From NCBI GenBank assembly GCA_965248755.1, contig OZ252149.1, forward strand, positions 3,104,001 through 3,168,000: DNA of 64,000 nucleotides. Direction: 5' to 3'. The notes below the pieces were generated by a model. It was not told the origin of the DNA. It was given only the letters and a program-made list of their open reading frames with translations, and did not search any database. Source of the DNA: Candidatus Latescibacterota bacterium. Lineage in GTDB: Bacteria > Latescibacterota > CBDEFO01. The position numbers were made by a program, and so were the translations under genes. Position 1 is the first letter of the stretch. Each line of letters starts with the position of its first letter. Below are positions 1 through 64,000 of the stretch, piece after piece.

Positions 1-434
1 GTCGAGGCGTTAGGGTGCTCCTTTGGCTTTTCGTAAGAGAAGCGCCTAGGTAGGGTCTTCCCCTCGATCTTGAGACTGACCACGGCGATGAATCGTTTCA
101 CTCCCTCCAGGTCCACCGCTCCGCTAAGGTGGTCCCCGGACGGGGATAGCGTTACAGTCTTTGTCCCCCTGCCCGGAATCTGAAGGATAGCGCTGCCGGT
201 CACACCTGAGATCGGAAGGGTCTGTTCCTTTTTGTCCAGCAAATAGATGTGCACGGCCTGATGCTCCACAACCATCTCATAGTGGTAGTTTCCAGCAGTG
301 ACGACCAGGCCGCCGTGGGGCGACTTATGACCGTGTTCCTCCTGGGAGAGCGCCGGTGGCGCTGTCCAGAGTACCGCAATCATCGCGTACAGAGTCAGAT
401 GGAAGATCCACTCGATGCCGATTCTTCTGCTCAT
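1..434 (-). CDS. Exported His-motif protein, probable periplasmic metal-binding accessory of the RND operon; 3' end runs off the window
   Basis: Not in the ORF track; read by hand. ATG at 434 follows an AGGAG RBS. Translation MSRRIGIEWIFHLTLYAMIAVLWTAPPALSQEEHGHKSPHGGLVVTAGNYHYEMVVEH... gives a signal peptide then a His-rich GHKSPHGG motif. The frame stays open to position 1. Confidence 0.7.
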   Translation of the reverse strand, partial: MSRRIGIEWIFHLTLYAMIAVLWTAPPALSQEEHGHKSPHGGLVVTAGNYHYEMVVEHQAVHIYLLDKKEQTLPISGVTGSAILQIPGRGTKTVTLSPSGDHLSGAVDLEGVKRFIAVVSLKIEGKTLPRRFSYEKPKEHPNAS

Positions 435-536
435 AGTTTTCTTCTCCTGTAGAAAAGGGTCTCGCCAGCTTTGAGGGAACATAGCGTTATGCTGAACCCT
501 CCACAATGCGCGCTGACGTTGATATTTAACGCGTCT

Positions 537-3500
537 TTAGTCTTCTGCCCTGATCTCATCGACCTCCGGGGGTTCATTCTCGATCGGCGACTCCTGCTGT
601 GCCTTCAGGTACTTCTCCACCGCAGGCCGGCCGAATCTGAAGAAGACCGTCGGAGTAACGAACATGTCCAGCAGCGTGGAGCTCACCAGTCCTCCGAACA
701 CGACGAAGGCCAGAGGATAGAGGATCTCCTTGCCCGACTCGCCGGCGGCCAGCATCAACGGAAAGAGTCCCAGCCCGGTGGTCAGCGCCGTCATCAGCAC
801 CGGCACCAGCCGTTCCAGCGACCCCCGGATGATCATCTTTTCGTTGAACTGCTCTCCCTCCTCCTGTACCAGATGGATGTAGTGGGAGAGCATCATGATC
901 CCGTTCCTGGAGGCGATGCCGCAGAGCGTTATGAACCCGACCAGGGTGGCGACGGAGAGCACTCCGCCGGTGATGAAGACCGCGATCACACTCCCGATCA
1001 GGGCAAAGGGGATGTTGAGCATGATCTGCAAGACGATCCGGACCGACTTAAAGTGAGTGTAAAGGACCAGGAAGATCATCCCAACCGAGAAGATGCTCAA
1101 AATAGCGAGCAGTCTGCTGGCCGCCTGCTCACTTTCGAACTGCCCTCCGTAGGTCACGAAGTAGCCTGTAGGCAGATCCACCTGTGCCCGGACTTTCTCC
1201 TGGATTGCCCGCACTACGCTGTTGAGGTCTCGTCCGGCGGTGTTGCACTGGATCACGATCCGGCGGCGCGCGTTCTCGTGGGCAATGATGTTGGGCCCTG
1301 TGGTCTGGACCACATCGGCCACCAGACTGAGGGGAATCTTGGCGCCGGTGGGAGTATCGATCAGCGCGTTCTGGAGCGATGCCGGGTCATTCCGCGACTG
1401 TTCATCAAACTGCACTATCACATCGAAGGTCCGCTGTCCGTCCAGAATCTGAGAGACTACGCGGCCGCTGAAGGCCGTCTCCAGGGCCTCCGCAACCTCG
1501 GCCATGCTGAGTCCATACCGCATGGCCTGGTCTCGTCGGATATTGATCTTCACCTGGGGCACCAGCACCTGTTTCTCCACCTGGAGATCCACCACCCCGG
1601 GCACAGTAGCCATGGCGTCCCGGATCTCTCCGGCCTTGGTTCGCAGGACCTCCAGGTCCTCCCCGAAGAGCTTCACGGCCAGTTGTGCCCGGACGCCTGA
1701 GAGGAGGTGATCAATCCGGTGGGAGATGGGCTGGCCGATGTTGAGGACGGTACCCGAAATCTGAGAGACCCTCGCCCGAATATCCGCCAGGATCTCCGCC
1801 CGGCTCCGGTCGGATTCCTTCAGATCGACGTCGATCTCGGTGGAGTGCACTCCCTCGGCGTGCTCGTCCAGCTCCGCCCGACCTGTACGCCGTCCAGTCG
1901 AGACCACCTCCGGCACGCCTAAGAGGAGTTGCTCGGCGATCCTTCCGAGCCGGTTCGACTCTTCCAGAGAGGTTCCGGGCACGGAGAGGAGGTTGATCGT
2001 GGCGGTTCCCTCGTTGAAGGAAGGCAGGAACTCCCGCCCCATCAACAGCACGAGAGATGCTGCAACCAGGACCAGCGCGCCGGTGATCCCCATCACGGTG
2101 TAGGGGCGCTTCAGTGTGATCCGGAGCTGCTTTGTGTCCCAGTGCTTCAGCCACCGGACGAAGAAGCTATCCTCCTCTTTCTCCATGAACTTCGCCTTCG
2201 GCAGAAGGTAGACGCACAGCGCAGGCGTCACGGTCAGTGAGACCAGCAGCGAGGCCACGATCGACACGACATAGGCGATCCCCAGGGGCGTGAACATCCG
2301 TCCTTCCACACCGCCGAGAGCAAAGAGCGGCATGAAGACCAGAATCACAATAATGGTGGCGTAGACGATGGAGTTCCGGATCTCGCTGGAGGCTTTAAAG
2401 ACCACCCGCAGGGAGGATTCGGGATCAGGCCTTTGCCGGTTCTCCTTCAGACGCCGGAAGACATTCTCCACTCCTACAATGGCATCGTCCACTAACTCCC
2501 CCAGGCCCACAGCCAGCCCACCCAGCGTCATGGTGTTTACGGAGATGCCGGCGATCTTGAAGAAGATGGCTGTCGTGATGAATGAGAGCGGGATGGCCGT
2601 CAGGGTGATGAAGCTTGTCCGGAAGTTGAGCAGAAAGAGAAAGAGCACCGCCACCACCAGCACCCCCCCGTCCCGCAGGGCCTCCTTCACGTTGCGGATG
2701 GAAGCGTCGATGAAGTTGGACTGTCGAAAGAGGTGGGTGTCGATCTTCACGTCGGACGGCAGGGAACCTTTCAACTCTTCCACTGCCCGGTCGATCTGTT
2801 CAGTAAGGGGCATCGTGTCAGAACCGGGCTGCTTCTGCACCGTCAGGATCACTGCCGGAAGGCCGTCCATTCCGGCGTCGCCCCGCTTGAAAGGGGGACC
2901 GCCGTAGCGCACATCGGCCAGGTGTTTCACCAGGATCGGCGCCCCGTCCCGAACCGTCACCACCGCGTTGCCGATGTCCTCGAGCTGTGTGGTACGGCCG
3001 ATATTCCGGACCAGGTACTCCTGTCCGCCCCGAAAGAGAAACCCGCCGCCGGTGTTGACATTGGCAGCGGCAACGGCTGCTTCAAGCTCCTGAAGGCTCA
3101 CATTGAAATCCCGCAGTTTCTCCGGGAAGACCCGTACTTGGTACTGCTTCACGTCGCCGCCGATGACCGTCACCTGGGCGATGCCCGGAATAGTCAGCAG
3201 ACGCCGCCGCACTATCCAGTCGGCCAGGGTCCGCACCTCCATCGGCGAGGTGGATGTTCCGCTCATACCGATCAGCATGATCTCCCCCATGATGGAGGAG
3301 ATGGGTCCCATTACCGGGGTCACTCCTTCCGGGAGCTGTCCGACGGCCATCTGAAGGCGTTCGGAGACAAGCTGCCGATCCCGATAGATGTCGGTGCCCC
3401 ACTCGAACTCCACGAAGATGAGCGAGAGCCCGATGGAGGAGAAACTGCGGACGCGGCGGACACCTGGCGCCCCGTTCATCACAGACTCGATCTGGAGTGT

Positions 3501-3695
3501 AACCAGGGCCTCCACCTCCTCAGGCGCCAGGCCTTCGGCCTCGGCGAAGATGGTCACTCTCGGGCGGTTCAGGTCCGGAAAGACGTCCACCGGCAGGTCG
3601 AGGATGACCATTATCCCGTAGACCAACAGCAGCGCCGCCGCCGCTACGACGAAGAGCCTGTTTCTGATTGAAAAGGCCAGAAGTTTATTGATCAT
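537..3695 (-). CDS. CusA/CzcA-family heavy-metal efflux RND permease
   Basis: 1052 aa with LPVDVFPDL, GLAPEEVE, GELVDDAIVGVEN, ERLVPVLMTA and GGLVSSTLL motifs typical of HME-RND pumps. Confidence 0.95.
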   Translation of the reverse strand: MINKLLAFSIRNRLFVVAAAALLLVYGIMVILDLPVDVFPDLNRPRVTIFAEAEGLAPEEVEALVTLQIESVMNGAPGVRRVRSFSSIGLSLIFVEFEWGTDIYRDRQLVSERLQMAVGQLPEGVTPVMGPISSIMGEIMLIGMSGTSTSPMEVRTLADWIVRRRLLTIPGIAQVTVIGGDVKQYQVRVFPEKLRDFNVSLQELEAAVAAANVNTGGGFLFRGGQEYLVRNIGRTTQLEDIGNAVVTVRDGAPILVKHLADVRYGGPPFKRGDAGMDGLPAVILTVQKQPGSDTMPLTEQIDRAVEELKGSLPSDVKIDTHLFRQSNFIDASIRNVKEALRDGGVLVVAVLFLFLLNFRTSFITLTAIPLSFITTAIFFKIAGISVNTMTLGGLAVGLGELVDDAIVGVENVFRRLKENRQRPDPESSLRVVFKASSEIRNSIVYATIIVILVFMPLFALGGVEGRMFTPLGIAYVVSIVASLLVSLTVTPALCVYLLPKAKFMEKEEDSFFVRWLKHWDTKQLRITLKRPYTVMGITGALVLVAASLVLLMGREFLPSFNEGTATINLLSVPGTSLEESNRLGRIAEQLLLGVPEVVSTGRRTGRAELDEHAEGVHSTEIDVDLKESDRSRAEILADIRARVSQISGTVLNIGQPISHRIDHLLSGVRAQLAVKLFGEDLEVLRTKAGEIRDAMATVPGVVDLQVEKQVLVPQVKINIRRDQAMRYGLSMAEVAEALETAFSGRVVSQILDGQRTFDVIVQFDEQSRNDPASLQNALIDTPTGAKIPLSLVADVVQTTGPNIIAHENARRRIVIQCNTAGRDLNSVVRAIQEKVRAQVDLPTGYFVTYGGQFESEQAASRLLAILSIFSVGMIFLVLYTHFKSVRIVLQIMLNIPFALIGSVIAVFITGGVLSVATLVGFITLCGIASRNGIMMLSHYIHLVQEEGEQFNEKMIIRGSLERLVPVLMTALTTGLGLFPLMLAAGESGKEILYPLAFVVFGGLVSSTLLDMFVTPTVFFRFGRPAVEKYLKAQQESPIENEPPEVDEIRAED

Positions 3696-3708
3696 AAAAG
3701 CTCACCTC

Positions 3709-4872
3709 CTATTTGAGTCCCTGAGACCAGAGCTGATGAGCGCCCACGGTCACCACCCGCTCCCCTTGTGTCGCGCCGGTGCTCACCTCTATAAAATCTC
3801 CGTCCCTCTGCCCCAGGGTCACCTCCCGGGCAACAAATTCCTCGGGCTGCGTATGCACGTAGATCAGACTCTTGCTGTTGCCCTCAAGGATCGCAGCGAG
3901 GGGGACAGCGATAGCCGTTATGGGTTCACCTGTGTCGATATCCACCTGGGCGAACATACCTGCCTTGAGCCGGCCGTCGGGATTGGGCACTTCAAAGATG
4001 GCCTTTGCAGCCCGGGAGTCCTCATCCAGGGCCCCGCTCAAACCGACCAGTCGGCCTACAAACTGCTCACCTGGATAGGCTCTCGTCGTCACGATCGCGC
4101 GCTGTGCCTTCTCGACTCTGGGCAAATCGGTCTCGTAAACCGCGGCAGAGACCCAGAGGGGGTCCAGGCTGATGATCCGAAGGAGCCAATGATCGGCGTC
4201 CACCCGCTCGCCTACGACCACGTTGGCTTCTGTGACAGTCCCCGCGATAGGTGCGCTTACGTAGAGGTAGTGGACTGTTCGATCACCTTTGTGGACGACT
4301 TCGTACAGGCGCATTTCGTTAGATAGACGCGTGAATTCGGCCTTTGCTACTTCTACCCGTGCCTGGGCTTGCTGTAGTTCTTTGAGACTCGCGATCTGGC
4401 GGAGTTCCTGATGTCGGGCGTACTCCTGTTCAGCCTGCTTCAGCGCACTCTTCGCGGCGTTGTAGGCTGCCTCCAGAGCGAATTGGTCTGCTGGGAGCTG
4501 TTCGAGAACTGCCAGGACGTCACCGGGAACAACCTGATCTCCAATCCGGGCAATGGGATGATCTGGATCAGTAACAACCCGTCCGGACGTCACAGGGGCT
4601 ACATCGGCCTGACCGCCAGCACGTGGGATAAACCTGCCGACGGTCTCGATTTTGGTGGTCAGGATACGTTGTCGCGCCGGCTCAGTCCTGATACCTATCA
4701 AGAACTGTGTCTCCTTGGAGACGAAAAGGGGAGCACCGGTGGCGACGGTGCTCCCGGTCGACGACGGAGCCTCTTTATGATCATGGCCTCCGTTGGCGTG
4801 GACCTTCTCCGGGAATAGCGTCGCTGCCAGCATCCCGGCTATCACAACACATGATTTGATCAGCAGTTTCAT
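3709..4872 (-). CDS. RND efflux membrane-fusion protein (CzcB/CusB-like)
   Basis: Likely start MKLLIK at 4872 after an AGGAGG RBS. Has a signal peptide, a GGHDH motif, APIAGTV barrel-sandwich and NPDGRLKAGMF motifs. Confidence 0.9.
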   Translation of the reverse strand: MKLLIKSCVVIAGMLAATLFPEKVHANGGHDHKEAPSSTGSTVATGAPLFVSKETQFLIGIRTEPARQRILTTKIETVGRFIPRAGGQADVAPVTSGRVVTDPDHPIARIGDQVVPGDVLAVLEQLPADQFALEAAYNAAKSALKQAEQEYARHQELRQIASLKELQQAQARVEVAKAEFTRLSNEMRLYEVVHKGDRTVHYLYVSAPIAGTVTEANVVVGERVDADHWLLRIISLDPLWVSAAVYETDLPRVEKAQRAIVTTRAYPGEQFVGRLVGLSGALDEDSRAAKAIFEVPNPDGRLKAGMFAQVDIDTGEPITAIAVPLAAILEGNSKSLIYVHTQPEEFVAREVTLGQRDGDFIEVSTGATQGERVVTVGAHQLWSQGLK

Positions 4873-4874
4873 GA

Positions 4875-5438
4875 TTAATTCCTCCTTTTCTCTTTTCTCT
4901 TCGCACGGCGCCAGATAACGCCGACCAAGGTTATGGCCACCAGCGTTATCCCGAGCCAGATACCCCACACCCCCCAGCTCTGATGGCCTGCTTTATCATC
5001 CTCTTTTCCAACATGCAGGCCGCTCAGGGGAATCAGATCGATCCGTTCACCCGCAGTCACCATGGCGATCAGATCGTAGACGCCAGTATCTGGGAGCGCC
5101 AGTATCGTCCTGTATATCCCAGGTGTCTCGGTCGGACTCATCGTCAGGTTGACCTGTGCGTCGGGGATCTGAATCTCGACCTGTGCCCCGCCTACTGGCG
5201 CGTTTGTGGGAGCATCGGAGAGGAAGAGCGTCAGTTGGACCTCATTGGAGGGGTCTGCGAGGGGATACTTGATCACCACCTCAAACTGCTCCGTGGTCGC
5301 CCCCAGGACCTGCAGGTCGGAACCGTGAGCAGGTACAGTAGCCGTCTCCGACGCAGTGTGGTCTTTCCCTCCGTTAGCTTGTAAAGAAACCGGTACTATC
5401 AGAAGTAACAGAAGTGCAGTTATGCTACATATTCGCAT
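4875..5438 (-). CDS. Exported Ig-like (FixH/YtkA-like) protein with C-terminal membrane anchor
   Basis: Likely start MRICS at 5438 after GGAGG. Signal peptide, NGGKDH motif, PGIYR...G-Y beta pattern and a C-terminal TM helix followed by a basic tail. Confidence 0.6.
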   Translation of the reverse strand: MRICSITALLLLLIVPVSLQANGGKDHTASETATVPAHGSDLQVLGATTEQFEVVIKYPLADPSNEVQLTLFLSDAPTNAPVGGAQVEIQIPDAQVNLTMSPTETPGIYRTILALPDTGVYDLIAMVTAGERIDLIPLSGLHVGKEDDKAGHQSWGVWGIWLGITLVAITLVGVIWRRAKRKEKRRN

Positions 5439-5466
5439 CGGTTTACCTCCTCTATCTTTTTTCGAT

Positions 5467-6786
5467 CTATCGTGTCGCAGCCTTAAGGGGGCCGCCAACG
5501 GCCTGTTCAAGCCTGGCCAGAGCCTCGCGGTAGGCAAAGAGGACATCGAAGTAGGCAAGACGCATCCGGGAGATCCGATCGGTCTGGACGAGCAGGACGG
5601 TTAGGTCGAGTTCACCGGCCTCGTAAGCTTTCACGAGCAGATCAGCGTTCTGCTCAACACGCGGAAGCAGCAGTCGGTAGGACTCCTGCGCCTGTTTTAC
5701 CCCTATGAATCGCCGGTAGGCGCTGGTGACCTCCATTCTGATGCGCTGCTCCAGGGCCTCGCGCCTGGCCCTGGCTACGTTCTTTTCAGCCTTTGCCTCC
5801 TGCACGCCTGCCTGGTTTCGGTTCAGGAGGGGCAGCGGAAGCGCCACCTGGATGCGAAAGAGACGATCCCTATCGCGAATGCCCCCAATGCCTCCGATGA
5901 TCGCGGGATCGCCGGTGAAATCATCTGGCGTGAAAACCGTGCTCTCCTGGTCATAGGTGAGGGATATCTTCGGGTTAGGAATCGCAGATGCAAGCGCAAG
6001 ATCGATCCCTTTCTGGGCGGCCTGTTCCTCCAGGCTCGTCGCCACAAGATCCTGGCGTTTCTCTAAACTGAGTCGCACAAGTTGGTCAAGGCCGAGGTTA
6101 AGAGACATGAAAGTAGTGTCAGCCCTCACAGCAGTGACCTGTTCTTCAGGAAGGCCGAGGAGGAGATTCAAGTCAGCCAGGGCAGCCAGGGATTCGGCCT
6201 CCAGACGGGAGCGTTCAGCAGTGGCCAGGCCGAGTTCAGCAGCGATCAGGTTGACCTCCAGCTCAGAGATTTCGCCTGCCCGGTAGCGCAGCTCCGCGGC
6301 GACAGCCAGGCGTTCGTTTAGGGTTAGGATACTATCGGCCACTTTTAGTTTCTCACTGCTAAGGGCCTGGCGGTGATACGCAATTTTTACCTCACCCGTC
6401 AGGAGCTGCTCGAACCGCGCGATCTCGGCATGCACCCGATCCAGAGTCATATTGGCGATCCGCTTCCGTTTCCCGCGCTGGCCCGCGATCTCGATCTCCT
6501 GGGAAAGGGAGAGGCTGTATCCGCCGTTGCCCCGGTTGCCGAACAGGCGGTCGGAGGCACTCTCGAATTCAAATTCGGGATTGAAGGGGAGGAGGAGTCC
6601 TGCCAGTGTCCGCTGGCTTCTGGCAACACCCAGGCGCAATCGTTCGGCCTGCAGGTCCGGATTTCTGGCCCGGGCTTCGCTGAGAGCCTGCTGAAGGGTT
6701 AAAACTTCCTGGGGAATTGAGGTCATCGGAGCCCCCAGTAACAGGGCAACGAGACAGACCGACAGAAGAACTGGACGACAGAGCAT
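5467..6786 (-). CDS. TolC/CzcC-family outer-membrane efflux protein
   Basis: 439 aa with signal peptide and NPDL, LSQEIEIAGQRG, LPLPLLNRNQ and YEAGE motifs; first large gene of the RND operon. Confidence 0.9.
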   Translation of the reverse strand: MLCRPVLLSVCLVALLLGAPMTSIPQEVLTLQQALSEARARNPDLQAERLRLGVARSQRTLAGLLLPFNPEFEFESASDRLFGNRGNGGYSLSLSQEIEIAGQRGKRKRIANMTLDRVHAEIARFEQLLTGEVKIAYHRQALSSEKLKVADSILTLNERLAVAAELRYRAGEISELEVNLIAAELGLATAERSRLEAESLAALADLNLLLGLPEEQVTAVRADTTFMSLNLGLDQLVRLSLEKRQDLVATSLEEQAAQKGIDLALASAIPNPKISLTYDQESTVFTPDDFTGDPAIIGGIGGIRDRDRLFRIQVALPLPLLNRNQAGVQEAKAEKNVARARREALEQRIRMEVTSAYRRFIGVKQAQESYRLLLPRVEQNADLLVKAYEAGELDLTVLLVQTDRISRMRLAYFDVLFAYREALARLEQAVGGPLKAATR

Positions 6787-6954
6787 CTATTAAACTCCTT
6801 TCAGAAAAACCTATTGTGATGTCTATAAGCTGAAAAAGAGATCTAACTCACCGCTTTTAATGAAGAAGCAAGGAAATATGCAGATATACTACAGGAAACT
6901 ACACGACAAAAAGAAGAGAGGGAAGTATGAGAAAAGGATATTGAGTGCGGAGAA

Positions 6955-7368
6955 TTAAATCAGATAGGTCGAAAAGAGGGCATAGAGGGGCCCTTGCAGG
7001 CCACCGAAGGGGATTTTGAGGTAAGCAAGGATTGATTCGGACGTATGTAGAAGATCCGGCAGGAACAGCGTCGGGAAACCGCCTGAAGTGGCAACCTCCC
7101 CTGACAGAACCGGTTTGACCAGCAGGGAGGACGCTGTCAAGATGAACTCACCGGCCCCCCCGGCGAAAATGTGGAGACAGCACGCATCGGCATCCACTGG
7201 AGCAGCATCGTGGTGGTCTTCATCTCCACTTGCTTCCCCTGGGTGCACGTGTGAATGATTTTTAAGCAGCTCTACGAATTGCGCACAGAACGCCGCCGTT
7301 ATCTCCGGGAAGATACAGAGGCAAAGTACACAGAGGAGAGAATAGATGCCAAGTTTTTTCTTTTTCAT
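6955..7368 (-). CDS. Small exported His/Cys-rich protein upstream of czcC (CzcI-like position)
   Basis: Likely start MKKKKLG; hydrophobic N-terminus, HSHVH, DHHD and CC motifs. Confidence 0.5.
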   Translation of the reverse strand: MKKKKLGIYSLLCVLCLCIFPEITAAFCAQFVELLKNHSHVHPGEASGDEDHHDAAPVDADACCLHIFAGGAGEFILTASSLLVKPVLSGEVATSGGFPTLFLPDLLHTSESILAYLKIPFGGLQGPLYALFSTYLI

Positions 7369-7567
7369 AAACTTCGTCCTGCATATGTTAATATACTGGG
7401 CCTGGTCTATTGTCAATATACTGGACGCCCTGCCCTCGTTCAGGTTCCCAAGTTTTTGTGGCGTTTACCCAAATTCTTGGAAGGAACGGTTGAGAGCTTA
7501 GTCTTAGGACATAACCTGATGACTCTTCCTGTCTTTGCAGTGTGCCAATCAGAGGACAGCAGGAAAT

Positions 7568-7596
7568 AAGATACAAAAGAAGTTACTGGATGTCAA
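7568..7596 (-). promoter_or_regulatory. Candidate sigma70 promoter for the efflux operon
   Basis: TTGACA-17 bp-TATCTT on the minus strand. Confidence 0.5.
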
Positions 7597-7931
7597 TAGA
7601 AACTGCGCAAAATAACCCGGTTATCTCGCATAGTGAATTGCCCTGTCTGAAACCACTACTTTGTTCCCTTCCCATTGCCTTCCTGAATTATCCGTCCGTT
7701 CTTGCCATTACCTGACGTCTCCAGAACCCAGTATCAATCTATCTCCTGTCGCTCTGCCTTTTTGTATAGCGCGACTCTTTTCCAGTTCTCATCTTCACTG
7801 CTTTTGGTCATTGTACCTCCTTTGTTTTCTTTTATGGTTTCCCCAGCAGTCTGATTATGATTTTCTCTTGCAGAGTTCACTTCGCAAAATGATATGGACA
7901 GCTGAGAACAAGACAAGAACCATAGAAAACA

Positions 7932-8215
7932 CATACGGACCCCCTTTACAGAGCGACAAATATTTGGCAAATTGGGTTTTGAGGCTTGTCCCCGAGTGAT
8001 GCTGTCGGGGAAAGGAGGTCAAAGTGTCAAGCCCTGAAGTGAAAGATGGTAAGCGCTGGACGGTGATTGATAAGGCAGATGTAGTGCTGGCTCTTTTGAT
8101 AAGGAGCGGATGTATCGGAAGTATGTCGGGAAAATGGTATTAGCCAGTCGCAGGCGTATGCTTGGCGTGATAGTTTCTTAGAGGGAGGCCAGGAGAGTTT
8201 GAAGTCTCATCGTGT
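7932..8215 (+). mobile_element. Degenerate left-end and orfA fragment of the IS3-family element at 17.4 kb
   Basis: Aligns by eye with ~17383-17637 (GCGACAAATATTT..., AAAGATGGTAAGCGCTGGACGG, GCGTATGCTTGGCGTGATAGTTTC). It is frameshifted and carries an extra ~27-nt hairpin insert. Confidence 0.85.
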
Positions 8216-8330
8216 GACTGCGTTCGCGAGGATCATCTCGGGGACACGGCATGCCTGGCCATGGCCCACTTTCCGCAGTAAACTCCAAAATGGAGCTTCT
8301 GATCTAATATCTGACTTCTGCCTATAAAAG

Positions 8331-9458
8331 CTAAAGCACAGCCCGATCCACAAACCAGAACACCCCGAAGCAGAATATGACCGCAGACGCGCCGATGATC
8401 ACAACCGTCTCGTACCATCTGTATCTACTTGCATAATACAGGGCCGGGAATAATATAGATACGATTGCCAACTGTCCTGCTTCGACCCCGACGTTGAAAG
8501 ACAAAAGCGAAAGGATAAGCCCCTCCTTTGGGAGCCCCATCTCCCGCAATATGCCCGAAAATCCGAATCCGTGAACAAGACCAAAGAAAAACGTGATAAT
8601 CCACCTCTTGCTGCTGTCTTTGGTAAAAGGGAAAGATCGAAAATAGAAATAATATAGATTTTCCGCAGCTATGTAGGCGATAGAAAGGGCGATCCCCGCT
8701 TCGACTAACCTCGAGGGCAAAGAGACTACCTCCAAAGTAGCTACTATTAACGTTATACTGTGCGCTATGGTAAACGAAGTCACTATCTTGACCAGGTTCC
8801 CCAAGGTCTTTGCCAATATCAAAAGCCCCACCAAAAAGAGGATATGATCGTAGCCTGTAAATATGTGCTCTACGCCTAATTTCAGAAATTCGTATATCTG
8901 CGCCAGGAGCGATGTGCCTTTCCTATCTAGCTCAAGTTTATAGTCGTTAGCGGGGTTAAACACATGTTTTTGAACGTCATCGCCGAGATTTATCCTGGCA
9001 AAGTTCTGGTGCCTTAGATCTATATCGCTGAGTACCGTGCATTCGATTTTCAAGTCCTTTATTTCATCTTCACTTTGATAGATCATTGCGATCTGCAAAG
9101 ACGTGACGTGCAATCGGCCCTTGTGCGGCGTTTCGGACATTCTGAATCCCTGTAAAGAGGGCTGGCATCCGACGCCGTTATTGATAACTGTGATCTTCTG
9201 ACTCACATACGCAAATATCGCGTCTTTGTGCTCTTCTATCTCGTTCCTTGCGATCAACTTATCGCCGTCGCTGTCTATCCTTACGGCTTCAGAAAGGTCA
9301 GAGCTTGAGATAGAAAGTGTGTATCTAATACTTCTTTCCTGGACAGATATCTTCGAATAGCTAATAGTATTAGTATGCGCCCAAGCGTCATTTGCGGGTC
9401 GAACCCCTGCCATCGTCAGGGCCGCTATTCCTAACGACAAAAGAGCCTTTTTTAACAT
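8331..9458 (-). CDS. HupE/UreJ-family Ni/Co permease-like protein with N-terminal periplasmic domain
   Basis: Signal peptide ending AWAH; LGVEHIFTGYDHILF, FTIAHSITL, FGLVHGFGF and FNVGVE motifs. Confidence 0.9.
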   Translation of the reverse strand: MLKKALLSLGIAALTMAGVRPANDAWAHTNTISYSKISVQERSIRYTLSISSSDLSEAVRIDSDGDKLIARNEIEEHKDAIFAYVSQKITVINNGVGCQPSLQGFRMSETPHKGRLHVTSLQIAMIYQSEDEIKDLKIECTVLSDIDLRHQNFARINLGDDVQKHVFNPANDYKLELDRKGTSLLAQIYEFLKLGVEHIFTGYDHILFLVGLLILAKTLGNLVKIVTSFTIAHSITLIVATLEVVSLPSRLVEAGIALSIAYIAAENLYYFYFRSFPFTKDSSKRWIITFFFGLVHGFGFSGILREMGLPKEGLILSLLSFNVGVEAGQLAIVSILFPALYYASRYRWYETVVIIGASAVIFCFGVFWFVDRAVL

Positions 9459-9989
9459 TCCATCTGACCTCCTGTTCTTATATTTCCCTCAAAGTGTCGC
9501 AGAGCTTTTAGAAAATATAGTTACAGAGTTCTTCAAAGTCCAGATTTTTGGATCTACTGTCTATTCTTATCTTGTCAAACAGAGGAGAAATTGTTACATG
9601 TAAGATGTAAGAGGTCTTGAATATCTTTATCGAGTCAATCGCAGTTAGTTACTAACAGGAAAGAGAGAGGAGAGCTGATCGGTCAATATCTGTGAGTGTG
9701 CCTGTCGGATGACATATTTGCTTGCCTACAGAGACCGTAATTTGAGATTGTGCCGACGTCACTGGTTGTCTTAGATCAGGTTGCGAGTATCGATCTGATG
9801 CGAAGAGGAAGCCTGGGAATCGTAATCTGATGGATTGTCAGCACTCCTCTTACAAGGGGAAAGCAGTAGGGCCACAGCCGGCCAGAACAGCTAACACGAA
9901 GATCTTTCCCTCGTAGGAACTATACCTAAAAAGGTAATACAGCGACCGCAAGAGGGGCAAAGCTTTTTGCAATACGGAAGGCAAAACCT

Positions 9990-10763
9990 TTAAAACCTCT
10001 CAAAGTAGATAATTCTCAGCTCGCGGCTGGGTTCGTCACTTTTGGCTTTTGAAATGAGGTCTTTCACGTCGAACTCGAAGCTAAAATCTGAAGATATGTT
10101 CCATCTTGCGCCCGCGTTGAGGTAGCCTTCACCGGAGAAGAGATCATCTCTGTCGCTGTCATTGATCGCAAAATCGTACTCCACAAGGAGGGAAAGTTCC
10201 GAATTTATCCCTTTGTCCAATCCGATGTAACCTGAGATGTCGTCATTCTGGTCCTTATCCTCCAAAGTGCGATTTACTCCCCCGTGCAGACCCAATCTCC
10301 CAAAGGCTGTTGCAAAATTTCTGCTCAGGGCGGCATAGAAACCTTTTGACTTTATGTCGTATCTCTCATGTTCGTCATCGTAGCCTCCGAACCCTTGAGA
10401 TTCAAAGCCTATAACTAAAGCCGCAAAGCTTAACGATTCCTCAAAGAGCCTGTATTTTCCTCTAAATCCGACTTTTGGGTTCCAGTCTATATCCTGGCTC
10501 CCTATTATTCCCTCTCCTCCGAACGAAAAGCCCACTGAAAGCCTGTCCGCAAGGCCTACTCCGACAGCACCGAGTATGCCGCCTTTGTCGAACAGCCTGA
10601 GGTCTATGTCAAAACTGCCTTTTGGGAGCAATCCGGCTGTCGGGCTGTCTATGAGCCTTTCTATTTGAAGCGCTTGCTGACCTTCTGAAGGGGAATTTAG
10701 GATAGACAAAAAAAGAACCACCAAAATCAGCAGACAGTTGGCAGTAGACAATAGACGGGGCAT
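9990..10763 (-). CDS. YjbH-like outer-membrane beta-barrel protein; start uncertain
   Basis: Signal peptide, LIDSPTAG N-terminal motif, alternating beta-strand pattern and terminal Phe. Confidence 0.65.
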   Translation of the reverse strand: MPRLLSTANCLLILVVLFLSILNSPSEGQQALQIERLIDSPTAGLLPKGSFDIDLRLFDKGGILGAVGVGLADRLSVGFSFGGEGIIGSQDIDWNPKVGFRGKYRLFEESLSFAALVIGFESQGFGGYDDEHERYDIKSKGFYAALSRNFATAFGRLGLHGGVNRTLEDKDQNDDISGYIGLDKGINSELSLLVEYDFAINDSDRDDLFSGEGYLNAGARWNISSDFSFEFDVKDLISKAKSDEPSRELRIIYFERF

Positions 10764-10788
10764 CTCCTCTCTTTCGCCCTGTATGCTG

Positions 10789-11268
10789 TCATTTGTTTGC
10801 TGGCAACTTGCTTTGCTGTTTACATGTAATTGCGATTTCTCTTTCTTCATCGTCTCCGATTCGTATTTGTACTTCTACGCTGTCTTCGGGCATCAGGGCC
10901 TCTATCTTATCCGCCCATTCTATCAGACAGACGCCGTCTCCGTAGAAATACTCCTCATAGCCTAATTCTAAGATCTCCTCTGGGATTGTTAATCTGTAGA
11001 GGTCAAAGTGATAGATGGGGAATTTGGCTTCATATTGATTGATTATCACGAACGTTGGACTGGAAATTTGATCTTCTACGTCCAGCCCTCTGCAGACGCC
11101 CCTTACAAAGCAGGTCTTGCCTGTGCCGAGTTCCCCTACAAGGCCGACCACCGTCCCTGGTCTTAAGCCCTCTGCAAATTCTTCTCCGAACTTTTCTGTC
11201 TCCTGTTGGCTCGAGGTTACGACTCGACGTGATCGCATCGCCCGCAGCGAACGCTCCGTCTTTTCCAC
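10789..11268 (-). CDS. tsaE: tRNA threonylcarbamoyladenosine biosynthesis ATPase TsaE
   Basis: GELGTGKT, SSPTF, HFDLYRL and IEWA motifs. Confidence 0.95.
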   Translation of the reverse strand: MEKTERSLRAMRSRRVVTSSQQETEKFGEEFAEGLRPGTVVGLVGELGTGKTCFVRGVCRGLDVEDQISSPTFVIINQYEAKFPIYHFDLYRLTIPEEILELGYEEYFYGDGVCLIEWADKIEALMPEDSVEVQIRIGDDEEREIAITCKQQSKLPANK

Positions 11269-11349
11269 CGTAATGGTTCCTTAGTTAAAGTGGTCAGCAA
11301 GGGTCTGTCCTGGCTACCGCCGATATATTCAATCGTAGGCTACTTCTAT

Positions 11350-12909
11350 TCACTTGGGATTCATCACCACTACGGGGAGGATCATCTCCTCTAATGATAT
11401 TCCTCCGTGCTGGAAGTTCCCTTTATAGTACCTTTCGTACTCTCTCAGCTTGGTGGGATAGACAAAGTAGTAGTCCTCTTTGGCTATTATGAAATTTGTC
11501 CTCATGCCGAGATAAGGGAGCTTATACTCCTCCATATCTTCGATGAAGAGGGCTTGTCTTTTGTCACATCGCAAGTTTTTGCCGTATTTATATCTTAGGC
11601 TTGTGGACGTGTGTCCGTCTCCGTAGACTAAAGCAGACCTTGTCCCTAAAATGCTTCCGTGGTCGGTGGTCAAAACTACCACGGCATCCAGTCGCGCAAT
11701 TTTCTTTAACATATCAAAAAGGGGCGAATGTATAAACCAGGACTTTGCAAGGGACCTTAAAGCCGCTTCGTCGGGAGCGATCTGTTGCAATATCTCTGAC
11801 TCGGACCTCCCGTGGATCAGAATGTCCAGGAAATTGTAAACGGCAGAAACCAAAGGGACATCCCTGAAGGAATTTATCTTCTTTGCCAGGTTATTCCCCG
11901 CAGCCGTATTCAGGACTTTGACGTATTTGGAGCCGGGTCGGAGATCTAGACCCATGTTCGAGAGTTGGGCGTCCAGGAATTGATGTTCGTGGCGATTTCT
12001 GCTGTAGTCGTCCTCTTTGCCTGCTCTCCAAAGCTCTGGATACTTATCTTCGATCTGGCTGGGGAAAAGACCGCTGAATATGGCGTTTCTGGAATAGGGC
12101 GTTGCAGTCGGCAAGATGGAATAATAGTAGCTTCTTTTGACGCTGTAAAGTTCCGACAAAATCGGTTCTATCGAGAGCCACTGATCCAATCTCAAACAGT
12201 CAACGACTATGAAAAAGACCTGTTTTCCCGCGGCAAGATATGGATATACAAACTCCGATATTACATCCACGGACAAAATAGGAGGATTGTCGTCTTGGAG
12301 CCAGTGTTTATATCTGCTTTCTACATATTTTCCAAACTCCATGTTGCACTTTCTCTTTTGGTCCTTGTGCAACTGCTTCAAGCCGCTGTCTTTGATATAC
12401 TCGATCTCTAAATCCCACTCTGTCAACTTGGAGTAGATTTCTATCCAATCCTCCCATTCCATTCTTTCCGACAGCGTCTTTTCTATCTGTCCGAACTCCC
12501 AGACATAGTCCTTTCCGGCTCTGTCCTTCCTTATTTGGCCTACCTCGAGGATGCGCTTGCAGGCCGAAAGGATCTGGCTGGGGTTTACGGGCTTTGTCAG
12601 GTAATCATCGATCCTCTTTCCGATGGCTTCGTCCATTAGAAGTTCCTCTTGGTTCTTTGTGATCATAACCACCGGAATGTTGGGGTCTATATCCTTAATA
12701 TCAGAGAGTGTGGAGAGTCCGTCTTTCCCGGGCATCATCTCGTCTAAGAGCACAATATCGAAAGGCTCCTTTTGGACCATAGAGATAGCATCTTCGCCGT
12801 TGGCCACAGGTGTCACTTCGTAGCCCCTTTGACCCAAGAAGATGATATGCGATCTCAGAAGGTCTATCTCATCGTCGGCCCAAAGGATTTTTCGCTTGTC
12901 AAGATTCAT
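11350..12909 (-). CDS. porX: PorX-like response regulator (receiver plus PglZ/alkaline-phosphatase domain)
   Basis: ILWADDEIDLL...LLDEMMPG receiver, followed by PglZ motifs DCLRLDQW, LPTATPYSRNAIFSG, TTDHG and FQHGGISLEEM. Confidence 0.88.
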   Translation of the reverse strand: MNLDKRKILWADDEIDLLRSHIIFLGQRGYEVTPVANGEDAISMVQKEPFDIVLLDEMMPGKDGLSTLSDIKDIDPNIPVVMITKNQEELLMDEAIGKRIDDYLTKPVNPSQILSACKRILEVGQIRKDRAGKDYVWEFGQIEKTLSERMEWEDWIEIYSKLTEWDLEIEYIKDSGLKQLHKDQKRKCNMEFGKYVESRYKHWLQDDNPPILSVDVISEFVYPYLAAGKQVFFIVVDCLRLDQWLSIEPILSELYSVKRSYYYSILPTATPYSRNAIFSGLFPSQIEDKYPELWRAGKEDDYSRNRHEHQFLDAQLSNMGLDLRPGSKYVKVLNTAAGNNLAKKINSFRDVPLVSAVYNFLDILIHGRSESEILQQIAPDEAALRSLAKSWFIHSPLFDMLKKIARLDAVVVLTTDHGSILGTRSALVYGDGHTSTSLRYKYGKNLRCDKRQALFIEDMEEYKLPYLGMRTNFIIAKEDYYFVYPTKLREYERYYKGNFQHGGISLEEMILPVVVMNPK

Positions 12910-12912
12910 AGT

Positions 12913-14355
12913 CTATTCCCTTACAGTCTGGAGTCTACGGTCGTCCCTCTGTCGGATTTTTTGGGCCCCATTCATTGCTTCTAAAGAGCCCCCTTTGTCG
13001 TAATCACCGACAGGCAGCATAACCCGCACTGTCGTTCCCAGGCCCGGAGCGCTTTCTTTTATGAAGATCTTGCCTTTGTGATAATCCTCGACTATCCTTT
13101 TGACAAACGTCATTCCCAGGCCCCATCCTCTGCCTTTAGTGCTGTAGCCGGGCAGGAAGATTTTCTTTTGATCCGGAACGTTTATTCCCCTTCCGTTGTC
13201 TTGGATATCTATTTGGATCCACATTCCGCCTTCTTTAAAGTATGTCCTTATCTCTATTTTTCCATTTGCATTATCTATTGCGTCCATGGAGTTTTTGATC
13301 AGGTTCTCAAAGACCCAGCCTAAAAGTTGACCATTTATTATAACTTCAGGGACACCCCCGAAGTTTTCCACTATCTCCACTTTTCTTCCGATCTGCGGCA
13401 GACGGTGTTGGAAATAGGATATAGTCTCACAGATCACGTCTTCCACATTCCCACTCTTCAACTCGGGAACTGAGCCTATCTGGCCGAATCTGGAGGCGAC
13501 TTTATTGAGCCTCTTTAAATCGTCCTCCATTTCAGCTATTTTGCTTTCGAGACTGCGGGAGTTGTCTCTCTTTTCCCTGCCTGTGTACTCGTGCAGTTCG
13601 GATTTCATCAATTCCAGCCACCCTGAAAGTGATGAAAGCGGTGTACCTAACTGATGCGCTGTCTCCTTTGCCATGCCCGTCCATATATACCTTTGCTCAC
13701 TGTTTTTGATGTTATGAAAGCCTATGAACCCTATCACTATGAACAAAAATATGGCGGCTATCTCCAAGAAGGGGACCCACCAGAGCCTGTTGACCGCAGG
13801 GGGATCGCCGTAGTGAATTGTCAGATATTTGCCTGGAACCGGCTCGAACGTAATCGGCTCATTTATCTTGTCCATAGCTTGGGCTATCTTTAAAAGCTGA
13901 GGCCTGATATTTTTTATGTACTCGACCAGCTTAATGTTATTCTTGAGCTTATAGGGTATGCCCGGTATCTTGCTCCAGGATTCTATCACTTTCACTTTCC
14001 CGAGATCCATAGTCGTTATCAAAGGGAAATCAAATTTGTCGATCAGATTAAAGATAGCAGATAAAGCCGCATCTTCCGCTTGTGCGGAATCCGAGGCCCC
14101 AACAGTTGAAAGCAAGGTCACGTGAGATTTGACAGTCTCCCTGGCATTTACCCTCAGTTCATTGATAACCCATCTGGTATGGACCAAAAAAAGCAGGATA
14201 ATAGCGACTCCTATCACGAAAAGATAGGTTCTAAAGATTGAGGGTGTTACCTCAAATAAGAACTTTTCCGACTTGAGTTTCGATTTCAACTTCCCCCAAA
14301 TGCCGGGGTTCTCTTTATTCCTTTGAATCACCTTTCTCACCTCTTTTATAAGCAA
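12913..14355 (-). CDS. Membrane sensor histidine kinase; start uncertain
   Basis: Two TM segments, H-box KETAHQLGTPLSSL, N-box ENLIKNS, DNGRG and GWGLG. Confidence 0.92.
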   Translation of the reverse strand: MLIKEVRKVIQRNKENPGIWGKLKSKLKSEKFLFEVTPSIFRTYLFVIGVAIILLFLVHTRWVINELRVNARETVKSHVTLLSTVGASDSAQAEDAALSAIFNLIDKFDFPLITTMDLGKVKVIESWSKIPGIPYKLKNNIKLVEYIKNIRPQLLKIAQAMDKINEPITFEPVPGKYLTIHYGDPPAVNRLWWVPFLEIAAIFLFIVIGFIGFHNIKNSEQRYIWTGMAKETAHQLGTPLSSLSGWLELMKSELHEYTGREKRDNSRSLESKIAEMEDDLKRLNKVASRFGQIGSVPELKSGNVEDVICETISYFQHRLPQIGRKVEIVENFGGVPEVIINGQLLGWVFENLIKNSMDAIDNANGKIEIRTYFKEGGMWIQIDIQDNGRGINVPDQKKIFLPGYSTKGRGWGLGMTFVKRIVEDYHKGKIFIKESAPGLGTTVRVMLPVGDYDKGGSLEAMNGAQKIRQRDDRRLQTVRE

Positions 14356-14359
14356 ACAG

Positions 14360-14434
14360 GTAGGTCAGACATTCCTGTCTGACACTGGGAGTGAGCTGCT
14401 CTGTCTACTGGACAGACAAGAATGTCTGTTCTAC
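14360..14434. repeat. GTAG-type REP doublet
   Basis: GTAGGTCAGACATTCCTGTCTGAC ... GGACAGACAAGAATGTCTGTTCTAC: two inverted hairpins with GTAG/CTAC feet. Confidence 0.75.
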
Positions 14435-15711
14435 TAACTCTCTACTATCCTTTCCAGTCCTCCCATATAGTCCCTGAGCACGTCCGGTATCACTATTGAA
14501 CCGTCCTTTTGCTGATAGTTTTCCATAATTGCTATGACCGTTCTTGGGAGGGCAAGTCCGGAGCCGTTGAGTGTGTGGACGAATTCCACCTTTGCTCCGT
14601 CCTCGCGTCTGAATCTGATGTTAGCTCTCCTTGCCTGAAAGTCAGTGAAGGTACTGCAGGAGGACACCTCAAGAAATCTCTTAACACCTGAGGCCCACAC
14701 TTCGATGTCGTAGCACTTGTACGCCGCAAAGCTTAAGTCCCCTGTTGAAAGTTCTACCACCCTATAGGGGAGTCTAAGAAGCTGCAGCACTTCCTCTGCA
14801 TTCCCAAGAAGGCTTTCTAACTCATTCGGGGACTCCTCAGGCAACACGAATTTGACCATCTCCACCTTGTCGAATTGGTGGACCCTAATTAGGCCCCTTG
14901 TGTCCTTGCCATAGGAACCGGCTTCCCTCCGGAAGCAGGCAGTGTAGGACGTCAGATAGATAGGCAAATCTTCGCCTTTTAGTATTTCATCTTTGTAGAT
15001 GTTCGTAACGGGGACTTCGGCTGTCGGAATCAAGAAGAGGTCGTCCTCTTCACAAAGATACATATCCTCCTCCAGCTTGGGGAGCTGTCCTGTGCCGGTC
15101 ATAGCCTCCCTGTTGACCATAAAGGGCGGAAAGACCTCAGTGTAGCCGTGCTTTTCGATGTGGAGATCTATCATGAAGGCCACCAGAGCCCTCTGGAGTT
15201 TGGCTCCTACGCCCATGAACATGGCAAATCCTGAGCCTGCTATCTTCGAAGCCCTTGCCATATCGAGTATTTGGAGCCTTTCGCCGATATCCCAGTGCGG
15301 AAGCGGAACAAAGTCGAAAGTTGGTTTTTCACCCCAGTTTTTGATCACCACGTTGGAGGACTCATCTGATCCCACAGGTGCAGATGAGTCGGGGATATTC
15401 GGCACCCACATCAGCAGTTTCTGAAGCTGTGAATTTATAACCCTTATCTTATCGTCGAACTTCTTTACTGTGTCGGAGACCTTCTTCATCTCCTCTACTA
15501 TCAAAGAGGCGTCCTGCCCTTCCTTTTTAAGTTTTCCGATCTCTTTGGAGACCTTGTTCCTTTTGCCCTTAAGATCATCTACCTGACTTGACAGACTCCT
15601 TTTCTCTTCATCAAGTTCCAAGATCCTGTCTATATCGACAGACTCGCCTTTATTACGAGCACCTTTCTTGACAATATCCGCATTTTCCCTTATGAACCTC
15701 AAGTCCAGCAT
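14434..15711 (-). CDS. serS: Seryl-tRNA synthetase
   Basis: MLD start, N-terminal coiled coil, LIPTAEVP, FRREAG, RVHQFDKVE and HTLNGSGLA. Confidence 0.98.
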   Translation of the reverse strand: MLDLRFIRENADIVKKGARNKGESVDIDRILELDEEKRSLSSQVDDLKGKRNKVSKEIGKLKKEGQDASLIVEEMKKVSDTVKKFDDKIRVINSQLQKLLMWVPNIPDSSAPVGSDESSNVVIKNWGEKPTFDFVPLPHWDIGERLQILDMARASKIAGSGFAMFMGVGAKLQRALVAFMIDLHIEKHGYTEVFPPFMVNREAMTGTGQLPKLEEDMYLCEEDDLFLIPTAEVPVTNIYKDEILKGEDLPIYLTSYTACFRREAGSYGKDTRGLIRVHQFDKVEMVKFVLPEESPNELESLLGNAEEVLQLLRLPYRVVELSTGDLSFAAYKCYDIEVWASGVKRFLEVSSCSTFTDFQARRANIRFRREDGAKVEFVHTLNGSGLALPRTVIAIMENYQQKDGSIVIPDVLRDYMGGLERIVES

Positions 15712-15841
15712 TATGCCGTCCCCGTGGATATCTGAATTTGCAAAAGTGCAACCATTTAAAGTACCTTAACTGATAAAATATAATGAACTGTAAACAGAAA
15801 ACCAAATTTTTTCGTCAAAGTCGGTAAAATACAAAAATATC

Positions 15842-15895
15842 TTGACAAGTTGGAACTTAAATCCTATAGTTTCGTTATACCCTATAGGGGTATAT
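15842..15895 (+). promoter_or_regulatory. Sigma70 promoter with CsoR-type operator
   Basis: TTGACA(15842)-17 bp-TATAGT(15865), followed by the palindrome TATACCCTATAGGGGTATA with C/G tracts, upstream of a csoR gene. Confidence 0.8.
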
Positions 15896-15935
15896 TAAAT
15901 GATGTCGGTAGCCGAGCAGAAAGGAGAAGAGGAAA

Positions 15936-16250
15936 ATGGTACAGACAGAGGGCATCTGCATAGACCAGGACGTCTACCTAACTCCTGATGTCGAAAAGGA
16001 TCTATCAGATCGTCTCAGCCGAATCGAGGGACAGGTCAGAGGACTTAAAAAGATGCTTCTTGAGCATAAGGACTGTGAAAGCCTCCTGATCCAGGCAGCG
16101 GCCATTAAGGGAGCGATCACTGAGGTAACGATTAAGCTTCTGGAAGGACATATGGAGACGTGCGTGGCGGACTGTATGGAACGGGGACAGGGCGTCGAAG
16201 CGTTGCAGAAGCTGAAAGGGGCATTGGAAAAAGTGCTCAGAAAGTCATAA
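15936..16250 (+). CDS. CsoR/RcnR-family metal-sensing repressor
   Basis: RLSRIEGQVRG...C...H-x3-C motif. Confidence 0.9.
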   Translation: MVQTEGICIDQDVYLTPDVEKDLSDRLSRIEGQVRGLKKMLLEHKDCESLLIQAAAIKGAITEVTIKLLEGHMETCVADCMERGQGVEALQKLKGALEKVLRKS

Positions 16251-16280
16251 ACTTTATCTTAAAGTAGAAAGCAGATAGAT

Positions 16281-16865
16281 ATGGAAAAGCAATCATTATC
16301 AACTGTGGGTGCACTGACTGCGGGATTAGGTGCCTCGCTGTGCTGTATCGGGCCAGTTGTGTTAGCCCTGTTGGGGCTTGGAGGCGCTGGACTGTTGGTC
16401 AGTCTCGAATCGTATCGTCCATATCTTCTTGCGATAACAACAGTTCTGTTGGGACTCGGCTTTTACCTTAATTACCGTAGTCCGAAAGAGGACTGCCAAG
16501 AGGGGGAAGTCTGCGCTCAGCCATCAGGAAAAAAGGCGGGAAAGATTGCCCTGTGGATCGCCACAGCGGCCGTGATTCTCTTTGTGGCGTTCCCGTTTCT
16601 GCCGTTTGCAACGACAACTCAGGCGACAGTGGACGAAGGGAAATCGACCGTGATATTAGATGTGCAGGGCATGACCTGTGATGCCTGCGGCGTGGCGATC
16701 AAGGTCGCACTTTCAAAGTTGGACGGCGTCAAGAGTGCAGAGGTGGATTTTGACAAAAAGGCTGCTGAAGTTGCCTACGAAGAGGAGATGGTCACAGCTG
16801 GGGAAATGATCGCCGCTATCCGACAGTTAGGTTATGGAGCAAGTCTTTCCGAACGAAAGAATTGA
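16281..16865 (+). CDS. MerT-HMA (MerTP-like) fused metal transporter
   Basis: ASLCCIGP, three TM segments, C-x5-C loop and a C-terminal GMTCDAC HMA domain. Confidence 0.9.
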   Translation: MEKQSLSTVGALTAGLGASLCCIGPVVLALLGLGGAGLLVSLESYRPYLLAITTVLLGLGFYLNYRSPKEDCQEGEVCAQPSGKKAGKIALWIATAAVILFVAFPFLPFATTTQATVDEGKSTVILDVQGMTCDACGVAIKVALSKLDGVKSAEVDFDKKAAEVAYEEEMVTAGEMIAAIRQLGYGASLSERKN

Positions 16866-16905
16866 GGGCACTTAGGTGATCGACTTCTATTGAGGAGACA
16901 GAAAA

Positions 16906-17433
16906 GTGTCTGACTGTTGCGAAATAGATAGATCAGAGACCGTATCTGTATCAGACTGCCCCGAATGCGGAAACAAAGGAAAGAAAGTAGGGGAAATCAC
17001 ACTGCTGCAGCTCTTGACAGATGAGAGCATCCCCTTGATTCAGGATGTTCAATATTACTTCTGCCAAACTCCGCGCTGCGAGGTAGTCTATTTCTCAAAC
17101 GATGCCTGCCAACGTTTCCAGAAATCAGACATACGGGTTCGCGTAGGAGTAAAGGAGACCGAAGATCCGATTCCTGTGTGCTACTGCTTCAATTTCACAG
17201 AGAAGATGATCTCTGATGAGATCGCCCTGCATCAGAAGACGACAATCCGCAACAGGATCAGGGCTGAAGTAACGGCTGGCAACTGCGAATGTGAGATAAA
17301 AAATCCCGAAGGCAGTTGTTGCTTAGGTGATGTGGGTGGGGTTGTTAAAAAGGCGACAAAACTGCATAAAGCTGTCGCAGAACATACCGCTCCCCTTGAC
17401 AGGGCGACAAATATTTTGCAAATTGGGGTTTGA
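16906..17433 (+). CDS. Cys-rich Zn/[2Fe-2S] metallochaperone (resembles the N-terminal domain of Archaeoglobus CopZ); 3' end reads into the IS
   Basis: CPECG, YFC-x4-C-VVYF, VCYCF and C-C-x2-NP-G-CC motifs. Confidence 0.8.
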   Translation: MSDCCEIDRSETVSVSDCPECGNKGKKVGEITLLQLLTDESIPLIQDVQYYFCQTPRCEVVYFSNDACQRFQKSDIRVRVGVKETEDPIPVCYCFNFTEKMISDEIALHQKTTIRNRIRAEVTAGNCECEIKNPEGSCCLGDVGGVVKKATKLHKAVAEHTAPLDRATNILQIGV

Positions 17434-18670
17434 GAAAGGAGGTCAAGGTGTCAAGCCCCGAAGTGAAAGATGGTAAGCGCTGGACGGCGACCCGTAAGGT
17501 AGAGGTGGTGTTGGCTGTTTTGAAAGGAGCGAATGTATCAGAGGTGTGTTGGAAGAATGGAATTAGCCAGTCACAGGCGTATGCTTGGCGTGATAGTTTC
17601 TTGGAAGGAGGCCAGGAGAGTCTGAAGTCTCGGCGTGGTCGCAAGGATGCGAAGGAGCGGGAGGTCAGCCGGTTGGAGCGTAAGGTAGGGCACTTAACCC
17701 TCCAGTTGGAGATACTCGAGGAGGTAGCCCGTCTAAAAAAAACGAAGCGGTTGCCTTGAGTGAGCGGTTTTTGGGTCGAGGCTATTCCCGGAAGGTGGTA
17801 GCTTTGGCTTTGGGTTTGCATCGTTCGACTCTGTGTAGGCTTAGGTATAGAGGTGTCAGTTCTTCTGTCGAAGAGTCTGTGATAGATGAACAGCTTGCTT
17901 TTCGTATTCGAGGGATACTCGACCAAGAAGAGGCATTTGGTCACAGGCGGGTTTGGGCGCATCTTCGTTTCAAGGAAGGGGCATATGTCAACATCAAGAA
18001 GGTTCATAGGATAATGAAGCTTAAGGGGTGGCAGTGTAAGCTGTGGAATCCCCGATAGAATCAATCGGGGACCCCGGGAGAAAGGGGCCACAGGTTGCCC
18101 AGAAGCGTTCTGTGATGGATCGTCCTGACAGTCTCTGGTCGGCTGACTTGACCAAGATCTATTGTGGGGAAGATGGTTGGTGTCCTCTTATTGCGGTGGT
18201 GGACAACGGGAGTCGGGAGGTTCCCCGGGTATCGTTTTAGTCGAAAAGGGAGGGCACTGGAGGCCACAGATGCCCTGGATCGGGCCGTGATCTCTCGATA
18301 CACTTCCTAAGGAGGCTGTCCCCCAGGGTCTCACTTTGCGCTCTGACAACGGCTCCATCTTTTTGTCTCGGACCTATTTGGCAAGTACCGAATATTGGGA
18401 CATTCGTCAAGAATATATTCCGAGCGGAAAGGCCGATTGGAACGGGGTCATAGAACGTTTTTTCAGGACCCTCAAGCAGGAGTGTGTGTGGCTTCACAAT
18501 TTCAAGTCCTTTGAACAAGCTGAGAAGATCATATCTCAGTGGATCGATAATTACAACAAGAACTGGCTTCATTCATCTCTGGGATACAAGACCCCGGAAG
18601 AGTGGAGAAAACAATTTTATCTGCTACCCCAAGTTGCTTAATTGATGTCGCTTTTCTGGGGGGCAGTACA
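17383..18670 (+). mobile_element. IS3-family insertion sequence with inactivated transposase
   Basis: orfA HTH at 17430-17759. orfB is split into 17756-18058, 18043-18240 and 18336-18641 (WSADLT, RSDNG, IERFFRTLK, HSSLGY). The right end is ...GGGGGCAGTACA, with an imperfect IR at the left end. Confidence 0.9.
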
Positions 18671-18950
18671 AGAATAGGGAGCGTTTATAATCTCTCAGCT
18701 TATCTCTAACAAGGGGATTTTCAAAGAGATATTATGTCTAACCCCAATAATTCACAAAAAAAGGCCGTATATTAATTAAGGGATTGTACTATATTATAGT
18801 TATGCTGTTTAACCACCTTCGGAGTCATTGCTTCGCCTTCGGCTCGCAATGACCCCCCAAAGTTTATGAATTAATCGGGTTAGTAGAAAACTTTCAGATA
18901 GCAAAAAAATAAAGTCAGTTCAATATGACGGCATACTAAAAGCACAATGA

Positions 18951-18987
18951 AAAAGCCCTGGGGAATAACATCTCCAGGGCCTTTTTT
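18951..18987. terminator. Probable bidirectional intrinsic terminator
   Basis: AAAAGCCCTGGGG...CTCCAGGGCCTTTTTT hairpin with A and T tails. Confidence 0.6.
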
Positions 18988-19080
18988 CTACAAGAATCGT
19001 CAAGCAGTCATCGCGAGTCGATGCGCGAGCTACAAATATACAGGTGACATCGACGGTTTATGGCTGAATGCGTGGCTCTA

Positions 19081-19524
19081 CTACGCGCTGGTCAGGGCCG
19101 CGTGGAACTCGGTCCAGTCATCTTGATTGTTCAGACGAACCGCATCCTTGATCGACCCGTCGTCCTCAACTCCAGCCGCCGACAGAATCTCTCCCCGCGT
19201 CTCATCTGCGTGGTTATAGCCCGTGATGGCGGCGTTCAGCGCATCTATTTCGCTCGCATCGATGCTGCCGCCGCTCTGCTCCACGACCCATTGTTCGAAC
19301 TTCGGGTAAGTAGGAAGATTATCCTTAAGATAATTCAGAGTCGTCTCACGGTCCAGTTTCAGCCCGTCCAGGACCATCTGATCGAACCCCATCCCGCACT
19401 CGTCGTAGCCCTCGGCCAGCTGGCCTTTAGCGCTTAAAAGCGTCTTCAACCACAATCGGGGCAGGTGAACTACACCTAACGGACCTGCAACACCAGAGCC
19501 TATTAAAGGGACAACACTTGCCAT
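19081..19524 (-). CDS. Conserved small protein, DUF5069-like
   Basis: GPLGVVHLPRLWLK motif; strong AGGAGG RBS. Confidence 0.55.
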   Translation of the reverse strand: MASVVPLIGSGVAGPLGVVHLPRLWLKTLLSAKGQLAEGYDECGMGFDQMVLDGLKLDRETTLNYLKDNLPTYPKFEQWVVEQSGGSIDASEIDALNAAITGYNHADETRGEILSAAGVEDDGSIKDAVRLNNQDDWTEFHAALTSA

Positions 19525-19833
19525 CTATTTCCTCCTTTATTTGTAAGGTTGGCAATTGACTTAGAAGCTGCATTTATTCAAATGCCGCTTATCAGCTATT
19601 TTCGCTTGATATTTAAGCCGTCTTTCATCGGCTTCCTCTCAATCTGGAAGCACAGATAAGCAATAATACGAATTGAGGGTCTGTAATGTGATAGAGATTA
19701 CAAAATAATAAAAGAGGAAACAGATGTCAACAAAAATTTCGTCGTTTAGATTCAAGGAAGTGTCAGCTAACAGAAGATTCAAAGGCATTGGAAACTAAGC
19801 TCGACTCTCTGTATCACCTTCCTTTTGTAATGC

Positions 19834-22800
19834 CTATCTCATCAAGATCAGTTTTCTTGTCCGAGCAAATCTATCTGCCTTCAGCCGATACAGATATACT
19901 CCACTGGCAAGACTCCTTGCACTATCATCTTTACCGTCCCAGACCACAGAGTAACTGCCTCCGTCCATCTCCTCATCAACCAATGTCGCAACTTTCTGTC
20001 CCACTACGTTAAAGACAGATATGGTAATGTGGCTTCCAACAGGAAGGTCGTAACGGATCACCGTCTGGGGATTGAACGGATTGGGATAATTCTGCTCCAG
20101 CGCGTATTCCTTCGGCACATACCGGACCCTTACAGCCCCTAATTCCTGCTCCTGCTCCTCGTTGACCGACCCTACACCGCGAAGTGTCACCTCTGACTCC
20201 CGTTCGCTCATCAGCAACCTGAGCGTAGCTAAGCGTGCGTCCGAAATAGGTGTAACACCCGCCATCGCCACTTTCAGTTCGCCGTCGGAGACACTATACA
20301 ACATCTGCCAGTCCTCCGGAAGATTCGAAACCACATCTTCTACGTGTGCAAAGCTCGTGTCAATCTGTATGGTGAACTGTGCGGAAATCACATCTCCCAT
20401 GTTGTCCTCCCAGACGAGCGGAAGCTCCACGTGTCCGGGTGTATCTCCCGACTGAGTTTCCGACCAGGCAAGTGTGCCTGCAACGGGTGCCCGCTTAGCT
20501 AACACTCCGCAGTCCGGGTCAGCTGGGAAGCAGGGGATAGCATCTACGACGTAGCGCAGGACTAAGGCGGCATCAAATGCCCCGACCGTGCCGTTGCCGG
20601 AGACATCCGCAACGCGAGCAGAAGTACCCGTAAGTGTGATAAGTCCCACCGTATGCTGAAGGATCAACACAGCATCGAAGGAGGTGACCTCTCCGTTGTC
20701 TGACACATCACCAAGCAGGGGTGGCCTGTCCAGTGTAAAGTTCCCATCTCCATTGGTCGGCCCGGTGGTCAGGATGCTATCTGAGGCGACTACCGACCAC
20801 GTCACAGGGAGCTGCACCTTGGGCAAGCCGAAGGGCTTAAAATCGAGCACTAATGTGGTGTCTTCCACTACAAAGCTTGTGTCTATTTGATCGACAACGA
20901 TGGTGAGCGTATACGCCAGACTGTCTCCGTCTATGTCGGGCGCCTCCGTCCAGAGGAAGAGGACTGAATCGCGCGGAACAAGACTACTATCCGGTGGAGA
21001 CAACCGCAGAAAGTTCCCTGGAGCGTCGTTAGTCGGGGTTACCGTCACTACCACTGTCGCGGTGTCGGTCAAGGCGGTATCTATAACCACGTATTTGAAC
21101 GTGTCTGTACCGTTGAAATCTGTCTTGGGAGTGTAGGTCACCGTGCTGTCGCCAGGGTCGATGACGACCGTTCCGACAGTGCCTGTAGTATCTAGCGATT
21201 GCACCGTTATCGTGTCCCCGTCAATGTCGAAATCGTTGACAAGCACTAAGATAGTAATTGTCGTATCCTCAGGCGTGGTGACGGTGTCGTTCACGGCAAC
21301 TGGCGGGTTGTTTATAAATTCTACGGTAAATGGATGAATGTGCTCCAGGCTGCTTAGGCCGTTTTCATCTGTAGCGTGGATATGCATATTGTAAGTGCTA
21401 TCAATCCCCAGGATCGATAGATCTGCCGTGAAATTGACCTCCACATCGGTGGCGGGTGCAAAATTTGAGTAGGTAAAACTCTGCGTCCTTGCGCTCGGTC
21501 TGCTGAAATAGTATTCAACAGCAGTGATATTTGGCGCAACATCTAGCCTCTTCTTCAAAAATGGACTGGTATACGACAAACTCCATTTGCTGCTGTCGTC
21601 CCGCGCCCGAACAAAAAGTACGTGAAGTCCATCGCCTGTGCCGCTCAAGTCAACCACAAAATCCTTCGTGATGTCAACTCCCGCCGTAATAGGAATATCC
21701 ACTCCTGCCCCAAACCCTGGGTCTGTGTCGATGTAATACTCCGCCTTTGTGACGTTCGGTTCAATATCGAGCCTCTTCTTCAAGAATGGACTGGTATAAG
21801 ATAAGCTCCATTTGCTGCTGTCATCCCGCGCCCGAACAAAAAGTACGTGAAGTCCGTCGCCTGTGCCGCTCAAGTCAACCACAAAATCCTTCGTGATGTC
21901 AACTCCCGCCGTAATAGGAATATCCACTCCCGCTCCAAACCCTGGGTCTGTGTCTATGTAATACTCCGCCTTTGTGACGTTCGGCTCAACATCGAGCCTC
22001 TTCTTCAAAAATGGACTCGTATAGGACAAACTCCAATTGCTACTGTCGTCTCCCGCCCGAACAAAAAGTACGTGAAGTCCGTCGCCTGTGCCGCTCAAGT
22101 CAACCACAAAATCCTTCGTGATGTCGACTCCTGCTGTAATAGGAATATCCACTCCCGCTCCAAACCCTGGATCTGTGTCTATGTAATACTCCGCCTTTGT
22201 GACGTTCGGCTCAACAGCGAGCCTCTTCTTCAAAAATGGACTGGTATAAGTTAAGCTCCATTTGCTGCTGTCGTCCCGCGCCCGAACAAAAAGTACGTGA
22301 AGTCCATCGCCTGTGCCGCTCAAGTCAACCACAAAATCCTTCGTGATGTTAACTCCCGCTGTAATAGGAATATCCACTCCCGCTCCAAACCCTGGGTCTG
22401 TGTCTATGTAATACTCGACCTTTGTGACGTTTGGAGCAATATCGAGCCTCTTCTTCAAAAATGGACTCGTATAAGTTAAGCTCCATTTGCTGCTGTCGTC
22501 CCTCGCACGTACAAAAAGTACGTGAAGTCCATCGCCTGTCCCGCTCAAGTCAACCACAAAATCCTTAGTAATGTCGATTCCTGCTGTAATAGGAATATCC
22601 ACTCCCGCTCCAAACCCTGGATCTGTGTCTATGTAATACTCCACCTTTGTGACGTTCGGAGCAACATCGAGCCTCTTCTTCAAAAATGGACTCGTATAAG
22701 TTAAGCTCCATTTGCTGCTGTCGTCCCTTGCTCGAACAAAAAGCACGTGAAGCCCGTCACTTATGTTCGAAATATCTACATTGAAGTTCAGATCCAGATC

Positions 22801-22938
22801 AGGGGCCGCCGTAATAGTGACCTGCGTTCCGTTTCCGAAGCCGGGGTCCGTGTCTATGTAATATTCCACCTGCACAATGTTTTGTGCATAAAGGGCCTGT
22901 GAACAGAGTAAAATGGCGAAAATTACTGCCGTTTTCAT
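19834..22938 (-). CDS. Secreted modular protein: six 75-aa EYYIDTDPGFG Ig-like repeats plus one diverged, cadherin-like Ig, dockerin, cohesin and FlgD-Ig/Por-type C-terminal domain
   Basis: Signal peptide, 225-bp tandem repeats, NNPPVAVND, GDVSDNGEVTSFDA duplicated dockerin loops and LEQNYPNPFNP...WDG...GVYLYRL. Confidence 0.85.
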   Translation of the reverse strand: MKTAVIFAILLCSQALYAQNIVQVEYYIDTDPGFGNGTQVTITAAPDLDLNFNVDISNISDGLHVLFVRARDDSSKWSLTYTSPFLKKRLDVAPNVTKVEYYIDTDPGFGAGVDIPITAGIDITKDFVVDLSGTGDGLHVLFVRARDDSSKWSLTYTSPFLKKRLDIAPNVTKVEYYIDTDPGFGAGVDIPITAGVNITKDFVVDLSGTGDGLHVLFVRARDDSSKWSLTYTSPFLKKRLAVEPNVTKAEYYIDTDPGFGAGVDIPITAGVDITKDFVVDLSGTGDGLHVLFVRAGDDSSNWSLSYTSPFLKKRLDVEPNVTKAEYYIDTDPGFGAGVDIPITAGVDITKDFVVDLSGTGDGLHVLFVRARDDSSKWSLSYTSPFLKKRLDIEPNVTKAEYYIDTDPGFGAGVDIPITAGVDITKDFVVDLSGTGDGLHVLFVRARDDSSKWSLSYTSPFLKKRLDVAPNITAVEYYFSRPSARTQSFTYSNFAPATDVEVNFTADLSILGIDSTYNMHIHATDENGLSSLEHIHPFTVEFINNPPVAVNDTVTTPEDTTITILVLVNDFDIDGDTITVQSLDTTGTVGTVVIDPGDSTVTYTPKTDFNGTDTFKYVVIDTALTDTATVVVTVTPTNDAPGNFLRLSPPDSSLVPRDSVLFLWTEAPDIDGDSLAYTLTIVVDQIDTSFVVEDTTLVLDFKPFGLPKVQLPVTWSVVASDSILTTGPTNGDGNFTLDRPPLLGDVSDNGEVTSFDAVLILQHTVGLITLTGTSARVADVSGNGTVGAFDAALVLRYVVDAIPCFPADPDCGVLAKRAPVAGTLAWSETQSGDTPGHVELPLVWEDNMGDVISAQFTIQIDTSFAHVEDVVSNLPEDWQMLYSVSDGELKVAMAGVTPISDARLATLRLLMSERESEVTLRGVGSVNEEQEQELGAVRVRYVPKEYALEQNYPNPFNPQTVIRYDLPVGSHITISVFNVVGQKVATLVDEEMDGGSYSVVWDGKDDSARSLASGVYLYRLKADRFARTRKLILMR
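21545..22880 (-). repeat. Coding tandem repeat, 225-bp unit, 6 copies
   Basis: Near-identical units, for example AGTCAACCACAAAATCCTT recurring every 225 bp; the first unit is more diverged. Confidence 0.9.
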
Positions 22939-23009
22939 GCTACGCTCCTCTTATGGGGAAAGTCAGCAGACAGGGGGCGGCGGAGGTGCCCCCTTGTCTA
23001 TTGTCACTA

Positions 23010-24044
23010 TTATTTATGCGATTTGACCTTCATTTGAACCGGAATGCCGACAGTGTTTGAGCCTGATGCTGGGGCGATGAAAAAGTAAATCGAAGGAATG
23101 ACAGGAATCCCGGAAAGGACATAAGGTTCAAGTCCACCAAACATTCCGATATCAACACCACCTAATCCGGCACCGATCGCGGGTGAGCCTGGTGCCAATT
23201 GCCATCGGCCGTCGGTGCTGCCAGTGCCCAGAAAAAAGGTAGTCATATCTACGTCATTTTGATTTCCTTTGGTTGAATCAAAGGATGTAAACTGTGTACT
23301 ATTCCCGATGTTATAAGATGCATTAACATTCAAACCGCTAAAGGCGCCTTCTCTCAATATGTTATTGTTAAAAGTCGTATTATATACTATCACGTCTCCC
23401 CGGATAACATTGTGCTCGACTACGAGAAATGAGTTGCTGCTTGCATTTATTGCGTCGGCGCCGATGTCTGCACTGGAAGCTTCTATATAATTATTATTGA
23501 TGAAAGCAGAGGTCACATTAGGATTTACCTGGATAGCGATGGCACCACTAGTATTATAGGTAGTTCGTATATAATTCTGTAAAATTAGTATATTGCTAGC
23601 GTTGTCGGCAATTAAGATAGTCGGATAACTGCTCCAGTTTACCCAGTTTACATAATTTCTCTCGATAGTAATATTACTTACGCCAGTTCCAACTGTTACG
23701 TTAACTACATCTAAACCAGTGATGAGTGAACTATCCGAACCTGCTAGGAATTGAATAATGCCAGCTCTGGCATTACCTAGATTTGCCTGTGTTTCCGGAT
23801 TGGAGCTCAGCAAGTAACCCGGTCCAAAGATGAATAGCGACTTTGTAGCCTCTAAATTACCATACCAATTTGGCGTTCCCGCAACATAGAGCGTATCACC
23901 GCTTGCCGCTCCGGTGTGAGCTGCTGATAAAGTTGTAAAATCCGCCTCGTTGCCAGGATTGTTATCGATCCTCCAAATTTTTGCGCTGGCAGACGTTGCA
24001 AGCATAGAGATCGCTATGATCGTGCAGAGAAACTTGGAAACCAT
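23010..24044 (-). CDS. Secreted right-handed parallel beta-helix protein (paralog 1)
   Basis: Signal peptide, GDTLYV, GPGY, Asn-ladder (I-x-NN) repeats, SPAIGAG and GMFGG. Confidence 0.75.
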   Translation of the reverse strand: MVSKFLCTIIAISMLATSASAKIWRIDNNPGNEADFTTLSAAHTGAASGDTLYVAGTPNWYGNLEATKSLFIFGPGYLLSSNPETQANLGNARAGIIQFLAGSDSSLITGLDVVNVTVGTGVSNITIERNYVNWVNWSSYPTILIADNASNILILQNYIRTTYNTSGAIAIQVNPNVTSAFINNNYIEASSADIGADAINASSNSFLVVEHNVIRGDVIVYNTTFNNNILREGAFSGLNVNASYNIGNSTQFTSFDSTKGNQNDVDMTTFFLGTGSTDGRWQLAPGSPAIGAGLGGVDIGMFGGLEPYVLSGIPVIPSIYFFIAPASGSNTVGIPVQMKVKSHK

Positions 24045-24276
24045 TGTCGAACCTCCTATAGTAGGGTCTGTTTCCCTCAGCAGAGGGAGGCAGGAGTTGA
24101 TGCTACTGTCTATGAAATTGCTTCCCCTCGACCCCCGATAGAGTCAATTGGGGGCGCTCGCAATGACAGTTTACGGGACTGGGAATGACGTTTCTTAACT
24201 TTGTCTTGGTCATTGGGAGGGGTGAAACCCCGACCCCGTCAGGAGTTGCGAAGCAGAACCAATCTCGCCTCTTTAC

Positions 24277-25287
24277 TTATCTGTTATGCGCTTTGATTTT
24301 CATTTGAACCGGAATGCCGACAGTGTTTGAGCCTGATCCAGGGGCTTGGAAAAAGTAAATGGCAGGAATAGCAGGTATCCCGGAAAGAACATAAGGATTG
24401 AGTCCGCCGAACATGCCCATATCGACACCGTTTGAGCCTGCGCCGATTGCCGGAGAACCTGTCTCCAACTGCCACCTGCCGTCGGTGCTCGTTGTGTCCA
24501 CAAAGACGGTCGCCATATCTACGTTGGATTGATTGGTCGCATCAAACGCTGCAAACTGTGTACCATTTCCCATGTTATTAAGCACAATGTTGGCCGAACC
24601 GGGAAAGGTGCCATCTCTCAATATGTTGTTGTCAAAGATTGCATTGCTTACTTTCACATTTCCGCGGATTACATTGTTCTCGATGATAAGATCCAACGCG
24701 GTGCTGCTTGCTTCGATTGCGTCGGTGCCATCTATGAAGTTGTTGGAGATGACAACGGTCAGGACAGAAGGGTCTATGTCGATTGCGTCTGCACCGGAAG
24801 AGGTGCTGGGATTCTGTATATAGTTCTCTATTATGAATAAACTCGAGACTCTGTCGTCTATAAAGATGACATCACCAGAAGTACTGCCAACTATTCTGTT
24901 TCTCTTGATAACAATGTCACTTGCGTCTGTGTTAAGCCTTAGAAAATCTATATCGAGGCCCGTAAGGAGCGACCCGCTCGCACTCGAGCTTAACGTAATA
25001 GTATTAGTTGAGGCGGCGAGAGGCTTCGCCTGCGTGTTTGGGTTCTGATCCAGAAAATATCCGGGTCCGATGATAACGAGCGTCCTGTTAACCGTGACAC
25101 TTCCATAGTTAAACCTGGAACCCACAACATAGAGCGTATCGCCGCTTGTGGCGCCGTTGTTGGCAGCTTGCAGGGTCCTGAAATCCGCCTCGTTAGTCGG
25201 ACTGCTATCGACCCGCCAAACCTTTGCAGTGGCGGACGTTGCAAGTATAATGATCGGAATGATCGTGCAGAGAAACTTGGAAACCAT
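24277..25287 (-). CDS. Secreted right-handed parallel beta-helix protein (paralog 2)
   Basis: Same motif set as paralog 1. Confidence 0.75.
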   Translation of the reverse strand: MVSKFLCTIIPIIILATSATAKVWRVDSSPTNEADFRTLQAANNGATSGDTLYVVGSRFNYGSVTVNRTLVIIGPGYFLDQNPNTQAKPLAASTNTITLSSSASGSLLTGLDIDFLRLNTDASDIVIKRNRIVGSTSGDVIFIDDRVSSLFIIENYIQNPSTSSGADAIDIDPSVLTVVISNNFIDGTDAIEASSTALDLIIENNVIRGNVKVSNAIFDNNILRDGTFPGSANIVLNNMGNGTQFAAFDATNQSNVDMATVFVDTTSTDGRWQLETGSPAIGAGSNGVDMGMFGGLNPYVLSGIPAIPAIYFFQAPGSGSNTVGIPVQMKIKAHNR

Positions 25288-25487
25288 GGTAGAAGCTCCT
25301 TGAGTAGAGTCTGTTCCCTCAGTAAAAGAGGAAGATAGCAGTGCGTGTGTCTACGAGATTGCTTCCCCCCGATAGATTTAATCGGGGGCGCTCGCAATGA
25401 CAGTTCAGGGGACTCGCAATGACGTTGCTAGTTTGTGTATTCAGTCATTCTGAGGGATGAAACCCCCAGGCAATCTGGCCTGTCTAC

Positions 25488-26510
25488 CTAATCTTGTGAT
25501 TTGACCTTCATTTGGATCGAGAGGCCGCTGGTGTTCGAGCCCGCTGGTGGAGATGCGAAAAAGTAAATGGCGGGAATAGTGGGGATACCGGAAAGGACAT
25601 AAGAATTTTCTCCTCCGAACATTCCAACATCCACACCTTGTGTGCCGGCGCCGATTGCGGGTGAACCTGTTTCCAACTGCCACCGGCCGTCGCTGCTCGT
25701 TGTATCCACAAAGACGGTCGCCATATCTACGTTCGATTGATTGGTCGCATCAAACGCCGCAAACTGTGTACCATTTGCGATGTTATTGAATACAGAGTTG
25801 AAAGAACCAGAGAAAGAATCATCTCTCAATATGTTATTGTGAAAGATCGAATTATACACTAACACTCTTCCGCGGATGACATTGTTCTTGACGTCAAGCA
25901 GAGCGCTGCTATGGGCTTCGATTGCATCGCCGGTAGTAGGAATATCTATGAAATTGTTAGCTATGAGAACACCCTGAACAGAAGAATTAACGTCGATTGC
26001 GTCGGCGGCGGTATTAGAGTTGGTATTCTGTATATAATTCTGCAGAATGGATGAATTCGAGGCACTGCTGTGTATCAAGAGGATATTTCCTGAAGTACTA
26101 TAGACTATTCTATTTCTCTTGATAGTAATATTCTTCACAGACACACCAATGGTTACCTCTCTTACTTCGAGACCTGTAAAGAGCGACCCGTTCGAACCCG
26201 AGTTGAAATTAATATTGTCACCTTTGGCAGAGACAGGTCTTGCCTGGGTATTTGGGTTTTGATCCAGAAAATATCCCGGTCCGAAGATAAAGAGCTTCTT
26301 GGTAAGCGTTAAACTGCCGTACCTAACTCCAGAACCCATGACATAGAGCGTATCACCGCTCTGCGCTCCGCTGTGAGCCGCTGATAAGGTTCTAAAATCT
26401 GCCTCGTTACTCGGATTGCTATCGACCCGCCAAATTGTGGCAGTGGCGGACGTGGTAAATGCGCAGATCGCTATGACCAAGATGATCATAAAGAATATCC
26501 TGGCAGCCAT
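25488..26510 (-). CDS. Secreted right-handed parallel beta-helix protein (paralog 3)
   Basis: Same motif set; shares a near-identical nucleotide block with paralog 2 (AAFDATNQSNVDMATVFVDTTS). Confidence 0.75.
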   Translation of the reverse strand: MAARIFFMIILVIAICAFTTSATATIWRVDSNPSNEADFRTLSAAHSGAQSGDTLYVMGSGVRYGSLTLTKKLFIFGPGYFLDQNPNTQARPVSAKGDNINFNSGSNGSLFTGLEVREVTIGVSVKNITIKRNRIVYSTSGNILLIHSSASNSSILQNYIQNTNSNTAADAIDVNSSVQGVLIANNFIDIPTTGDAIEAHSSALLDVKNNVIRGRVLVYNSIFHNNILRDDSFSGSFNSVFNNIANGTQFAAFDATNQSNVDMATVFVDTTSSDGRWQLETGSPAIGAGTQGVDVGMFGGENSYVLSGIPTIPAIYFFASPPAGSNTSGLSIQMKVKSQD

Positions 26511-26772
26511 TGTAAGACCTCCTTGAGTTTGAGATTACACCTTGCATTTTCGGAATTAGGAAGAATATACGTCAGAATGCAATTGTATAGCAACTGCTTC
26601 AGTGAAGATAAACAAACATTAGCGCTCATCCTGTGATGCGGATCACAAGATAAGGAAAAATGAAACAAATGTCAACAAAAACTTAATCGGCCAGATTCAT
26701 TCAGACAAAGAGACGAAGCCATTATAGACTGAGCTCCGGCTCTTCTGCACTGAGGTGGGAAAGTCTATTTCA

Positions 26773-27225
26773 TCACTCAGAGAAGGTTGACTTGATGCGG
26801 CCCCAGCTGTCATTACTAATTACTGGATTGGGAACCCAGATACTCTCATCAAATTCAGCCAGCAAGTAGTCAACCATTGCGTCTTTCCTGAAGTAGAACT
26901 CTGTGACACCGCTGTTCGTCCAATAGCCGTCGAAGCCCGCGGCCAGCGAATCGTCATCGTCTCGAACAGCAAGATTGGATGCATCCGGATTGTTGAAACT
27001 TCCTGCGGTTTCAATCAGATCTTCCTGTGTCACCCAGTACACGGAAGGAACGTTATCCCACTCGCTCAGGTTACTGTCTATGATGATATTATGGTACTTA
27101 CTGCTATTGACAGGAACTTGCGCAGCAACGAAGAGCTTGTGCAACCGCCGATGTGCCGAAGTCGTACCGGTGGTAGAGAGTACAAATGCCAGTGTCGCAA
27201 CTATCGCAAATACTGTCTTCATCAC
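26773..27225 (-). CDS. Small secreted protein, possibly internally deleted, with SWGRIK C-terminal motif
   Basis: Signal peptide, IDSNLSEW (DG-x-L-x-EW-like) motif and terminal SWGRIKSTF. Confidence 0.45.
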   Translation of the reverse strand: MMKTVFAIVATLAFVLSTTGTTSAHRRLHKLFVAAQVPVNSSKYHNIIIDSNLSEWDNVPSVYWVTQEDLIETAGSFNNPDASNLAVRDDDDSLAAGFDGYWTNSGVTEFYFRKDAMVDYLLAEFDESIWVPNPVISNDSWGRIKSTFSE

Positions 27226-27347
27226 GATGCTTTTGTTCAGGATGACTAATTGCAGAGAGTTTACAGTTCATATATTAATTGAGTTGTGCCATTAGAATTC
27301 CAGAGAAAGTTTGCTTTACTTCCTCTCCTGTGGCTATTACGGAAAGA

Positions 27348-30017
27348 TCAGGGAGTCAACGCCTCTATATTCTTCGTGAGTTTCTCTATACTGGTTCTGT
27401 ACTCGTCCCTTTTTGCCCTTTCCCTCTCCACGACCTCTTTGGGAGCTTTCTCGACGAAGGAATTATTCTCCAATTTCTTCTGCGAGCCTTGCAGAAGGCT
27501 GGTGAAGCGATTGATCTCCTTTTCGAGTCGGACTCTCTCCACATCCAGGTCGATTAGTCCGCCTAAAGGCACGAAGATGACAGTTCCCTCGGAAACCCCT
27601 GTGGCTGAAGCGGCAGGTATTGTTGCTCCATCCTCCAGAAAAAATACATGCTGTGCCGCCGTAAGTGATGCGATGTAGGATTTGTTACTTTCAAGTATCG
27701 AGCGACTATCCTGTGAATCCGGCACAAGGCCTACTTCAACTTTCGAGGAGGGGGGGACATTCATCTCAGCTCTTATATTCCGTGCGGACATCGTGACCCC
27801 CTGAATCTTACGCATCTTTCTTTCGGCATCTTCGTCGATAAGTTCATCGTCAGGCTCTGGCCATTCGCTGATCATAACAGTCTTGCAGTCTCCCCTTATA
27901 CCTTGAGGCAGCATCTGCCATATCTCCTCCGTGATAAAGGGCATAAAGGGATGTAAAAGCCGCATAGATGTCTCCAAAACTCTCGCCAGTATCCTCTGGG
28001 CTGAAGTTCTGGTGTCCGCATCATCGGAGTTATAAAGCCTCGGCTTGGATAGTTCGACGTACCAGTCGCAGTAATCGTGCCATATAAAGTCGTAGAGCGT
28101 TTGCGATGCTTCGTTGAATCTGAATCTTTCCAACGATGCGTTCACTTCCTTGATTGTTCTGTTGAGACGGCTCAGTATCCATCTGTCTGATAGTTCAGAT
28201 AGATCAGTCGGTGCACTCTCGGCGTCAAAGTCCTCAAGATTCATCGTGACAAACCGCGCGGCGTTCCATATCTTGTTTGTAAAGTTCCTGCCTATTTCGA
28301 CCTTGTCGTTGGAAAAGAAGATGTCCTGACCCTGCGCCTCCAAAAGGGTCACCGTAAACCTTAAAGCATCGGCTCCATACTCGGCGATAAGATCAGAAGG
28401 ATCGGGAGAATTGCCGAGTGATTTGCTCATCTTTCTGCCCTTTTCGTCCTTGATCAAGCCCGTGAAATAGACCTCATTGAAGGGACATTCCCCCCTAAAC
28501 TCGTAGCCCGCCATCACCATCCTTGCGACCCAGAAGAAGATGATGTCAGGGCCAGTAACGAGCGTGTCTGTAGGGTAGAAATAGTCAAGCTCCGGCGTCT
28601 CTTCTGGCCATCCCAACGTGGAAAACGGCCAAAGCCACGATGAAAACCAAGTGTCCAGGACGTCCTCGTCCTGTCTAAATGTGCCGTTTCCGCACTTGGA
28701 GCACTTTTCTGGTTCGGGGATCGAGACTACGAACTCATCGCATCCGTCGCAGTACCACACTGGGACCCTGTGTCCCCACCAAAGCTGGCGCGAGATGCAC
28801 CAATCCCGAATGTTTGAAAGCCAGTCCAGATATACCTTCGTCCAGCGTTGATGATATATCTTCAGTTTCCCTTCCCTAACAGCTTGAATGGCAGGTTTTG
28901 CCAACTCGTCCATCTTCACGAACCACTGCTCGGAAAGATATGGCTCGACCGTTGTGTCACACCTCTGGCAGTGGCCTATAGAATGAACATGATTTTCTAT
29001 CTTCGCTATCAGCCCACCCCTTTTCAGATCCTCAACTAAAGACTTCCGGCACTCGAATCTATCCATCCCACTGTATCTTTCTCCCGCATTTTCGTTCATA
29101 GTCCCGTCTTTGTTCATCACAAGCACCTGCGGGAGATTGTGCCTACGTCCGATGTCGAAGTCGTTGGGATCGTGAGCAGGCGTTACTTTGACCGCACCCG
29201 TTCCAAATTCGGGATCTACGAAGTCATCTGCCACCACCGGTAGCTCCCTGCCTACGGCAGGCAAAATCAGCGTCTTTCCGACTAGATCCTTATACCGTTC
29301 ATCTTTGGGATTGACAGCCACTGCCGTATCTCCCAACATGGTCTCTGGCCTCGTGGTGGCGACCGTCACGAATCTTTCATCTTCTCCCTTGACCGGATAC
29401 TTGATTGACCACAGATGTCCATTTTCCTCCTGATGTATAGATTCTTCGTCGGAAAGAGCTGTGTGGCACCTTGAACACCAGTTGATTATGTATTCTCCTT
29501 TATAGATAAATCCCCTTTCGTAGAGCCTGACAAACGCCTCCAGAACAGATCTGTAATGGTCTTCATCCATTGTGAATCGTTCTCTTGCCCAGTCGCAACT
29601 GCATCCAAGTCCCTTAAGCTGTCGGATGATCGCGCCACCGTATTTTTCATTCCACTTCCAGACGATCTCGAGGAACTTTTCCCTGCCGAGGTCGTATCGT
29701 GTTTTGCCTTCCTTTGCAAGTTCCTTTTCGACGACGTTTTGCGTGGCTATGCTGGCGTGATCGGTGCCTGGCATCCACAGTGTCTCGAACTCCTGCATCC
29801 TCCGTCTTCTAATGAGAACATCCTGGAGCGTGTTGTTGAGGACGTGCCCCATCGTAAGTATGCCCGTAATATTTGGAGGTGGGATAACTATCGTGTAGGG
29901 CTTCTTATCCCGATTCGGCTTTGCGTGGAAGAGTAAATTCTCTTCCCAGTAGCGATACCATCTTTCTTCGACTGTCTTGGGATTGTATACTTTCTTCATA
30001 GTTTTCTGTGCCATCAT
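27348..30017 (-). CDS. valS: Valyl-tRNA synthetase
   Basis: PPPNITG, TMGH (HIGH variant), TTRPET, DWCISRQLWWGH, KMSKS and C-terminal coiled coil. Confidence 0.98.
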   Translation of the reverse strand: MMAQKTMKKVYNPKTVEERWYRYWEENLLFHAKPNRDKKPYTIVIPPPNITGILTMGHVLNNTLQDVLIRRRRMQEFETLWMPGTDHASIATQNVVEKELAKEGKTRYDLGREKFLEIVWKWNEKYGGAIIRQLKGLGCSCDWARERFTMDEDHYRSVLEAFVRLYERGFIYKGEYIINWCSRCHTALSDEESIHQEENGHLWSIKYPVKGEDERFVTVATTRPETMLGDTAVAVNPKDERYKDLVGKTLILPAVGRELPVVADDFVDPEFGTGAVKVTPAHDPNDFDIGRRHNLPQVLVMNKDGTMNENAGERYSGMDRFECRKSLVEDLKRGGLIAKIENHVHSIGHCQRCDTTVEPYLSEQWFVKMDELAKPAIQAVREGKLKIYHQRWTKVYLDWLSNIRDWCISRQLWWGHRVPVWYCDGCDEFVVSIPEPEKCSKCGNGTFRQDEDVLDTWFSSWLWPFSTLGWPEETPELDYFYPTDTLVTGPDIIFFWVARMVMAGYEFRGECPFNEVYFTGLIKDEKGRKMSKSLGNSPDPSDLIAEYGADALRFTVTLLEAQGQDIFFSNDKVEIGRNFTNKIWNAARFVTMNLEDFDAESAPTDLSELSDRWILSRLNRTIKEVNASLERFRFNEASQTLYDFIWHDYCDWYVELSKPRLYNSDDADTRTSAQRILARVLETSMRLLHPFMPFITEEIWQMLPQGIRGDCKTVMISEWPEPDDELIDEDAERKMRKIQGVTMSARNIRAEMNVPPSSKVEVGLVPDSQDSRSILESNKSYIASLTAAQHVFFLEDGATIPAASATGVSEGTVIFVPLGGLIDLDVERVRLEKEINRFTSLLQGSQKKLENNSFVEKAPKEVVERERAKRDEYRTSIEKLTKNIEALTP

Positions 30018-30158
30018 TATCCCCTATAAGGAGTTAAAACACACTTTTCCGATCATACCACATATTGGACAAAGATACGCAGATAGCTGGCGAAAGTCAA
30101 GGAGAAGGAGGGGGTAAACAATAGACAGGGATGCCGGTTCCCCACATGCACTCCTTTC

Positions 30159-31130
30159 TTGACTTTCCTGTTGCGTTGTAATATTTTAAATAGTCTGAAA
30201 GATATTTTAGCTCGTAAAACTTATGTTGTGAGGGATAGCCGCGGATGGCTTCTGTGGAGGTTCACGGAGAGGGAAGCTCACGGAGTGGTTCTTTTGAAAA
30301 TAATGCTCATTGCCATTGGATTTGTTTTATTCTGTTCATTAATTCAGTTTTTGGCAAGTATTCATCCGCCCCGCTACTATGACCACCGGAGGCCTTCAGA
30401 TTACGGCTTAAAATATGAAAGTGTATCGTTTATGACATCTGATAAAATAAACATTAAAGGATGGCTGATTAGCTCCCGGAGTGCCGTTGGAACTCTAATA
30501 ATTGGGCATGGATATCCATTTGACAAAGGAAACATACTCCCTGTTGTAACGTTTCTATACCCCGATTATAATTTGCTCTTGTACGACCATCGCTATTTCG
30601 GTGAAAGCTCCGGATCAATAACTACGGTCGGAGCACGTGAAGTAGAGGATGTGAAAGCAGCTTTTAACTTTGTTACGGAAAGATTTGGCCAAGAAGAACC
30701 TATCGCTCTATATGGGTTTTCGCTCAGTGCATCGGTGATGTTGATGACCAAGTTGCAGGTTAAGGCTATTGTTGCTGACTCGCCGTATGCCGATTTAGAA
30801 CAAATGATTAAGCAGGTCTATGGGATATTAGGTCCGTTGAAATTTCCTTTTGTACAGACAACAAACATTCTTGCTAAAATGTTTTTGAGAATGGATCCAA
30901 GGAAGGTATCTCCAGCATTTTCTGTTAAAGATACAAATATTCCGATATTGATCATTCATGGGGAAAAGGACAGTCAGATTCCAGTTGAAAATGCATATGT
31001 TCTCAAAGCAAGCAACCCTGATATAGAACTCTGGATAGTAAAAGACAGCGATCATGGTCAAGCCTTTGCACTTTTCAAAGATGAATACGAGCACCGCATT
31101 AAGTCGTTCTTAAGAAAGCATATGCAATAG
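30159..31130 (+). CDS. Membrane-anchored alpha/beta hydrolase; true start probably downstream, near 30286
   Basis: HGY, DHRYFGES, nucleophile elbow GFSLSA, HGEKD and a catalytic His near the C-terminus. Confidence 0.8.
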   Translation: MTFLLRCNILNSLKDILARKTYVVRDSRGWLLWRFTEREAHGVVLLKIMLIAIGFVLFCSLIQFLASIHPPRYYDHRRPSDYGLKYESVSFMTSDKINIKGWLISSRSAVGTLIIGHGYPFDKGNILPVVTFLYPDYNLLLYDHRYFGESSGSITTVGAREVEDVKAAFNFVTERFGQEEPIALYGFSLSASVMLMTKLQVKAIVADSPYADLEQMIKQVYGILGPLKFPFVQTTNILAKMFLRMDPRKVSPAFSVKDTNIPILIIHGEKDSQIPVENAYVLKASNPDIELWIVKDSDHGQAFALFKDEYEHRIKSFLRKHMQ

Positions 31131-31140
31131 GAGGACTACG

Positions 31141-31911
31141 ATGGAGTTTGACGGAAAAGTAGCAGCCGTAACTGGCGCAGCGACAGGGATAGGTAGAGCC
31201 ACTGCCATCGCCTTCGCGAGAGAGGGCGCTTCTGTGGCAGTCGTGGATGTCAACGATGAAGAGGGCGTCCTGACTACAGATGGTATAAAAGAGAAGGGCG
31301 GGCAAGCAATCTTCGTCCATGCCGATGTGTCCTTATCTTCCGACGCCGAGAAGATGGTATCCCAGGTCGTGCAGGAACTCGGAGGCATAGACATCCTCCA
31401 CAACAACGCAGGCATACAGCACTACGGCTCTGTCACGACTACAACAGAAGAGGACTGGGACAAGGTGTTGGATATAAATCTCAAAAGCGTCTATCTTTGC
31501 TCCAAATACGCCATACCCGAAATGCTGAAACGCGGTGGCGGAGCCATAGTCAACACCGCATCGGTTCAGGGACTCGCAACGCAAAAGGATGTTGCTCCCT
31601 ATGCAGCGTCAAAAGGAGGCATGATCGCACTTACTCGCAATATGGCGCTCGACTACGCCGAACACAAGATAAGAGTCAACTGCATCTGCCCCGGCGCGAT
31701 AGACACCCCTATGCTCAAATACGCGGCTGATACCCTCACAGACGACTCCGAAGCTGCAATCAAAGAGTGGGGTTTTTCCCACGCATTAGATAGGGTCGGA
31801 AGGCCAGAAGAAGTCGCAGAGATAGTCCTATTCTTGGCAAGCGAAAAGTCCTCCTTCGTCACCGGAGCCGCATACCTGGTGGACGGAGGCCTTCTTGCCT
31901 CCTTTGCATAA
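31141..31911 (+). CDS. SDR-family oxidoreductase
   Basis: TGAATGIG, NNAG, YAASK and PGAIDT motifs. Confidence 0.95.
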   Translation: MEFDGKVAAVTGAATGIGRATAIAFAREGASVAVVDVNDEEGVLTTDGIKEKGGQAIFVHADVSLSSDAEKMVSQVVQELGGIDILHNNAGIQHYGSVTTTTEEDWDKVLDINLKSVYLCSKYAIPEMLKRGGGAIVNTASVQGLATQKDVAPYAASKGGMIALTRNMALDYAEHKIRVNCICPGAIDTPMLKYAADTLTDDSEAAIKEWGFSHALDRVGRPEEVAEIVLFLASEKSSFVTGAAYLVDGGLLASFA

Positions 31912-31914
31912 AAT

Positions 31915-31975
31915 ATAGGGGCAGACCTGTGTGTCTCCCCTGAATATTTGCGCGAACACATTGGTTCTCTCCTAC
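31915..31975. repeat. GTAG-type REP doublet (degenerate intergenic copy)
   Basis: ATAGGGGCAGACCTGTGTGTCTCCCC...GCGAACACATTGGTTCTCTCCTAC; homologous to 59228-59288. Confidence 0.75.
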
Positions 31976-32016
31976 GAAATATGGCGTAAACGAGCGTGTC
32001 AGACAGCAATGTCTGA

Positions 32017-34092
<2,076 letters not shown>

Positions 34093-34140
34093 ACTACATT
34101 TTAGGTTGAAAGCACGTCACGACAGGAGGTATAAGATAAT

Positions 34141-34287
34141 ATGGAGGGAAAAAGTAAAACACCAAGTCTTAGAAAATGGGGTAAGGTTTTGTTATTGCTG
34201 TTGGTACTTCTGATGCCGTTCGGCTTAATAGCAGTGGTAATCTGGACAATTATGAGGCGGAGAAGCACACAGAAAGATAATGTGTGA
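34141..34287 (+). CDS. 48-aa membrane microprotein
   Basis: Below the ORF-track cutoff. AGGAGG RBS; MEGKSKTPSLRKWGKVLLLLLVLLMPFGLIAVVIWTIMRRRSTQKDNV. Confidence 0.55.
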   Translation: MEGKSKTPSLRKWGKVLLLLLVLLMPFGLIAVVIWTIMRRRSTQKDNV

Positions 34288-34555
34288 GTGAACTACCCCC
34301 GCTTAATCATCTTGCTTTTTCCGATACTGGATGTATCTTTGGATCAAATCACCGGTGACTCTATCTCCTTAAGGTGCCAGCATAATGTCCTCTTTTCCAC
34401 TATCTTGCTGGGGCCACATCCAGAAGGAGCCGACAGGAACAAATGGACGTAATCCTCTTCGCTGGTAAGGTTCAGTAATGCTATAGATCAACTCTTCCAC
34501 TCCCTGGGCAATTTCAGCCTCTCCAAACAGGGATATTTAGACCCAATGTAAATTT
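34288..34555 (-). pseudogene. IS200/IS605-family TnpA remnant
   Basis: Minus-strand fragments EDYVHLFLSAP (decayed DHVH HUH motif), PSKIV and VTGDLIQRYIQY (catalytic Tyr helix); ends in GGGGGTAGTTCAC. Confidence 0.6.
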
Positions 34556-34573
34556 CTTTAAATGCATATAAAA

Positions 34574-34604
34574 GAGGAGAGCCCCATCAGTTGGGGCTCT
34601 CCTC
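34574..34604. terminator. Hairpin terminator downstream of moeB
   Basis: GAGGAGAGCCCC-ATCAGTT-GGGGCTCTCCTC, with a T tail on the minus strand. Confidence 0.7.
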
Positions 34605-34624
34605 TTAGCTATACAGGAGCTATA

Positions 34625-35770
34625 TTAATACAGCGGAACGTTCGCATCGATCTGCGTAGACCATTGATCTATGCCGCCTTCAAGGTTCTTGAGGTTCCTG
34701 AAGCCCTGTCCCTTCAATATCTCTATTGCCTGGGCACTTCTGACTCCCATCTTGCAGTGGACCACTACGTCCCTGTCCTTATAATCGCTAATTTCAGAAG
34801 ACCTTTGCGCCACTTGGTTTAGTGGGATAAGCCTCGAACCGTCTATGCGGGCGATTTCGTACTCGTTCAGTTCTCTGACGTCGAGCAATAGAAAATCTTC
34901 CCCGTCGTCCATCTTCATCTTGAGCTCAGCCGCCGTTATCCCCTCTAAATAGTCCCTTTCTCCTTCAGGCTGTATGCCGCAGAACTCCTGATAATCTATA
35001 AGTTCGGTGAGGGTCGGATTATCTCCGCACACAGGGCACTGGGCGTTCCTTTCGAGTTTTACCTCCCGGAACTCCATCTCTAAGGAGTCGAACATCAACA
35101 ATCTCCCTGAAAGCGTGTTCCCCTTGCCCAAGATAATCTTCACTGCCTCCATCGCCTGAATCAGCCCGACTATCCCCGGAAGGACGCCTATCACTCCACC
35201 TTCGGCGCACGAAGGCACCATCCCCGGAGGAGGAGGCTCAGGAAAGAGGCACCTGTAGCACGGACCGCCCTCATAATGAAAGACCGTAGATTGCCCTTCG
35301 AAGCGAAATATGCTCCCGTAGATGTTGGGCTTATCCAGCAACACACACGCATCGTTTGTTAAATACCTGGTCGGGAAGTTGTCCGTCCCGTCGATCACAA
35401 TGTCATAGTCCTTTATAATGTCAAGGGCGTTATCAGAGGAGAACACAACATTATGCTTTATCACCTCGACGTCGGGATTGATCGAATTTATCGTCTCCTT
35501 TGCCGAATCCAACTTCGGCCTTCCTACGTCTTCCGTTCCGTGGATCACCTGTCTTTGGAGGTTTGAAAGTTCCACCTCATCGAAATCGACAAGTCCTAAA
35601 GTCCCGACACCAGCGGCGGCAAGGTACATCCCAAGGGGAGACCCCAATCCTCCCGCCCCTATTAACAGTATCCTGGACTCTAAAAGCTTTGTCTGCCCTT
35701 TGAGCCCAACCTCTGGGAGGATCAGATGCCTTCCATATCGCTGATATTGATCTTTATTCAACGTTAGCAT
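34625..35770 (-). CDS. moeB: MoeB/MoeZ adenylyltransferase with C-terminal rhodanese domain
   Basis: RYGRH, GAGGLG, SNLQRQ, two CxxC motifs and rhodanese CKMGVRS. Confidence 0.93.
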   Translation of the reverse strand: MLTLNKDQYQRYGRHLILPEVGLKGQTKLLESRILLIGAGGLGSPLGMYLAAAGVGTLGLVDFDEVELSNLQRQVIHGTEDVGRPKLDSAKETINSINPDVEVIKHNVVFSSDNALDIIKDYDIVIDGTDNFPTRYLTNDACVLLDKPNIYGSIFRFEGQSTVFHYEGGPCYRCLFPEPPPPGMVPSCAEGGVIGVLPGIVGLIQAMEAVKIILGKGNTLSGRLLMFDSLEMEFREVKLERNAQCPVCGDNPTLTELIDYQEFCGIQPEGERDYLEGITAAELKMKMDDGEDFLLLDVRELNEYEIARIDGSRLIPLNQVAQRSSEISDYKDRDVVVHCKMGVRSAQAIEILKGQGFRNLKNLEGGIDQWSTQIDANVPLY

Positions 35771-35838
35771 GCCTGCTCCTTTTATCTTAATCTCGTACTA
35801 TTTGTTATCTTATCAACCGCGTTTTATATTTATGTATA

Positions 35839-35910
35839 TGCCCCTACGGAGAATCGAACTCCGGCTGCCAGATCGAAAATCTGGTGTCCTAGCCACTAGA
35901 CGACAGGGGC
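35839..35910 (-). tRNA. tRNA-Glu (TTC); CCA not encoded
   Basis: GCCCCTGTCGTCTAGTGGCTAGGACA-CCAGA-TTTTCGA-TCTGG-CAGCCGGAGTTCGATTCTCCGTAGGGGCA cloverleaf. Confidence 0.9.
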
Positions 35911-36198
35911 ACTTTATCCATTATATGAAATATAAGAACCTTTTGTTTTCTCGTCAACAAGAAATGTATTTAGGACATACTTTGTGTTGAGTCCCGGGAA
36001 TAAAATGTTCTGAAACACACTAAAATCAGGGCTAATTACGAAAAGTCGTTGACATTCGCATCTATCTATCGTATGTTTATCAGCGGTAAAATCAGTAAGC
36101 CCTCCCACAGCACTGCATAAATATAGCTTTATTGGGCGTACCAAAGCTTCCATTTAAATAGATAGCCCCTTAAACCTTTTAAGTTCAAGGGGCTATGT

Positions 36199-36275
<77 letters not shown>

Positions 36276-36369
36276 TCGCCTTATTCTAAAATCGTCTTCT
36301 TATAATATAACAAAACTCGTGTAATTTAGCAAGCTTTTTTCATAGGAAAACCGTCGTAAGAACTATAAT

Positions 36370-37191
36370 TTGAATCATAAGGTGAAGATTCTGCTGGTAG
36401 CAAAAGTAAAATCCCAATCTAAAGGAAATGTTAGATCGTCCCCCCGAAAGGCTCATAAACCTAAAAGCGACTTTGGGGGAAAGGTGCTTCTTTTTATCCT
36501 TGTGTCGGTATTAACGCTCTTTGCAGGCGTGGTGCTTACGGATTGGATGATTATGCCTTTCCTCGTCCTCCGTGGCGAACTTGTAGAAGTCCCTGATATC
36601 GTGGAACTACCAATAAGTGATGCCAGGAAGCTCATATCGCAGCACGGATTGTCGCTCATAATGGACGATCAGAAACCGAGCCTTGATGTTCCCCAAGGCT
36701 GTATCATATCTCAGATGCCAAAGGCGTTTTCCACCGTCAAAAAGGGAAGGGGAATATATGTAGTCGTAAGTCAGGGAGCTATAGAATACAAGATGCCTTA
36801 CGTTGTGGGATCGTCTCTTCGGTCAGCTCAGATAATGACAAGAAAATCAGGATTAGAAGCGGGAAGCGTAGTCTATGAACCTTCATACAGTGTCAAAAAG
36901 GGCATAGTGATATCTCAAGATCCTGTTGCTCATAGTCTCGTGTCAAAAGATAGGCCGGTTAATCTTATAGTCAGCAACGGCCTTCCGGATGCGAGAAAGA
37001 AGATGCCTGACCTGATGGAAAAGGATGTTAAGACGGCTATTGCCATTCTGAAGGCAGAAGGAATAACATGGGAGCTTTTTTACGAATCGAGTGACAAATT
37101 TCTGCCCAATACCGTTATCGGGCAGTCTCCCAAGGCAGGATCGTCCATAGAGGAAAGGCAAAAAGTTAAACTTATCGTCAGCACATTGTAA
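36370..37191 (+). CDS. Membrane-anchored triple-PASTA-domain protein
   Basis: One TM segment then three VPD/MP...G-VI-Q-P...V-L-VS repeats. Confidence 0.88.
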   Translation: MNHKVKILLVAKVKSQSKGNVRSSPRKAHKPKSDFGGKVLLFILVSVLTLFAGVVLTDWMIMPFLVLRGELVEVPDIVELPISDARKLISQHGLSLIMDDQKPSLDVPQGCIISQMPKAFSTVKKGRGIYVVVSQGAIEYKMPYVVGSSLRSAQIMTRKSGLEAGSVVYEPSYSVKKGIVISQDPVAHSLVSKDRPVNLIVSNGLPDARKKMPDLMEKDVKTAIAILKAEGITWELFYESSDKFLPNTVIGQSPKAGSSIEERQKVKLIVSTL

Positions 37192-37401
37192 TTCACAATA
37201 ATAAGTACAAATAATTATATATCAATATGTTACACTAATACATAAACCTTAAACCCAACATAGGAGTAATGTTTTTGAAGCGTAAAGCCTATTTTTTATT
37301 GACAAATAGTCCATAAATTTATATATTCTGATCACTTCAGAAAACAATTACACTTACCAATGGTGGTGAGTCTAAAATAACACATTGAGGAGGTGAAAGA
37401 T

Positions 37402-37677
37402 ATGGCAAATAAGGGCGATGTGGTAGATGCTGTTGCTAGGGAAGCGGGAATTTCAAAAAAAGGAGCTGGGGCGGCGGTTAATGCCGTTATCAACACCATT
37501 ACGGATGCCTTAAAGGCAGGGGATAAGGTAACTCTCCCGGGGTTCGGAACGTTTTCTGTGACCCAAAGGGCTGCCAGGAGTGGTAGGGACCCCAGAACAG
37601 GAAACGCACTCGAGATTTCTGCCAGGACGCTGCCCAGGTTTAAGGCAGGAAAGGGACTAAGGGACGCTGTAAATTAA
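37402..37677 (+). CDS. hup: HU DNA-binding protein
   Basis: GFGTF, GRDPRTG and PRFKAG motifs; TTGACA-17-TATATT promoter at 37299-37327. Confidence 0.95.
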   Translation: MANKGDVVDAVAREAGISKKGAGAAVNAVINTITDALKAGDKVTLPGFGTFSVTQRAARSGRDPRTGNALEISARTLPRFKAGKGLRDAVN

Positions 37678-37749
37678 TCTACCTGTTGCCGATTAAATCA
37701 GGAGACCCCAGGATACCAAATACAAAATTCTGGGGTCTTTCTTTTGAAA

Positions 37750-37904
37750 CTAAGTCGTGTTGTATACAAGGGCCCTCTTAACATCTGCAATGGCTTTTGT
37801 GACGTCTATTTCTCTGGGGCATGCTTCCACGCAGTTGAAGATGGTTCGACACCGCCAGACCCCCCGGCGCCGACGATCACAGCATCGTACTTGTGATAGG
37901 ACAC
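37750..37904 (-). pseudogene. Fused remnant of sdhA/frdA 5' end and sdhB/frdB 3' end
   Basis: VSYHKYDAVIVGAGG joined at a G run, in a different frame, to GVWRCRTIFNCVEACPREIDVTKAIADVKRAL. Confidence 0.8.
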
Positions 37905-37973
37905 GTCATTAAGATCCATACATTATGCCCTTCTTCCGTATTAGACGGTCAAGATGCTAATCCAAGAAAGTCT

Positions 37974-39431
37974 CTAAGCCTTCAGACTCCCAATCAGTGT
38001 CTTTGAATCCTCTATAATCCTTTCGGCTTCCTTCTGGATCAATTCGTCGTATTTTACAGCGACGTCCTCTCCTTCCATTTCCGCAAGCGTCTCTCTTATC
38101 GATCTGCCGCTTCGACGGGCCCTCAGTGTAATATCTCCGGCCTTTTTATACCCGGTAATGGGGTTTAGTATAGTGGCAGCCGCGCCGCTCGCCTCAAAGT
38201 TGCGTCTGCAATTCTCCCTGAAAGCTTGGATTCCATCCAGACAGTTTACGCGGAACGTGACGAGGGCGTTGGACAGAATCTCCAGGGACTCCAGGAGGTT
38301 GAAGTTGATATTGGGCATAAGGACGTTAAGGTCGAGTTGACCCTGACGGGCGTTCCAGGCGACAGCGGTGTCGTTGCCTATCACCTGGTTCGCCACCATC
38401 TTTAGAGCTTCCGCCATCGAAGGATTGATCTTCCCCGGCATGATGGAGGATCCCGGGGCCACCTCCGGCACTGTGATCTCAGCTAAGCCTATGCTGGGGC
38501 CAGAGTTCAACAAGATGATGTCGCTGGCTATCTTGCCGAGTTCTATAGCGAGATTCCTGAGAGCGCCGGAGACAGCGGAAAAGGGCAGCATGCTCTGCAT
38601 GGCGGCAAAGAGATTGGGATGGCTCTTCAGGTCGAAGCCTGTGATCTTGCTCAGATGCCCTACGACTTTTTCTCTGTATCCGGGCGCGGCGTTGATCCCT
38701 GTTCCCGCCGCCGTGCCTCCGATGCCGAGCTTCTTCAAGGACTCAGACTGAACTTGCAACTGCTCCTTAGCCTCACGGACAAGGGAGGCGTATCCGCCAA
38801 ACTCGTTTCCTAAAGTCGTCCCTACAGCGTCCATCATATGCGTCCTTGCGGATTTGATAACATCGGCGAACTCCGCAGCCTTATTGATGAAGGACGCTTC
38901 TAAATCGTCCAATGCGGGCAGAAGCTTTCTGTATATAAGCTTTAAAGCGGCTGTCCTGATGGACGTGGGTATCACGTCGTTGGTAGATTGACCCATATTG
39001 ACGTGGTCGTTCGGACTCACTATCTTCTTTTCATCTTCAAGGCTCCCGCCGAGCTTGATGTGTGCAAGGTTGGCGAGGACCTCGTTCATGTTCATATGAA
39101 TAGATGTCCCAGCCCCCATCTGCGCCAGGGCGTCAACCGGAAACTGGTCTCGGTACTTGCCGTCAATGACCTCACCAGCAGATACCACGATTGCGTTGCC
39201 GATCTTCTCATCTAAAGCCCCGCAGTCCATATTAGCCAGCGCCGCCGCCATCTTTACCTGAGCTAAGGCCACTATGAACTCCGGACGCTGTTTCAGGCCC
39301 GAGATCGGAAAGAGGCGGATTGCCCTCTGAGTCGTCGTGCCCCACAGAGCGTCTACCGGCTCGATCCACACTTCTCCGAGGCTATCGCTCTCCAATCTTC
39401 CATTTTGCTCTTCTTCGCTGGACATTTTCAC
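37974..39431 (-). CDS. Class II fumarate hydratase / aspartate ammonia-lyase family
   Basis: GAGTSIHMNMNEV, NMGQSTND, RTHMMDA and GSSIMPGKINP signature. Confidence 0.92.
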   Translation of the reverse strand: MKMSSEEEQNGRLESDSLGEVWIEPVDALWGTTTQRAIRLFPISGLKQRPEFIVALAQVKMAAALANMDCGALDEKIGNAIVVSAGEVIDGKYRDQFPVDALAQMGAGTSIHMNMNEVLANLAHIKLGGSLEDEKKIVSPNDHVNMGQSTNDVIPTSIRTAALKLIYRKLLPALDDLEASFINKAAEFADVIKSARTHMMDAVGTTLGNEFGGYASLVREAKEQLQVQSESLKKLGIGGTAAGTGINAAPGYREKVVGHLSKITGFDLKSHPNLFAAMQSMLPFSAVSGALRNLAIELGKIASDIILLNSGPSIGLAEITVPEVAPGSSIMPGKINPSMAEALKMVANQVIGNDTAVAWNARQGQLDLNVLMPNINFNLLESLEILSNALVTFRVNCLDGIQAFRENCRRNFEASGAAATILNPITGYKKAGDITLRARRSGRSIRETLAEMEGEDVAVKYDELIQKEAERIIEDSKTLIGSLKA

Positions 39432-39543
39432 AATCTCCTTGTTTTTAAGGGATTTGCACTGAATTCTCTACACTGTAGAATTTTAGCCTTTTTCCCGAAA
39501 AGTTCTTCGCCGATTGAATCTATCGGGGATAACGTCTGTAAAA

Positions 39544-41037
39544 CTATCCTGGCCTCCCGAAGTTATCCAGAAAGATCACGAAGTCGAACAGACCGATTTC
39601 TCCGTTACCGTCTAAATCAAATATAGAATTAGCTGGAGTGGTCGTCACCCCGAATACATCCAGAAGACGGACAAAATCGGAGAGGCCTACTTCATTGTCC
39701 CCGTTGAAATCTCCTACAAGGTCGGGGACGACAATAAACTCAAATCCATTCTTAAATGTGTTTACGTGACCGTTGGGATTTGTGACTATCACGTCCACAA
39801 TACCAGCAGGATGCGAGGGAGTTCTTGCGATAATGGTATTGGGGGACAATACGACTACAATTGTGGCTTCGACACCATCGAAAGTAACAGTCGATCCACT
39901 TTGGAAGTTGTTCCATGTTATAGTCACAGAAGTACCACCTAATTCCGTGCCAGAATTAGGATTAAAAGGTGGAACAACAGGTGCTGGGAATCCCTCCACC
40001 TTACGTATCCGTCTATTGCCCGTATCCGCAATATAGATATTGCTCAATCCATCCACGAATACAGAAGTAGGCCTATGCAACCTCGCAAATTTGGCTGGAC
40101 CTCCATCGCCAGAAAAACCACGATTGCCATTTCCCGCCACAGTGGAGATGATACCCGATGTATCCACCTTACGTATCCGGTGATTGAGCCTATCTGCAAT
40201 ATAGATAATGCCCCATCCATCCACAAATACACCAGAAGGGCTATACAACCTCGCTCTGGTGGCTGGACCTCGATCGCCAGAAAAACCACGGTTGCCATTT
40301 CCCGCCACGGTGGAGATGATACCTGATGTATCCACCTTACGTATCCGGTTATTGATCGTATCTGCAATATAGATATTGCCCAATCCATCCACGAATACGC
40401 TAGAAGGACCCCTCAAGCTTGCTCTGGTGGCAGGACGTCCATCGCCGTAAAATTCCAAGGTTCCATTTCCTGCTACGGTATTGATGTTGCCCGATGTATC
40501 CACCTTACGTATCCGGCTATTGATCGTAATCGCAATATAGATATTGCCCAATCCATCCACGAATACGCTTACAGGATACCACATGCTCGCACTGGTGGCT
40601 GCACCTCCATCGCCAGAAAAACCACGGTTGCCATTTCCCGCCACAGTGGAGATGATACCCGATGTATCCACCTTACGTATCCGGTTATTCTCCGTATCCG
40701 CAATATAGATATTTCCCGAGCCATCTACGAAAACGCCCTCAGGATACGACATGCTCGCACTGGTGGCTGTACCTCCATCACCGGAAAATCCAAACGTGCC
40801 ATTTCCCGCAACGGTGGTCATAATGCCCGACGTATCCACCTTACTTATCCGGTGATTGTTTTTGTCAACAATATAGATATTGCCCGATCCATCCACGAAT
40901 ACGTCATAAGGGATTAATCCACCAGCTATCGTGGAAATATTGCCAGGCGCAGCAACAGCTGAAAGGACGAATCCAAATGTCCAAAAGCCCAATACCAAAA
41001 TACAAATCATAATCTCTTTGACGTGATCCTTTTTCAT
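39544..41037 (-). CDS. Secreted NHL-repeat beta-propeller with IPT/TIG domain and EF-hand/dockerin-like tail
   Basis: Likely start MKKDHV; repeats of GNIYIAD-x2-N-RIRKVD...GFSGDGG; GGTSVTI; GDFNGDNEVGLSDF. Confidence 0.85.
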   Translation of the reverse strand: MKKDHVKEIMICILVLGFWTFGFVLSAVAAPGNISTIAGGLIPYDVFVDGSGNIYIVDKNNHRISKVDTSGIMTTVAGNGTFGFSGDGGTATSASMSYPEGVFVDGSGNIYIADTENNRIRKVDTSGIISTVAGNGNRGFSGDGGAATSASMWYPVSVFVDGLGNIYIAITINSRIRKVDTSGNINTVAGNGTLEFYGDGRPATRASLRGPSSVFVDGLGNIYIADTINNRIRKVDTSGIISTVAGNGNRGFSGDRGPATRARLYSPSGVFVDGWGIIYIADRLNHRIRKVDTSGIISTVAGNGNRGFSGDGGPAKFARLHRPTSVFVDGLSNIYIADTGNRRIRKVEGFPAPVVPPFNPNSGTELGGTSVTITWNNFQSGSTVTFDGVEATIVVVLSPNTIIARTPSHPAGIVDVIVTNPNGHVNTFKNGFEFIVVPDLVGDFNGDNEVGLSDFVRLLDVFGVTTTPANSIFDLDGNGEIGLFDFVIFLDNFGRPG

Positions 41038-41311
41038 GATCAATACCTGCTTTTTCCTAAAAAGTTCTCCAATACTTTTTAGGGGCCCAATTCGCAATGA
41101 CTGAAGGTTGAAGCCAAGGCAATGTCACTCCGAGAAAAGCGAATCGCCCTCTGAGTCGTCGTGCTCCACAGGGCGTCCATCGGCTCGATCCACACCTCTC
41201 GGAGGCTATCGCTCTCCAATCTTCCATTTTCTTCTTCTTCGCTGGACATTTTCACAATCTCCTTGTTTTTAGCAGAATTACACCGATTGACTCATACACC
41301 AATGAAATCCT

Positions 41312-43027
41312 TCATCTCCGAGTTCCCAAGTTACTCCAATCGAAATCCCTCAAAGGGGGCCAAACCCTTGGAAAGTATTTCGAAAATAGAGAATGTTTTT
41401 CCTTCAACCTTTCGACAAAATCTTCACTCATTTCAAAACCTGTTGCCTTCACTATCTTTTCCAGAAATCGTTTACTCTCAGACTTTATCAGATAGCGCGG
41501 TGGTTTGTCCAGCCAGACAACACAGCTTCGGGGACACCATGTACTATATGAGCCTTGAGAATCCTCCTCGTGACAAACAGTTCTCATAAAAAGAAAATAG
41601 TCCGCCTCCAAAAATTCCCTGTGTTCAATGAGTTCTGATAATGCACTTTCATTAAATCGTTCTTTCAGAAGATCAGCCATTTTATTTCTGGTCTCGTCCA
41701 GAGAGCGAAGATAGTCATTGATGTCAACAAAAGGAAAGTATCTTCCACCACGTGCTTCAACAAAAAGGTCATCTATAAGTATATCTCCGATAATTTCCCA
41801 ATTATCGTGTCTTATTAGTGTGGCAATAAATGAAACAAACATTTCAAATACTAAGAACTTGTAGCCATCAGAGTCAGGCACATAATATAGTTTCAGAGCA
41901 CTACCGAAGAAGTTGTATATGGCTTCGATAGCCTCTCTATTTTTATATCTACTTGCTAACTGAGCGGCCTCAATAAAACGATATGAGATGGGTATTCCTT
42001 CCGCGATTTGTTCGTCTATAGCCTCATCATAATGTTCAAATTTTGAAAAATCTGGTTTAATTCGTTCTAAATCATTGAAAATACTTATAAGGTATTCTGA
42101 ATATAAAGGATCAATCAGTTCATTGGGAGATTTAAAAGCACGTTTCAAATCCGAAATAGTTGGTCCTGAGCCAATTGTAGGTGCCAAATCATCCAATCTC
42201 TCTAATAATCGAAAGTAATCGTCTATAAATTGACTAGCTCCTGTGCATGCGATGTAACAATCTTTTGCCTTTACCTTTAATATATTTTCAATTTCACCTT
42301 TGGGAGGGCTTGAATTAACCCAGAATAAAGGATAATAGTTGTAATTTCGCCTTTTGAATACTTTCTGTATACCTTTATCACGGCCAGAATAACCGAGTAC
42401 TAAAACGCCATGCTCGCTCAGAACTCTTATCAATTCTTTTTCCATTAATGGGGATAATTTCTCCAAATCTTTAGGCGTATTTTTTAACGCTCCACGACCC
42501 AGAGTCCCGTGAGGTTTATAGATCCTGACTGCTTTACACTGTATTAGTGGCTCTGAATTCTCTAGATCTTCATCTGTCGAAATTACTTGTGTGTCTAATC
42601 CTTTTTCCTCCAAAGCCCTTTCAATATAGTGGTCAAAATTTGTGGTAATAATAGCTCTTATGATTCCCTGTTCTGCTAGTTCAGCCATTCCTCTATGAGC
42701 CTGTCCAACTTCCCTATTACCTAAATAATTCTTAAGAAAGCTCTGCTGATCTGGATGCTTTGGATAAATTTCTCCTATAAGTTCTGCATACTCCATTTGA
42801 GCATACTGGCTATTTATAAACCATTCTTCTAAATCGACGTTCGGGTCTATCGTATTATTATCGTTAGCACAAAGCAAGTTGGCCGTTTCGAGCATTAAAT
42901 CCCAAGCTGTCGGTATCCCTGCATCCTTCGACACACCGGCACCTGCAAACAGAATATATTTCTTTTCCCCTGGCTCAGCACTTGCAGCCAATTTAATGAT
43001 AGGATCCATAAGCTTTTCTCTTCTCAA
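41312..43027 (-). CDS. SIR2-like (SIR2_2) domain protein with helical C-terminal region; possible anti-phage NADase
   Basis: FAGAGVS, ITTNFD, YKPHG and LGYSGRD motifs; visibly AT-rich; probable start MDPII at 43009. Confidence 0.8.
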   Translation of the reverse strand: MRREKLMDPIIKLAASAEPGEKKYILFAGAGVSKDAGIPTAWDLMLETANLLCANDNNTIDPNVDLEEWFINSQYAQMEYAELIGEIYPKHPDQQSFLKNYLGNREVGQAHRGMAELAEQGIIRAIITTNFDHYIERALEEKGLDTQVISTDEDLENSEPLIQCKAVRIYKPHGTLGRGALKNTPKDLEKLSPLMEKELIRVLSEHGVLVLGYSGRDKGIQKVFKRRNYNYYPLFWVNSSPPKGEIENILKVKAKDCYIACTGASQFIDDYFRLLERLDDLAPTIGSGPTISDLKRAFKSPNELIDPLYSEYLISIFNDLERIKPDFSKFEHYDEAIDEQIAEGIPISYRFIEAAQLASRYKNREAIEAIYNFFGSALKLYYVPDSDGYKFLVFEMFVSFIATLIRHDNWEIIGDILIDDLFVEARGGRYFPFVDINDYLRSLDETRNKMADLLKERFNESALSELIEHREFLEADYFLFMRTVCHEEDSQGSYSTWCPRSCVVWLDKPPRYLIKSESKRFLEKIVKATGFEMSEDFVERLKEKHSLFSKYFPRVWPPLRDFDWSNLGTRR

Positions 43028-43090
43028 TACGCCCCTTTTTCAGTCTTTCTCCCAAACAACGTCATTTCCACCCAAGCAACGTCTGTAAAA

Positions 43091-45382
43091 CTACCCTACC
43101 CTGCCGAAGTTATCCAGAAAGATCACAAAGTCGGACAGACCGATCTCTCCATCATTATCCAAATCAAATACAGAATTAGCTGGATCGGTCGTTGCCCCAA
43201 ACACATCCAAAAAACGGACAAAATCGGAGAGGCCTACTTCATTGTCCCCGTCGAAATCTCCTACAAGAATGCCCTCCACCTTACGTATCCGGTGATTGCC
43301 CTGATCCCCAATATAGATATTTCCCGATCCATCCACGAATACGCTCTGAGGAGAACTCAACCTCGCGCTGGTGGCTGGGCCTCCATCTCCAGAAAAACCA
43401 CGGCTGCCATCTCCTGCCACGGTGGAGATGATGCCAGATGTATCGACCTTGCGTATCCGGTGATTTAACCAATCCACTATATAGATAACGCCCGATCCAT
43501 CCACGAATACGTCATAAGGCCTATACAAACTCGCATCGGTAGCTGGACCACCATCACCGGAAAATCCACCACCACTCCCATTTCCCGCCACGGTGGAGAT
43601 GACGCCCGACGTATCCACCTTACGTATCCGGTAATTGTTCGCATCCGCGATATAGATAACTCCCGATCCATCCACGGATACGCCAAGAGGATTAAACAAG
43701 CTCCCACTGGTAGCTGGACCACCATCACCGGAAAATCCAAGCTCGCCATTTCCCGCTACGGTGGAGATGATACCCGACGCATCCACCTTACGTATCCGGT
43801 GATTGTTCGTATCCGCGATATAGATAACCCCCGATCCATCCACGGATACGCCAAGAGGATTAAACAAGCTCGCATCGGTAGCTGGACCACCATCACCGGA
43901 AAATCCACCGGCGTCAAAACCAGTAGCCCCACTTCCCGCCACGGTGGAGATGATGCCCGATGTGTCCACCTTACGTATCCGGTGATTGTACCGATCCACT
44001 ATATAGATAAGCCCCGATCCATCCACGGACACGTCAGAAGGAAAATTCAAGCTCGCATCGGTAGCTGGACCACCATCACCGGAAAATCCAAACGTGCCAT
44101 TTCCCGCCACGGTGGAGATGATGCCCGATGTGTCCACCTTACGTATCCGGCCATTGTTCATATCCGCAATATAGATATTGCCCGATCCATCCACGAATAC
44201 GCCACGAGGAGTAAAAAAGCTCGCATCGGTAGCTGGACCGCCATCACCGGAAAATCCAGCAATGCCATCTCTCGGCACGGTGGAGATGATACCCGATGTA
44301 TCCACCTTACGTATACGGTGATTGCCCCCATCCGCAATATAGATATTGCCCAATCCATCCATGAATACGGCCAGAGGCGAACTCAACCTCGCACTGGTGG
44401 CTGGACCTCCATCGCCAGAAAAACCACGGGTGCCATCTCCCGCCACGGTGGAGATGATATCCGACGTATCCACCTTACGTATCCGGTGATTGTGCTCATC
44501 CGCAATATAGATATTTCCCAATCCATCTACAAATACGCCAGAAGGCCCATCCAAGCTGGCACTGGTGGCAGGACCTCCATCGCCAGAAAATGCCCTGGTT
44601 CCATTTCCCGCCACGGTGGTGATAATGCCAGACGTATCCACCTTACGTATCCGATCATTGTACTCATCCGCAATGTAGATACTGCCTGATCCATCTACAA
44701 ATACGCCAGAAGGCCCATTCAAGCTCGCACTGGTGGCAGGACCTCCATCGCCAGAAAAACCACGGGTGCCATCTCCCGCCACAGTGGAGATGATGCCCGA
44801 CGTATCCACCTTACGTACCCTCTGATTGGACGTATCCGCTATATAGATATTGCCCGATGCATCCACGAATACGCCTTCAGGCCAAGTCAAGCTGGCGCTG
44901 GTAGCTGGACCCTCATCTCCAGAAAACCCATGGAATCCATTTCCCGCCACGGTGGTGATGATGCCCGACGTATCCACCTTACGTATACGGTGATTGCCCG
45001 TATCCACAATATAGATATTGCCCGATCCATCCACGAATACGCCCTCAGGAACATCCAAGCTCGCACTGGTGGCTGGACCTCCGTCGCCAGAAAATCCATC
45101 GGTGCCATCTCCCGCCACGATGGAGATGATACCTGATGTATCCACCTTACGTATCCAGTGATTGTGTTCCTCCGCAATATAGATATTGCCCGATCCATCC
45201 ACGAATACGTCATAAGGAGCATACAACCTCGCACTGATAGCAGGGTCACCATCGCCGACGCCTCCACCCGCCACCGTAGAAATATCGCCCGGCGCTGAAA
45301 GGGCTGAAGGGACAAATCCAAACATCCAAAAGCCCAATACCAAAATACTAATCAGAATCTCTTTGACGTGATCCTTTTTCAT
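43091..45382 (-). CDS. Secreted NHL-repeat protein (about 12 repeats) with EF-hand/dockerin-like tail
   Basis: ~56-aa repeats; paralog of 39544-41037 with matching N- and C-termini. Confidence 0.85.
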   Translation of the reverse strand: MKKDHVKEILISILVLGFWMFGFVPSALSAPGDISTVAGGGVGDGDPAISARLYAPYDVFVDGSGNIYIAEEHNHWIRKVDTSGIISIVAGDGTDGFSGDGGPATSASLDVPEGVFVDGSGNIYIVDTGNHRIRKVDTSGIITTVAGNGFHGFSGDEGPATSASLTWPEGVFVDASGNIYIADTSNQRVRKVDTSGIISTVAGDGTRGFSGDGGPATSASLNGPSGVFVDGSGSIYIADEYNDRIRKVDTSGIITTVAGNGTRAFSGDGGPATSASLDGPSGVFVDGLGNIYIADEHNHRIRKVDTSDIISTVAGDGTRGFSGDGGPATSARLSSPLAVFMDGLGNIYIADGGNHRIRKVDTSGIISTVPRDGIAGFSGDGGPATDASFFTPRGVFVDGSGNIYIADMNNGRIRKVDTSGIISTVAGNGTFGFSGDGGPATDASLNFPSDVSVDGSGLIYIVDRYNHRIRKVDTSGIISTVAGSGATGFDAGGFSGDGGPATDASLFNPLGVSVDGSGVIYIADTNNHRIRKVDASGIISTVAGNGELGFSGDGGPATSGSLFNPLGVSVDGSGVIYIADANNYRIRKVDTSGVISTVAGNGSGGGFSGDGGPATDASLYRPYDVFVDGSGVIYIVDWLNHRIRKVDTSGIISTVAGDGSRGFSGDGGPATSARLSSPQSVFVDGSGNIYIGDQGNHRIRKVEGILVGDFDGDNEVGLSDFVRFLDVFGATTDPANSVFDLDNDGEIGLSDFVIFLDNFGRVG

Positions 45383-46773
45383 GATGAATATGCCCCTTTT
45401 TCAGTCTTCCTCCCGAAGAACGTCATCAGGAGGATCTTAATATCCAATCCTATCGTCCAGTTTTCAATATAATATATGTCGTACTTGGTGCGCTCCTCAA
45501 TCGGGGCGTTGCCTCTCAGACCGTTCACCTGCGCCCAGCCCGACATCCCCGACTTAACCCTGTGCCTGTCCAGATACTGAGGGACTTCACTACCAAATTG
45601 ATCCACAAAGTACTCTCTTTCCGGTCTCGGTCCCACAAGACTCATCTCTCCTTTTAACACATTCCACAGCTGAGGAAGCTCGTCTATGCTCCATCGCCTC
45701 AAAAAGCGCCCGACAGGTGTCATCCTCGGATCGTCCTCGGCAGCCCAGACAGGTCCGGTCTCCCCTTCAGCGTCCTCTATCATAGACCGAAACTTAAAGA
45801 TAACGAACCTCCTGCCGTCTCTGCCCATTCTCTCCTGCCTATAAAAGGCAGGTCCTTTTGAAGTGGCCTTGATGATCAGCGCTAAAGGGAGGAACAGAGG
45901 CCATAGCACCACTAATAGAACTCCCGACACTGCAATGTCCATCCCGCGCTTGACCACGGCGTTCCAGCCCGAAAGCGGACGCCCTTTGAGACCCATGACC
46001 GGTACGCCGCCTATATTCCCCATCGAAACCTTCACAGCGAGCAGGTCGTAAAGATCTGGTACAAGATAGAACTCCACATCTAACCCCTCGCAATTAGAGA
46101 TAATTTTGGCTATTTTTTTTCTCTCGGACGGAGGAATCGTCAAAATCAAAAGGTCCAGCCCTTGCTCCGTTACAATCTCTCTTATTTTATCGACTTCCCC
46201 GATGCGCTCCTCTTTGGTGGAATCAAAACCTATAGTCCCGATCAGACTGTAGTCCATGTCCCCTCCTTGGAGGATACCTTCCAATACCCTCTCAGAAAAC
46301 TTCCCCGGTCCGACTACAGCGCACCTTTTGACATCCCATCCCTTCTTTTTCAACCTGTTTATGTACAATCGCAAAGCAAACCTCCCGGCGACCAGCAGGG
46401 CTGCGCTTAAGATCCACATGTATATAAAGGTCAAGCGCGAATAGGAAAATCCCCTGTATAAAAACGCGGCAGACATCACAGATAGCGACCCGACCGTGGT
46501 AGCCTTAAAGATCCTGAATATTTCATCTAAGACTGAATAGCTGCTCGACCTGTATAATCTCATAGCCCCCAATATAACTATCCAAAGGGGGATCACAAAA
46601 AGAGACGCCTTCACATAAAATCTCGCATCCGGTACTCCCTTGATCACAGGGAATATCCTCACAAGCGGAGAATCGAACCTCAACCAGTAAGAGCCATAGA
46701 GAGCCAGAGCCATCCCCAAAATATCCGATCCCAAAAGCAGGATCGGGAATAGGATTTCACCTTTTCTTTTCAT
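45379..46773 (-). CDS. Undecaprenyl-phosphate glucose phosphotransferase (WcaJ-like)
   Basis: Four TM segments, KRGMDI, FKFRSM, DELPQL, SLVGPRPE and GWAQVNG. Confidence 0.92.
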   Translation of the reverse strand: MKRKGEILFPILLLGSDILGMALALYGSYWLRFDSPLVRIFPVIKGVPDARFYVKASLFVIPLWIVILGAMRLYRSSSYSVLDEIFRIFKATTVGSLSVMSAAFLYRGFSYSRLTFIYMWILSAALLVAGRFALRLYINRLKKKGWDVKRCAVVGPGKFSERVLEGILQGGDMDYSLIGTIGFDSTKEERIGEVDKIREIVTEQGLDLLILTIPPSERKKIAKIISNCEGLDVEFYLVPDLYDLLAVKVSMGNIGGVPVMGLKGRPLSGWNAVVKRGMDIAVSGVLLVVLWPLFLPLALIIKATSKGPAFYRQERMGRDGRRFVIFKFRSMIEDAEGETGPVWAAEDDPRMTPVGRFLRRWSIDELPQLWNVLKGEMSLVGPRPEREYFVDQFGSEVPQYLDRHRVKSGMSGWAQVNGLRGNAPIEERTKYDIYYIENWTIGLDIKILLMTFFGRKTEKGAYSS

Positions 46774-47866
46774 CTCTCCATCTTTCCCAGCTTTTGTTCA
46801 CAAACTGATTTATCCTCTCCTTGAAGATGCTCCTGTCGAACCTCAGCGCCCAATCTCTTATAACTTTCGAATCAAATCTTGCCGGATCCAACGTCCTCAC
46901 CGCCTCCTGCAGCGCCTCAGGCTCTTGAGGATAGAAGAAGACCCCCGTCTTATCCTCCAGGACGCTCTCCAATGCCCCGCCGCCTCTAAATGCGATCACG
47001 GGTCTGCCGCTGGCCTGAGCCTCTAGTGGGACTATCCCGAAATCCTCCACACCCGGAAATATCAAGGCCCTCGCCTTTGAATATAACTCTTTTATCTCAT
47101 CGTCGGGAAGATGGCCCAAGAAAGTGATGTTTTTGGAAGCCATCTCCTTCAATTTTTCCTCCTCAGGCCCAGTTCCCACAACTATCAACTTGAGCCCAAG
47201 CCCCTTAAAGGCCTCCAGGGCTATATCCAGCCTCTTATACGGAACGAGTGATGACACCGCAAGGTAATAGTCGTCCACCTTCTCAGATATATGATAGTAC
47301 GCACCGTTCACAGGCGGATAGATCACGTGAGAATCCCTGTTGTAAAATCTCTTTATCCTATCCTGAACGAATTTGGAGATGGCCACAAAAAAATCCACCC
47401 CGTGCGCCGTTTTCCTGTCCCAGCTCCTGAGCCGACTCAAAAGGGGCTGAAGGGCGAGCGACCTCAATTTTCCTATCCTTTCATCCCCGAAATATTCCTT
47501 CCACATATCCCACACATATCGCATCGGAGTGTAACAGTAACAAATATGCAGGGACTGATCGCCCTTTTTAACGCCCTTCGCCGCGCAGTGGCTGCTCGAT
47601 AGTATGACGTCAAACTCTGAGACATCCAGTCCTTTTACAGCCGTGGGGAATAGTGGAAGAAGATACCTGTAGTTCTTTTCGGCTTTCGGAATATTCTGGA
47701 TAAAAGAAGTATGTATCCTGTGCTCTTCAATCTCAGAGGACACAGACCCCGGAACGTGCAGGAGAGTATAGACAGGAGCGCCGGGATAAAGCTTAGCGAA
47801 CACTTCAAGGCACCTTTCCCCTCCTCTTGTGCCCACTAACCAATCGTGCACCAAAGCTATATTCAT
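46757..47866 (-). CDS. GT4-family glycosyltransferase
   Basis: HDWL-x3-GGE, HICYCYTPMRY and EDFGIVPLEA motifs. Confidence 0.92.
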   Translation of the reverse strand: MNIALVHDWLVGTRGGERCLEVFAKLYPGAPVYTLLHVPGSVSSEIEEHRIHTSFIQNIPKAEKNYRYLLPLFPTAVKGLDVSEFDVILSSSHCAAKGVKKGDQSLHICYCYTPMRYVWDMWKEYFGDERIGKLRSLALQPLLSRLRSWDRKTAHGVDFFVAISKFVQDRIKRFYNRDSHVIYPPVNGAYYHISEKVDDYYLAVSSLVPYKRLDIALEAFKGLGLKLIVVGTGPEEEKLKEMASKNITFLGHLPDDEIKELYSKARALIFPGVEDFGIVPLEAQASGRPVIAFRGGGALESVLEDKTGVFFYPQEPEALQEAVRTLDPARFDSKVIRDWALRFDRSIFKERINQFVNKSWERWRDEKKR

Positions 47867-48085
47867 ATGGTCAAAACTTCTCTCCAGAAGCTTCTCTCAA
47901 TTTGCTCCTGGAAGCCCTTATCCTGGGCTATATGTTGAAGAAAAAGAGGGCGATTCCCAATATCTCTGTCAGACTCGAAAAAGCTATGAGCTAACCTGAG
48001 CCTTCATAATTGACAAATCCGCTTGCAACTTCAGAGGCGAATCTCAGCGATATAGCCCCTGTCATGAAAAAATATACAAGATTAG

Positions 48086-49601
48086 AAGCCTTGTGAAATA
48101 GTTATCTTGTAGGCAGCGTCTGAAACGCTTATTATGGGTCAAACAGTAGCATATCGTATCGTTTTGCTATGGAATAAGCAAAATAGTCTCATCAGAGTTC
48201 TGGTCAGCAAGGAATAGAAGCTGTTTGAAGAACAGGATGCACTGTCTTTGACAGACAGGGCACATATAGACGCTTTTCTCCTTCTTATGAAGGATACAAG
48301 CCTCTTGAGATTCTGCACTGTTGCAACAAGATTTAACTGTTCATTCAGTGAGGCCAATCCCCTGTAACGGGCTCGGCCCATACCGTGCTGTTGTTTGGCT
48401 TCAGCAAAGATATGTTCACTGCGTTTGCGGAGCTTCTGGGAGAGTCTGTAGTCAGATGTCAATGAGATAGATCGTGCATAATTCCTGGCCTTTGCCTCTC
48501 GCACTTTCTTATCTCGCTTGGCCTGAATATGTACGAAATTTGTCTTGTTTTTCCAAGTAGGAATTGGCTCAATCTCTTCACCTGATCGCAGAGGAATGTG
48601 GGGTGTGATTCCCCAGTCAAGTATATCAGCGATAAAACCACCAGAACCGTAACCGGTATCGGCAGTAAGTGTCTGAATGCCTTCGGGCATAGTGTATACT
48701 TCAAGATCATCAACCATCTTAAGGGCACTTTCAGTCTCGGCTGTCGCCTGTGTGCCCTGTGTCTCAAGGATTACTCTACTTTTTGTGTCGATGAGATCAT
48801 GACCCATAAACGAAAGAGAAGCCCCCGTGCCTTTTGACTTTTTGTATAAGAGAGCATCGGGGTCTGTAGTCGAACGGTGCGTCTGGTTCGTCCACTTTTC
48901 ACCATGAAAGTCCTTATCGTGAGAATGCCCAGACCTATCTTCGGCCTGTACCTTATCACCTTCAAAACCCATTTCCTTTAGGTAGTCATCAAGAGAAACA
49001 GGAAGCTCTATCGGCTCAATACTCTTCACCGAAGCATTCGCTCGTATCTGAGTGCCATCAACACTTAAGTGTTTACCGCTCACAAGACCGACATCTATAC
49101 AGCGCTGGACTACCTGACGCATTATCTGTTCAAACAATCCACTAGATGCCCACTTGTGATTGCGAAGCTTGTTGATCGTGCTTCTGTCTGGAACCTCATC
49201 CTCAAATGTCTGATGACAAAACAACCTATATGCCGCATGCATCGCCACTTCCTGACAAAGCCGATTCTCACTCAAATTATACAAATAGCCGATAAGGATC
49301 ATTCGAATAACTAATTCAGGATCAATACCGGGTCTGCCATTATCAGAGCAATAACAATCTGACACAACGTCTCGTACAAATGAAAAATCAACCGCTTTAT
49401 CAATTTGACGGAGAATATGGTCTTGGGGAACTAAATCCTCCATCTGAAAATAGTGAAATATCAGATTTGTCTGTTCCTTCTTTTGTGGCGTTATTATTTC
49501 CTCCATGTATAATATTATCAATGATATAATATAATACATGGAGATTGCTCCGTCAATGTTTTTATACTATTTGTTCGATTTAAGGGTTTTTCACAAGGCT
49601 T
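48086..49601 (-). mobile_element. IS1182-family insertion sequence, apparently intact
   Basis: 13-bp terminal IRs AAGCCTTGTGAAA / TTTCACAAGGCTT, flanked by a TTAG direct repeat (48082-48085 and 49602-49605). Confidence 0.9.
48139..49506 (-). CDS. IS1182-family DDE transposase
   Basis: VPQDH, GRPGIDP, VDGT-I-ANAS, STTDPDA, ADTGY and EHIFAEAK motifs. Confidence 0.92.
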   Translation of the reverse strand: MEEIITPQKKEQTNLIFHYFQMEDLVPQDHILRQIDKAVDFSFVRDVVSDCYCSDNGRPGIDPELVIRMILIGYLYNLSENRLCQEVAMHAAYRLFCHQTFEDEVPDRSTINKLRNHKWASSGLFEQIMRQVVQRCIDVGLVSGKHLSVDGTQIRANASVKSIEPIELPVSLDDYLKEMGFEGDKVQAEDRSGHSHDKDFHGEKWTNQTHRSTTDPDALLYKKSKGTGASLSFMGHDLIDTKSRVILETQGTQATAETESALKMVDDLEVYTMPEGIQTLTADTGYGSGGFIADILDWGITPHIPLRSGEEIEPIPTWKNKTNFVHIQAKRDKKVREAKARNYARSISLTSDYRLSQKLRKRSEHIFAEAKQQHGMGRARYRGLASLNEQLNLVATVQNLKRLVSFIRRRKASICALSVKDSASCSSNSFYSLLTRTLMRLFCLFHSKTIRYATV

Positions 49602-50724
49602 TTAGACTCCACTGAAGTAACAGGTGCTGATGGAGCTTATCTTTTCTCCTCGATCCCTAGGTAGTGTAGATTACAATCTCGTACCAGATAGATTCGATGC
49701 CCCTGCTGGCTTATCGGGGACGATAGTAAGTCTTACTGATGCTGCACTTACTTTAAGAATTGCTCTAAATTTGGATGTTCCAACTCCAGAGCAGTCCCGC
49801 GCTGCCGATGCGAATGGAGTGGGAGGCGTGACCCTTACTGATGCCGCACTTGTCTTGAGGTCCGCCCTCAGTCTCGATGCTACATGGCCTATAGGTAAAT
49901 TCTGGGTGTTTGAACCTGACACCGCTGAGTTTGTCTCATTACGCGCAGATACAGTTCAGAATTTCGCATCTATTCTTGTGGGCGATGTTAACGGTAGCTT
50001 GAAGGACATCGCTGCTGCAAAGGTAGTCGCGAGGGAGTCCCATATTCAGGTCGGCATAGGGGAAGTAAAGGATAAGGTCGAGAAGTTTATCACTGTTGCT
50101 TTGATGGTCAGTGAGGTCGAGGATATGTACGGCGCAGGCTTTACGATAGACTATCCCAATGATGTTCTGAGAATCAGGCACATTAAGACTACCCAACTGA
50201 CCGATGGATATATGCTGGCATCTAATTTGGATAAGGCGGACGATGTGGGGAAAGTGATATTCGGGATGATAAATGCTACTCCACTACAGGGGAGCGGTGC
50301 TATAGCTGAGTTAGTATTTGAGGTAATAGGCGAAGACGTTAGATCTGCGTCTTTTGGGTTAGTGGATGGAGATCTGTATGATCTTAAAGGACCCATGGGT
50401 GTCCAATTGTACGATGGGGAGTTTATGGCTCTTCCGGAGCAGGCTTCCTTAAGTCAGAACTATCCTAATCCGTTTAACCCGGAAACTACTATTGATTATG
50501 CTATTCCGGTCGGTAAGGAGCTAACGCCAGTTTCACTGAAGATATATAATATTTCTGGTCAAGTTGTCAGAACACTTGTGGATGAGGAGAAAGCGCCTGG
50601 TTTCTATACGGCTGTATGGGACGGTAGAGATAAGCAGGACAAAGTTGTTAGCAGTGGGATTTATTTCTACCGCATCGTAGCCGATAAGTTTATTTCTGTT
50701 AAGAAGATGGTGCTGTTGAAATAG
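49602..50724 (+). pseudogene. 5'-truncated secreted dockerin-cohesin-FlgD-Ig protein
   Basis: No signal peptide. An upstream frame reads LDSTEVTGADGAYLFSSIP then shifts. Dockerin ADANGVGGVTLTDA, cohesin and QNYPNPFNP tail are present. Confidence 0.65.
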
Positions 50725-50811
50725 TGTCCTATGATCTTCTCTGAGACATAATAATGACAGGTGAAACATGGTTGAATGACTTAAACGCTTTCTGATAAGG
50801 GTGAAGCGGTT

Positions 50812-53800
50812 ATGAACACTTTAAAGCTGCTGTTGCGGTCAGCTATTCTTCTAACTCTCTCTGTAAACGCCTTATATGCTCAGTATGGTGAGCCGTTCGC
50901 AGTAAGCCTGACCGGCATAGACGGCAGCTCCACTATCATAGCCAATCCCGGAGAACAGTTTCAAATTGAGGCAAGGGTCAGTCCGGTAACTAAAGGCCTA
51001 TTCGGATTCTCCTCAAAATTTGGGTTTGACCCTAATGTTATCGAGATGGTAACAGAGTTTGGGCAACCGATCATAGTGCGTGTTCCGCCATTGCCTGGTA
51101 ATCCCACACCTGCTGGTGGTCTGGTAGCTGGCACAACTGACACGCTTAGTATGGGCGTTGTCGCATCAGATGGTGTTGGTGATTCGCCTGTTAGTGGTCC
51201 GATTCTTAGGATTACGTTTAGAGTGAAGAGCACAGCTACTCCTGGTGATTCGAGTCCGCTTAATTTGGTTAATACTGTTGTTAGTGTAGACACTCTTTTG
51301 GCATTTGGACCCTTTTTTGGTGTAGACATTCCTGCGGATACTCTTAGAAGCGCGGTAGTGCAGGTTCCTCCAGATACCACTGGTTCTGTCATTGATGTCT
51401 CCCCGACAAGTATAGATTATGGTGTCGTATTGGTAGGTGGTAGTTCTGACAGTACGATAAAGATTAAGAACGTAGGCAACGGGAACTTAGTCTTAGGGAC
51501 TCTGTCCATTACAGGCACTAATGCAGGTGAGTTTTCTATTTTTACTCCTCCCATTATAACTATCGCTCCGAGCGATAGCACTAATGTTGTCATAAGGTTC
51601 TCACCTCAGTCGGGTGGAACAAAATCAGCCACTTTGGTCATTCCGAGCAACGATCCAAATAAGCCATCTGTGAACGTACCGTTGACTGGTGCAGGTGTCT
51701 CCCCTAAAACTATAACAGTAACGGTAACGGATGCTGTGGGCAATCCAGGAGATCTGGTGAAAGTGAAGGTATTCGTGGAGCTGCAGCCTGAGGCTACCCT
51801 CGGCTTGTCTGAAATGGATATCAAGCTTAACATTGATCCGACAGTCATCAAAGTGGCGGGCACATTTATAAAAGACATCACCACTTTGCTGCCGTCATTC
51901 AGTAATTTCGCTACAGTCACCAATAGTGACAGTACGATTCACCTTATAGGCGCTCAGGGATCGGGTATTGCGCTAACATTCGCAGATTTGGGGCTTCCTG
52001 GAAACCCTGAAGCTGCCTGGGAGATCGGTTTCAACGTAGTAGGAAGTCCAGGGGATGTCAGCCCGATCACCGTAAATCTGGTAACGTCGGGTTTATCTAC
52101 GGGCCCTCGTGGGTCCACGAACACTGCACTTAATCCAGTAGATATTGCTGTAAATGGAAGCTTCAGTATACCTGTGGTCATCTCCAAAACTACAGTAGTG
52201 GCGGCTCGCACGACTCTCAAGGCCGACGGAGCTGATACTACGCTAATTACAGTAACTCCGAGAAAGGCCGACGGTAGTAAGATCAGTACCACTCTAAATG
52301 TGAGCGTTAATACAACAGCAGGTTCCGTTGGGGGTGTAACCGCTGAGACTGATAGCACATATACGGCTGTTCTGACCGCATCAAATGTTTTCGAGACAGC
52401 TGTGGTTAAGGCTATTATCGCTGGACAAGTGGCTCCTGACTCTGCGGTGGTGGTTTACCAACCTGCCCCTGATTCTCGATTTGGTGAGCCGTTTACAGTA
52501 AGGTTGACCGGTACTGACGGGGATACTACTATTGTAGCCAATCCAGGAGAGGAGTTTCAAATTGAGGCGAGGGTCAGTCCGGTAACTAAGGGCTTATTCG
52601 GATTCTCCTCTAAATTTGGGTTTGACCCTAATGTTATAGAATTGGTCACACAGTTTGGGCAACCGATTATAGATCGTGTTCCTGCATTACCTGGTAATCC
52701 TACACCTGCTGGCGGTCTGGTAGCTGGCACTACTGATACGCTTAGTATGGGAGTTGTCGCATCAGATGGTGTTGGTGATTTTCCTGTGGGTGGTCCTGTT
52801 CTTAGTATTACGTTCAGAGTGAAGAGTACAGCTAATCCTGGGGATTTGAGTCCGCTCAATTTGGTTGATGCTGTTGTTAGTGTAGATACCCTTTCGGTAT
52901 TTGGACCATTTTTTGGCATAGACATTCCTGCGGATACTCTTATAAGCGGAATGGTGGAGGTTATTCCAGTTACCACTGGTGCTGATATTGATTTCCCCAC
53001 GAGAAGTATAGATTTTGGTCCTGTTCAGGTAGGCAGCAGTGTGGACAGTACGCTAAAGATTAAGAACGTAGGCAACGGGAACTTAGTCTTAGGAGCTCTG
53101 TCCATTACAGGTACAAATGCAAGTGAGTTTTCTATTGTTGTTCCTCCAAGTACGACTATCGCTCCGAGCGATAGCACTAATGTTGTCATAAGGTTTTCGC
53201 CTTCGTCAGATAGTGCAAAGTCTGCCACTTTGGTCATTCCAAGCAACGATCCGGATAAGCCATCTGTGAATGTACCGTTGACTGGTGCAGGTAATCTTCC
53301 CTCTGCCCTTCAGGTTAGCATGCCGCATATTACGGCGTCTCCGGGTGAACTCATTTTGATCCCAATACAGATAACAACTCCGGGGCGCTTTGCTATCTCC
53401 TCAACTGAAATGTTCATTAGCTATGATTCTGACGTTACAAGAGCGCTTGAAGTAGTTACTGCTGGCACACTCACCGAGGGATGGGAGCTTATTTCCTTCA
53501 GGCATTCTTCTGGAATACTAACCTCTATTGATACGGCAAAGGTAGCTATGGCAACGCCCGTTGATACACTCACCGGGCCTGGCACTCTTGCCTTCATCAG
53601 AGTTAGCATCCCCCATACAGCTGCCCAAGGCGCTACCACACCCCTTGCTTTCCAGCGTCTTCTGTTTAATGATGGAGATCCGTCCGCGGTGACACAGAAT
53701 GGATCGCTCACTGTTGTTGCTATTCTAGGAGATGTCAGCAGTAATGGGAGAGTTGGTGCTTTTGATGCGTCGTTGATTCTCAGGGAGGTGGTGGGGCTTA

Positions 53801-54654
53801 TCACCTTACCTGATCCTGAATGGCCACACTTCACTTTATCTGTTGCCGATGTAAGCGGTGACGGGACGATCTCTCCTTTGGATGGAGCGCTCATCCTACG
53901 GTTCGTTGTTGGGATCACAGACCGCTTCCCTGTGCAGGCAGGACGATTTCCCAAATTTGTCTCTTCTGAAAGAACCATTCGGTTAGGAGAACAAGAGAAA
54001 TTACGTGATGGCTATTTCCGCGTTCCGATCTCTATAGATGAAATGGATGAAGTGCTTGCAGGCAAGATTCAGCTTACCTTTGATCCTTCGCATGTCACTG
54101 TAAAGGAAGTCTTGTCCGTTGGGTTAACCGCAGATTATCTTTTTGAAAGCAATATCATCCCCGATAGATTCAATCGGGGAAAGGATAAGATCATCATTGC
54201 CTTTGCAGGAGTGAAACCTCTCTCAGGAAGCGGTGAAGTTGCACATATTATCCTTAAAAGTGATACGATGCAGGAAGATATAATGGGAAGTGTTTCTCTG
54301 GAGATGGTAATTTTGAACGAGGGGCAAATCGGTGTGCTTATTGTTGGTAGTGAGGAGAAACAGACGTCGTATCCAGATACTTACCGATTATTTCAGAATT
54401 TCCCGAATCCTTCCAACCCAGAGACGACAATTCGGTATTATCTGCCCTCCTCCACCCCTCTCACGCTGACGATCTATAATCTGTCCGGACAGTTGATTCG
54501 GACACTGGTAGACGGACAAAGATCAGCCGGTAGCCACTCAGTGATATGGGATAGCACGGACGACACCGGAAATCCTGTGGCGAGCGGAATTTATCTCTAT
54601 CGGGTGGAGGCAGATGGATTTGCGCAGACGAGGAAGCTGATATTGATGCGGTAG
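50812..54654 (+). CDS. Large secreted modular protein: duplicated cohesin-like plus ASH modules, invasin-type Ig, cohesin, dockerin, cohesin and FlgD-Ig tail
   Basis: Signal peptide; ~270-aa internal duplication (GEPF...SNDP..PSVNVPLTGAG); GDVSSNG and DVSGDG dockerin loops; QNFPNPSNP tail. Confidence 0.85.
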   Translation: MNTLKLLLRSAILLTLSVNALYAQYGEPFAVSLTGIDGSSTIIANPGEQFQIEARVSPVTKGLFGFSSKFGFDPNVIEMVTEFGQPIIVRVPPLPGNPTPAGGLVAGTTDTLSMGVVASDGVGDSPVSGPILRITFRVKSTATPGDSSPLNLVNTVVSVDTLLAFGPFFGVDIPADTLRSAVVQVPPDTTGSVIDVSPTSIDYGVVLVGGSSDSTIKIKNVGNGNLVLGTLSITGTNAGEFSIFTPPIITIAPSDSTNVVIRFSPQSGGTKSATLVIPSNDPNKPSVNVPLTGAGVSPKTITVTVTDAVGNPGDLVKVKVFVELQPEATLGLSEMDIKLNIDPTVIKVAGTFIKDITTLLPSFSNFATVTNSDSTIHLIGAQGSGIALTFADLGLPGNPEAAWEIGFNVVGSPGDVSPITVNLVTSGLSTGPRGSTNTALNPVDIAVNGSFSIPVVISKTTVVAARTTLKADGADTTLITVTPRKADGSKISTTLNVSVNTTAGSVGGVTAETDSTYTAVLTASNVFETAVVKAIIAGQVAPDSAVVVYQPAPDSRFGEPFTVRLTGTDGDTTIVANPGEEFQIEARVSPVTKGLFGFSSKFGFDPNVIELVTQFGQPIIDRVPALPGNPTPAGGLVAGTTDTLSMGVVASDGVGDFPVGGPVLSITFRVKSTANPGDLSPLNLVDAVVSVDTLSVFGPFFGIDIPADTLISGMVEVIPVTTGADIDFPTRSIDFGPVQVGSSVDSTLKIKNVGNGNLVLGALSITGTNASEFSIVVPPSTTIAPSDSTNVVIRFSPSSDSAKSATLVIPSNDPDKPSVNVPLTGAGNLPSALQVSMPHITASPGELILIPIQITTPGRFAISSTEMFISYDSDVTRALEVVTAGTLTEGWELISFRHSSGILTSIDTAKVAMATPVDTLTGPGTLAFIRVSIPHTAAQGATTPLAFQRLLFNDGDPSAVTQNGSLTVVAILGDVSSNGRVGAFDASLILREVVGLITLPDPEWPHFTLSVADVSGDGTISPLDGALILRFVVGITDRFPVQAGRFPKFVSSERTIRLGEQEKLRDGYFRVPISIDEMDEVLAGKIQLTFDPSHVTVKEVLSVGLTADYLFESNIIPDRFNRGKDKIIIAFAGVKPLSGSGEVAHIILKSDTMQEDIMGSVSLEMVILNEGQIGVLIVGSEEKQTSYPDTYRLFQNFPNPSNPETTIRYYLPSSTPLTLTIYNLSGQLIRTLVDGQRSAGSHSVIWDSTDDTGNPVASGIYLYRVEADGFAQTRKLILMR

Positions 54655-54783
54655 GTTTCTAGACCTTTTTGTGAAGCTTACAGGATTGTACAGATAGCCC
54701 GTCAGAGGAGATGACGGGCTATCTTCTTGAACATTTATACCGCTATCGACTATAGGCGCAGTAGGTTTCTGCAACGAATTTCG

Positions 54784-54856
54784 CTCTCCCGGCAGGACTC
54801 GAACCTGCGACACGGTGGTTAACAGCCACCTGCTCTGCCAACTGAGCTACGGGAGA
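54784..54856 (-). tRNA. tRNA-Asn (GTT); CCA not encoded
   Basis: TCTCCCGTAGCTCAGTTGGCAGAGCA-GGTGG-CTGTTAA-CCACC-GTGTCGCAGGTTCGAGTCCTGCCGGGAGAG. Confidence 0.93.
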
Positions 54857-55366
54857 GTGACAGTTGTATGCAACAGTTTCAGTGCAAAATTGGCCCTTGA
54901 ACAAGCAGGACGTCCAGTTTCTCCCCGAAAAGTTCTTCGATCACTCTTCGGAGGTTACGTATGATGGTGATCGTTCCCTGTGACATAGAGTCGCCCCCGA
55001 TTGTTACTATCGGGGATCTGGGGGTCGAGATTTCTGGGGATCCCTTTGCAAAATGTTCAAGCTTTATTGCCACATGTAAAGATAAAATCTAATCTATCCT
55101 ATTCCAGATGTCAATAGCAAAAGGTGCTGGCCTACCAAATTTTAACAGGGCTGCTGCAACGTGTAGTCAGTCTTGAACTATAGGGCTCTCAAGTTGATTT
55201 TGTCAGCAGAGACTGATTTTACCCAAGCGGTCAGATAGGACAGAGTTCTTCGATATACCACTAGGGATATTTTTAGCTTGACTCCTGTATCTTTGTATGT
55301 TTATCTTTTGTTAATAATCGATCATATAAAACCTTAATTCTCCAACAAGGAGCAAGGGTCTCTGCA

Positions 55367-56350
55367 ATGAAAAATAAGATATTAGTCGTACCACCTTTCC
55401 TGGATCACAGTGTATTTGAAGAAGATGAAGACACAGGTGTGGACATATTGAAAAGGGAATTGCCCTTCGAGCCGGTTATTGAAGCGTACGAAGTAGGGAC
55501 GCTCTCCGCAGATCGTGCTGAAGGGGTTGCAGCCGTAATAGCGGATGGGTCTAAAGTCGATGAAGAGTTCTTCAAAGCGGCCAAGGGCATTATCTACGCC
55601 AGGTGGGGAACAGGTACAGACGGCTACACCAAGGAGATGGTCCTCAGGAATAATATATTGGCTACCAAAGTGCTGGGCGCAAGCGCAGATGCCGTTGCCG
55701 AGTACTCTATCTGGGCCATTCTGGACCTTTTAAAGGAAGCGACGTACAACAACAATCTGGCTCATCAGGGACAAGCAAGGAGGGTAGTAGCAAGACAGAT
55801 CAAAGGCAAGACGGTGGGTATTTACGGATTCGGCCTGATAGGCCAGGGCGTAGCAAGAAAACTCAAGGGATTGGAAGTCCATATTCTGGCATACGATATG
55901 GTAGATAAAAGCCAGATAGCAGATGAGATAGACGTGGAGTTAGTCGCAGCCCCTGAAGAGCTCTTAGCTAGATCGGACATCGTCTCTTTGCATGTCTCTG
56001 CCTCGGACACGATCATTGACAAGGCCGCCATAGAAAAAATGAAGGATGGGGCAATATTGGTGAACCCTTCCAGAGACTTTCTGATAGACGAGACGGCTGT
56101 GTACGAAGCGTTAGAATGCGGGAAACTTTCGGGAGTCTATCAGGAAGAACTTCCCCAAGAAGAGCGGCTGCGCGGACATCCACATGCCCTCTTCAGCCAT
56201 CACAACGCAGGAATATCTGTCGAAGCCTGCAGGGCTTTGACTACTACGACCGCTCACCAACTAGCCGACTTCCTCAACGGGTACCAACCTGAGCATATAG
56301 TCTATCGGGAAGTGCTGAAAAATATGAATCTCAAACCTAAAAGAAGATAA
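55367..56350 (+). CDS. D-isomer-specific 2-hydroxyacid dehydrogenase (SerA-like, divergent)
   Basis: GTGTD, AVAE, GFGLIG, SLH, VNPSR and HNAG motifs. Confidence 0.85.
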   Translation: MKNKILVVPPFLDHSVFEEDEDTGVDILKRELPFEPVIEAYEVGTLSADRAEGVAAVIADGSKVDEEFFKAAKGIIYARWGTGTDGYTKEMVLRNNILATKVLGASADAVAEYSIWAILDLLKEATYNNNLAHQGQARRVVARQIKGKTVGIYGFGLIGQGVARKLKGLEVHILAYDMVDKSQIADEIDVELVAAPEELLARSDIVSLHVSASDTIIDKAAIEKMKDGAILVNPSRDFLIDETAVYEALECGKLSGVYQEELPQEERLRGHPHALFSHHNAGISVEACRALTTTTAHQLADFLNGYQPEHIVYREVLKNMNLKPKRR

Positions 56351-56507
56351 AATCCTCACTACGACCTTCCCACTGCTTTTCTCGGCTTTTTTGTCAACTC
56401 CGCTCACCGGTTTCTCTGTGTTCTGGCTCCCCATACGCAAGTAGACAGTAAACAGGGACATAGCTTCCCATCCCTGTGTGCTGTCTACTATGTTTTGGTC
56501 GCCATAT

Positions 56508-56535
56508 GAACTTTTGAATTCCCCGCGGTGTCTTA
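56508..56535 (+). promoter_or_regulatory. Candidate ECF-type (sigmaE-like) autoregulatory promoter
   Basis: GAACTT(56508-56513)-16 bp-GTCTTA(56530-56535), about 100 bp upstream of the ECF sigma gene. Confidence 0.6.
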
Positions 56536-56630
56536 TGTAGTGAAAGCCTTTTCCCACAAAAAAGTTCTTCCCCGATTGAATCCCCAATAGCATCAATTGG
56601 GGATCGGAGATAGACGAAGATAAAAGGGCT

Positions 56631-57236
56631 TTGATGACACAATCCGATCGAGACCTCATTGGGAAGATTCGGGATCGCGATGCCAACGCCTTCGAGACGC
56701 TATTTGTGCGCTACAGGGAGATGGTCCGCCGACACTTGGCGAGCATAGTGCACGACGAGGATGGGGCCGACGACCTGGTGCAGGAGGTCTTTCTGCGGGT
56801 ATGGACTCGCGCAGAGCAGTGGAACGGCCGGGGGGCATTTAAGGCGTGGCTCTTCCGCATCGCTACAAACCTTGCACTTAACCACCTGCGCAGTCTGCGT
56901 AGGAGAAGACAGCAATCTCTCGACATCTCAGCGGATCCAGCCGACGACGACGACGAAAGTCCTGTCCCCGGATGGATGATCGACGCCTCGTCACTCGGAC
57001 CTGATGCGGTGCTTGAACAGGCCGAACAGCACGACCTACTCCAGGGTCTTATCGATAGGTTGCCCGAAGAAAAGCGCGAGGTTTTCCGGATGGTGCACGA
57101 GGTGGAGGTGGACATTCGGGATGTCGCCCACGCACTTGATATCCCAGAGGGCACCGTAAAATCGCGCCTGCACTACGCCAGGAAACATCTCGCTCGAAAA
57201 TGGAAGGAAATAGCGATAGAATGGGAGGATATGTAA
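56631..57236 (+). CDS. ECF (group 4) RNA polymerase sigma factor
   Basis: Region 2 ADDLVQEVFLRVW...FKAWLFRIATN and region 4 LPEEKREVF...VAHALDIPEGTVKSRLHYAR. Confidence 0.95.
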   Translation: MMTQSDRDLIGKIRDRDANAFETLFVRYREMVRRHLASIVHDEDGADDLVQEVFLRVWTRAEQWNGRGAFKAWLFRIATNLALNHLRSLRRRRQQSLDISADPADDDDESPVPGWMIDASSLGPDAVLEQAEQHDLLQGLIDRLPEEKREVFRMVHEVEVDIRDVAHALDIPEGTVKSRLHYARKHLARKWKEIAIEWEDM

Positions 57237-60200
57237 TGGCACTGGATATATCTGCGTTTTGGCATAGGGAATCGTTCGACCGGTTTTTGAAGGACCAGTT
57301 ACCCCAGCTCCTGGCTGCTCGGATGCCGCTTGTCGCCTATCATGTCGAATCGACCGGCATCTACACCTGTCACGTTAAGGTTGCTTTTGGGTCTGCCTCC
57401 GGAGACGTAGACGTCGAGTACACTGACCTTCCTCAACCGGACGAGGAAGGTATCTTCGAGGTCGAAAGCGTAAAGTATGTGGTCGTCCCGATAGCCTTTC
57501 AAGAGGAGTTAGACCTCGCCGAGATCCGCTGTGTCGGCGAACAGCTTTACGACTACTTTGAAGAGCGCCTGGGCGAAGCGCCGGAGGACTTACCATGGGA
57601 CGAGTCGCTCGCGCGAGCCTGGCTTCCGCTCAATGTGTGGATGCGTGAATTCCTGCACGCGGACCTACCGTGGGACGGAAATATAGTGCAAACGGCCCAC
57701 ACGCTCCATGATCAAAACTGGCTCGACAGGCATGCGCATCTGCGGCGCATCGTAGTTATGGACCCAAAGAAGATGTTCACACCTGGGCACCTCGGCCGCA
57801 CCTGTCCCTTCGAGACGCCGGAGGGCCCCAATATCGGTCGAATCCTAAGCATCGCCATGGGCGCGGAGATCAGCGATGGGAAGCTCGTCATTGTCAATGA
57901 TAAGCCTGAAGCTTCCATCGGTCTTTCAGCGTCTATGGTCCCCTTTCTGGAGCACAACGACCCGAACCGACAGCTTATGGGGGTCAACATGATGCGTCAG
58001 TGGTTCGTGCCGGCGGAGGTGGAACCTGCGCTCGTCCAGACCGGAAATGAACCCGACGCACCCGGCTTCTGGTGCGGGCGCAACCTGCTGACTGCCTTTG
58101 TCTCATGGGGTGCGGACACCTTCGAAGACGGCATCGTGGTGGGCAAATCGTGCGCCGAGCGCCTCAACTACCCCCATCCCGTCGAAGTGGGAGACAAGAT
58201 CAGCAACCGCCACGGAACCAAGGGCGTTGTGGCGAATATCCTGCCCGACAAAGAAATGCCGCACCTCGCCGATGGCACTCCGATAGAACTCGTTTTCAAC
58301 TTTATCAGCGTTCATTCGCGGATGAACCTCGGTCAACTGCGTGAGGCGCTAACAAGCCGCATCGCGAAAGCGGAGGGAGCGCCAGTCGTTGTGCCCCCAT
58401 TCGGCGCGCCGGGTGAACGTGAACTTCGCGAACGCCTTGCAAAGGCCGGACTTCCTGAAGACGGGATGGAGGTCCTCACGCTCGGACGCGATGGGCTGAA
58501 ACTGTGCCGGCCGAGCACAGTCGGATGGGTCTACTGGGGACGGCTCAATCACCTGGCGCGCAATAAGATATTTGTGTCTACCGATCACCATAAGCGCTCT
58601 TCAAAACAGGGCGAACTTGAGTATTATGCACTACGCGACGTCGGCACATTTGAAAACCTGATGGAGCATTTCAACACGCGCGCCCTCCGGCGGGACGATG
58701 CGGATAAACTCGCAGATCGCGTCGCAGAAGGCGCGGTCGAACAGGCCGGCCCGCCGACTCCCGGGTTCTCCGAAATAGCTCGGCGTCTTGTGGCTGGGGG
58801 GATCCAAGCAGAACTCGAAGGTGAGAAGCTAACGTTCAAATTTGCCAAACCCGAGGGCGATACTCTCAAGCTTGCCCGTCCAGTTGCGCATCCGTGGATA
58901 TGTGATCAAGAATTAGATGAGATCGGCGCTTTTGATGAACTTTCCGAATACCGCAATCTCGCCGAGGTCAACGCCAAAGCAGAACGCATACTCGCAAGCG
59001 ACGCTCCCGAAAGCCTGACCCGCAAAGCTTTTGAACAGCTCCAAACCCACGTGGGAAAGTTCTTCGACGCTCTCCTTGGCCCTCCCCACCTGCGCTTCGG
59101 CGAAAACTCACTCTTCAGCGGGCGAACGGTGATCTCGCCGGGGGCGGACCTTCGGATCGACCAGTTGGGACTTCCGGAAGAGATCGCGTGGACGCTCTTT
59201 GGGCCACTTGTAAGGCGAGAACTCAGCGTAGGGGCAGACTCGCGTGTCTGCCCTCCAGATTCGGGCGAACACATGGGTTCGCCCCTACATAAAGAGGAAG
59301 TAGACACCAGAAGCCCGCGTGCAACGGAGGAGCTCGACGAGATAATGGCGCGCTCGTGGGTCCTTCTACAGCGCATTATGCCCACGTCGTTCCTCGCGTT
59401 TCACCCCGTGCGGTGTCCAGGTCGCACTATCCATATCCATCCGCTCGTGTGTAGCCTGATGAACGCCGACTTTGACGGTGATCAGGCCGCTGTCTTCCTG
59501 CCGATCACCGAGGGCGCACAGCGCGAGGCTGGCGAGCGTCTGTCCGTCGCCGGTCACCTTGCGCGCGACCCGGAACTGCTCAAGTCACTGCTCCCGACGC
59601 ATGAAGCGATGTGGGGCGTTGCGAGTCTGAGCCTTACACCAAAAGGGCGCGAAGAGGTCTCAGAGCTTGCAGGGACTGACGTGACTGCACCCGACGGTAT
59701 CATCACGAGAGACTCGCTTGCCGAGGCGATGAAAGGCGTCCTTGAGTGCGATGGGATCGATAAGACCCTCGAAGTGCTCGAACGGCTGATGCGGCGAGGA
59801 TTTGAGGTCGCAAAGGAATCCGGAGCGTCCATTAGCCCGTTCATCGGGTCGAGCTTAAAGCGCTCGCCAGAGCCAGAAGAGGGTGACGCTGAGATGTGGG
59901 ATGACTACGCGGAGGAGCTTGTGGAACGGATCGCAGGACGCACGGACTTTGAGGACAACGATATGGGTCCGCAACTTCTTGCGATAAAGAGCGGCGCACG
60001 AGGTCAACTGCGCCAGCTTGCCTACCTGGTCGGGGCACGGGGCACAGCTACGGATGTCCGGGGGAGGGACGTACCGATCCGCCGCGGATATTCCGATGGC
60101 CTGACGCCCCAGGAGATGTACGCCGCTGTGGTCGGCGCACGGGAGGGACTTGCCGAAACAGTGCTGGAGACGTGGACGCGGTTTGGACTCGAATTTCATG

Positions 60201-60370
60201 AGGCAAGACAGCCGAAAGGCTTCAACTTCCTTGCGCGCGCAATGCGGGCAAAGCGCCCCGGCATCGTCTTCGCTCGCGCCGCGGCAACGGGCGAGATCGA
60301 TCCACTTACGGACGTCGACAGTCGCCTGTTCGTCGGACTACCCGCAAAATTAGTAGACAGCAAACAGTAG
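57236..60370 (+). CDS. Miniaturised single-chain RNA polymerase beta-beta' (RpoB-RpoC) fusion, ~1044 aa
   Basis: ATG overlaps the sigma stop (TAATG) with a GGAGG RBS. Collinear RpoB motifs: GRTCPFETPEGPNIG, PFLEHNDPNRQLMGVNMMRQ, FEDG, GDKISNRHGTKG, SRMNLGQ, GELEYYAL. Then RpoC motifs: LARPVAHPW, FSGRTVI, HPLVC..NADFDGDQ, SGARG, GAREGLAET. Confidence 0.92.
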   Translation: MALDISAFWHRESFDRFLKDQLPQLLAARMPLVAYHVESTGIYTCHVKVAFGSASGDVDVEYTDLPQPDEEGIFEVESVKYVVVPIAFQEELDLAEIRCVGEQLYDYFEERLGEAPEDLPWDESLARAWLPLNVWMREFLHADLPWDGNIVQTAHTLHDQNWLDRHAHLRRIVVMDPKKMFTPGHLGRTCPFETPEGPNIGRILSIAMGAEISDGKLVIVNDKPEASIGLSASMVPFLEHNDPNRQLMGVNMMRQWFVPAEVEPALVQTGNEPDAPGFWCGRNLLTAFVSWGADTFEDGIVVGKSCAERLNYPHPVEVGDKISNRHGTKGVVANILPDKEMPHLADGTPIELVFNFISVHSRMNLGQLREALTSRIAKAEGAPVVVPPFGAPGERELRERLAKAGLPEDGMEVLTLGRDGLKLCRPSTVGWVYWGRLNHLARNKIFVSTDHHKRSSKQGELEYYALRDVGTFENLMEHFNTRALRRDDADKLADRVAEGAVEQAGPPTPGFSEIARRLVAGGIQAELEGEKLTFKFAKPEGDTLKLARPVAHPWICDQELDEIGAFDELSEYRNLAEVNAKAERILASDAPESLTRKAFEQLQTHVGKFFDALLGPPHLRFGENSLFSGRTVISPGADLRIDQLGLPEEIAWTLFGPLVRRELSVGADSRVCPPDSGEHMGSPLHKEEVDTRSPRATEELDEIMARSWVLLQRIMPTSFLAFHPVRCPGRTIHIHPLVCSLMNADFDGDQAAVFLPITEGAQREAGERLSVAGHLARDPELLKSLLPTHEAMWGVASLSLTPKGREEVSELAGTDVTAPDGIITRDSLAEAMKGVLECDGIDKTLEVLERLMRRGFEVAKESGASISPFIGSSLKRSPEPEEGDAEMWDDYAEELVERIAGRTDFEDNDMGPQLLAIKSGARGQLRQLAYLVGARGTATDVRGRDVPIRRGYSDGLTPQEMYAAVVGAREGLAETVLETWTRFGLEFHEARQPKGFNFLARAMRAKRPGIVFARAAATGEIDPLTDVDSRLFVGLPAKLVDSKQ
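59228..59288. repeat. GTAG-type REP doublet inserted in-frame in the mini-RNAP gene
   Basis: GTAGGGGCAGACTCGCGTGTCTGCCC...GGGCGAACACATGGGTTCGCCCCTAC. Confidence 0.85.
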
Positions 60371-60411
60371 ACAGCACACAGGGCTTCCCCCTGCCCATCT
60401 CCCTTGAAAGG

Positions 60412-60441
60412 CGAGATTGCTTCGCTATCGCTCGCAATGAC
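60412..60441. repeat. GAGATTGCTTC...CTCGCAATGAC palindromic repeat family; related copies near 18824, 24114, 25355, 41092, 60500 and 61808
   Basis: Recurring intergenic motifs ATTGCTTC, CTCGCAATGAC and GAAGCAATCTC. Confidence 0.75.
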
Positions 60442-60668
60442 ACAGAGAGTGTTGGCAATGATGTTGCTTGTCCTTTTGTCATTGCACAGTGCCAAAAGTC
60501 CGAAGCAATCTCAAAAACACTTTCTATGGTCATTGCGAGGCAGCGTGGCCGCTCTGCTGGGATGGCTGAAAGCCACGGAGGTTGTGGTAAACTGTTAGTT
60601 GAGTGTGGCAGGCAAAAGAGGTTATTTCTACCGTTAGGCGTAAGATCAGAACATAAAAGGAGGAAACA

Positions 60669-61646
60669 TTGAACCAAGTTCTTGATGACACCAAGAAAAC
60701 GTTTCGCAGTCTGCTCGACGAAAGCACTGATCATCAATGCATTATCGACTTGCTCGTATCTCTTCGGGAAAAGGTCGATTTGTCGGTGGACGATACTGGG
60801 TGGGCCTTGTGGAATATTTGCGACCAATACGCACTAATGCGGGATGCAAAGAACCAGTACACTTATCAGTCCGAGTTTCACGAGTGGGCCAAAGCCAATC
60901 TTCCCCCTTCGAGGTTTCACTGGGTTGTCTCGGACGGGACGCAGGCACTCAGTCTGATTGATGGCGGCTATCTCGACTTCTGGTGGCGATGTTACAACCT
61001 CGCCAACGAGCAATGCCCACGAGATGCTAAGAACCGCGGCGCCCGATTCGAATCGCATAGAGCCAATGCAGCTTCATATACTCACTTTCGGGAATTCAGT
61101 CGTGCTGAAACCGCCCTGAATGCAATAGAGGAACTCCTTGCGGAGGATCAGTCCTGGAGCAACCGCGAATTCGCTGCAGCAACATACTCAACTCTCCTGG
61201 TTGACTTTTACAATGTTTCGGAGCAAAGAGACAAACTCGCACAAACAGAGGGAACCCTTGAAAAGGAGCTTGATGATTGGCTTGGCCGAGCAGGCGATGT
61301 AGAAGACGCACCGGAGGGCCCTTTGCTAGGGAGTTGGGACCAACTGAATGCAGATAGGCCACCGGCGGCGATTTTCATTGCAATCAACAACACCGCGTGT
61401 GCTTTCACCAGAGCGAAGCAATTCCCGGATGCAGAACGGTTGTTCCGCATTTTGCTGGAAAGAAACAGGATTCTAAATGCCTATGGCCAAGCGCAATATC
61501 TACAATCATGTTGGGGGAACAGGCGCAACAAGGATGAAATTGTTGATTGGCTGGACGGCTCCAAGCAACTAAACCCACAAAATCTGAAAAGATTCGCACC
61601 ATCGCTCATAGATGTCGTCAAAGATGAACGTCCGGATTTCGCCTAA
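60669..61646 (+). CDS. Hypothetical all-helical (TPR-like) protein in an integron-cassette-like unit
   Basis: AGGAGG RBS with TTG start; helical pattern; bounded by GTTAGGC (60633) and GCCTAAC (61641). Confidence 0.65.
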   Translation: MNQVLDDTKKTFRSLLDESTDHQCIIDLLVSLREKVDLSVDDTGWALWNICDQYALMRDAKNQYTYQSEFHEWAKANLPPSRFHWVVSDGTQALSLIDGGYLDFWWRCYNLANEQCPRDAKNRGARFESHRANAASYTHFREFSRAETALNAIEELLAEDQSWSNREFAAATYSTLLVDFYNVSEQRDKLAQTEGTLEKELDDWLGRAGDVEDAPEGPLLGSWDQLNADRPPAAIFIAINNTACAFTRAKQFPDAERLFRILLERNRILNAYGQAQYLQSCWGNRRNKDEIVDWLDGSKQLNPQNLKRFAPSLIDVVKDERPDFA

Positions 61647-61927
61647 CAATGCGCTCCCCCTGACTGGCAATTCTCTGGTGCTCATTGCCAGCACCTACAC
61701 AAAGTGTACCAAAAAGGGAAACAAAACTTACCGAAACGGTACACAAAGTGTACCAAAATGGTACACTCATCTCCCGTAACTCGTTGTCTTGCAATGTGGT
61801 GCAAAGTCCGAAGCAATCTCAAAAACACTTTCTACGGTAATTGCGAGGCGGTGTGGCCGCTTTGCTGAGATGGCTGGAAGCCACGAAGTGGGCGTAGTAA
61901 TCTGACGGGATGGGGTGGTGCCCCTGT

Positions 61928-63157
61928 CTACCTGATCCTGACGCTGTCGGGGTGGTGCTTGAGTGCTACTATGCAGATGGGTCCGAGCATAGCACCGAGA
62001 GCGGCCGAGATCCACGCCCAACTCCATCCGTACAAGTCCAGGACGTATCCGAATACCCAGGGTGCAGCTATAGAAGCGCCGAAGCCGAAGAAAGCCTGCA
62101 AACCTAACGCTCCTCCTATGTACTCTTTTGGGACTAACTCGGTCAGTGATACCTTGTAAATAGCTGAATCCGCGATTATCGAAAATCCATAAACCATCCC
62201 TACGATACCAAGTACCAAAAGGGGTTGTCCTATAAGGAATCCGTACGACAGCGAACAGATTATGCTCACCAGGAGAGAGTAGAGCATTACCCTGATTCTT
62301 CCGAATCTGTCCGACAGACCCCCTCCGAAAATCGTGGAAAAAACCCCTATACTTATACAGATCCCGCTTAGCACACCTCCGAGTTTGAGCGCCTCTTCAG
62401 TCTCCATCCCCAGAGCTTTCCCGCAGGCGGTCAGATAGGGACCTATCCAGCCGTACATCACAAATAGCTCCCAGTTGTGCCCCATATAGCCGCCAGTCAC
62501 AAGCGCCCAGGGCCTATAGCGAAGGACGTGCACGAATAGGCCTTTCAGATCGTCGAAGGGTCGGATCTCTGCTTCAATTACTGCATCATCTGCTCCCGGA
62601 GGAGCATCTCTGACAAAGAGATAGGCTATAAATGCTCCCGCAAAAGCTGTAGCCGAAGTCAGGGCAAATGCGAGCCTCCAAGAATATACAACAGATAGGG
62701 GAGACGTAATAAGGTAAGCCCCTGAAATTGATGCAACAAGCGATGCTGTGTATATCCCTAAGACTTTCCCTCTTTCTCTGGCGGGGAACCAGCCAGAAAG
62801 TATCTTCATCCCCGGAACGTACAGACCGCCCTGTCCTACGCCTGTCAGGAATCTCAAAAGTAAAGCCGACTCATAACTGTCGGCTAAAGAGGCAAAACCT
62901 AATCCGCAGATTCCGGCTTCAAGAGAAGATAGTACAAAGATCTTTCGCCCTCCTATCCTATCCGAAAGCCAGCCGGTAAAGATGACCGACAAGGCGTAGC
63001 CGCCCCAGAAGATAGCGATAACCGCCCCGTTCATTCTGTCGGAGAGCTGCCACTCCTGGGTCAGTACGGGCATGACCGCGGAGTAGCTATTCATCCCCAA
63101 CATCGAAAGGGACTGCGCTACGGACAGAAGAATCAGTATCTTCGACTTTTCCTGCAA
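61928..63157 (-). CDS. MFS transporter
   Basis: About 12 TM segments; GWLSDRIGGR and GLSDRFGR motif A. Confidence 0.92.
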   Translation of the reverse strand: MQEKSKILILLSVAQSLSMLGMNSYSAVMPVLTQEWQLSDRMNGAVIAIFWGGYALSVIFTGWLSDRIGGRKIFVLSSLEAGICGLGFASLADSYESALLLRFLTGVGQGGLYVPGMKILSGWFPARERGKVLGIYTASLVASISGAYLITSPLSVVYSWRLAFALTSATAFAGAFIAYLFVRDAPPGADDAVIEAEIRPFDDLKGLFVHVLRYRPWALVTGGYMGHNWELFVMYGWIGPYLTACGKALGMETEEALKLGGVLSGICISIGVFSTIFGGGLSDRFGRIRVMLYSLLVSIICSLSYGFLIGQPLLVLGIVGMVYGFSIIADSAIYKVSLTELVPKEYIGGALGLQAFFGFGASIAAPWVFGYVLDLYGWSWAWISAALGAMLGPICIVALKHHPDSVRIR

Positions 63158-64000
63158 TTACCCCAACACCTCAAGCACGGCGTCTTTTACCTGTTCCTCG
63201 CTGGGGATTGTAAGGGGCTCAAGCGCTGGAGAAAAGGGCACAGGCACGTCCATTGCCCCGATCCTCTTTATGGGAGCATCCAGGTAGTCGAAGGCTTCGT
63301 TGTAGATCACGGATGCTATCTCACCTGTCACTCCGTAGCGCGCATATCCCTCATCTACGACCACTACATGGCCTGTCTTGCGAGCCGACTCTACGAGCGT
63401 CTCCTTGTCCAGAGGATACAGGGTGCGCGGATCTACGACTTCCACGCTTATCCCATCCTTCTCAAGCACCTCCGCAGTCGCAAGGGCGATCTGCACCATG
63501 CTGGACGTTGCAACTATCGTGGCGTCCTCTCCCTCTCTCTTTACGTCGGCGGATCCCAGGGGTATGGTATACTCCTCTTCCGGGACGGGGCCCTCGAGGT
63601 GATACATCATCTTATCTTCGAAACAGAACACGGGATTGTTGTCTCTAATTGCGCTCTTAAGGAGACCCTTGGCGTCGTAGGGGGTCGAGGTTACGATTAC
63701 CTTCAGGCCCGGGATGTGGCAAAACCACGCATAGAGGCTCTGGGAGTGCTGCGCCGCTGAGGACCGACCTGCCCCCATGGTGGCCCTGACGGTCATGGGA
63801 ACTCTCGCCTGTCCTCCGGACATATACTGTATCTTTGCAGCCTGATTTACCATCTGGTCCATAATCAGCGTCGTAAAGTCTCCAAACATAATCTCCACTA
63901 TCGGCCGCATCCCAGTCAGCGCCGATCCGAGGGCCAATCCTGTAAAACCCGCCTCAGATATAGGAGTATCTATGATCCTTTCTTTTCCGAACTCGTCGCA
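63158..64000 (-). CDS. Pyruvate/acetoin dehydrogenase E1 beta subunit; 5' end outside the window
   Basis: Frame extends upstream through DTPISEAGF; PIVEIMFGDF, AAQHSQ, EVVDPRTL and LDAPIKR motifs. Confidence 0.93.
   Translation of the reverse strand, partial: CDEFGKERIIDTPISEAGFTGLALGSALTGMRPIVEIMFGDFTTLIMDQMVNQAAKIQYMSGGQARVPMTVRATMGAGRSSAAQHSQSLYAWFCHIPGLKVIVTSTPYDAKGLLKSAIRDNNPVFCFEDKMMYHLEGPVPEEEYTIPLGSADVKREGEDATIVATSSMVQIALATAEVLEKDGISVEVVDPRTLYPLDKETLVESARKTGHVVVVDEGYARYGVTGEIASVIYNEAFDYLDAPIKRIGAMDVPVPFSPALEPLTIPSEEQVKDAVLEVLG

Follow-up and report, generated by a model that had tools for sequence, protein, structure and literature searches.

A gene pair for an ECF-type sigma factor and a single-chain minimal RNA polymerase looks like an undescribed, self-contained transcription module

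The gene pair and its control region

In the window, which is the whole 64,000-nucleotide stretch of the Candidatus Latescibacterota bacterium genome analyzed here, open reading frames and Pfam matches delineate a module of two genes. All features described below are on the forward strand. The first gene (56634-57236) encodes an ECF-type sigma factor of 200 aa, which consists of regions 2 and 4 only, and the second gene (57236-60370) encodes a single-chain beta::beta' minimal RNA polymerase of 1044 aa. Because the sequence at 57234-57238 is TAATG, the sigma stop codon (TAA, 57234-57236) overlaps the polymerase start codon (ATG, 57236-57238). The ribosome-binding site of the polymerase gene, GGGAGG (57223-57228), lies within the sigma gene, 7 nt 5' of the ATG. 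Both the overlap and the internal ribosome-binding site had been described in a first-pass annotation of this DNA. Two alternative in-frame polymerase starts, ATG 57200 and ATG 57221, are disfavored: ATG 57236 is preferred because homologues begin at the same N-terminus. The sigma stop is positioned -10 to +20 nt from the polymerase start in 21 of 32 loci, and the two overlap in 12 of those 21.

The module is preceded by a 2-hydroxyacid dehydrogenase gene and followed by an ORF without a family match. Between the dehydrogenase gene and the module, the sequence at 56441-56488 reads as an imperfect inverted repeat with a T-rich stretch on its 3' side. This repeat may be a terminator that insulates the module; the terminator scan did not call it. 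Co-transcribed anti-sigma factors are typical of ECF sigma factors but not universal. Pfam searches with both module proteins and the neighbors detected no adjoining anti-sigma gene, and no flanking ORF of at least 40 aa is conserved beyond four closely related loci, in line with the earlier statement that an anti-sigma gene is absent.

Of 44 loci, 39 have the orthologous sigma gene (42-96% identity) upstream of the polymerase gene, and in the remaining five the available upstream DNA is too short. In four of these five (L013 and L015-L017), the sigma gene was later found upstream in genomes G040, G007, G012 and G032. Among 41 genomes of the same phylum, the polymerase and the sigma factor (at least 57% identity) occur together in the same 12 genomes, and the remaining sigma matches do not exceed 37% identity. 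When the neighborhoods of 33 loci were compared, the only conserved neighbors were the sigma and polymerase genes (33/33 and 32/33); the next genuine neighbor cluster spans four loci, and no conserved neighbor gene for alpha or omega subunits was present. The first-pass annotation had presented the two genes as a linked pair and proposed that their phylogenies be compared. The neighborhood analysis bears out the linkage, and the pairwise divergences of the two proteins track each other (r = 0.89, 24 pairs; none of 2000 permutations was as high). Their mean distances are 0.48 and 0.47.

A promoter of the form TGAAC-N15-GGTGTC precedes the sigma gene in 34/34 loci, with one site per locus. In the window, the -35 element TGAAC, which is conserved upstream of the sigma gene in all 34 loci, is at 56507-56511, and the -10-like element GGTGTC is located 15 nt past it at 56527-56532. 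By fixed-spacer matching, 32 of the 34 loci have the N15 spacing. Position 56508, at which the first-pass annotation had started the module, falls within the -35 element. Autoregulated ECF promoters have an AAC-containing -35 and a short G/C-T -10 and are located upstream of the sigma factor's own gene. The module promoter fits this pattern, with its AAC-type -35, its short -10 and its position before its own sigma gene. We infer that the sigma factor would recognize TGAAC-N15-GGTGTC and thereby autoregulate its gene. In a search with a position weight matrix (PWM), the module site scored 40.6 bits, as compared with 20.0 for the next best site in the genome, and no convincing second copy of the promoter was found in this genome or in five other complete genomes. 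Therefore, the module's own operon is the only detectable target of the sigma factor. The regulon that the first-pass annotation had proposed for a holoenzyme of the two proteins is thus not seen in these six genomes.

Around the transcription start lies a purine-rich element, AGTGAAAG (56539-56546), which corresponds to moderately conserved PWM columns 34-41. In relatives with a short leader, this element occupies the position expected for a ribosome-binding site. The leader in the window is about 100 nt long and lineage-specific (56538-56633). Its predicted fold (56538-56640) has an energy of -29.9 kcal/mol (z = -3.4), which was matched by 1 of 200 shuffled sequences. In this predicted fold, the 5' purine-rich element pairs with the ribosome-binding site and start codon of the sigma gene. 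The leader has no match in Rfam.

The sigma factor and the reduced polymerase

The sigma factor matches Sigma70_r2 (2.2e-19), Sigma70_r4_2 (2.5e-12) and Sigma70_ECF in Pfam, and its score against TIGR02937 (110.2 bits; cut-off 42.9) places it in the ECF (group 4) architecture. It scores under the cut-off of every named NCBIfam ECF equivalog family; the best is NF009166 (136.5 bits versus 206). Thus, it resembles a canonical ECF sigma factor in its two standard domains and in its AAC-type -35, and the module differs from canonical ECF systems in having neither an anti-sigma factor nor a detected regulon beyond its operon. The sigma factor carries family-specific tryptophans, a linker motif (P-x-W-M-I-D...G-P) and an acidic W-E-E tail, all of which are missing from five other ECF sigma factors of the same genome.

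The identity of the polymerase was established by Pfam, alignments with the host subunits, a structural model and a profile search. Pfam matches are Rpb2_3 (residues 160-212), Rpb2_6 (residues 315-447, 4.9e-37) and Rpb1_2 (residues 625-767, 3.1e-16). In common with the canonical core, the polymerase retains both double-psi barrels, NADFDGDQ, the fork and switch-2 regions, the bridge helix and the clamp coiled coil; the funnel is also kept. The beta-type catalytic barrel (Rpb2_6, 58178-58576) possesses the R-H-G-x-K-G motif, lacks a flap insert and shares 33% identity with host beta residues 1082-1309. In 121 family sequences, R325 is invariant, and H326 and K329 are conserved in at least 90%. 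The beta'-type catalytic barrel (Rpb1_2, 59108-59536) contains the metal-binding motif NADFDGDQ, which bears the DxDxD signature (59462-59485); within this motif, D747, G748 and D749 do not vary across the same 121 sequences, at least 90% of which also share D745. The bridge helix (residues 958-990, 60107-60205) is a helix modeled with high confidence, and residues 907-979 align with the bridge-helix region of host beta' (685-766). An AlphaFold model based on the 121 sequences has a pLDDT of 92.5 and a pTM of 0.89. Foldseek ranks beta and beta' chains of bacteria and plastids as the closest structures to this model (E about 1e-20 to 1e-23).

The first-pass annotation had stressed that the beta' clamp coiled coil is kept despite heavy deletion. 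The stretch that it quoted is located at 58943-59074 (residues 570-613), and the claim holds: this stretch aligns with host beta' from residue 263, and the model contains two helices there (residues 570-587 and 592-613). In canonical RNA polymerase, the main known role of the clamp coiled coil is docking of sigma region 2. Only 8 of its 44 positions are conserved in at least 90% of the 121 sequences, as compared with roughly a third of positions in the whole protein.

The polymerase lacks the lobes, the jaw, the flap and the trigger loop. The beta flap sits in the beta barrel, lines the RNA exit channel and docks NusA and, through the flap tip, sigma region 4. Host beta residues from about 825 to 1082 have no counterpart in the polymerase, in which the conserved blocks on either side of this gap are about 10 residues apart. 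The stretch after the bridge helix is only about 55 residues long (about 600 in host beta'), too short to accommodate a trigger loop. The sole match of this tail to host beta' is a weak one of nine residues (host 1110-1118, E = 0.19). When the translation was inspected by eye, the zinc-finger cysteines of beta' were not seen before residue 552.

The polymerase scores 170.6 bits against the bacterial rpoB model and 124.8 against rpoC, as compared with 104-129 and about 50 against the archaeal models, which clearly points to descent from bacterial beta and beta'. Both bacterial scores are under the curated cut-offs (801 and 963 bits). In contrast to the canonical core, in which the host beta and beta' subunits (1315 and 1387 aa) make up about 2700 aa in two chains, the polymerase is one chain of 1044 aa. 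Full-length beta::beta' fusions (NF011417 and NF007172, about 2840-2890 aa) share its beta-then-beta' order in one polypeptide. These fusions are complete housekeeping enzymes, whereas the polymerase scores 185 bits against a cut-off of 4632. In the profile search, long fusions (1613-2522 aa) reached at most 429 bits and full-length family members about 850 or more.

According to extracts of the literature, Orf6 of the yeast cytoplasmic killer plasmid pGKL2 is an Rpb2::Rpb1 fusion of 982 aa, from which about half has been deleted (PMC2919709). Thus, it resembles the module polymerase in that two large subunits are fused and cut down to a similar size. By description, Orf6 is of eukaryotic descent, is encoded on a linear plasmid and lacks a sigma partner, whereas the module polymerase descends from bacterial subunits, is encoded on a chromosome and is linked to an ECF sigma factor and an ECF-type promoter. 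YonO-like proteins are very distant relatives of beta and beta' and are borne by phages or other elements. Extracts of the relevant papers describe YonO of the Bacillus prophage SPbeta as one polypeptide of about 100 kDa with both barrels and no trigger loop (PMC5467207, PMC2919709, PMC7824862), features that the module polymerase shares as a single chain. It differs from YonO, as described, in matching the beta and beta' Pfam models directly and in not being found in phage collections.

How the module may work

We tentatively favor the explanation that the gene pair is an autoregulated module whose product is an active minimal polymerase, for which the sigma factor serves as initiation factor. 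The module would have been acquired by horizontal transfer and would regulate itself positively: TGAAC-N15-GGTGTC would drive the dedicated ECF sigma gene, and translation of the polymerase would be coupled to that of the sigma factor. In a first step, the sigma factor would direct the host core polymerase to its own promoter. Sigma region 2 would then dock on the clamp coiled coil of the minimal polymerase, and the resulting two-polypeptide holoenzyme would initiate at the same promoter. In favor of this explanation are the linkage, co-occurrence and parallel divergence of the two genes, the conserved promoter, the near-invariant catalytic residues, the confidently modeled fold, the retained coiled coil and the family-specific features of the sigma factor. 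Several observations count against it. The canonical dock of sigma region 4 has been deleted together with the flap, zinc-finger cysteines were not seen, the promoter resembles ordinary ECF promoters in its geometry, and conservation is lower in the coiled coil than in the whole protein. Moreover, no second promoter was found, so that a minimal polymerase dependent on this sigma factor would have its own operon as sole template, with no obvious benefit.

A further-reaching version, which we regard as rather doubtful, is a natural orthogonal system of two polypeptides (about 140 kDa in total) present in at least seven phyla. In this system, a sigma-programmable single-chain polymerase, a private ECF sigma factor and a private promoter would form an autocatalytic loop, which, after its start, would no longer need the host core. 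Functionally, such a system would be the cellular equivalent of the T7 polymerase system, assembled from beta, beta' and sigma parts. All cellular transcription is thought to need a core of about 400 kDa with five subunits. The reduced single-chain relatives known to us are on phages, prophages or killer plasmids, and we know of none that works with a sigma factor. If the 1044-aa beta::beta' enzyme works with the 200-aa ECF sigma factor, it would be the smallest sigma-dependent polymerase known. In that case, the flap, lobes, trigger loop and zinc finger would be dispensable for promoter-specific initiation, and the pair would offer a tractable model of sigma-core recognition and a compact, programmable, orthogonal expression system.

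Alternatively, the sigma factor may be a dedicated on-switch that works solely with the host core, and the minimal polymerase may act independently of sigma on other templates (single-stranded, nicked or foreign DNA, or RNA), perhaps in defense, repair or priming. This is the main rival explanation, and we consider it somewhat unlikely, although several features fit it. The only detectable promoter is that of the operon itself, as would be expected of an ECF sigma factor whose output gene shares its operon, and the flap is absent. Ordinary ECF promoters, which are read by the canonical core, have a geometry resembling that of the module promoter; therefore, host core and sigma factor could alone account for it. 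The minimal polymerase would then resemble the sigma-independent single-chain enzymes YonO and QDE-1, and its missing trigger loop is likewise absent, according to extracts of the literature, from YonO-type and RNA-dependent enzymes (PMC2919709, PMC7824862). Against this stand the clamp coiled coil, which so heavily reduced an enzyme has kept, the frequent stop/start overlap, the strict co-occurrence and equal divergence rates of the two proteins, and the family-specific surface features of the sigma factor. There is also no link to defense islands or mobile elements. PADLOC defense models gave no family for the polymerase and one insignificant match for the sigma factor (E = 0.0041), and no full-length family match was present in 50,697 phage records, 72,556 plasmid records and a viral contig collection. 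Matches in PHROGs were to beta- and beta'-like phage families only. If the enzyme is sigma-independent, two-barrel polymerases would have a further role in cells that is still to be found.

Spread of the family and other origins

At 50% identity, the full-length members of the polymerase family fall into about 75 clusters, which come from at least seven phyla; between phyla, members share 54-67% identity over about 1040 residues. All members are annotated as hypothetical proteins, mostly from metagenome-assembled genomes. No description of the family was found in the literature searched, and no curated family model matched above its cut-off. Whichever explanation applies, the family is widespread, unannotated and directly testable.

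Within the phylum sample, 3 of 17 genera have the module, a patchy distribution. On the family tree, Chloroflexota (three changes) and Armatimonadota (two changes) are non-monophyletic. The GC content of the module is 0.587, as compared with 0.489 for the genome and 0.476-0.485 for host rpoB/rpoC, which agrees with the earlier remark that the module is GC-richer than neighboring core genes; of 9074 equally sized windows across the genome, just 0.9% reach this GC content. These features, together with the module itself being the only promoter target, would fit a domesticated or selfish transcription unit of an unrecognized mobile element, plasmid or virus, in other words, a self-amplifying loop without benefit to the host. 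The fused minimal polymerase of the yeast killer plasmid, as described in extracts of PMC2919709, is a precedent. Nevertheless, we judge this origin improbable: flanks vary among loci and hold no conserved mobility, replication or virion genes, the phage, plasmid and viral collections named above yielded no members, and the family shows strong purifying conservation with mostly phylum-coherent clades (for example, Poribacteria with one change).

Finally, the fusion protein might bind the sigma factor via its coiled coil and titrate it from the host core in place of an anti-sigma factor, as a catalytically inert version of the RNAP mimic that the first-pass annotation had offered as an alternative; although the polymerase gene fills the operon position usual for anti-sigma genes, the sigma-docking coiled coil is retained and no other conserved anti-sigma candidate lies nearby, this is improbable, because Pfam detected no anti-sigma domain and the extensive cross-phylum conservation, with intact nucleic-acid-handling elements and with catalytic aspartates and beta-barrel basic residues that are invariant or nearly so in 121 members, far exceeds the needs of a decoy.

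A single-chain β::β′ polymerase

The ORF at 57236-60370 (+) encodes a protein of 1044 aa, in which Pfam domains are arranged in the order Rpb2 domain 3, Rpb2 domain 6 and Rpb1 domain 2. The motif NADFDGDQ is encoded in the same ORF at 59462-59485 (+). Therefore, this protein is a β::β′ fusion, and we refer to it as the minimal polymerase: its size is less than 40% of the host β and β′ (the rpoB and rpoC products of the same genome) combined. The genome consists of one contig (4.54 Mb), and normal rpoB and rpoC frames (1315 and 1387 aa) are present elsewhere on it.

We assigned the β parts by comparison with host β and by a profile search of solved structures. The N-terminal segment, the fork region, the P-F-L-E-H-N-D block, the R-H-G-x-K-G barrel and the C-terminus are kept. 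The flap is missing: approximately residues 825-1082 of host β (about 250 residues) are replaced by roughly ten residues. The β′ portion starts directly after the β C-terminus. Comparison with host β′ showed that a short N-terminal segment (matching host residues ~100-110), switch 2, the β′ barrel, the funnel helices and the bridge helix (to host residue 766) are kept. The first-pass annotation had stated that the clamp coiled coil survives the heavy deletion, and this was borne out by the alignment of residues 572 onward (window 58943-59074) with host β′ 263 onward. C-terminal to the bridge helix, the polymerase has only about 55 residues, as compared with about 600 in host β′, and because of this there is no room for the trigger loop and the jaw. 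The C-terminal tail matched host β′ 1110-1118 weakly, over 9 residues (E = 0.19); the idea that the C-terminal 50 residues are the conserved β′ C-terminal region was unsupported by BLAST.

The AlphaFold2 model from 121 sequences was compact and confident (pLDDT 92.5, pTM 0.89); it superseded a poor model from 21 sequences (pLDDT 59.4, β half below 50). In the 121-sequence model, residues 570-587 and 592-613 are the two helices of the coiled coil, and the bridge helix lies at 958-990. The top Foldseek matches were bacterial and plastid β and β′ chains (E values from 4e-23 to 7e-20). D747, G748, D749 and R325 are invariant across 121 family members, and conservation of at least 90% is seen at D745, K329, H326 and many further core positions. 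As judged from the alignment, this conservation pattern is that of an active enzyme, not of a decoy.

Bacterial β/β′ models outscored archaeal models on the minimal polymerase, which by descent is, according to these profile scores, a bacterial β/β′ derivative. Membership tests for canonical rpoB, canonical rpoC and long fused forms did not place it in any of these groups. The yeast killer plasmid Rpb2::Rpb1 fusion of 982 aa (PMC2919709) and the YonO-type single-chain enzymes (PMC5467207) are similar in design. Neither is known to be linked to a sigma factor or to reside on the chromosome of a free-living bacterium.

The sigma gene and the inheritance of the pair

The ORF immediately upstream, at 56634-57236 (+), encodes an ECF sigma factor of 200 aa with matches to Pfam Sigma-70 region 2, region 4_2 and the ECF model. 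It passes the NCBIfam ECF superfamily model with 110.2 bits (cut-off, 42.9). The sequence TAATG at 57234-57238 (+) contains the sigma stop codon overlapping the polymerase start codon, and GGGAGG lies within the sigma gene, 7 nt 5′ of the polymerase ATG. Thus, the stop/start overlap and the internal ribosome-binding site noticed at first pass are both present. Among 32 loci, the sigma stop lies between −10 and +20 nt from the polymerase start in 21, with overlap in 12 of these; the remaining loci, mostly from Poribacteria, have a gap of 28-263 nt. In three genomes, a passenger gene is inserted between the two genes. In one it encodes an S9-family peptidase (L038:3233-5638). In the other two (L129:860-2050, and L130:267-1412 on the minus strand), it encodes a protein of 381-396 aa without an assigned family and with a weak TPR hint, and these two proteins share 93% identity.

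By tblastn, 39 of 44 loci have an orthologue of the sigma factor (42-96% identity) immediately 5′ of the polymerase gene and in the same orientation. The remaining five have less than 700 nt upstream or lie at a contig edge, and for four of them the sigma gene was later found upstream in their genomes. We then clustered the neighbours of 33 loci all-against-all (ORFs of at least 90 aa, up to 6 kb of flank per side). The only common neighbours were the polymerase (33/33) and the sigma factor (32/33, the missing locus having no upstream DNA). Several other large clusters were other-frame ORFs inside the two module genes, and the next genuine neighbour cluster came from four closely related loci. 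No flanking ORF of at least 40 aa was conserved. A 325-aa ORF lies just downstream of the module at 60669-61646 (+); it is not conserved beside the module in other loci and had no match in Pfam, NCBIfam, PADLOC or PHROGs.

Within the phylum of the window, the polymerase is present in 12 of 41 sampled genomes (3 of 17 genera). Exactly these 12 carry a sigma factor of at least 57% identity; other sigma matches were 37% or less. Pairwise distances of the two proteins were correlated (r = 0.89 over 24 pairs; none of 2000 permutations was as high), and their mean divergences were 0.48 and 0.47. This correlation shows, at the level of sequence, that the two genes are co-inherited; it is not proof of physical co-evolution. 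Also as first noticed, the module is richer in GC than core genes: its GC content of 0.587 exceeds that of the genome (0.489) and of host rpoB/rpoC (0.476-0.485), and it is in the top 0.9% of windows of the same size. Every observed element of the first-pass annotation was confirmed and extended, and its interpretation of the pair is partly supported.

The 30 sigma orthologues compared conserve a linker motif, P-x-W-M/L-I/V-D...G-P, and share an acidic C-terminal tail of the W-E-E type and several conserved tryptophans. All of these features are absent from five other ECF sigma factors of the same genome. Adaptation to a non-canonical partner could account for them. No sigma-polymerase fusion (Rosetta stone) was found, which is weak evidence: a sigma domain was present in none of 120 full-length relatives among the matches listed, and the sigma query had no match at E ≤ 1e-20 among proteins of 351-2000 aa.

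A word-indexed search found at least 120 full-length relatives of the polymerase (990-1106 aa, 54-91% identity, 94-100% query coverage). Both barrel domains are present in all 120 listed, and those with names are called hypothetical. A profile search across 1.84 billion representatives gave approximately 850-1640 bits for the full-length clusters, of which there are about 75 at 50% identity. Canonical long β::β′ fusions scored 429 bits at most, and therefore the family is sharply separate from them. According to record titles and source names, members come from Poribacteria, Armatimonadota, Latescibacterota, Hydrogenedentes, Gemmatimonadetes, Chloroflexota (Anaerolineae, Chloroflexia, Ktedonobacteria, Caldilineae and Limnocylindrales) and Planctomycetota (Phycisphaerae and Brocadiia). 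No curated NCBIfam model covers the family (scores were far under the cut-off), no PADLOC model matches it, and matches in PHROGs were to generic β- and β′-like families only. Split forms were not evident, shorter matches being mostly labelled partial or located on short contigs. In two loci from long-read metagenome-assembled genomes (L035 and L045), the polymerase gene is in two to three overlapping frames, possibly through frameshifts or assembly errors.

In a FastTree tree of 24 full-length members, the Poribacteria proteins were grouped with the window's protein as sister (support 91), and Chloroflexota and Armatimonadota were split (3 and 2 changes, respectively). This topology points to largely vertical inheritance and some transfer; as the tree has no outgroup, we claim no direction. 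The underlying kinds, a two-barrel polymerase and an ECF sigma factor, are already known; the sigma-polymerase family is new and widespread. Our search of the open literature found no description of it. A prior mention in subscription papers is possible, for example in the review that Iyer and Aravind published in 2012 on the bacterial transcription apparatus. The ECF reclassification paper (PMC7826278; main text and one supplement) makes no mention of Rpb-type neighbours. The ESM Atlas contains several other clusters with β and β′ barrels in one chain (about 1220-1790 aa, 50-109 members each), which hints at further undescribed families of fused polymerases.

The promoter, its leader and the search for targets

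TGAAC, a spacer and GGTGTC precede the sigma gene in 34 of 34 loci, 32 of which have a 15-nt spacer. GGTGTC is mostly preceded by C or G and followed a few bases later by a purine-rich element. In the window, the −35 element TGAAC is at 56507-56511, the −10-like GGTGTC at 56527-56532 and the purine-rich element at 56539-56546. ECF promoters have an AAC-containing −35 and a short GTC/GTT-type −10, approximately 18 nt apart. Compared with this consensus, the predicted promoter is of the ECF type.

The first-pass annotation had proposed that the pair possesses its own regulon. We derived a weight matrix from 31 unique sites and scanned the genome with it. The window's own site, which is in the training set, scored 40.6 bits, and the next sites scored 20.0, 19.4 and 19.3 bits (maximum in a reversed-genome control, 16.3). 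These three are antisense within three tandem paralogous ORFs of about 440-600 aa (window's genome, G000:C1:1612251-1619231, minus strand); these sub-threshold matches are probably due to chance. The strict pattern gave 6 matches in the genome versus 7 in the control, and every related locus carries a single site. A strict pattern gave 30 matches in five complete Poribacteria genomes, versus 5 in the control; the only sites outside long frames were the five self sites, and the other 25 were all inside frames of at least 120 aa. Within the limits of consensus scanning, which promoters of diverged consensus would escape, the only predicted target of the sigma factor in these genomes is its own operon, and the proposed regulon did not appear. 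The output of the circuit would therefore be the polymerase itself.

The leader in the window's lineage is about 100 nt (56538-56640), with a predicted fold of −29.9 kcal/mol (z = −3.4) that pairs the 5′ purine-rich element with the ribosome-binding site and start codon of the sigma gene. In most relatives, the leader is only 15-20 nt. In the window's lineage, an insert of about 85 nt has apparently formed a complementary ribosome-binding region anew, and the fold may be a translational brake on the loop. Rfam gave no match in 56200-60800. Between a 2-hydroxyacid dehydrogenase gene (55367-56350) and the promoter, a long imperfect inverted repeat is followed by a T-rich stretch (56441-56488); it may be an insulating terminator, and a consensus terminator scan did not call it.

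Possible mode of action and other genes in the window

We tentatively propose, at nearly even probability, that the sigma factor and the minimal polymerase form a two-polypeptide holoenzyme in a positive loop on their own promoter. The sigma factor, initially with host core, would fire this promoter; translational coupling would produce the two proteins together; region 2 of the sigma factor would dock on the retained clamp coiled coil; and the resulting holoenzyme would read the same promoter, closing the loop. The strict pairing and coupling of the genes, the retention of the coiled coil in an otherwise stripped enzyme, the conserved catalytic residues and the family-specific sigma features argue for this proposal. 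Several points speak against it: the polymerase lacks the flap tip by which region 4 is positioned, the conservation of the coiled coil is below the polymerase average, the promoter geometry is ordinary and host core alone could serve it, and the loop has no target outside the operon that would give it a purpose. A complex prediction for the sigma factor and polymerase residues 245-1044, with alignment inputs and without controls, gave scores of 0.27 and 0.24 (mark, 0.32), which speak neither for nor against the proposal.

The main rival, which we consider somewhat less likely, is that the sigma factor is an on-switch only and that the polymerase works on other templates independently of it. 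The earlier alternative of an RNA polymerase mimic, in which the polymerase titrates the sigma factor, is improbable: the catalytic site is conserved in the manner of an active enzyme. There is likewise little chance that the loop is selfish or derived from an element, because the module has no mobility genes and full-length relatives were absent from 72,556 plasmid records, 50,697 phage records and a viral contig collection.

Several other genes in the window were annotated. A SIR2-like protein (41312-43027, minus strand) matches PDC-S65, a candidate defence family, over its full length (E = 8.6e-59), and it resembles the SIR2 domains of Ago-associated and Thoeris models as well. Genes for NHL-repeat proteins lie on either side of it (39544-41097 and 43091-45382). 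A DDE transposase gene (DUF772 and DDE_Tnp_1; 48139-49539, minus strand) is located about 7 kb upstream of the module and is not adjacent to it. The 1280-aa protein encoded at 50812-54654 (+) possesses cohesin, dockerin and several Ig-like domains and a type IX secretion C-terminal sorting domain, and the adjoining smaller protein (49624-50724, +) has the same sorting tail.

Follow-up and report, generated by a model that had tools for sequence, protein, structure and literature searches.

A trigger-loop-less, single-chain RNA polymerase derivative encoded with its own ECF sigma factor in Latescibacterota, and its possible role as a sigma-sequestering sensor

The window analysed here, a stretch of 64,000 nucleotides from a Candidatus Latescibacterota genome, encodes a pruned single-chain fusion of the RNA polymerase (RNAP) subunits β and β′ directly behind the gene of a stress-type ECF sigma factor, with which it forms a two-gene unit (Table 1). 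The host genome also carries canonical rpoB and rpoC elsewhere. We tentatively read this mini polymerase, with not quite an even chance of being right, as the sequestering partner of the sigma factor, a polymerase-shaped anti-sigma sensor and not an elongating polymerase, the binding itself being predicted. A fuller version, held a little more tentatively, is that an RNAP core was recycled as a single-chain trap for sigma, and that short RNAs or initiating nucleotides are sensed by what is left of its active site, upon which sigma is freed, catalysis being optional. The observations behind this reading are the deletions, the gene order with its stop/start overlap, the co-occurrence of the two genes, the promoter motif and the pattern of conservation. 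The trigger-loop-less mini polymerase with its own sigma is a family new to the literature searched, in which no description of it was found.

Table 1. Features of the sigma-polymerase cassette, in positions of the window
Feature	Position	Strand	Basis or remark
ECF-type promoter TGAAC-N15-GGTGTC	56507..56532	+	upstream of sigma gene; putative autoregulation
ECF sigma factor, 201 aa: sigma2, acidic linker, sigma4	56631..57236	+	Pfam Sigma70_r2 and r4_2, alignment; one orthologous family
Single-chain pruned β-β′ fusion	57200..60370	+	1056 aa from ORF start
Shortened fork loop 2	57749..57793	+	15 residues vs 24
20-residue linker replacing the flap region, E. coli β 815-1062	58130..58189	+	alignment, model
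β/β′ junction and short turn, zipper and Zn-binding domain excised	58820..58864	+	alignment, model
Retained clamp helices (β′ coiled coil), residues 582-625	58943..59074	+	alignment, model; surface rewired
Short connector; rudder and part of switch 2 deleted	59075..59107	+	alignment
Catalytic loop, intact Asp triad D757/D759/D761 (β′ D460/D462/D464)	59462..59482	+	
Complete bridge helix, residues 970-1002	60107..60205	+	alignment, model
7-residue loop replacing β′ about 805-1317: both trigger helices, jaw, second Zn site	60206..60226	+	model
β′ C-terminal clamp block, best conserved segment (0.79)	60227..60343	+	weak by sequence; structural alignment
Accessory TPR-like ORF	60669..61646	+	flanked by 86-nt direct repeats

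The polymerase ORF is collinear with β followed by β′ and has about 40% of the canonical size (~1,050 aa against ~2,750 aa). Translation probably begins from an ATG at 57236 (1044 aa), which overlaps the sigma stop codon, with a GGAGG at 57224-57228. By profile alignment and an AlphaFold model (pLDDT 92), the barrels, the Asp triad, the bridge helix and the clamp helices are shared with canonical RNAP, whereas it has lost the flap, lobe, Zn domains, clamp head, lid, rudder, jaw and the two trigger helices. Between D310 of FEDG (position 58121 onwards) and G331 of GDK lie 20 residues in place of 248 in E. coli RpoB, and 99/103 members of the non-redundant family set show this spacing, bearing out the flap deletion proposed from the sequence alone. 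The proposed loss of the Zn domain, lid and rudder was likewise confirmed, as β′ W115-Y269 spans 17 residues against 153 in E. coli and L299-S350 spans 25 against 50, and no conserved Cys cluster was found in the β′ half of the family. Fork loop 2, most of which had been called unrecognisable, is shortened but still present; it lies upstream of the part of the gene that the sequence-only reading had covered. The β segments which we take to be alpha contacts keep their fold, D1084 being mostly Glu and R1216 variable.

In cellular RNA polymerases, the trigger loop has a central part in catalysis and in fidelity. Its absence, first suggested for this protein, extends to the whole family: the distance from R981 to R1013 is 25-34 residues in 103/103 members, the replacing loop leads in the model to helices 1010-1045, and neither a cryptic flap nor a trigger hairpin was seen in the predicted structure. 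A regular expression for the trigger-loop motif gave five hits, all of them fortuitous and located in the β part. The chain does run from the bridge helix into the β′ C-terminal block, as had been claimed, since 459-483 of the 506 model residues 545-1050 align to bacterial β′ chains from about E. coli 21 to about 1355, which identifies the tail as the C-terminal clamp block. Not only the start of the bridge helix but the whole of it is present, predicted as one continuous helix aligned to E. coli β′ 769-798. The diverged segment offered as a trigger-loop substitute turned out to be the C-terminal half of this helix, where the protein is least conserved (mean 0.37), and the histidine of LEFHE singled out for a conservation check, H1000, aligns with β′ R798 and is His in 1/89 and Arg in 68/89 homologues.

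These results weigh against the idea of a fully processive second transcription machine whose trigger element is replaced within the chain or by the product of a different gene, which we regard as very unlikely. The phage enzyme YonO is processive without trigger-loop homology, according to passages of PMC5467207, and a supplying gene could sit elsewhere in the genome. However, the candidate segment in cis is unconserved bridge helix, and residues 880-1050 hold no near-invariant His (the best, position 962 within the F-loop region, reaches 71/103). The neighbourhood comparison, which covered the possibility of a separate supplying gene, found no conserved neighbour at the cassette loci other than sigma, and no target promoter was found beyond sigma's own. 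A gene for a DksA-type zinc finger, considered as a trigger loop in trans, was rejected: it lies upstream in 7 loci, is absent here and reflects lineage synteny.

The closest known systems are bacterial RNAP cores with an ECF sigma (PDB 8i23, 6jcx) and full-length RpoB-RpoC fusions (NCBIfam PRK09603, PRK14844), with which collinear order and fold are shared. The β half aligns with 8i23_C over 525 residues (Z 30.2, rmsd 2.9), the β′ half with bacterial β′ structures at Z 27-29, and identity to canonical RNAP is ~35% over 656 core columns, while the NCBIfam scores stay far below the cut-offs (rpoB 170 vs 801, rpoC 125 vs 964, fusion 185 vs 4632 bits). The model contains both double-psi beta-barrels, one with DxDGD and the other with two conserved lysines; by this predicted fold the protein belongs to the two-barrel nucleotidyl polymerase superfamily, any activity being predicted at most. 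YonO of phage SPbeta is also a single chain (~100 kDa), but in the portion of PMC5467207 that describes it the enzyme is remotely homologous to cellular RNAP, phage-borne and proven processive, whereas the mini polymerase is β/β′-derived, chromosomal and tied to an ECF sigma. That YonO works with no recognisable trigger loop counts against the sequestering reading.

The main rival reading, a dedicated slow holoenzyme of the mini polymerase and sigma, which would initiate de novo via the -10 element and release dinucleotides or short RNAs, made with errors, to serve as primers or signals, is possible, if doubtful. The Asp triad is intact in 100/103 members, this genome included (D462 and D464 in 103/103), and the equivalents of Q688, K1065, K1073 and H1237, which bind the initiating triphosphate (PMC3994528), are 91-100% conserved; the latter fits real initiation, and both argue against sequestration. 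The compact model, with both barrels and a full bridge helix predicted, and a dN/dS of 0.14-0.35 in 8 polymerase pairs are consistent with such an enzyme. Bacterial RNAP deprived of its trigger loop still adds nucleotides, slowed by four orders of magnitude and with poor fidelity, according to passages of PMC2874521. Plant Pol IV and Pol V, as portrayed in sections of PMC10533338, are duplicated cellular polymerases whose trigger loop and bridge helix are degenerate and which work slowly and with many errors, but they are multi-subunit and keep a shortened loop, whereas here the loop is fully deleted from a single chain. The sequence-only reading of a slow or non-processive enzyme fits the anatomy and the loop-deletion data, but it left a non-polymerase role unweighed.

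Against slow polymerisation stands the repeated loss of D460. D460N occurs in 10/121 homologues and arose twice, in a clade of 8 (support 1.0) and in a pair, and a further genome (G148) has D460Y; all these cases, in three lineages, are full-length ORFs. The effect of D460N on catalysis is presumed to be that expected from the described role of the triad. Catalysis thus looks dispensable, and a non-polymerase role at least as likely as a slow polymerase. Genus g42 has N458 changed in 5/5 sequences read, R425 displaced and K1065R in 4/5. By class, conservation among the 103 sequences is 0.97 for the Mg-I, i-site and hybrid residues, 0.84 for NTP-entry and Mg-II residues, 0.54 for switch DNA contacts and 0.22 for the second half of the bridge helix, the same positions being nearly all 30-31/31 in canonical enzymes. 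Constraint is thus relaxed at the NTP-entry residues and lacking in that half of the bridge helix which contacts the template, the lobe, jaw and clamp head that would grip downstream DNA are gone, and there is no sigma4 anchor despite a conserved -35 box.

The sigma factor consists of sigma2 and sigma4 only, with a -35/-10 motif upstream, as in the ECF group; D47, Q50 and E51 are invariant in the alignment, and the linker has a net charge of -2 to -8 in 32/32. The promoter motif is found at 32/32 sigma loci with enough upstream DNA, and its 15-nt spacer in 26/28 distinct sites. As both sigma4 anchors described for an ECF holoenzyme (bioRxiv 10.1101/534826) are absent from the mini polymerase while the -35 box and spacer are fixed, the promoter favours the sequestering reading. 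ECF anti-sigma factors are typically encoded directly after their sigma, translationally coupled, in an autoregulated operon. The mini polymerase occupies a like position, co-encoded downstream of sigma and co-inherited with it, but differs in being an RNAP-core derivative with no known anti-sigma domain. Of 37 full-length loci for which upstream DNA is available, 36 have sigma directly upstream, and in the remaining one a single gene intervenes; this slot, the stop/start overlap and the lack of any other conserved neighbour support sequestration. One supplement of the ECF re-classification paper (PMC7826278) contained no RNAP-derived neighbour.

The pruning that took the lobe, flap, lid, rudder, clamp head, jaw and trigger helices spared the clamp helices, which supports a sigma dock, as these helices anchor sigma2 in solved ECF holoenzymes according to the part of bioRxiv 10.1101/534826 that treats them. 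Four of their positions, N591, P603, L606 and L614, hardly vary, and three more, R/K593, R596 and R617, are conserved. The sequence-only reading had overlooked the clamp helices. The positions of R275, E295 and R297, which we assume to be the canonical sigma2-contact residues, are mostly Ala in the family, and this could mean no sigma binding at all. Prediction of a complex between residues 14-800 and sigma reached scores of 0.18 and 0.01, with the mark set at 0.32, and is given no weight for or against binding.

If sigma is never bound, the protein may be an effector that processes RNA ends at Mg-I (by hydrolysis or pyrophosphorolysis) or acts as a decoy for antibiotics directed at the active site, switched on by sigma on the host RNAP, which we consider unlikely. 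Besides the altered contact positions, the survival of the polymerase after sigma loss in three genomes, the tabulated β residues of the GE23077 site (83-100% conserved) and the ABC exporters within the cassette of five g7 genomes and one other (G110) would suit this role. However, the GE23077-site residues also bind RNA and the initiating NTP and so give no pointer to a drug, the rifampicin pocket lacks Ser at its S531 position, the genes downstream of the cassette are heterogeneous across loci, and the retained clamp helices and the absence of another sigma regulator would stay unexplained.

Under the sequestering reading, sigma would use the host core enzyme to read its own -35/-10 promoter, since the flap and β C-terminal helix that place sigma4 are missing from the mini polymerase. 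The co-translated mini polymerase would then bind sigma2 through its clamp helices and damp the positive loop. The acidic sigma linker may then be displaced, and sigma freed, by a ligand bound at Mg-I in the hybrid cleft and perhaps slowly extended there, be it a short RNA, the 3′ end of an RNA or an initiating nucleotide, much as nascent RNA displaces the sigma linker in promoter escape. The output would be more cassette and any cargo gene inserted in it. The TPR-like ORF is missing from the sister genome; three other genomes have a homologue of it as an insertion that separates sigma from polymerase. Outside the cassette, the top weight-matrix matches (8 inspected) all fell within called ORFs. 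Sites with at least 10/11 matches numbered 71 against 69 in the reversed control (9 against 5 when intergenic), and ten relatives gave 10 cassette sites and 6 others against 9 control matches. With no second target found, the purpose of the loop is unclear, which counts against sequestration; a degenerate regulon may exist.

Sigma and polymerase occur together in 58/153 genomes of the phylum (sigma in 60, the polymerase end in 64), and the cassette is present in 21/21 genomes of genus g7. This presence and the dN/dS rule out a pseudogene, and as judged from sequence comparison the pair is under purifying selection. As to expression, no RNA data set containing the cassette was listed among 4 runs. 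In G083, G139 and G142 sigma is broken or missing and the polymerase intact, and away from contig ends the 153 genomes held no intact sigma with a broken polymerase, with G147 and the second copy in G126 left out. As the polymerase gene is five times longer than the sigma gene, the loss of sigma with the polymerase kept supports sequestration. The asymmetry comprises three cases, two of them kin. Loci L127 and L139, where a near-intact sigma with an altered promoter lies beside a shredded polymerase, count against it. Deletion breakpoints are variable, which indicates decay and not programmed rearrangement.

The closest solved relatives are bacterial β and β′ (E 1.5e-41 to bacterial β), and in a tree with 38 canonical bacterial RNAPs the family is one long-stemmed clade. 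Both point to secondary reduction, so the suggestion of a natural minimal core fails if a primordial core is meant. The long stem kept the tree from identifying a donor lineage. A scan of genome contigs returned canonical rpoB/rpoC at 80/80 loci, which were reused as canonical controls. Two homologues carry Chloroflexi labels, and a search of 151 genomes belonging to the same class as the Anaerolineaceae genome G041 did not turn up the family. A mobile or viral element was rejected: the family motif had 0 matches in viral contigs, and phages and plasmids gave only canonical rpoC-like partial matches and no family member.

The family represents a widespread, selected natural RNAP derivative in which the trigger loop and DNA-gripping appendages are deleted and the barrels, RNA cleft and sigma dock are kept in a 115-kDa chain. 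If it polymerises, it would offer a single-gene test of the two-barrel core without the loop, with the natural D460N variants as controls. If it is a sigma trap, it would found a regulator class of its own and show an essential enzyme turned into a sensor. In both cases, sigma and its promoter would make a compact, possibly orthogonal expression part.

The mini-polymerase, a single-chain fusion of pruned beta and beta' halves, is encoded beside an ECF sigma gene in a genome that also carries canonical rpoB and rpoC. As an ATG at 57236 overlaps the sigma stop codon, has a GGAGG upstream and marks the start of the family alignment, the protein is probably 1044 aa long and translationally coupled to sigma. 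Profile-profile alignment against 31 canonical RpoB and 31 RpoC sequences (E. coli numbering) gave a collinear fusion of beta 22-148, ~449-1341 with large excisions, and then beta' to 798. The AlphaFold2 model (89 homologues) reached pLDDT 92.3 and pTM 0.90. Its beta half aligned with solved beta over 525 residues (Z 30.2, rmsd 2.9), and in a separate model of residues 545-1050, 459-483 of the 506 residues aligned to beta' chains from ~21 to ~1355 in E. coli; these structure comparisons give end-points only, internal boundaries being taken from the sequence alignment and the secondary structure of the model.

Coordinates of the cassette and neighbouring features in the window
Feature	Position	Strand	Remark
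466-aa ORF	48139-49539	-	upstream of two secreted-looking proteins
Promoter-like motif	56507-56532	+	5' of sigma gene
ECF sigma gene	56631-57236	+	directly 5' of mini-polymerase ORF
Mini-polymerase ORF	57200-60370	+	1056 codons; directly 3' of ECF sigma gene
86-nt direct repeats	60495-60580 and 61803-61888		91% identical; flank TPR-like ORF
TPR-like ORF, 325 aa	60669-61646		between the direct repeats
27-nt unit repeats	61696-61766		three, 22-nt-spaced

The absence of flap, trigger loop, Zn domain and rudder, claimed by the sequence-only reading, is real and family-wide. Across 103 sequences (the family made non-redundant at 85%), the flap region has 20 residues (vs 248 in E. coli RpoB) in 99, and the trigger-loop region keeps a spacing of 25-34 residues in all 103; in the model, helix 970-1002 passes through a 7-residue loop into the C-terminal block. 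Where the Zn domain and zipper would lie, a short turn links two beta' strands, 18-27 and 103-116, and no conserved Cys cluster was found in the beta' half. The clamp head and lid region is shortened to 17 residues vs 153, rudder and switch 2 to 25 vs 50, switch 3 to ~16 vs 31 and fork loop 2 to 15 vs 24, and this anatomy recurs in 32 full-length representatives of 43-55% identity. The segment proposed earlier as a substitute trigger turned out to be the C-terminal half of the bridge helix. No other segment is less conserved (0.37), and its candidate His aligns with R798 and is His in only 1/89 homologues. That reading also overlooked the clamp helices (582-625), which are retained.

The 120 best homologues listed were all near full length (54-91% identity), with source labels including Poribacteria, Hydrogenedentes and Chloroflexi; a C-terminal profile matched 298 clusters with E values of 1e-10 or better, of which many are fragments and some may be canonical RpoC. 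Among 153 genomes of the phylum, the polymerase end occurred in 64, the cognate sigma in 60 and both in 58, the cassette running off the contig edge in both sigma-only genomes; all 21 genomes of genus g7 carry it. Purifying values of dN/dS were obtained for eight polymerase pairs (0.14-0.35) and two sigma pairs (0.10-0.15). No member was found in the viral contigs, phages and plasmids searched. As the family forms one long-stemmed clade among bacterial RNAPs (support 1.0) and its best solved match is a bacterial beta, it is a secondary reduction. Genome G082 holds two intact divergent cassettes (L239, L240), and G048 one intact copy and one remnant (L235, L249).

Residues were sorted into classes of our own, partly after PMC3994528 and PMC5856549. 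Mean conservation in the 103 sequences was 0.97 for Mg-I, i-site and hybrid residues (D462, D464, Q688, E565 and R528 in 103/103), 0.84 for NTP-entry and Mg-II residues (E813, D814, N458, R731, R678, R1106), 0.54 for switch DNA contacts and 0.22 for the C-terminal half of the bridge helix. D460 is Asn in 10/121 homologues, a change that arose independently in two lineages (eight of the ten form one diversified clade), and Tyr in G148; the Asp triad is intact in the window's genome. In the clamp helices, R275, E295 and R297 have mostly given way to Ala; R278 and R281 remain, and position A302 has gained a conserved Arg. This surface is rewired, not decayed. Nine proteins (P0029, P0030, P0035, P0039, P0045, P0048, P0066, P0070, P0071) have a second catalytic-motif-like stretch earlier in the chain, which its flanks place at the beta/beta' junction turn and which is probably a coincidence.

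Of the 37 full-length loci that have DNA 5' of the polymerase, 36 carry sigma as the immediate upstream neighbour, and in the remaining one it sits one gene further away; this set includes the window and two near-duplicate pairs and leaves out three loci lacking upstream DNA. The promoter-like motif stands 5' of sigma in 32/32 loci with enough sequence (3 were too short), with a 15-nt spacer in 26/28 distinct sites, and no second target was found in the window's genome and ten relatives. In G002 (L208, ~5550-5575, minus strand) a second strict match to the motif lies ~400 nt 5' of an ABC-transporter gene, with another ECF sigma close by. No other conserved gene flanks the compared cassettes. 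An unannotated gene pair, in two families, precedes the cassette in L201-L203, L206, L210, L211 and L250 and is absent from the window's genome; one gene encodes an N-terminal DksA/TraR zinc finger plus about 300 aa, the other a 310-aa protein without Pfam match.

In a solved ECF holoenzyme (bioRxiv 10.1101/534826), the docking site of sigma2 is the beta' coiled coil, and that of sigma4 is formed by the flap tip and a beta C-terminal helix. As the mini protein has the sigma2 anchor only, yet the -35 box and spacer are fixed, the host core RNAP would probably read the promoter of sigma. Given its anti-sigma position, the kept sigma dock, the loss of every downstream-DNA grip and a catalytic Asp that can be lost, the mini protein may most simply, though tentatively, be a sigma trap with an RNA-sensing cleft. 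The near-invariant Mg-I site and RNA cleft would act as its sensor, and bound RNA would displace the conserved acidic sigma linker. The slow short-RNA polymerase of the sequence-only reading is a possible but somewhat doubtful account: the triad and initiating-triphosphate pocket are kept in most members, RNAP without the loop remains active, though 10^4-fold slower (PMC2874521), and YonO (PMC5467207) and Pol IV/V (PMC10533338) are precedents. The two readings are partly compatible, as slow synthesis might itself trigger release from the trap. That the protein is a sigma-independent effector or antibiotic decoy is unlikely, and that it is a processive enzyme highly improbable.

Loss patterns lean toward the sigma trap. 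Sigma is broken or missing with the polymerase intact in G083, G139 and G142 (three cases, partly kin), both genes are hit in G072, G134 and G145, and intact sigma with broken polymerase was not found away from contig ends in the phylum genomes. Many independent internal deletions of the cassette spare the polymerase 3' end, often with the promoter (L110/L111/L123, L113/L117, L118/L198, L124/L132, L127/L139, L151, L156, L172, L176, L249, L250, L251), in a sample biased by detection through the 3' motif; in L251 (G134) the N-terminus of sigma is fused in frame with the C-terminal third of the polymerase.

Some genomes carry cargo genes between sigma and polymerase. An MsbA-like ABC exporter (597 or 586 aa; L252-L254, L256, L257, L232) occurs in five g7 genomes and G110, whose copy is 40% identical; three g7 genomes (G032, G040, G088) have a TPR-like gene there. 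The TPR-like ORF of the window, 3' of the polymerase, is homologous to the latter (E 2e-9) and absent from the sister genome G001. The 466-aa ORF resembles an IS transposase, its secreted-looking neighbours presumably bearing cohesin-like repeats.

The mini protein belongs to the two-barrel superfamily and falls outside canonical RpoB/RpoC, full-length RpoB-RpoC fusions and YonO-like enzymes. No description of the family was found in the literature searched, which covered the possibly relevant papers incompletely; the finding is real, intact, conserved and, within that literature, undescribed. New here are the promoter without further targets found, the bridge-helix correction and the graded conservation, together with the repeated loss of D460, the cargo genes and the asymmetry of loss.
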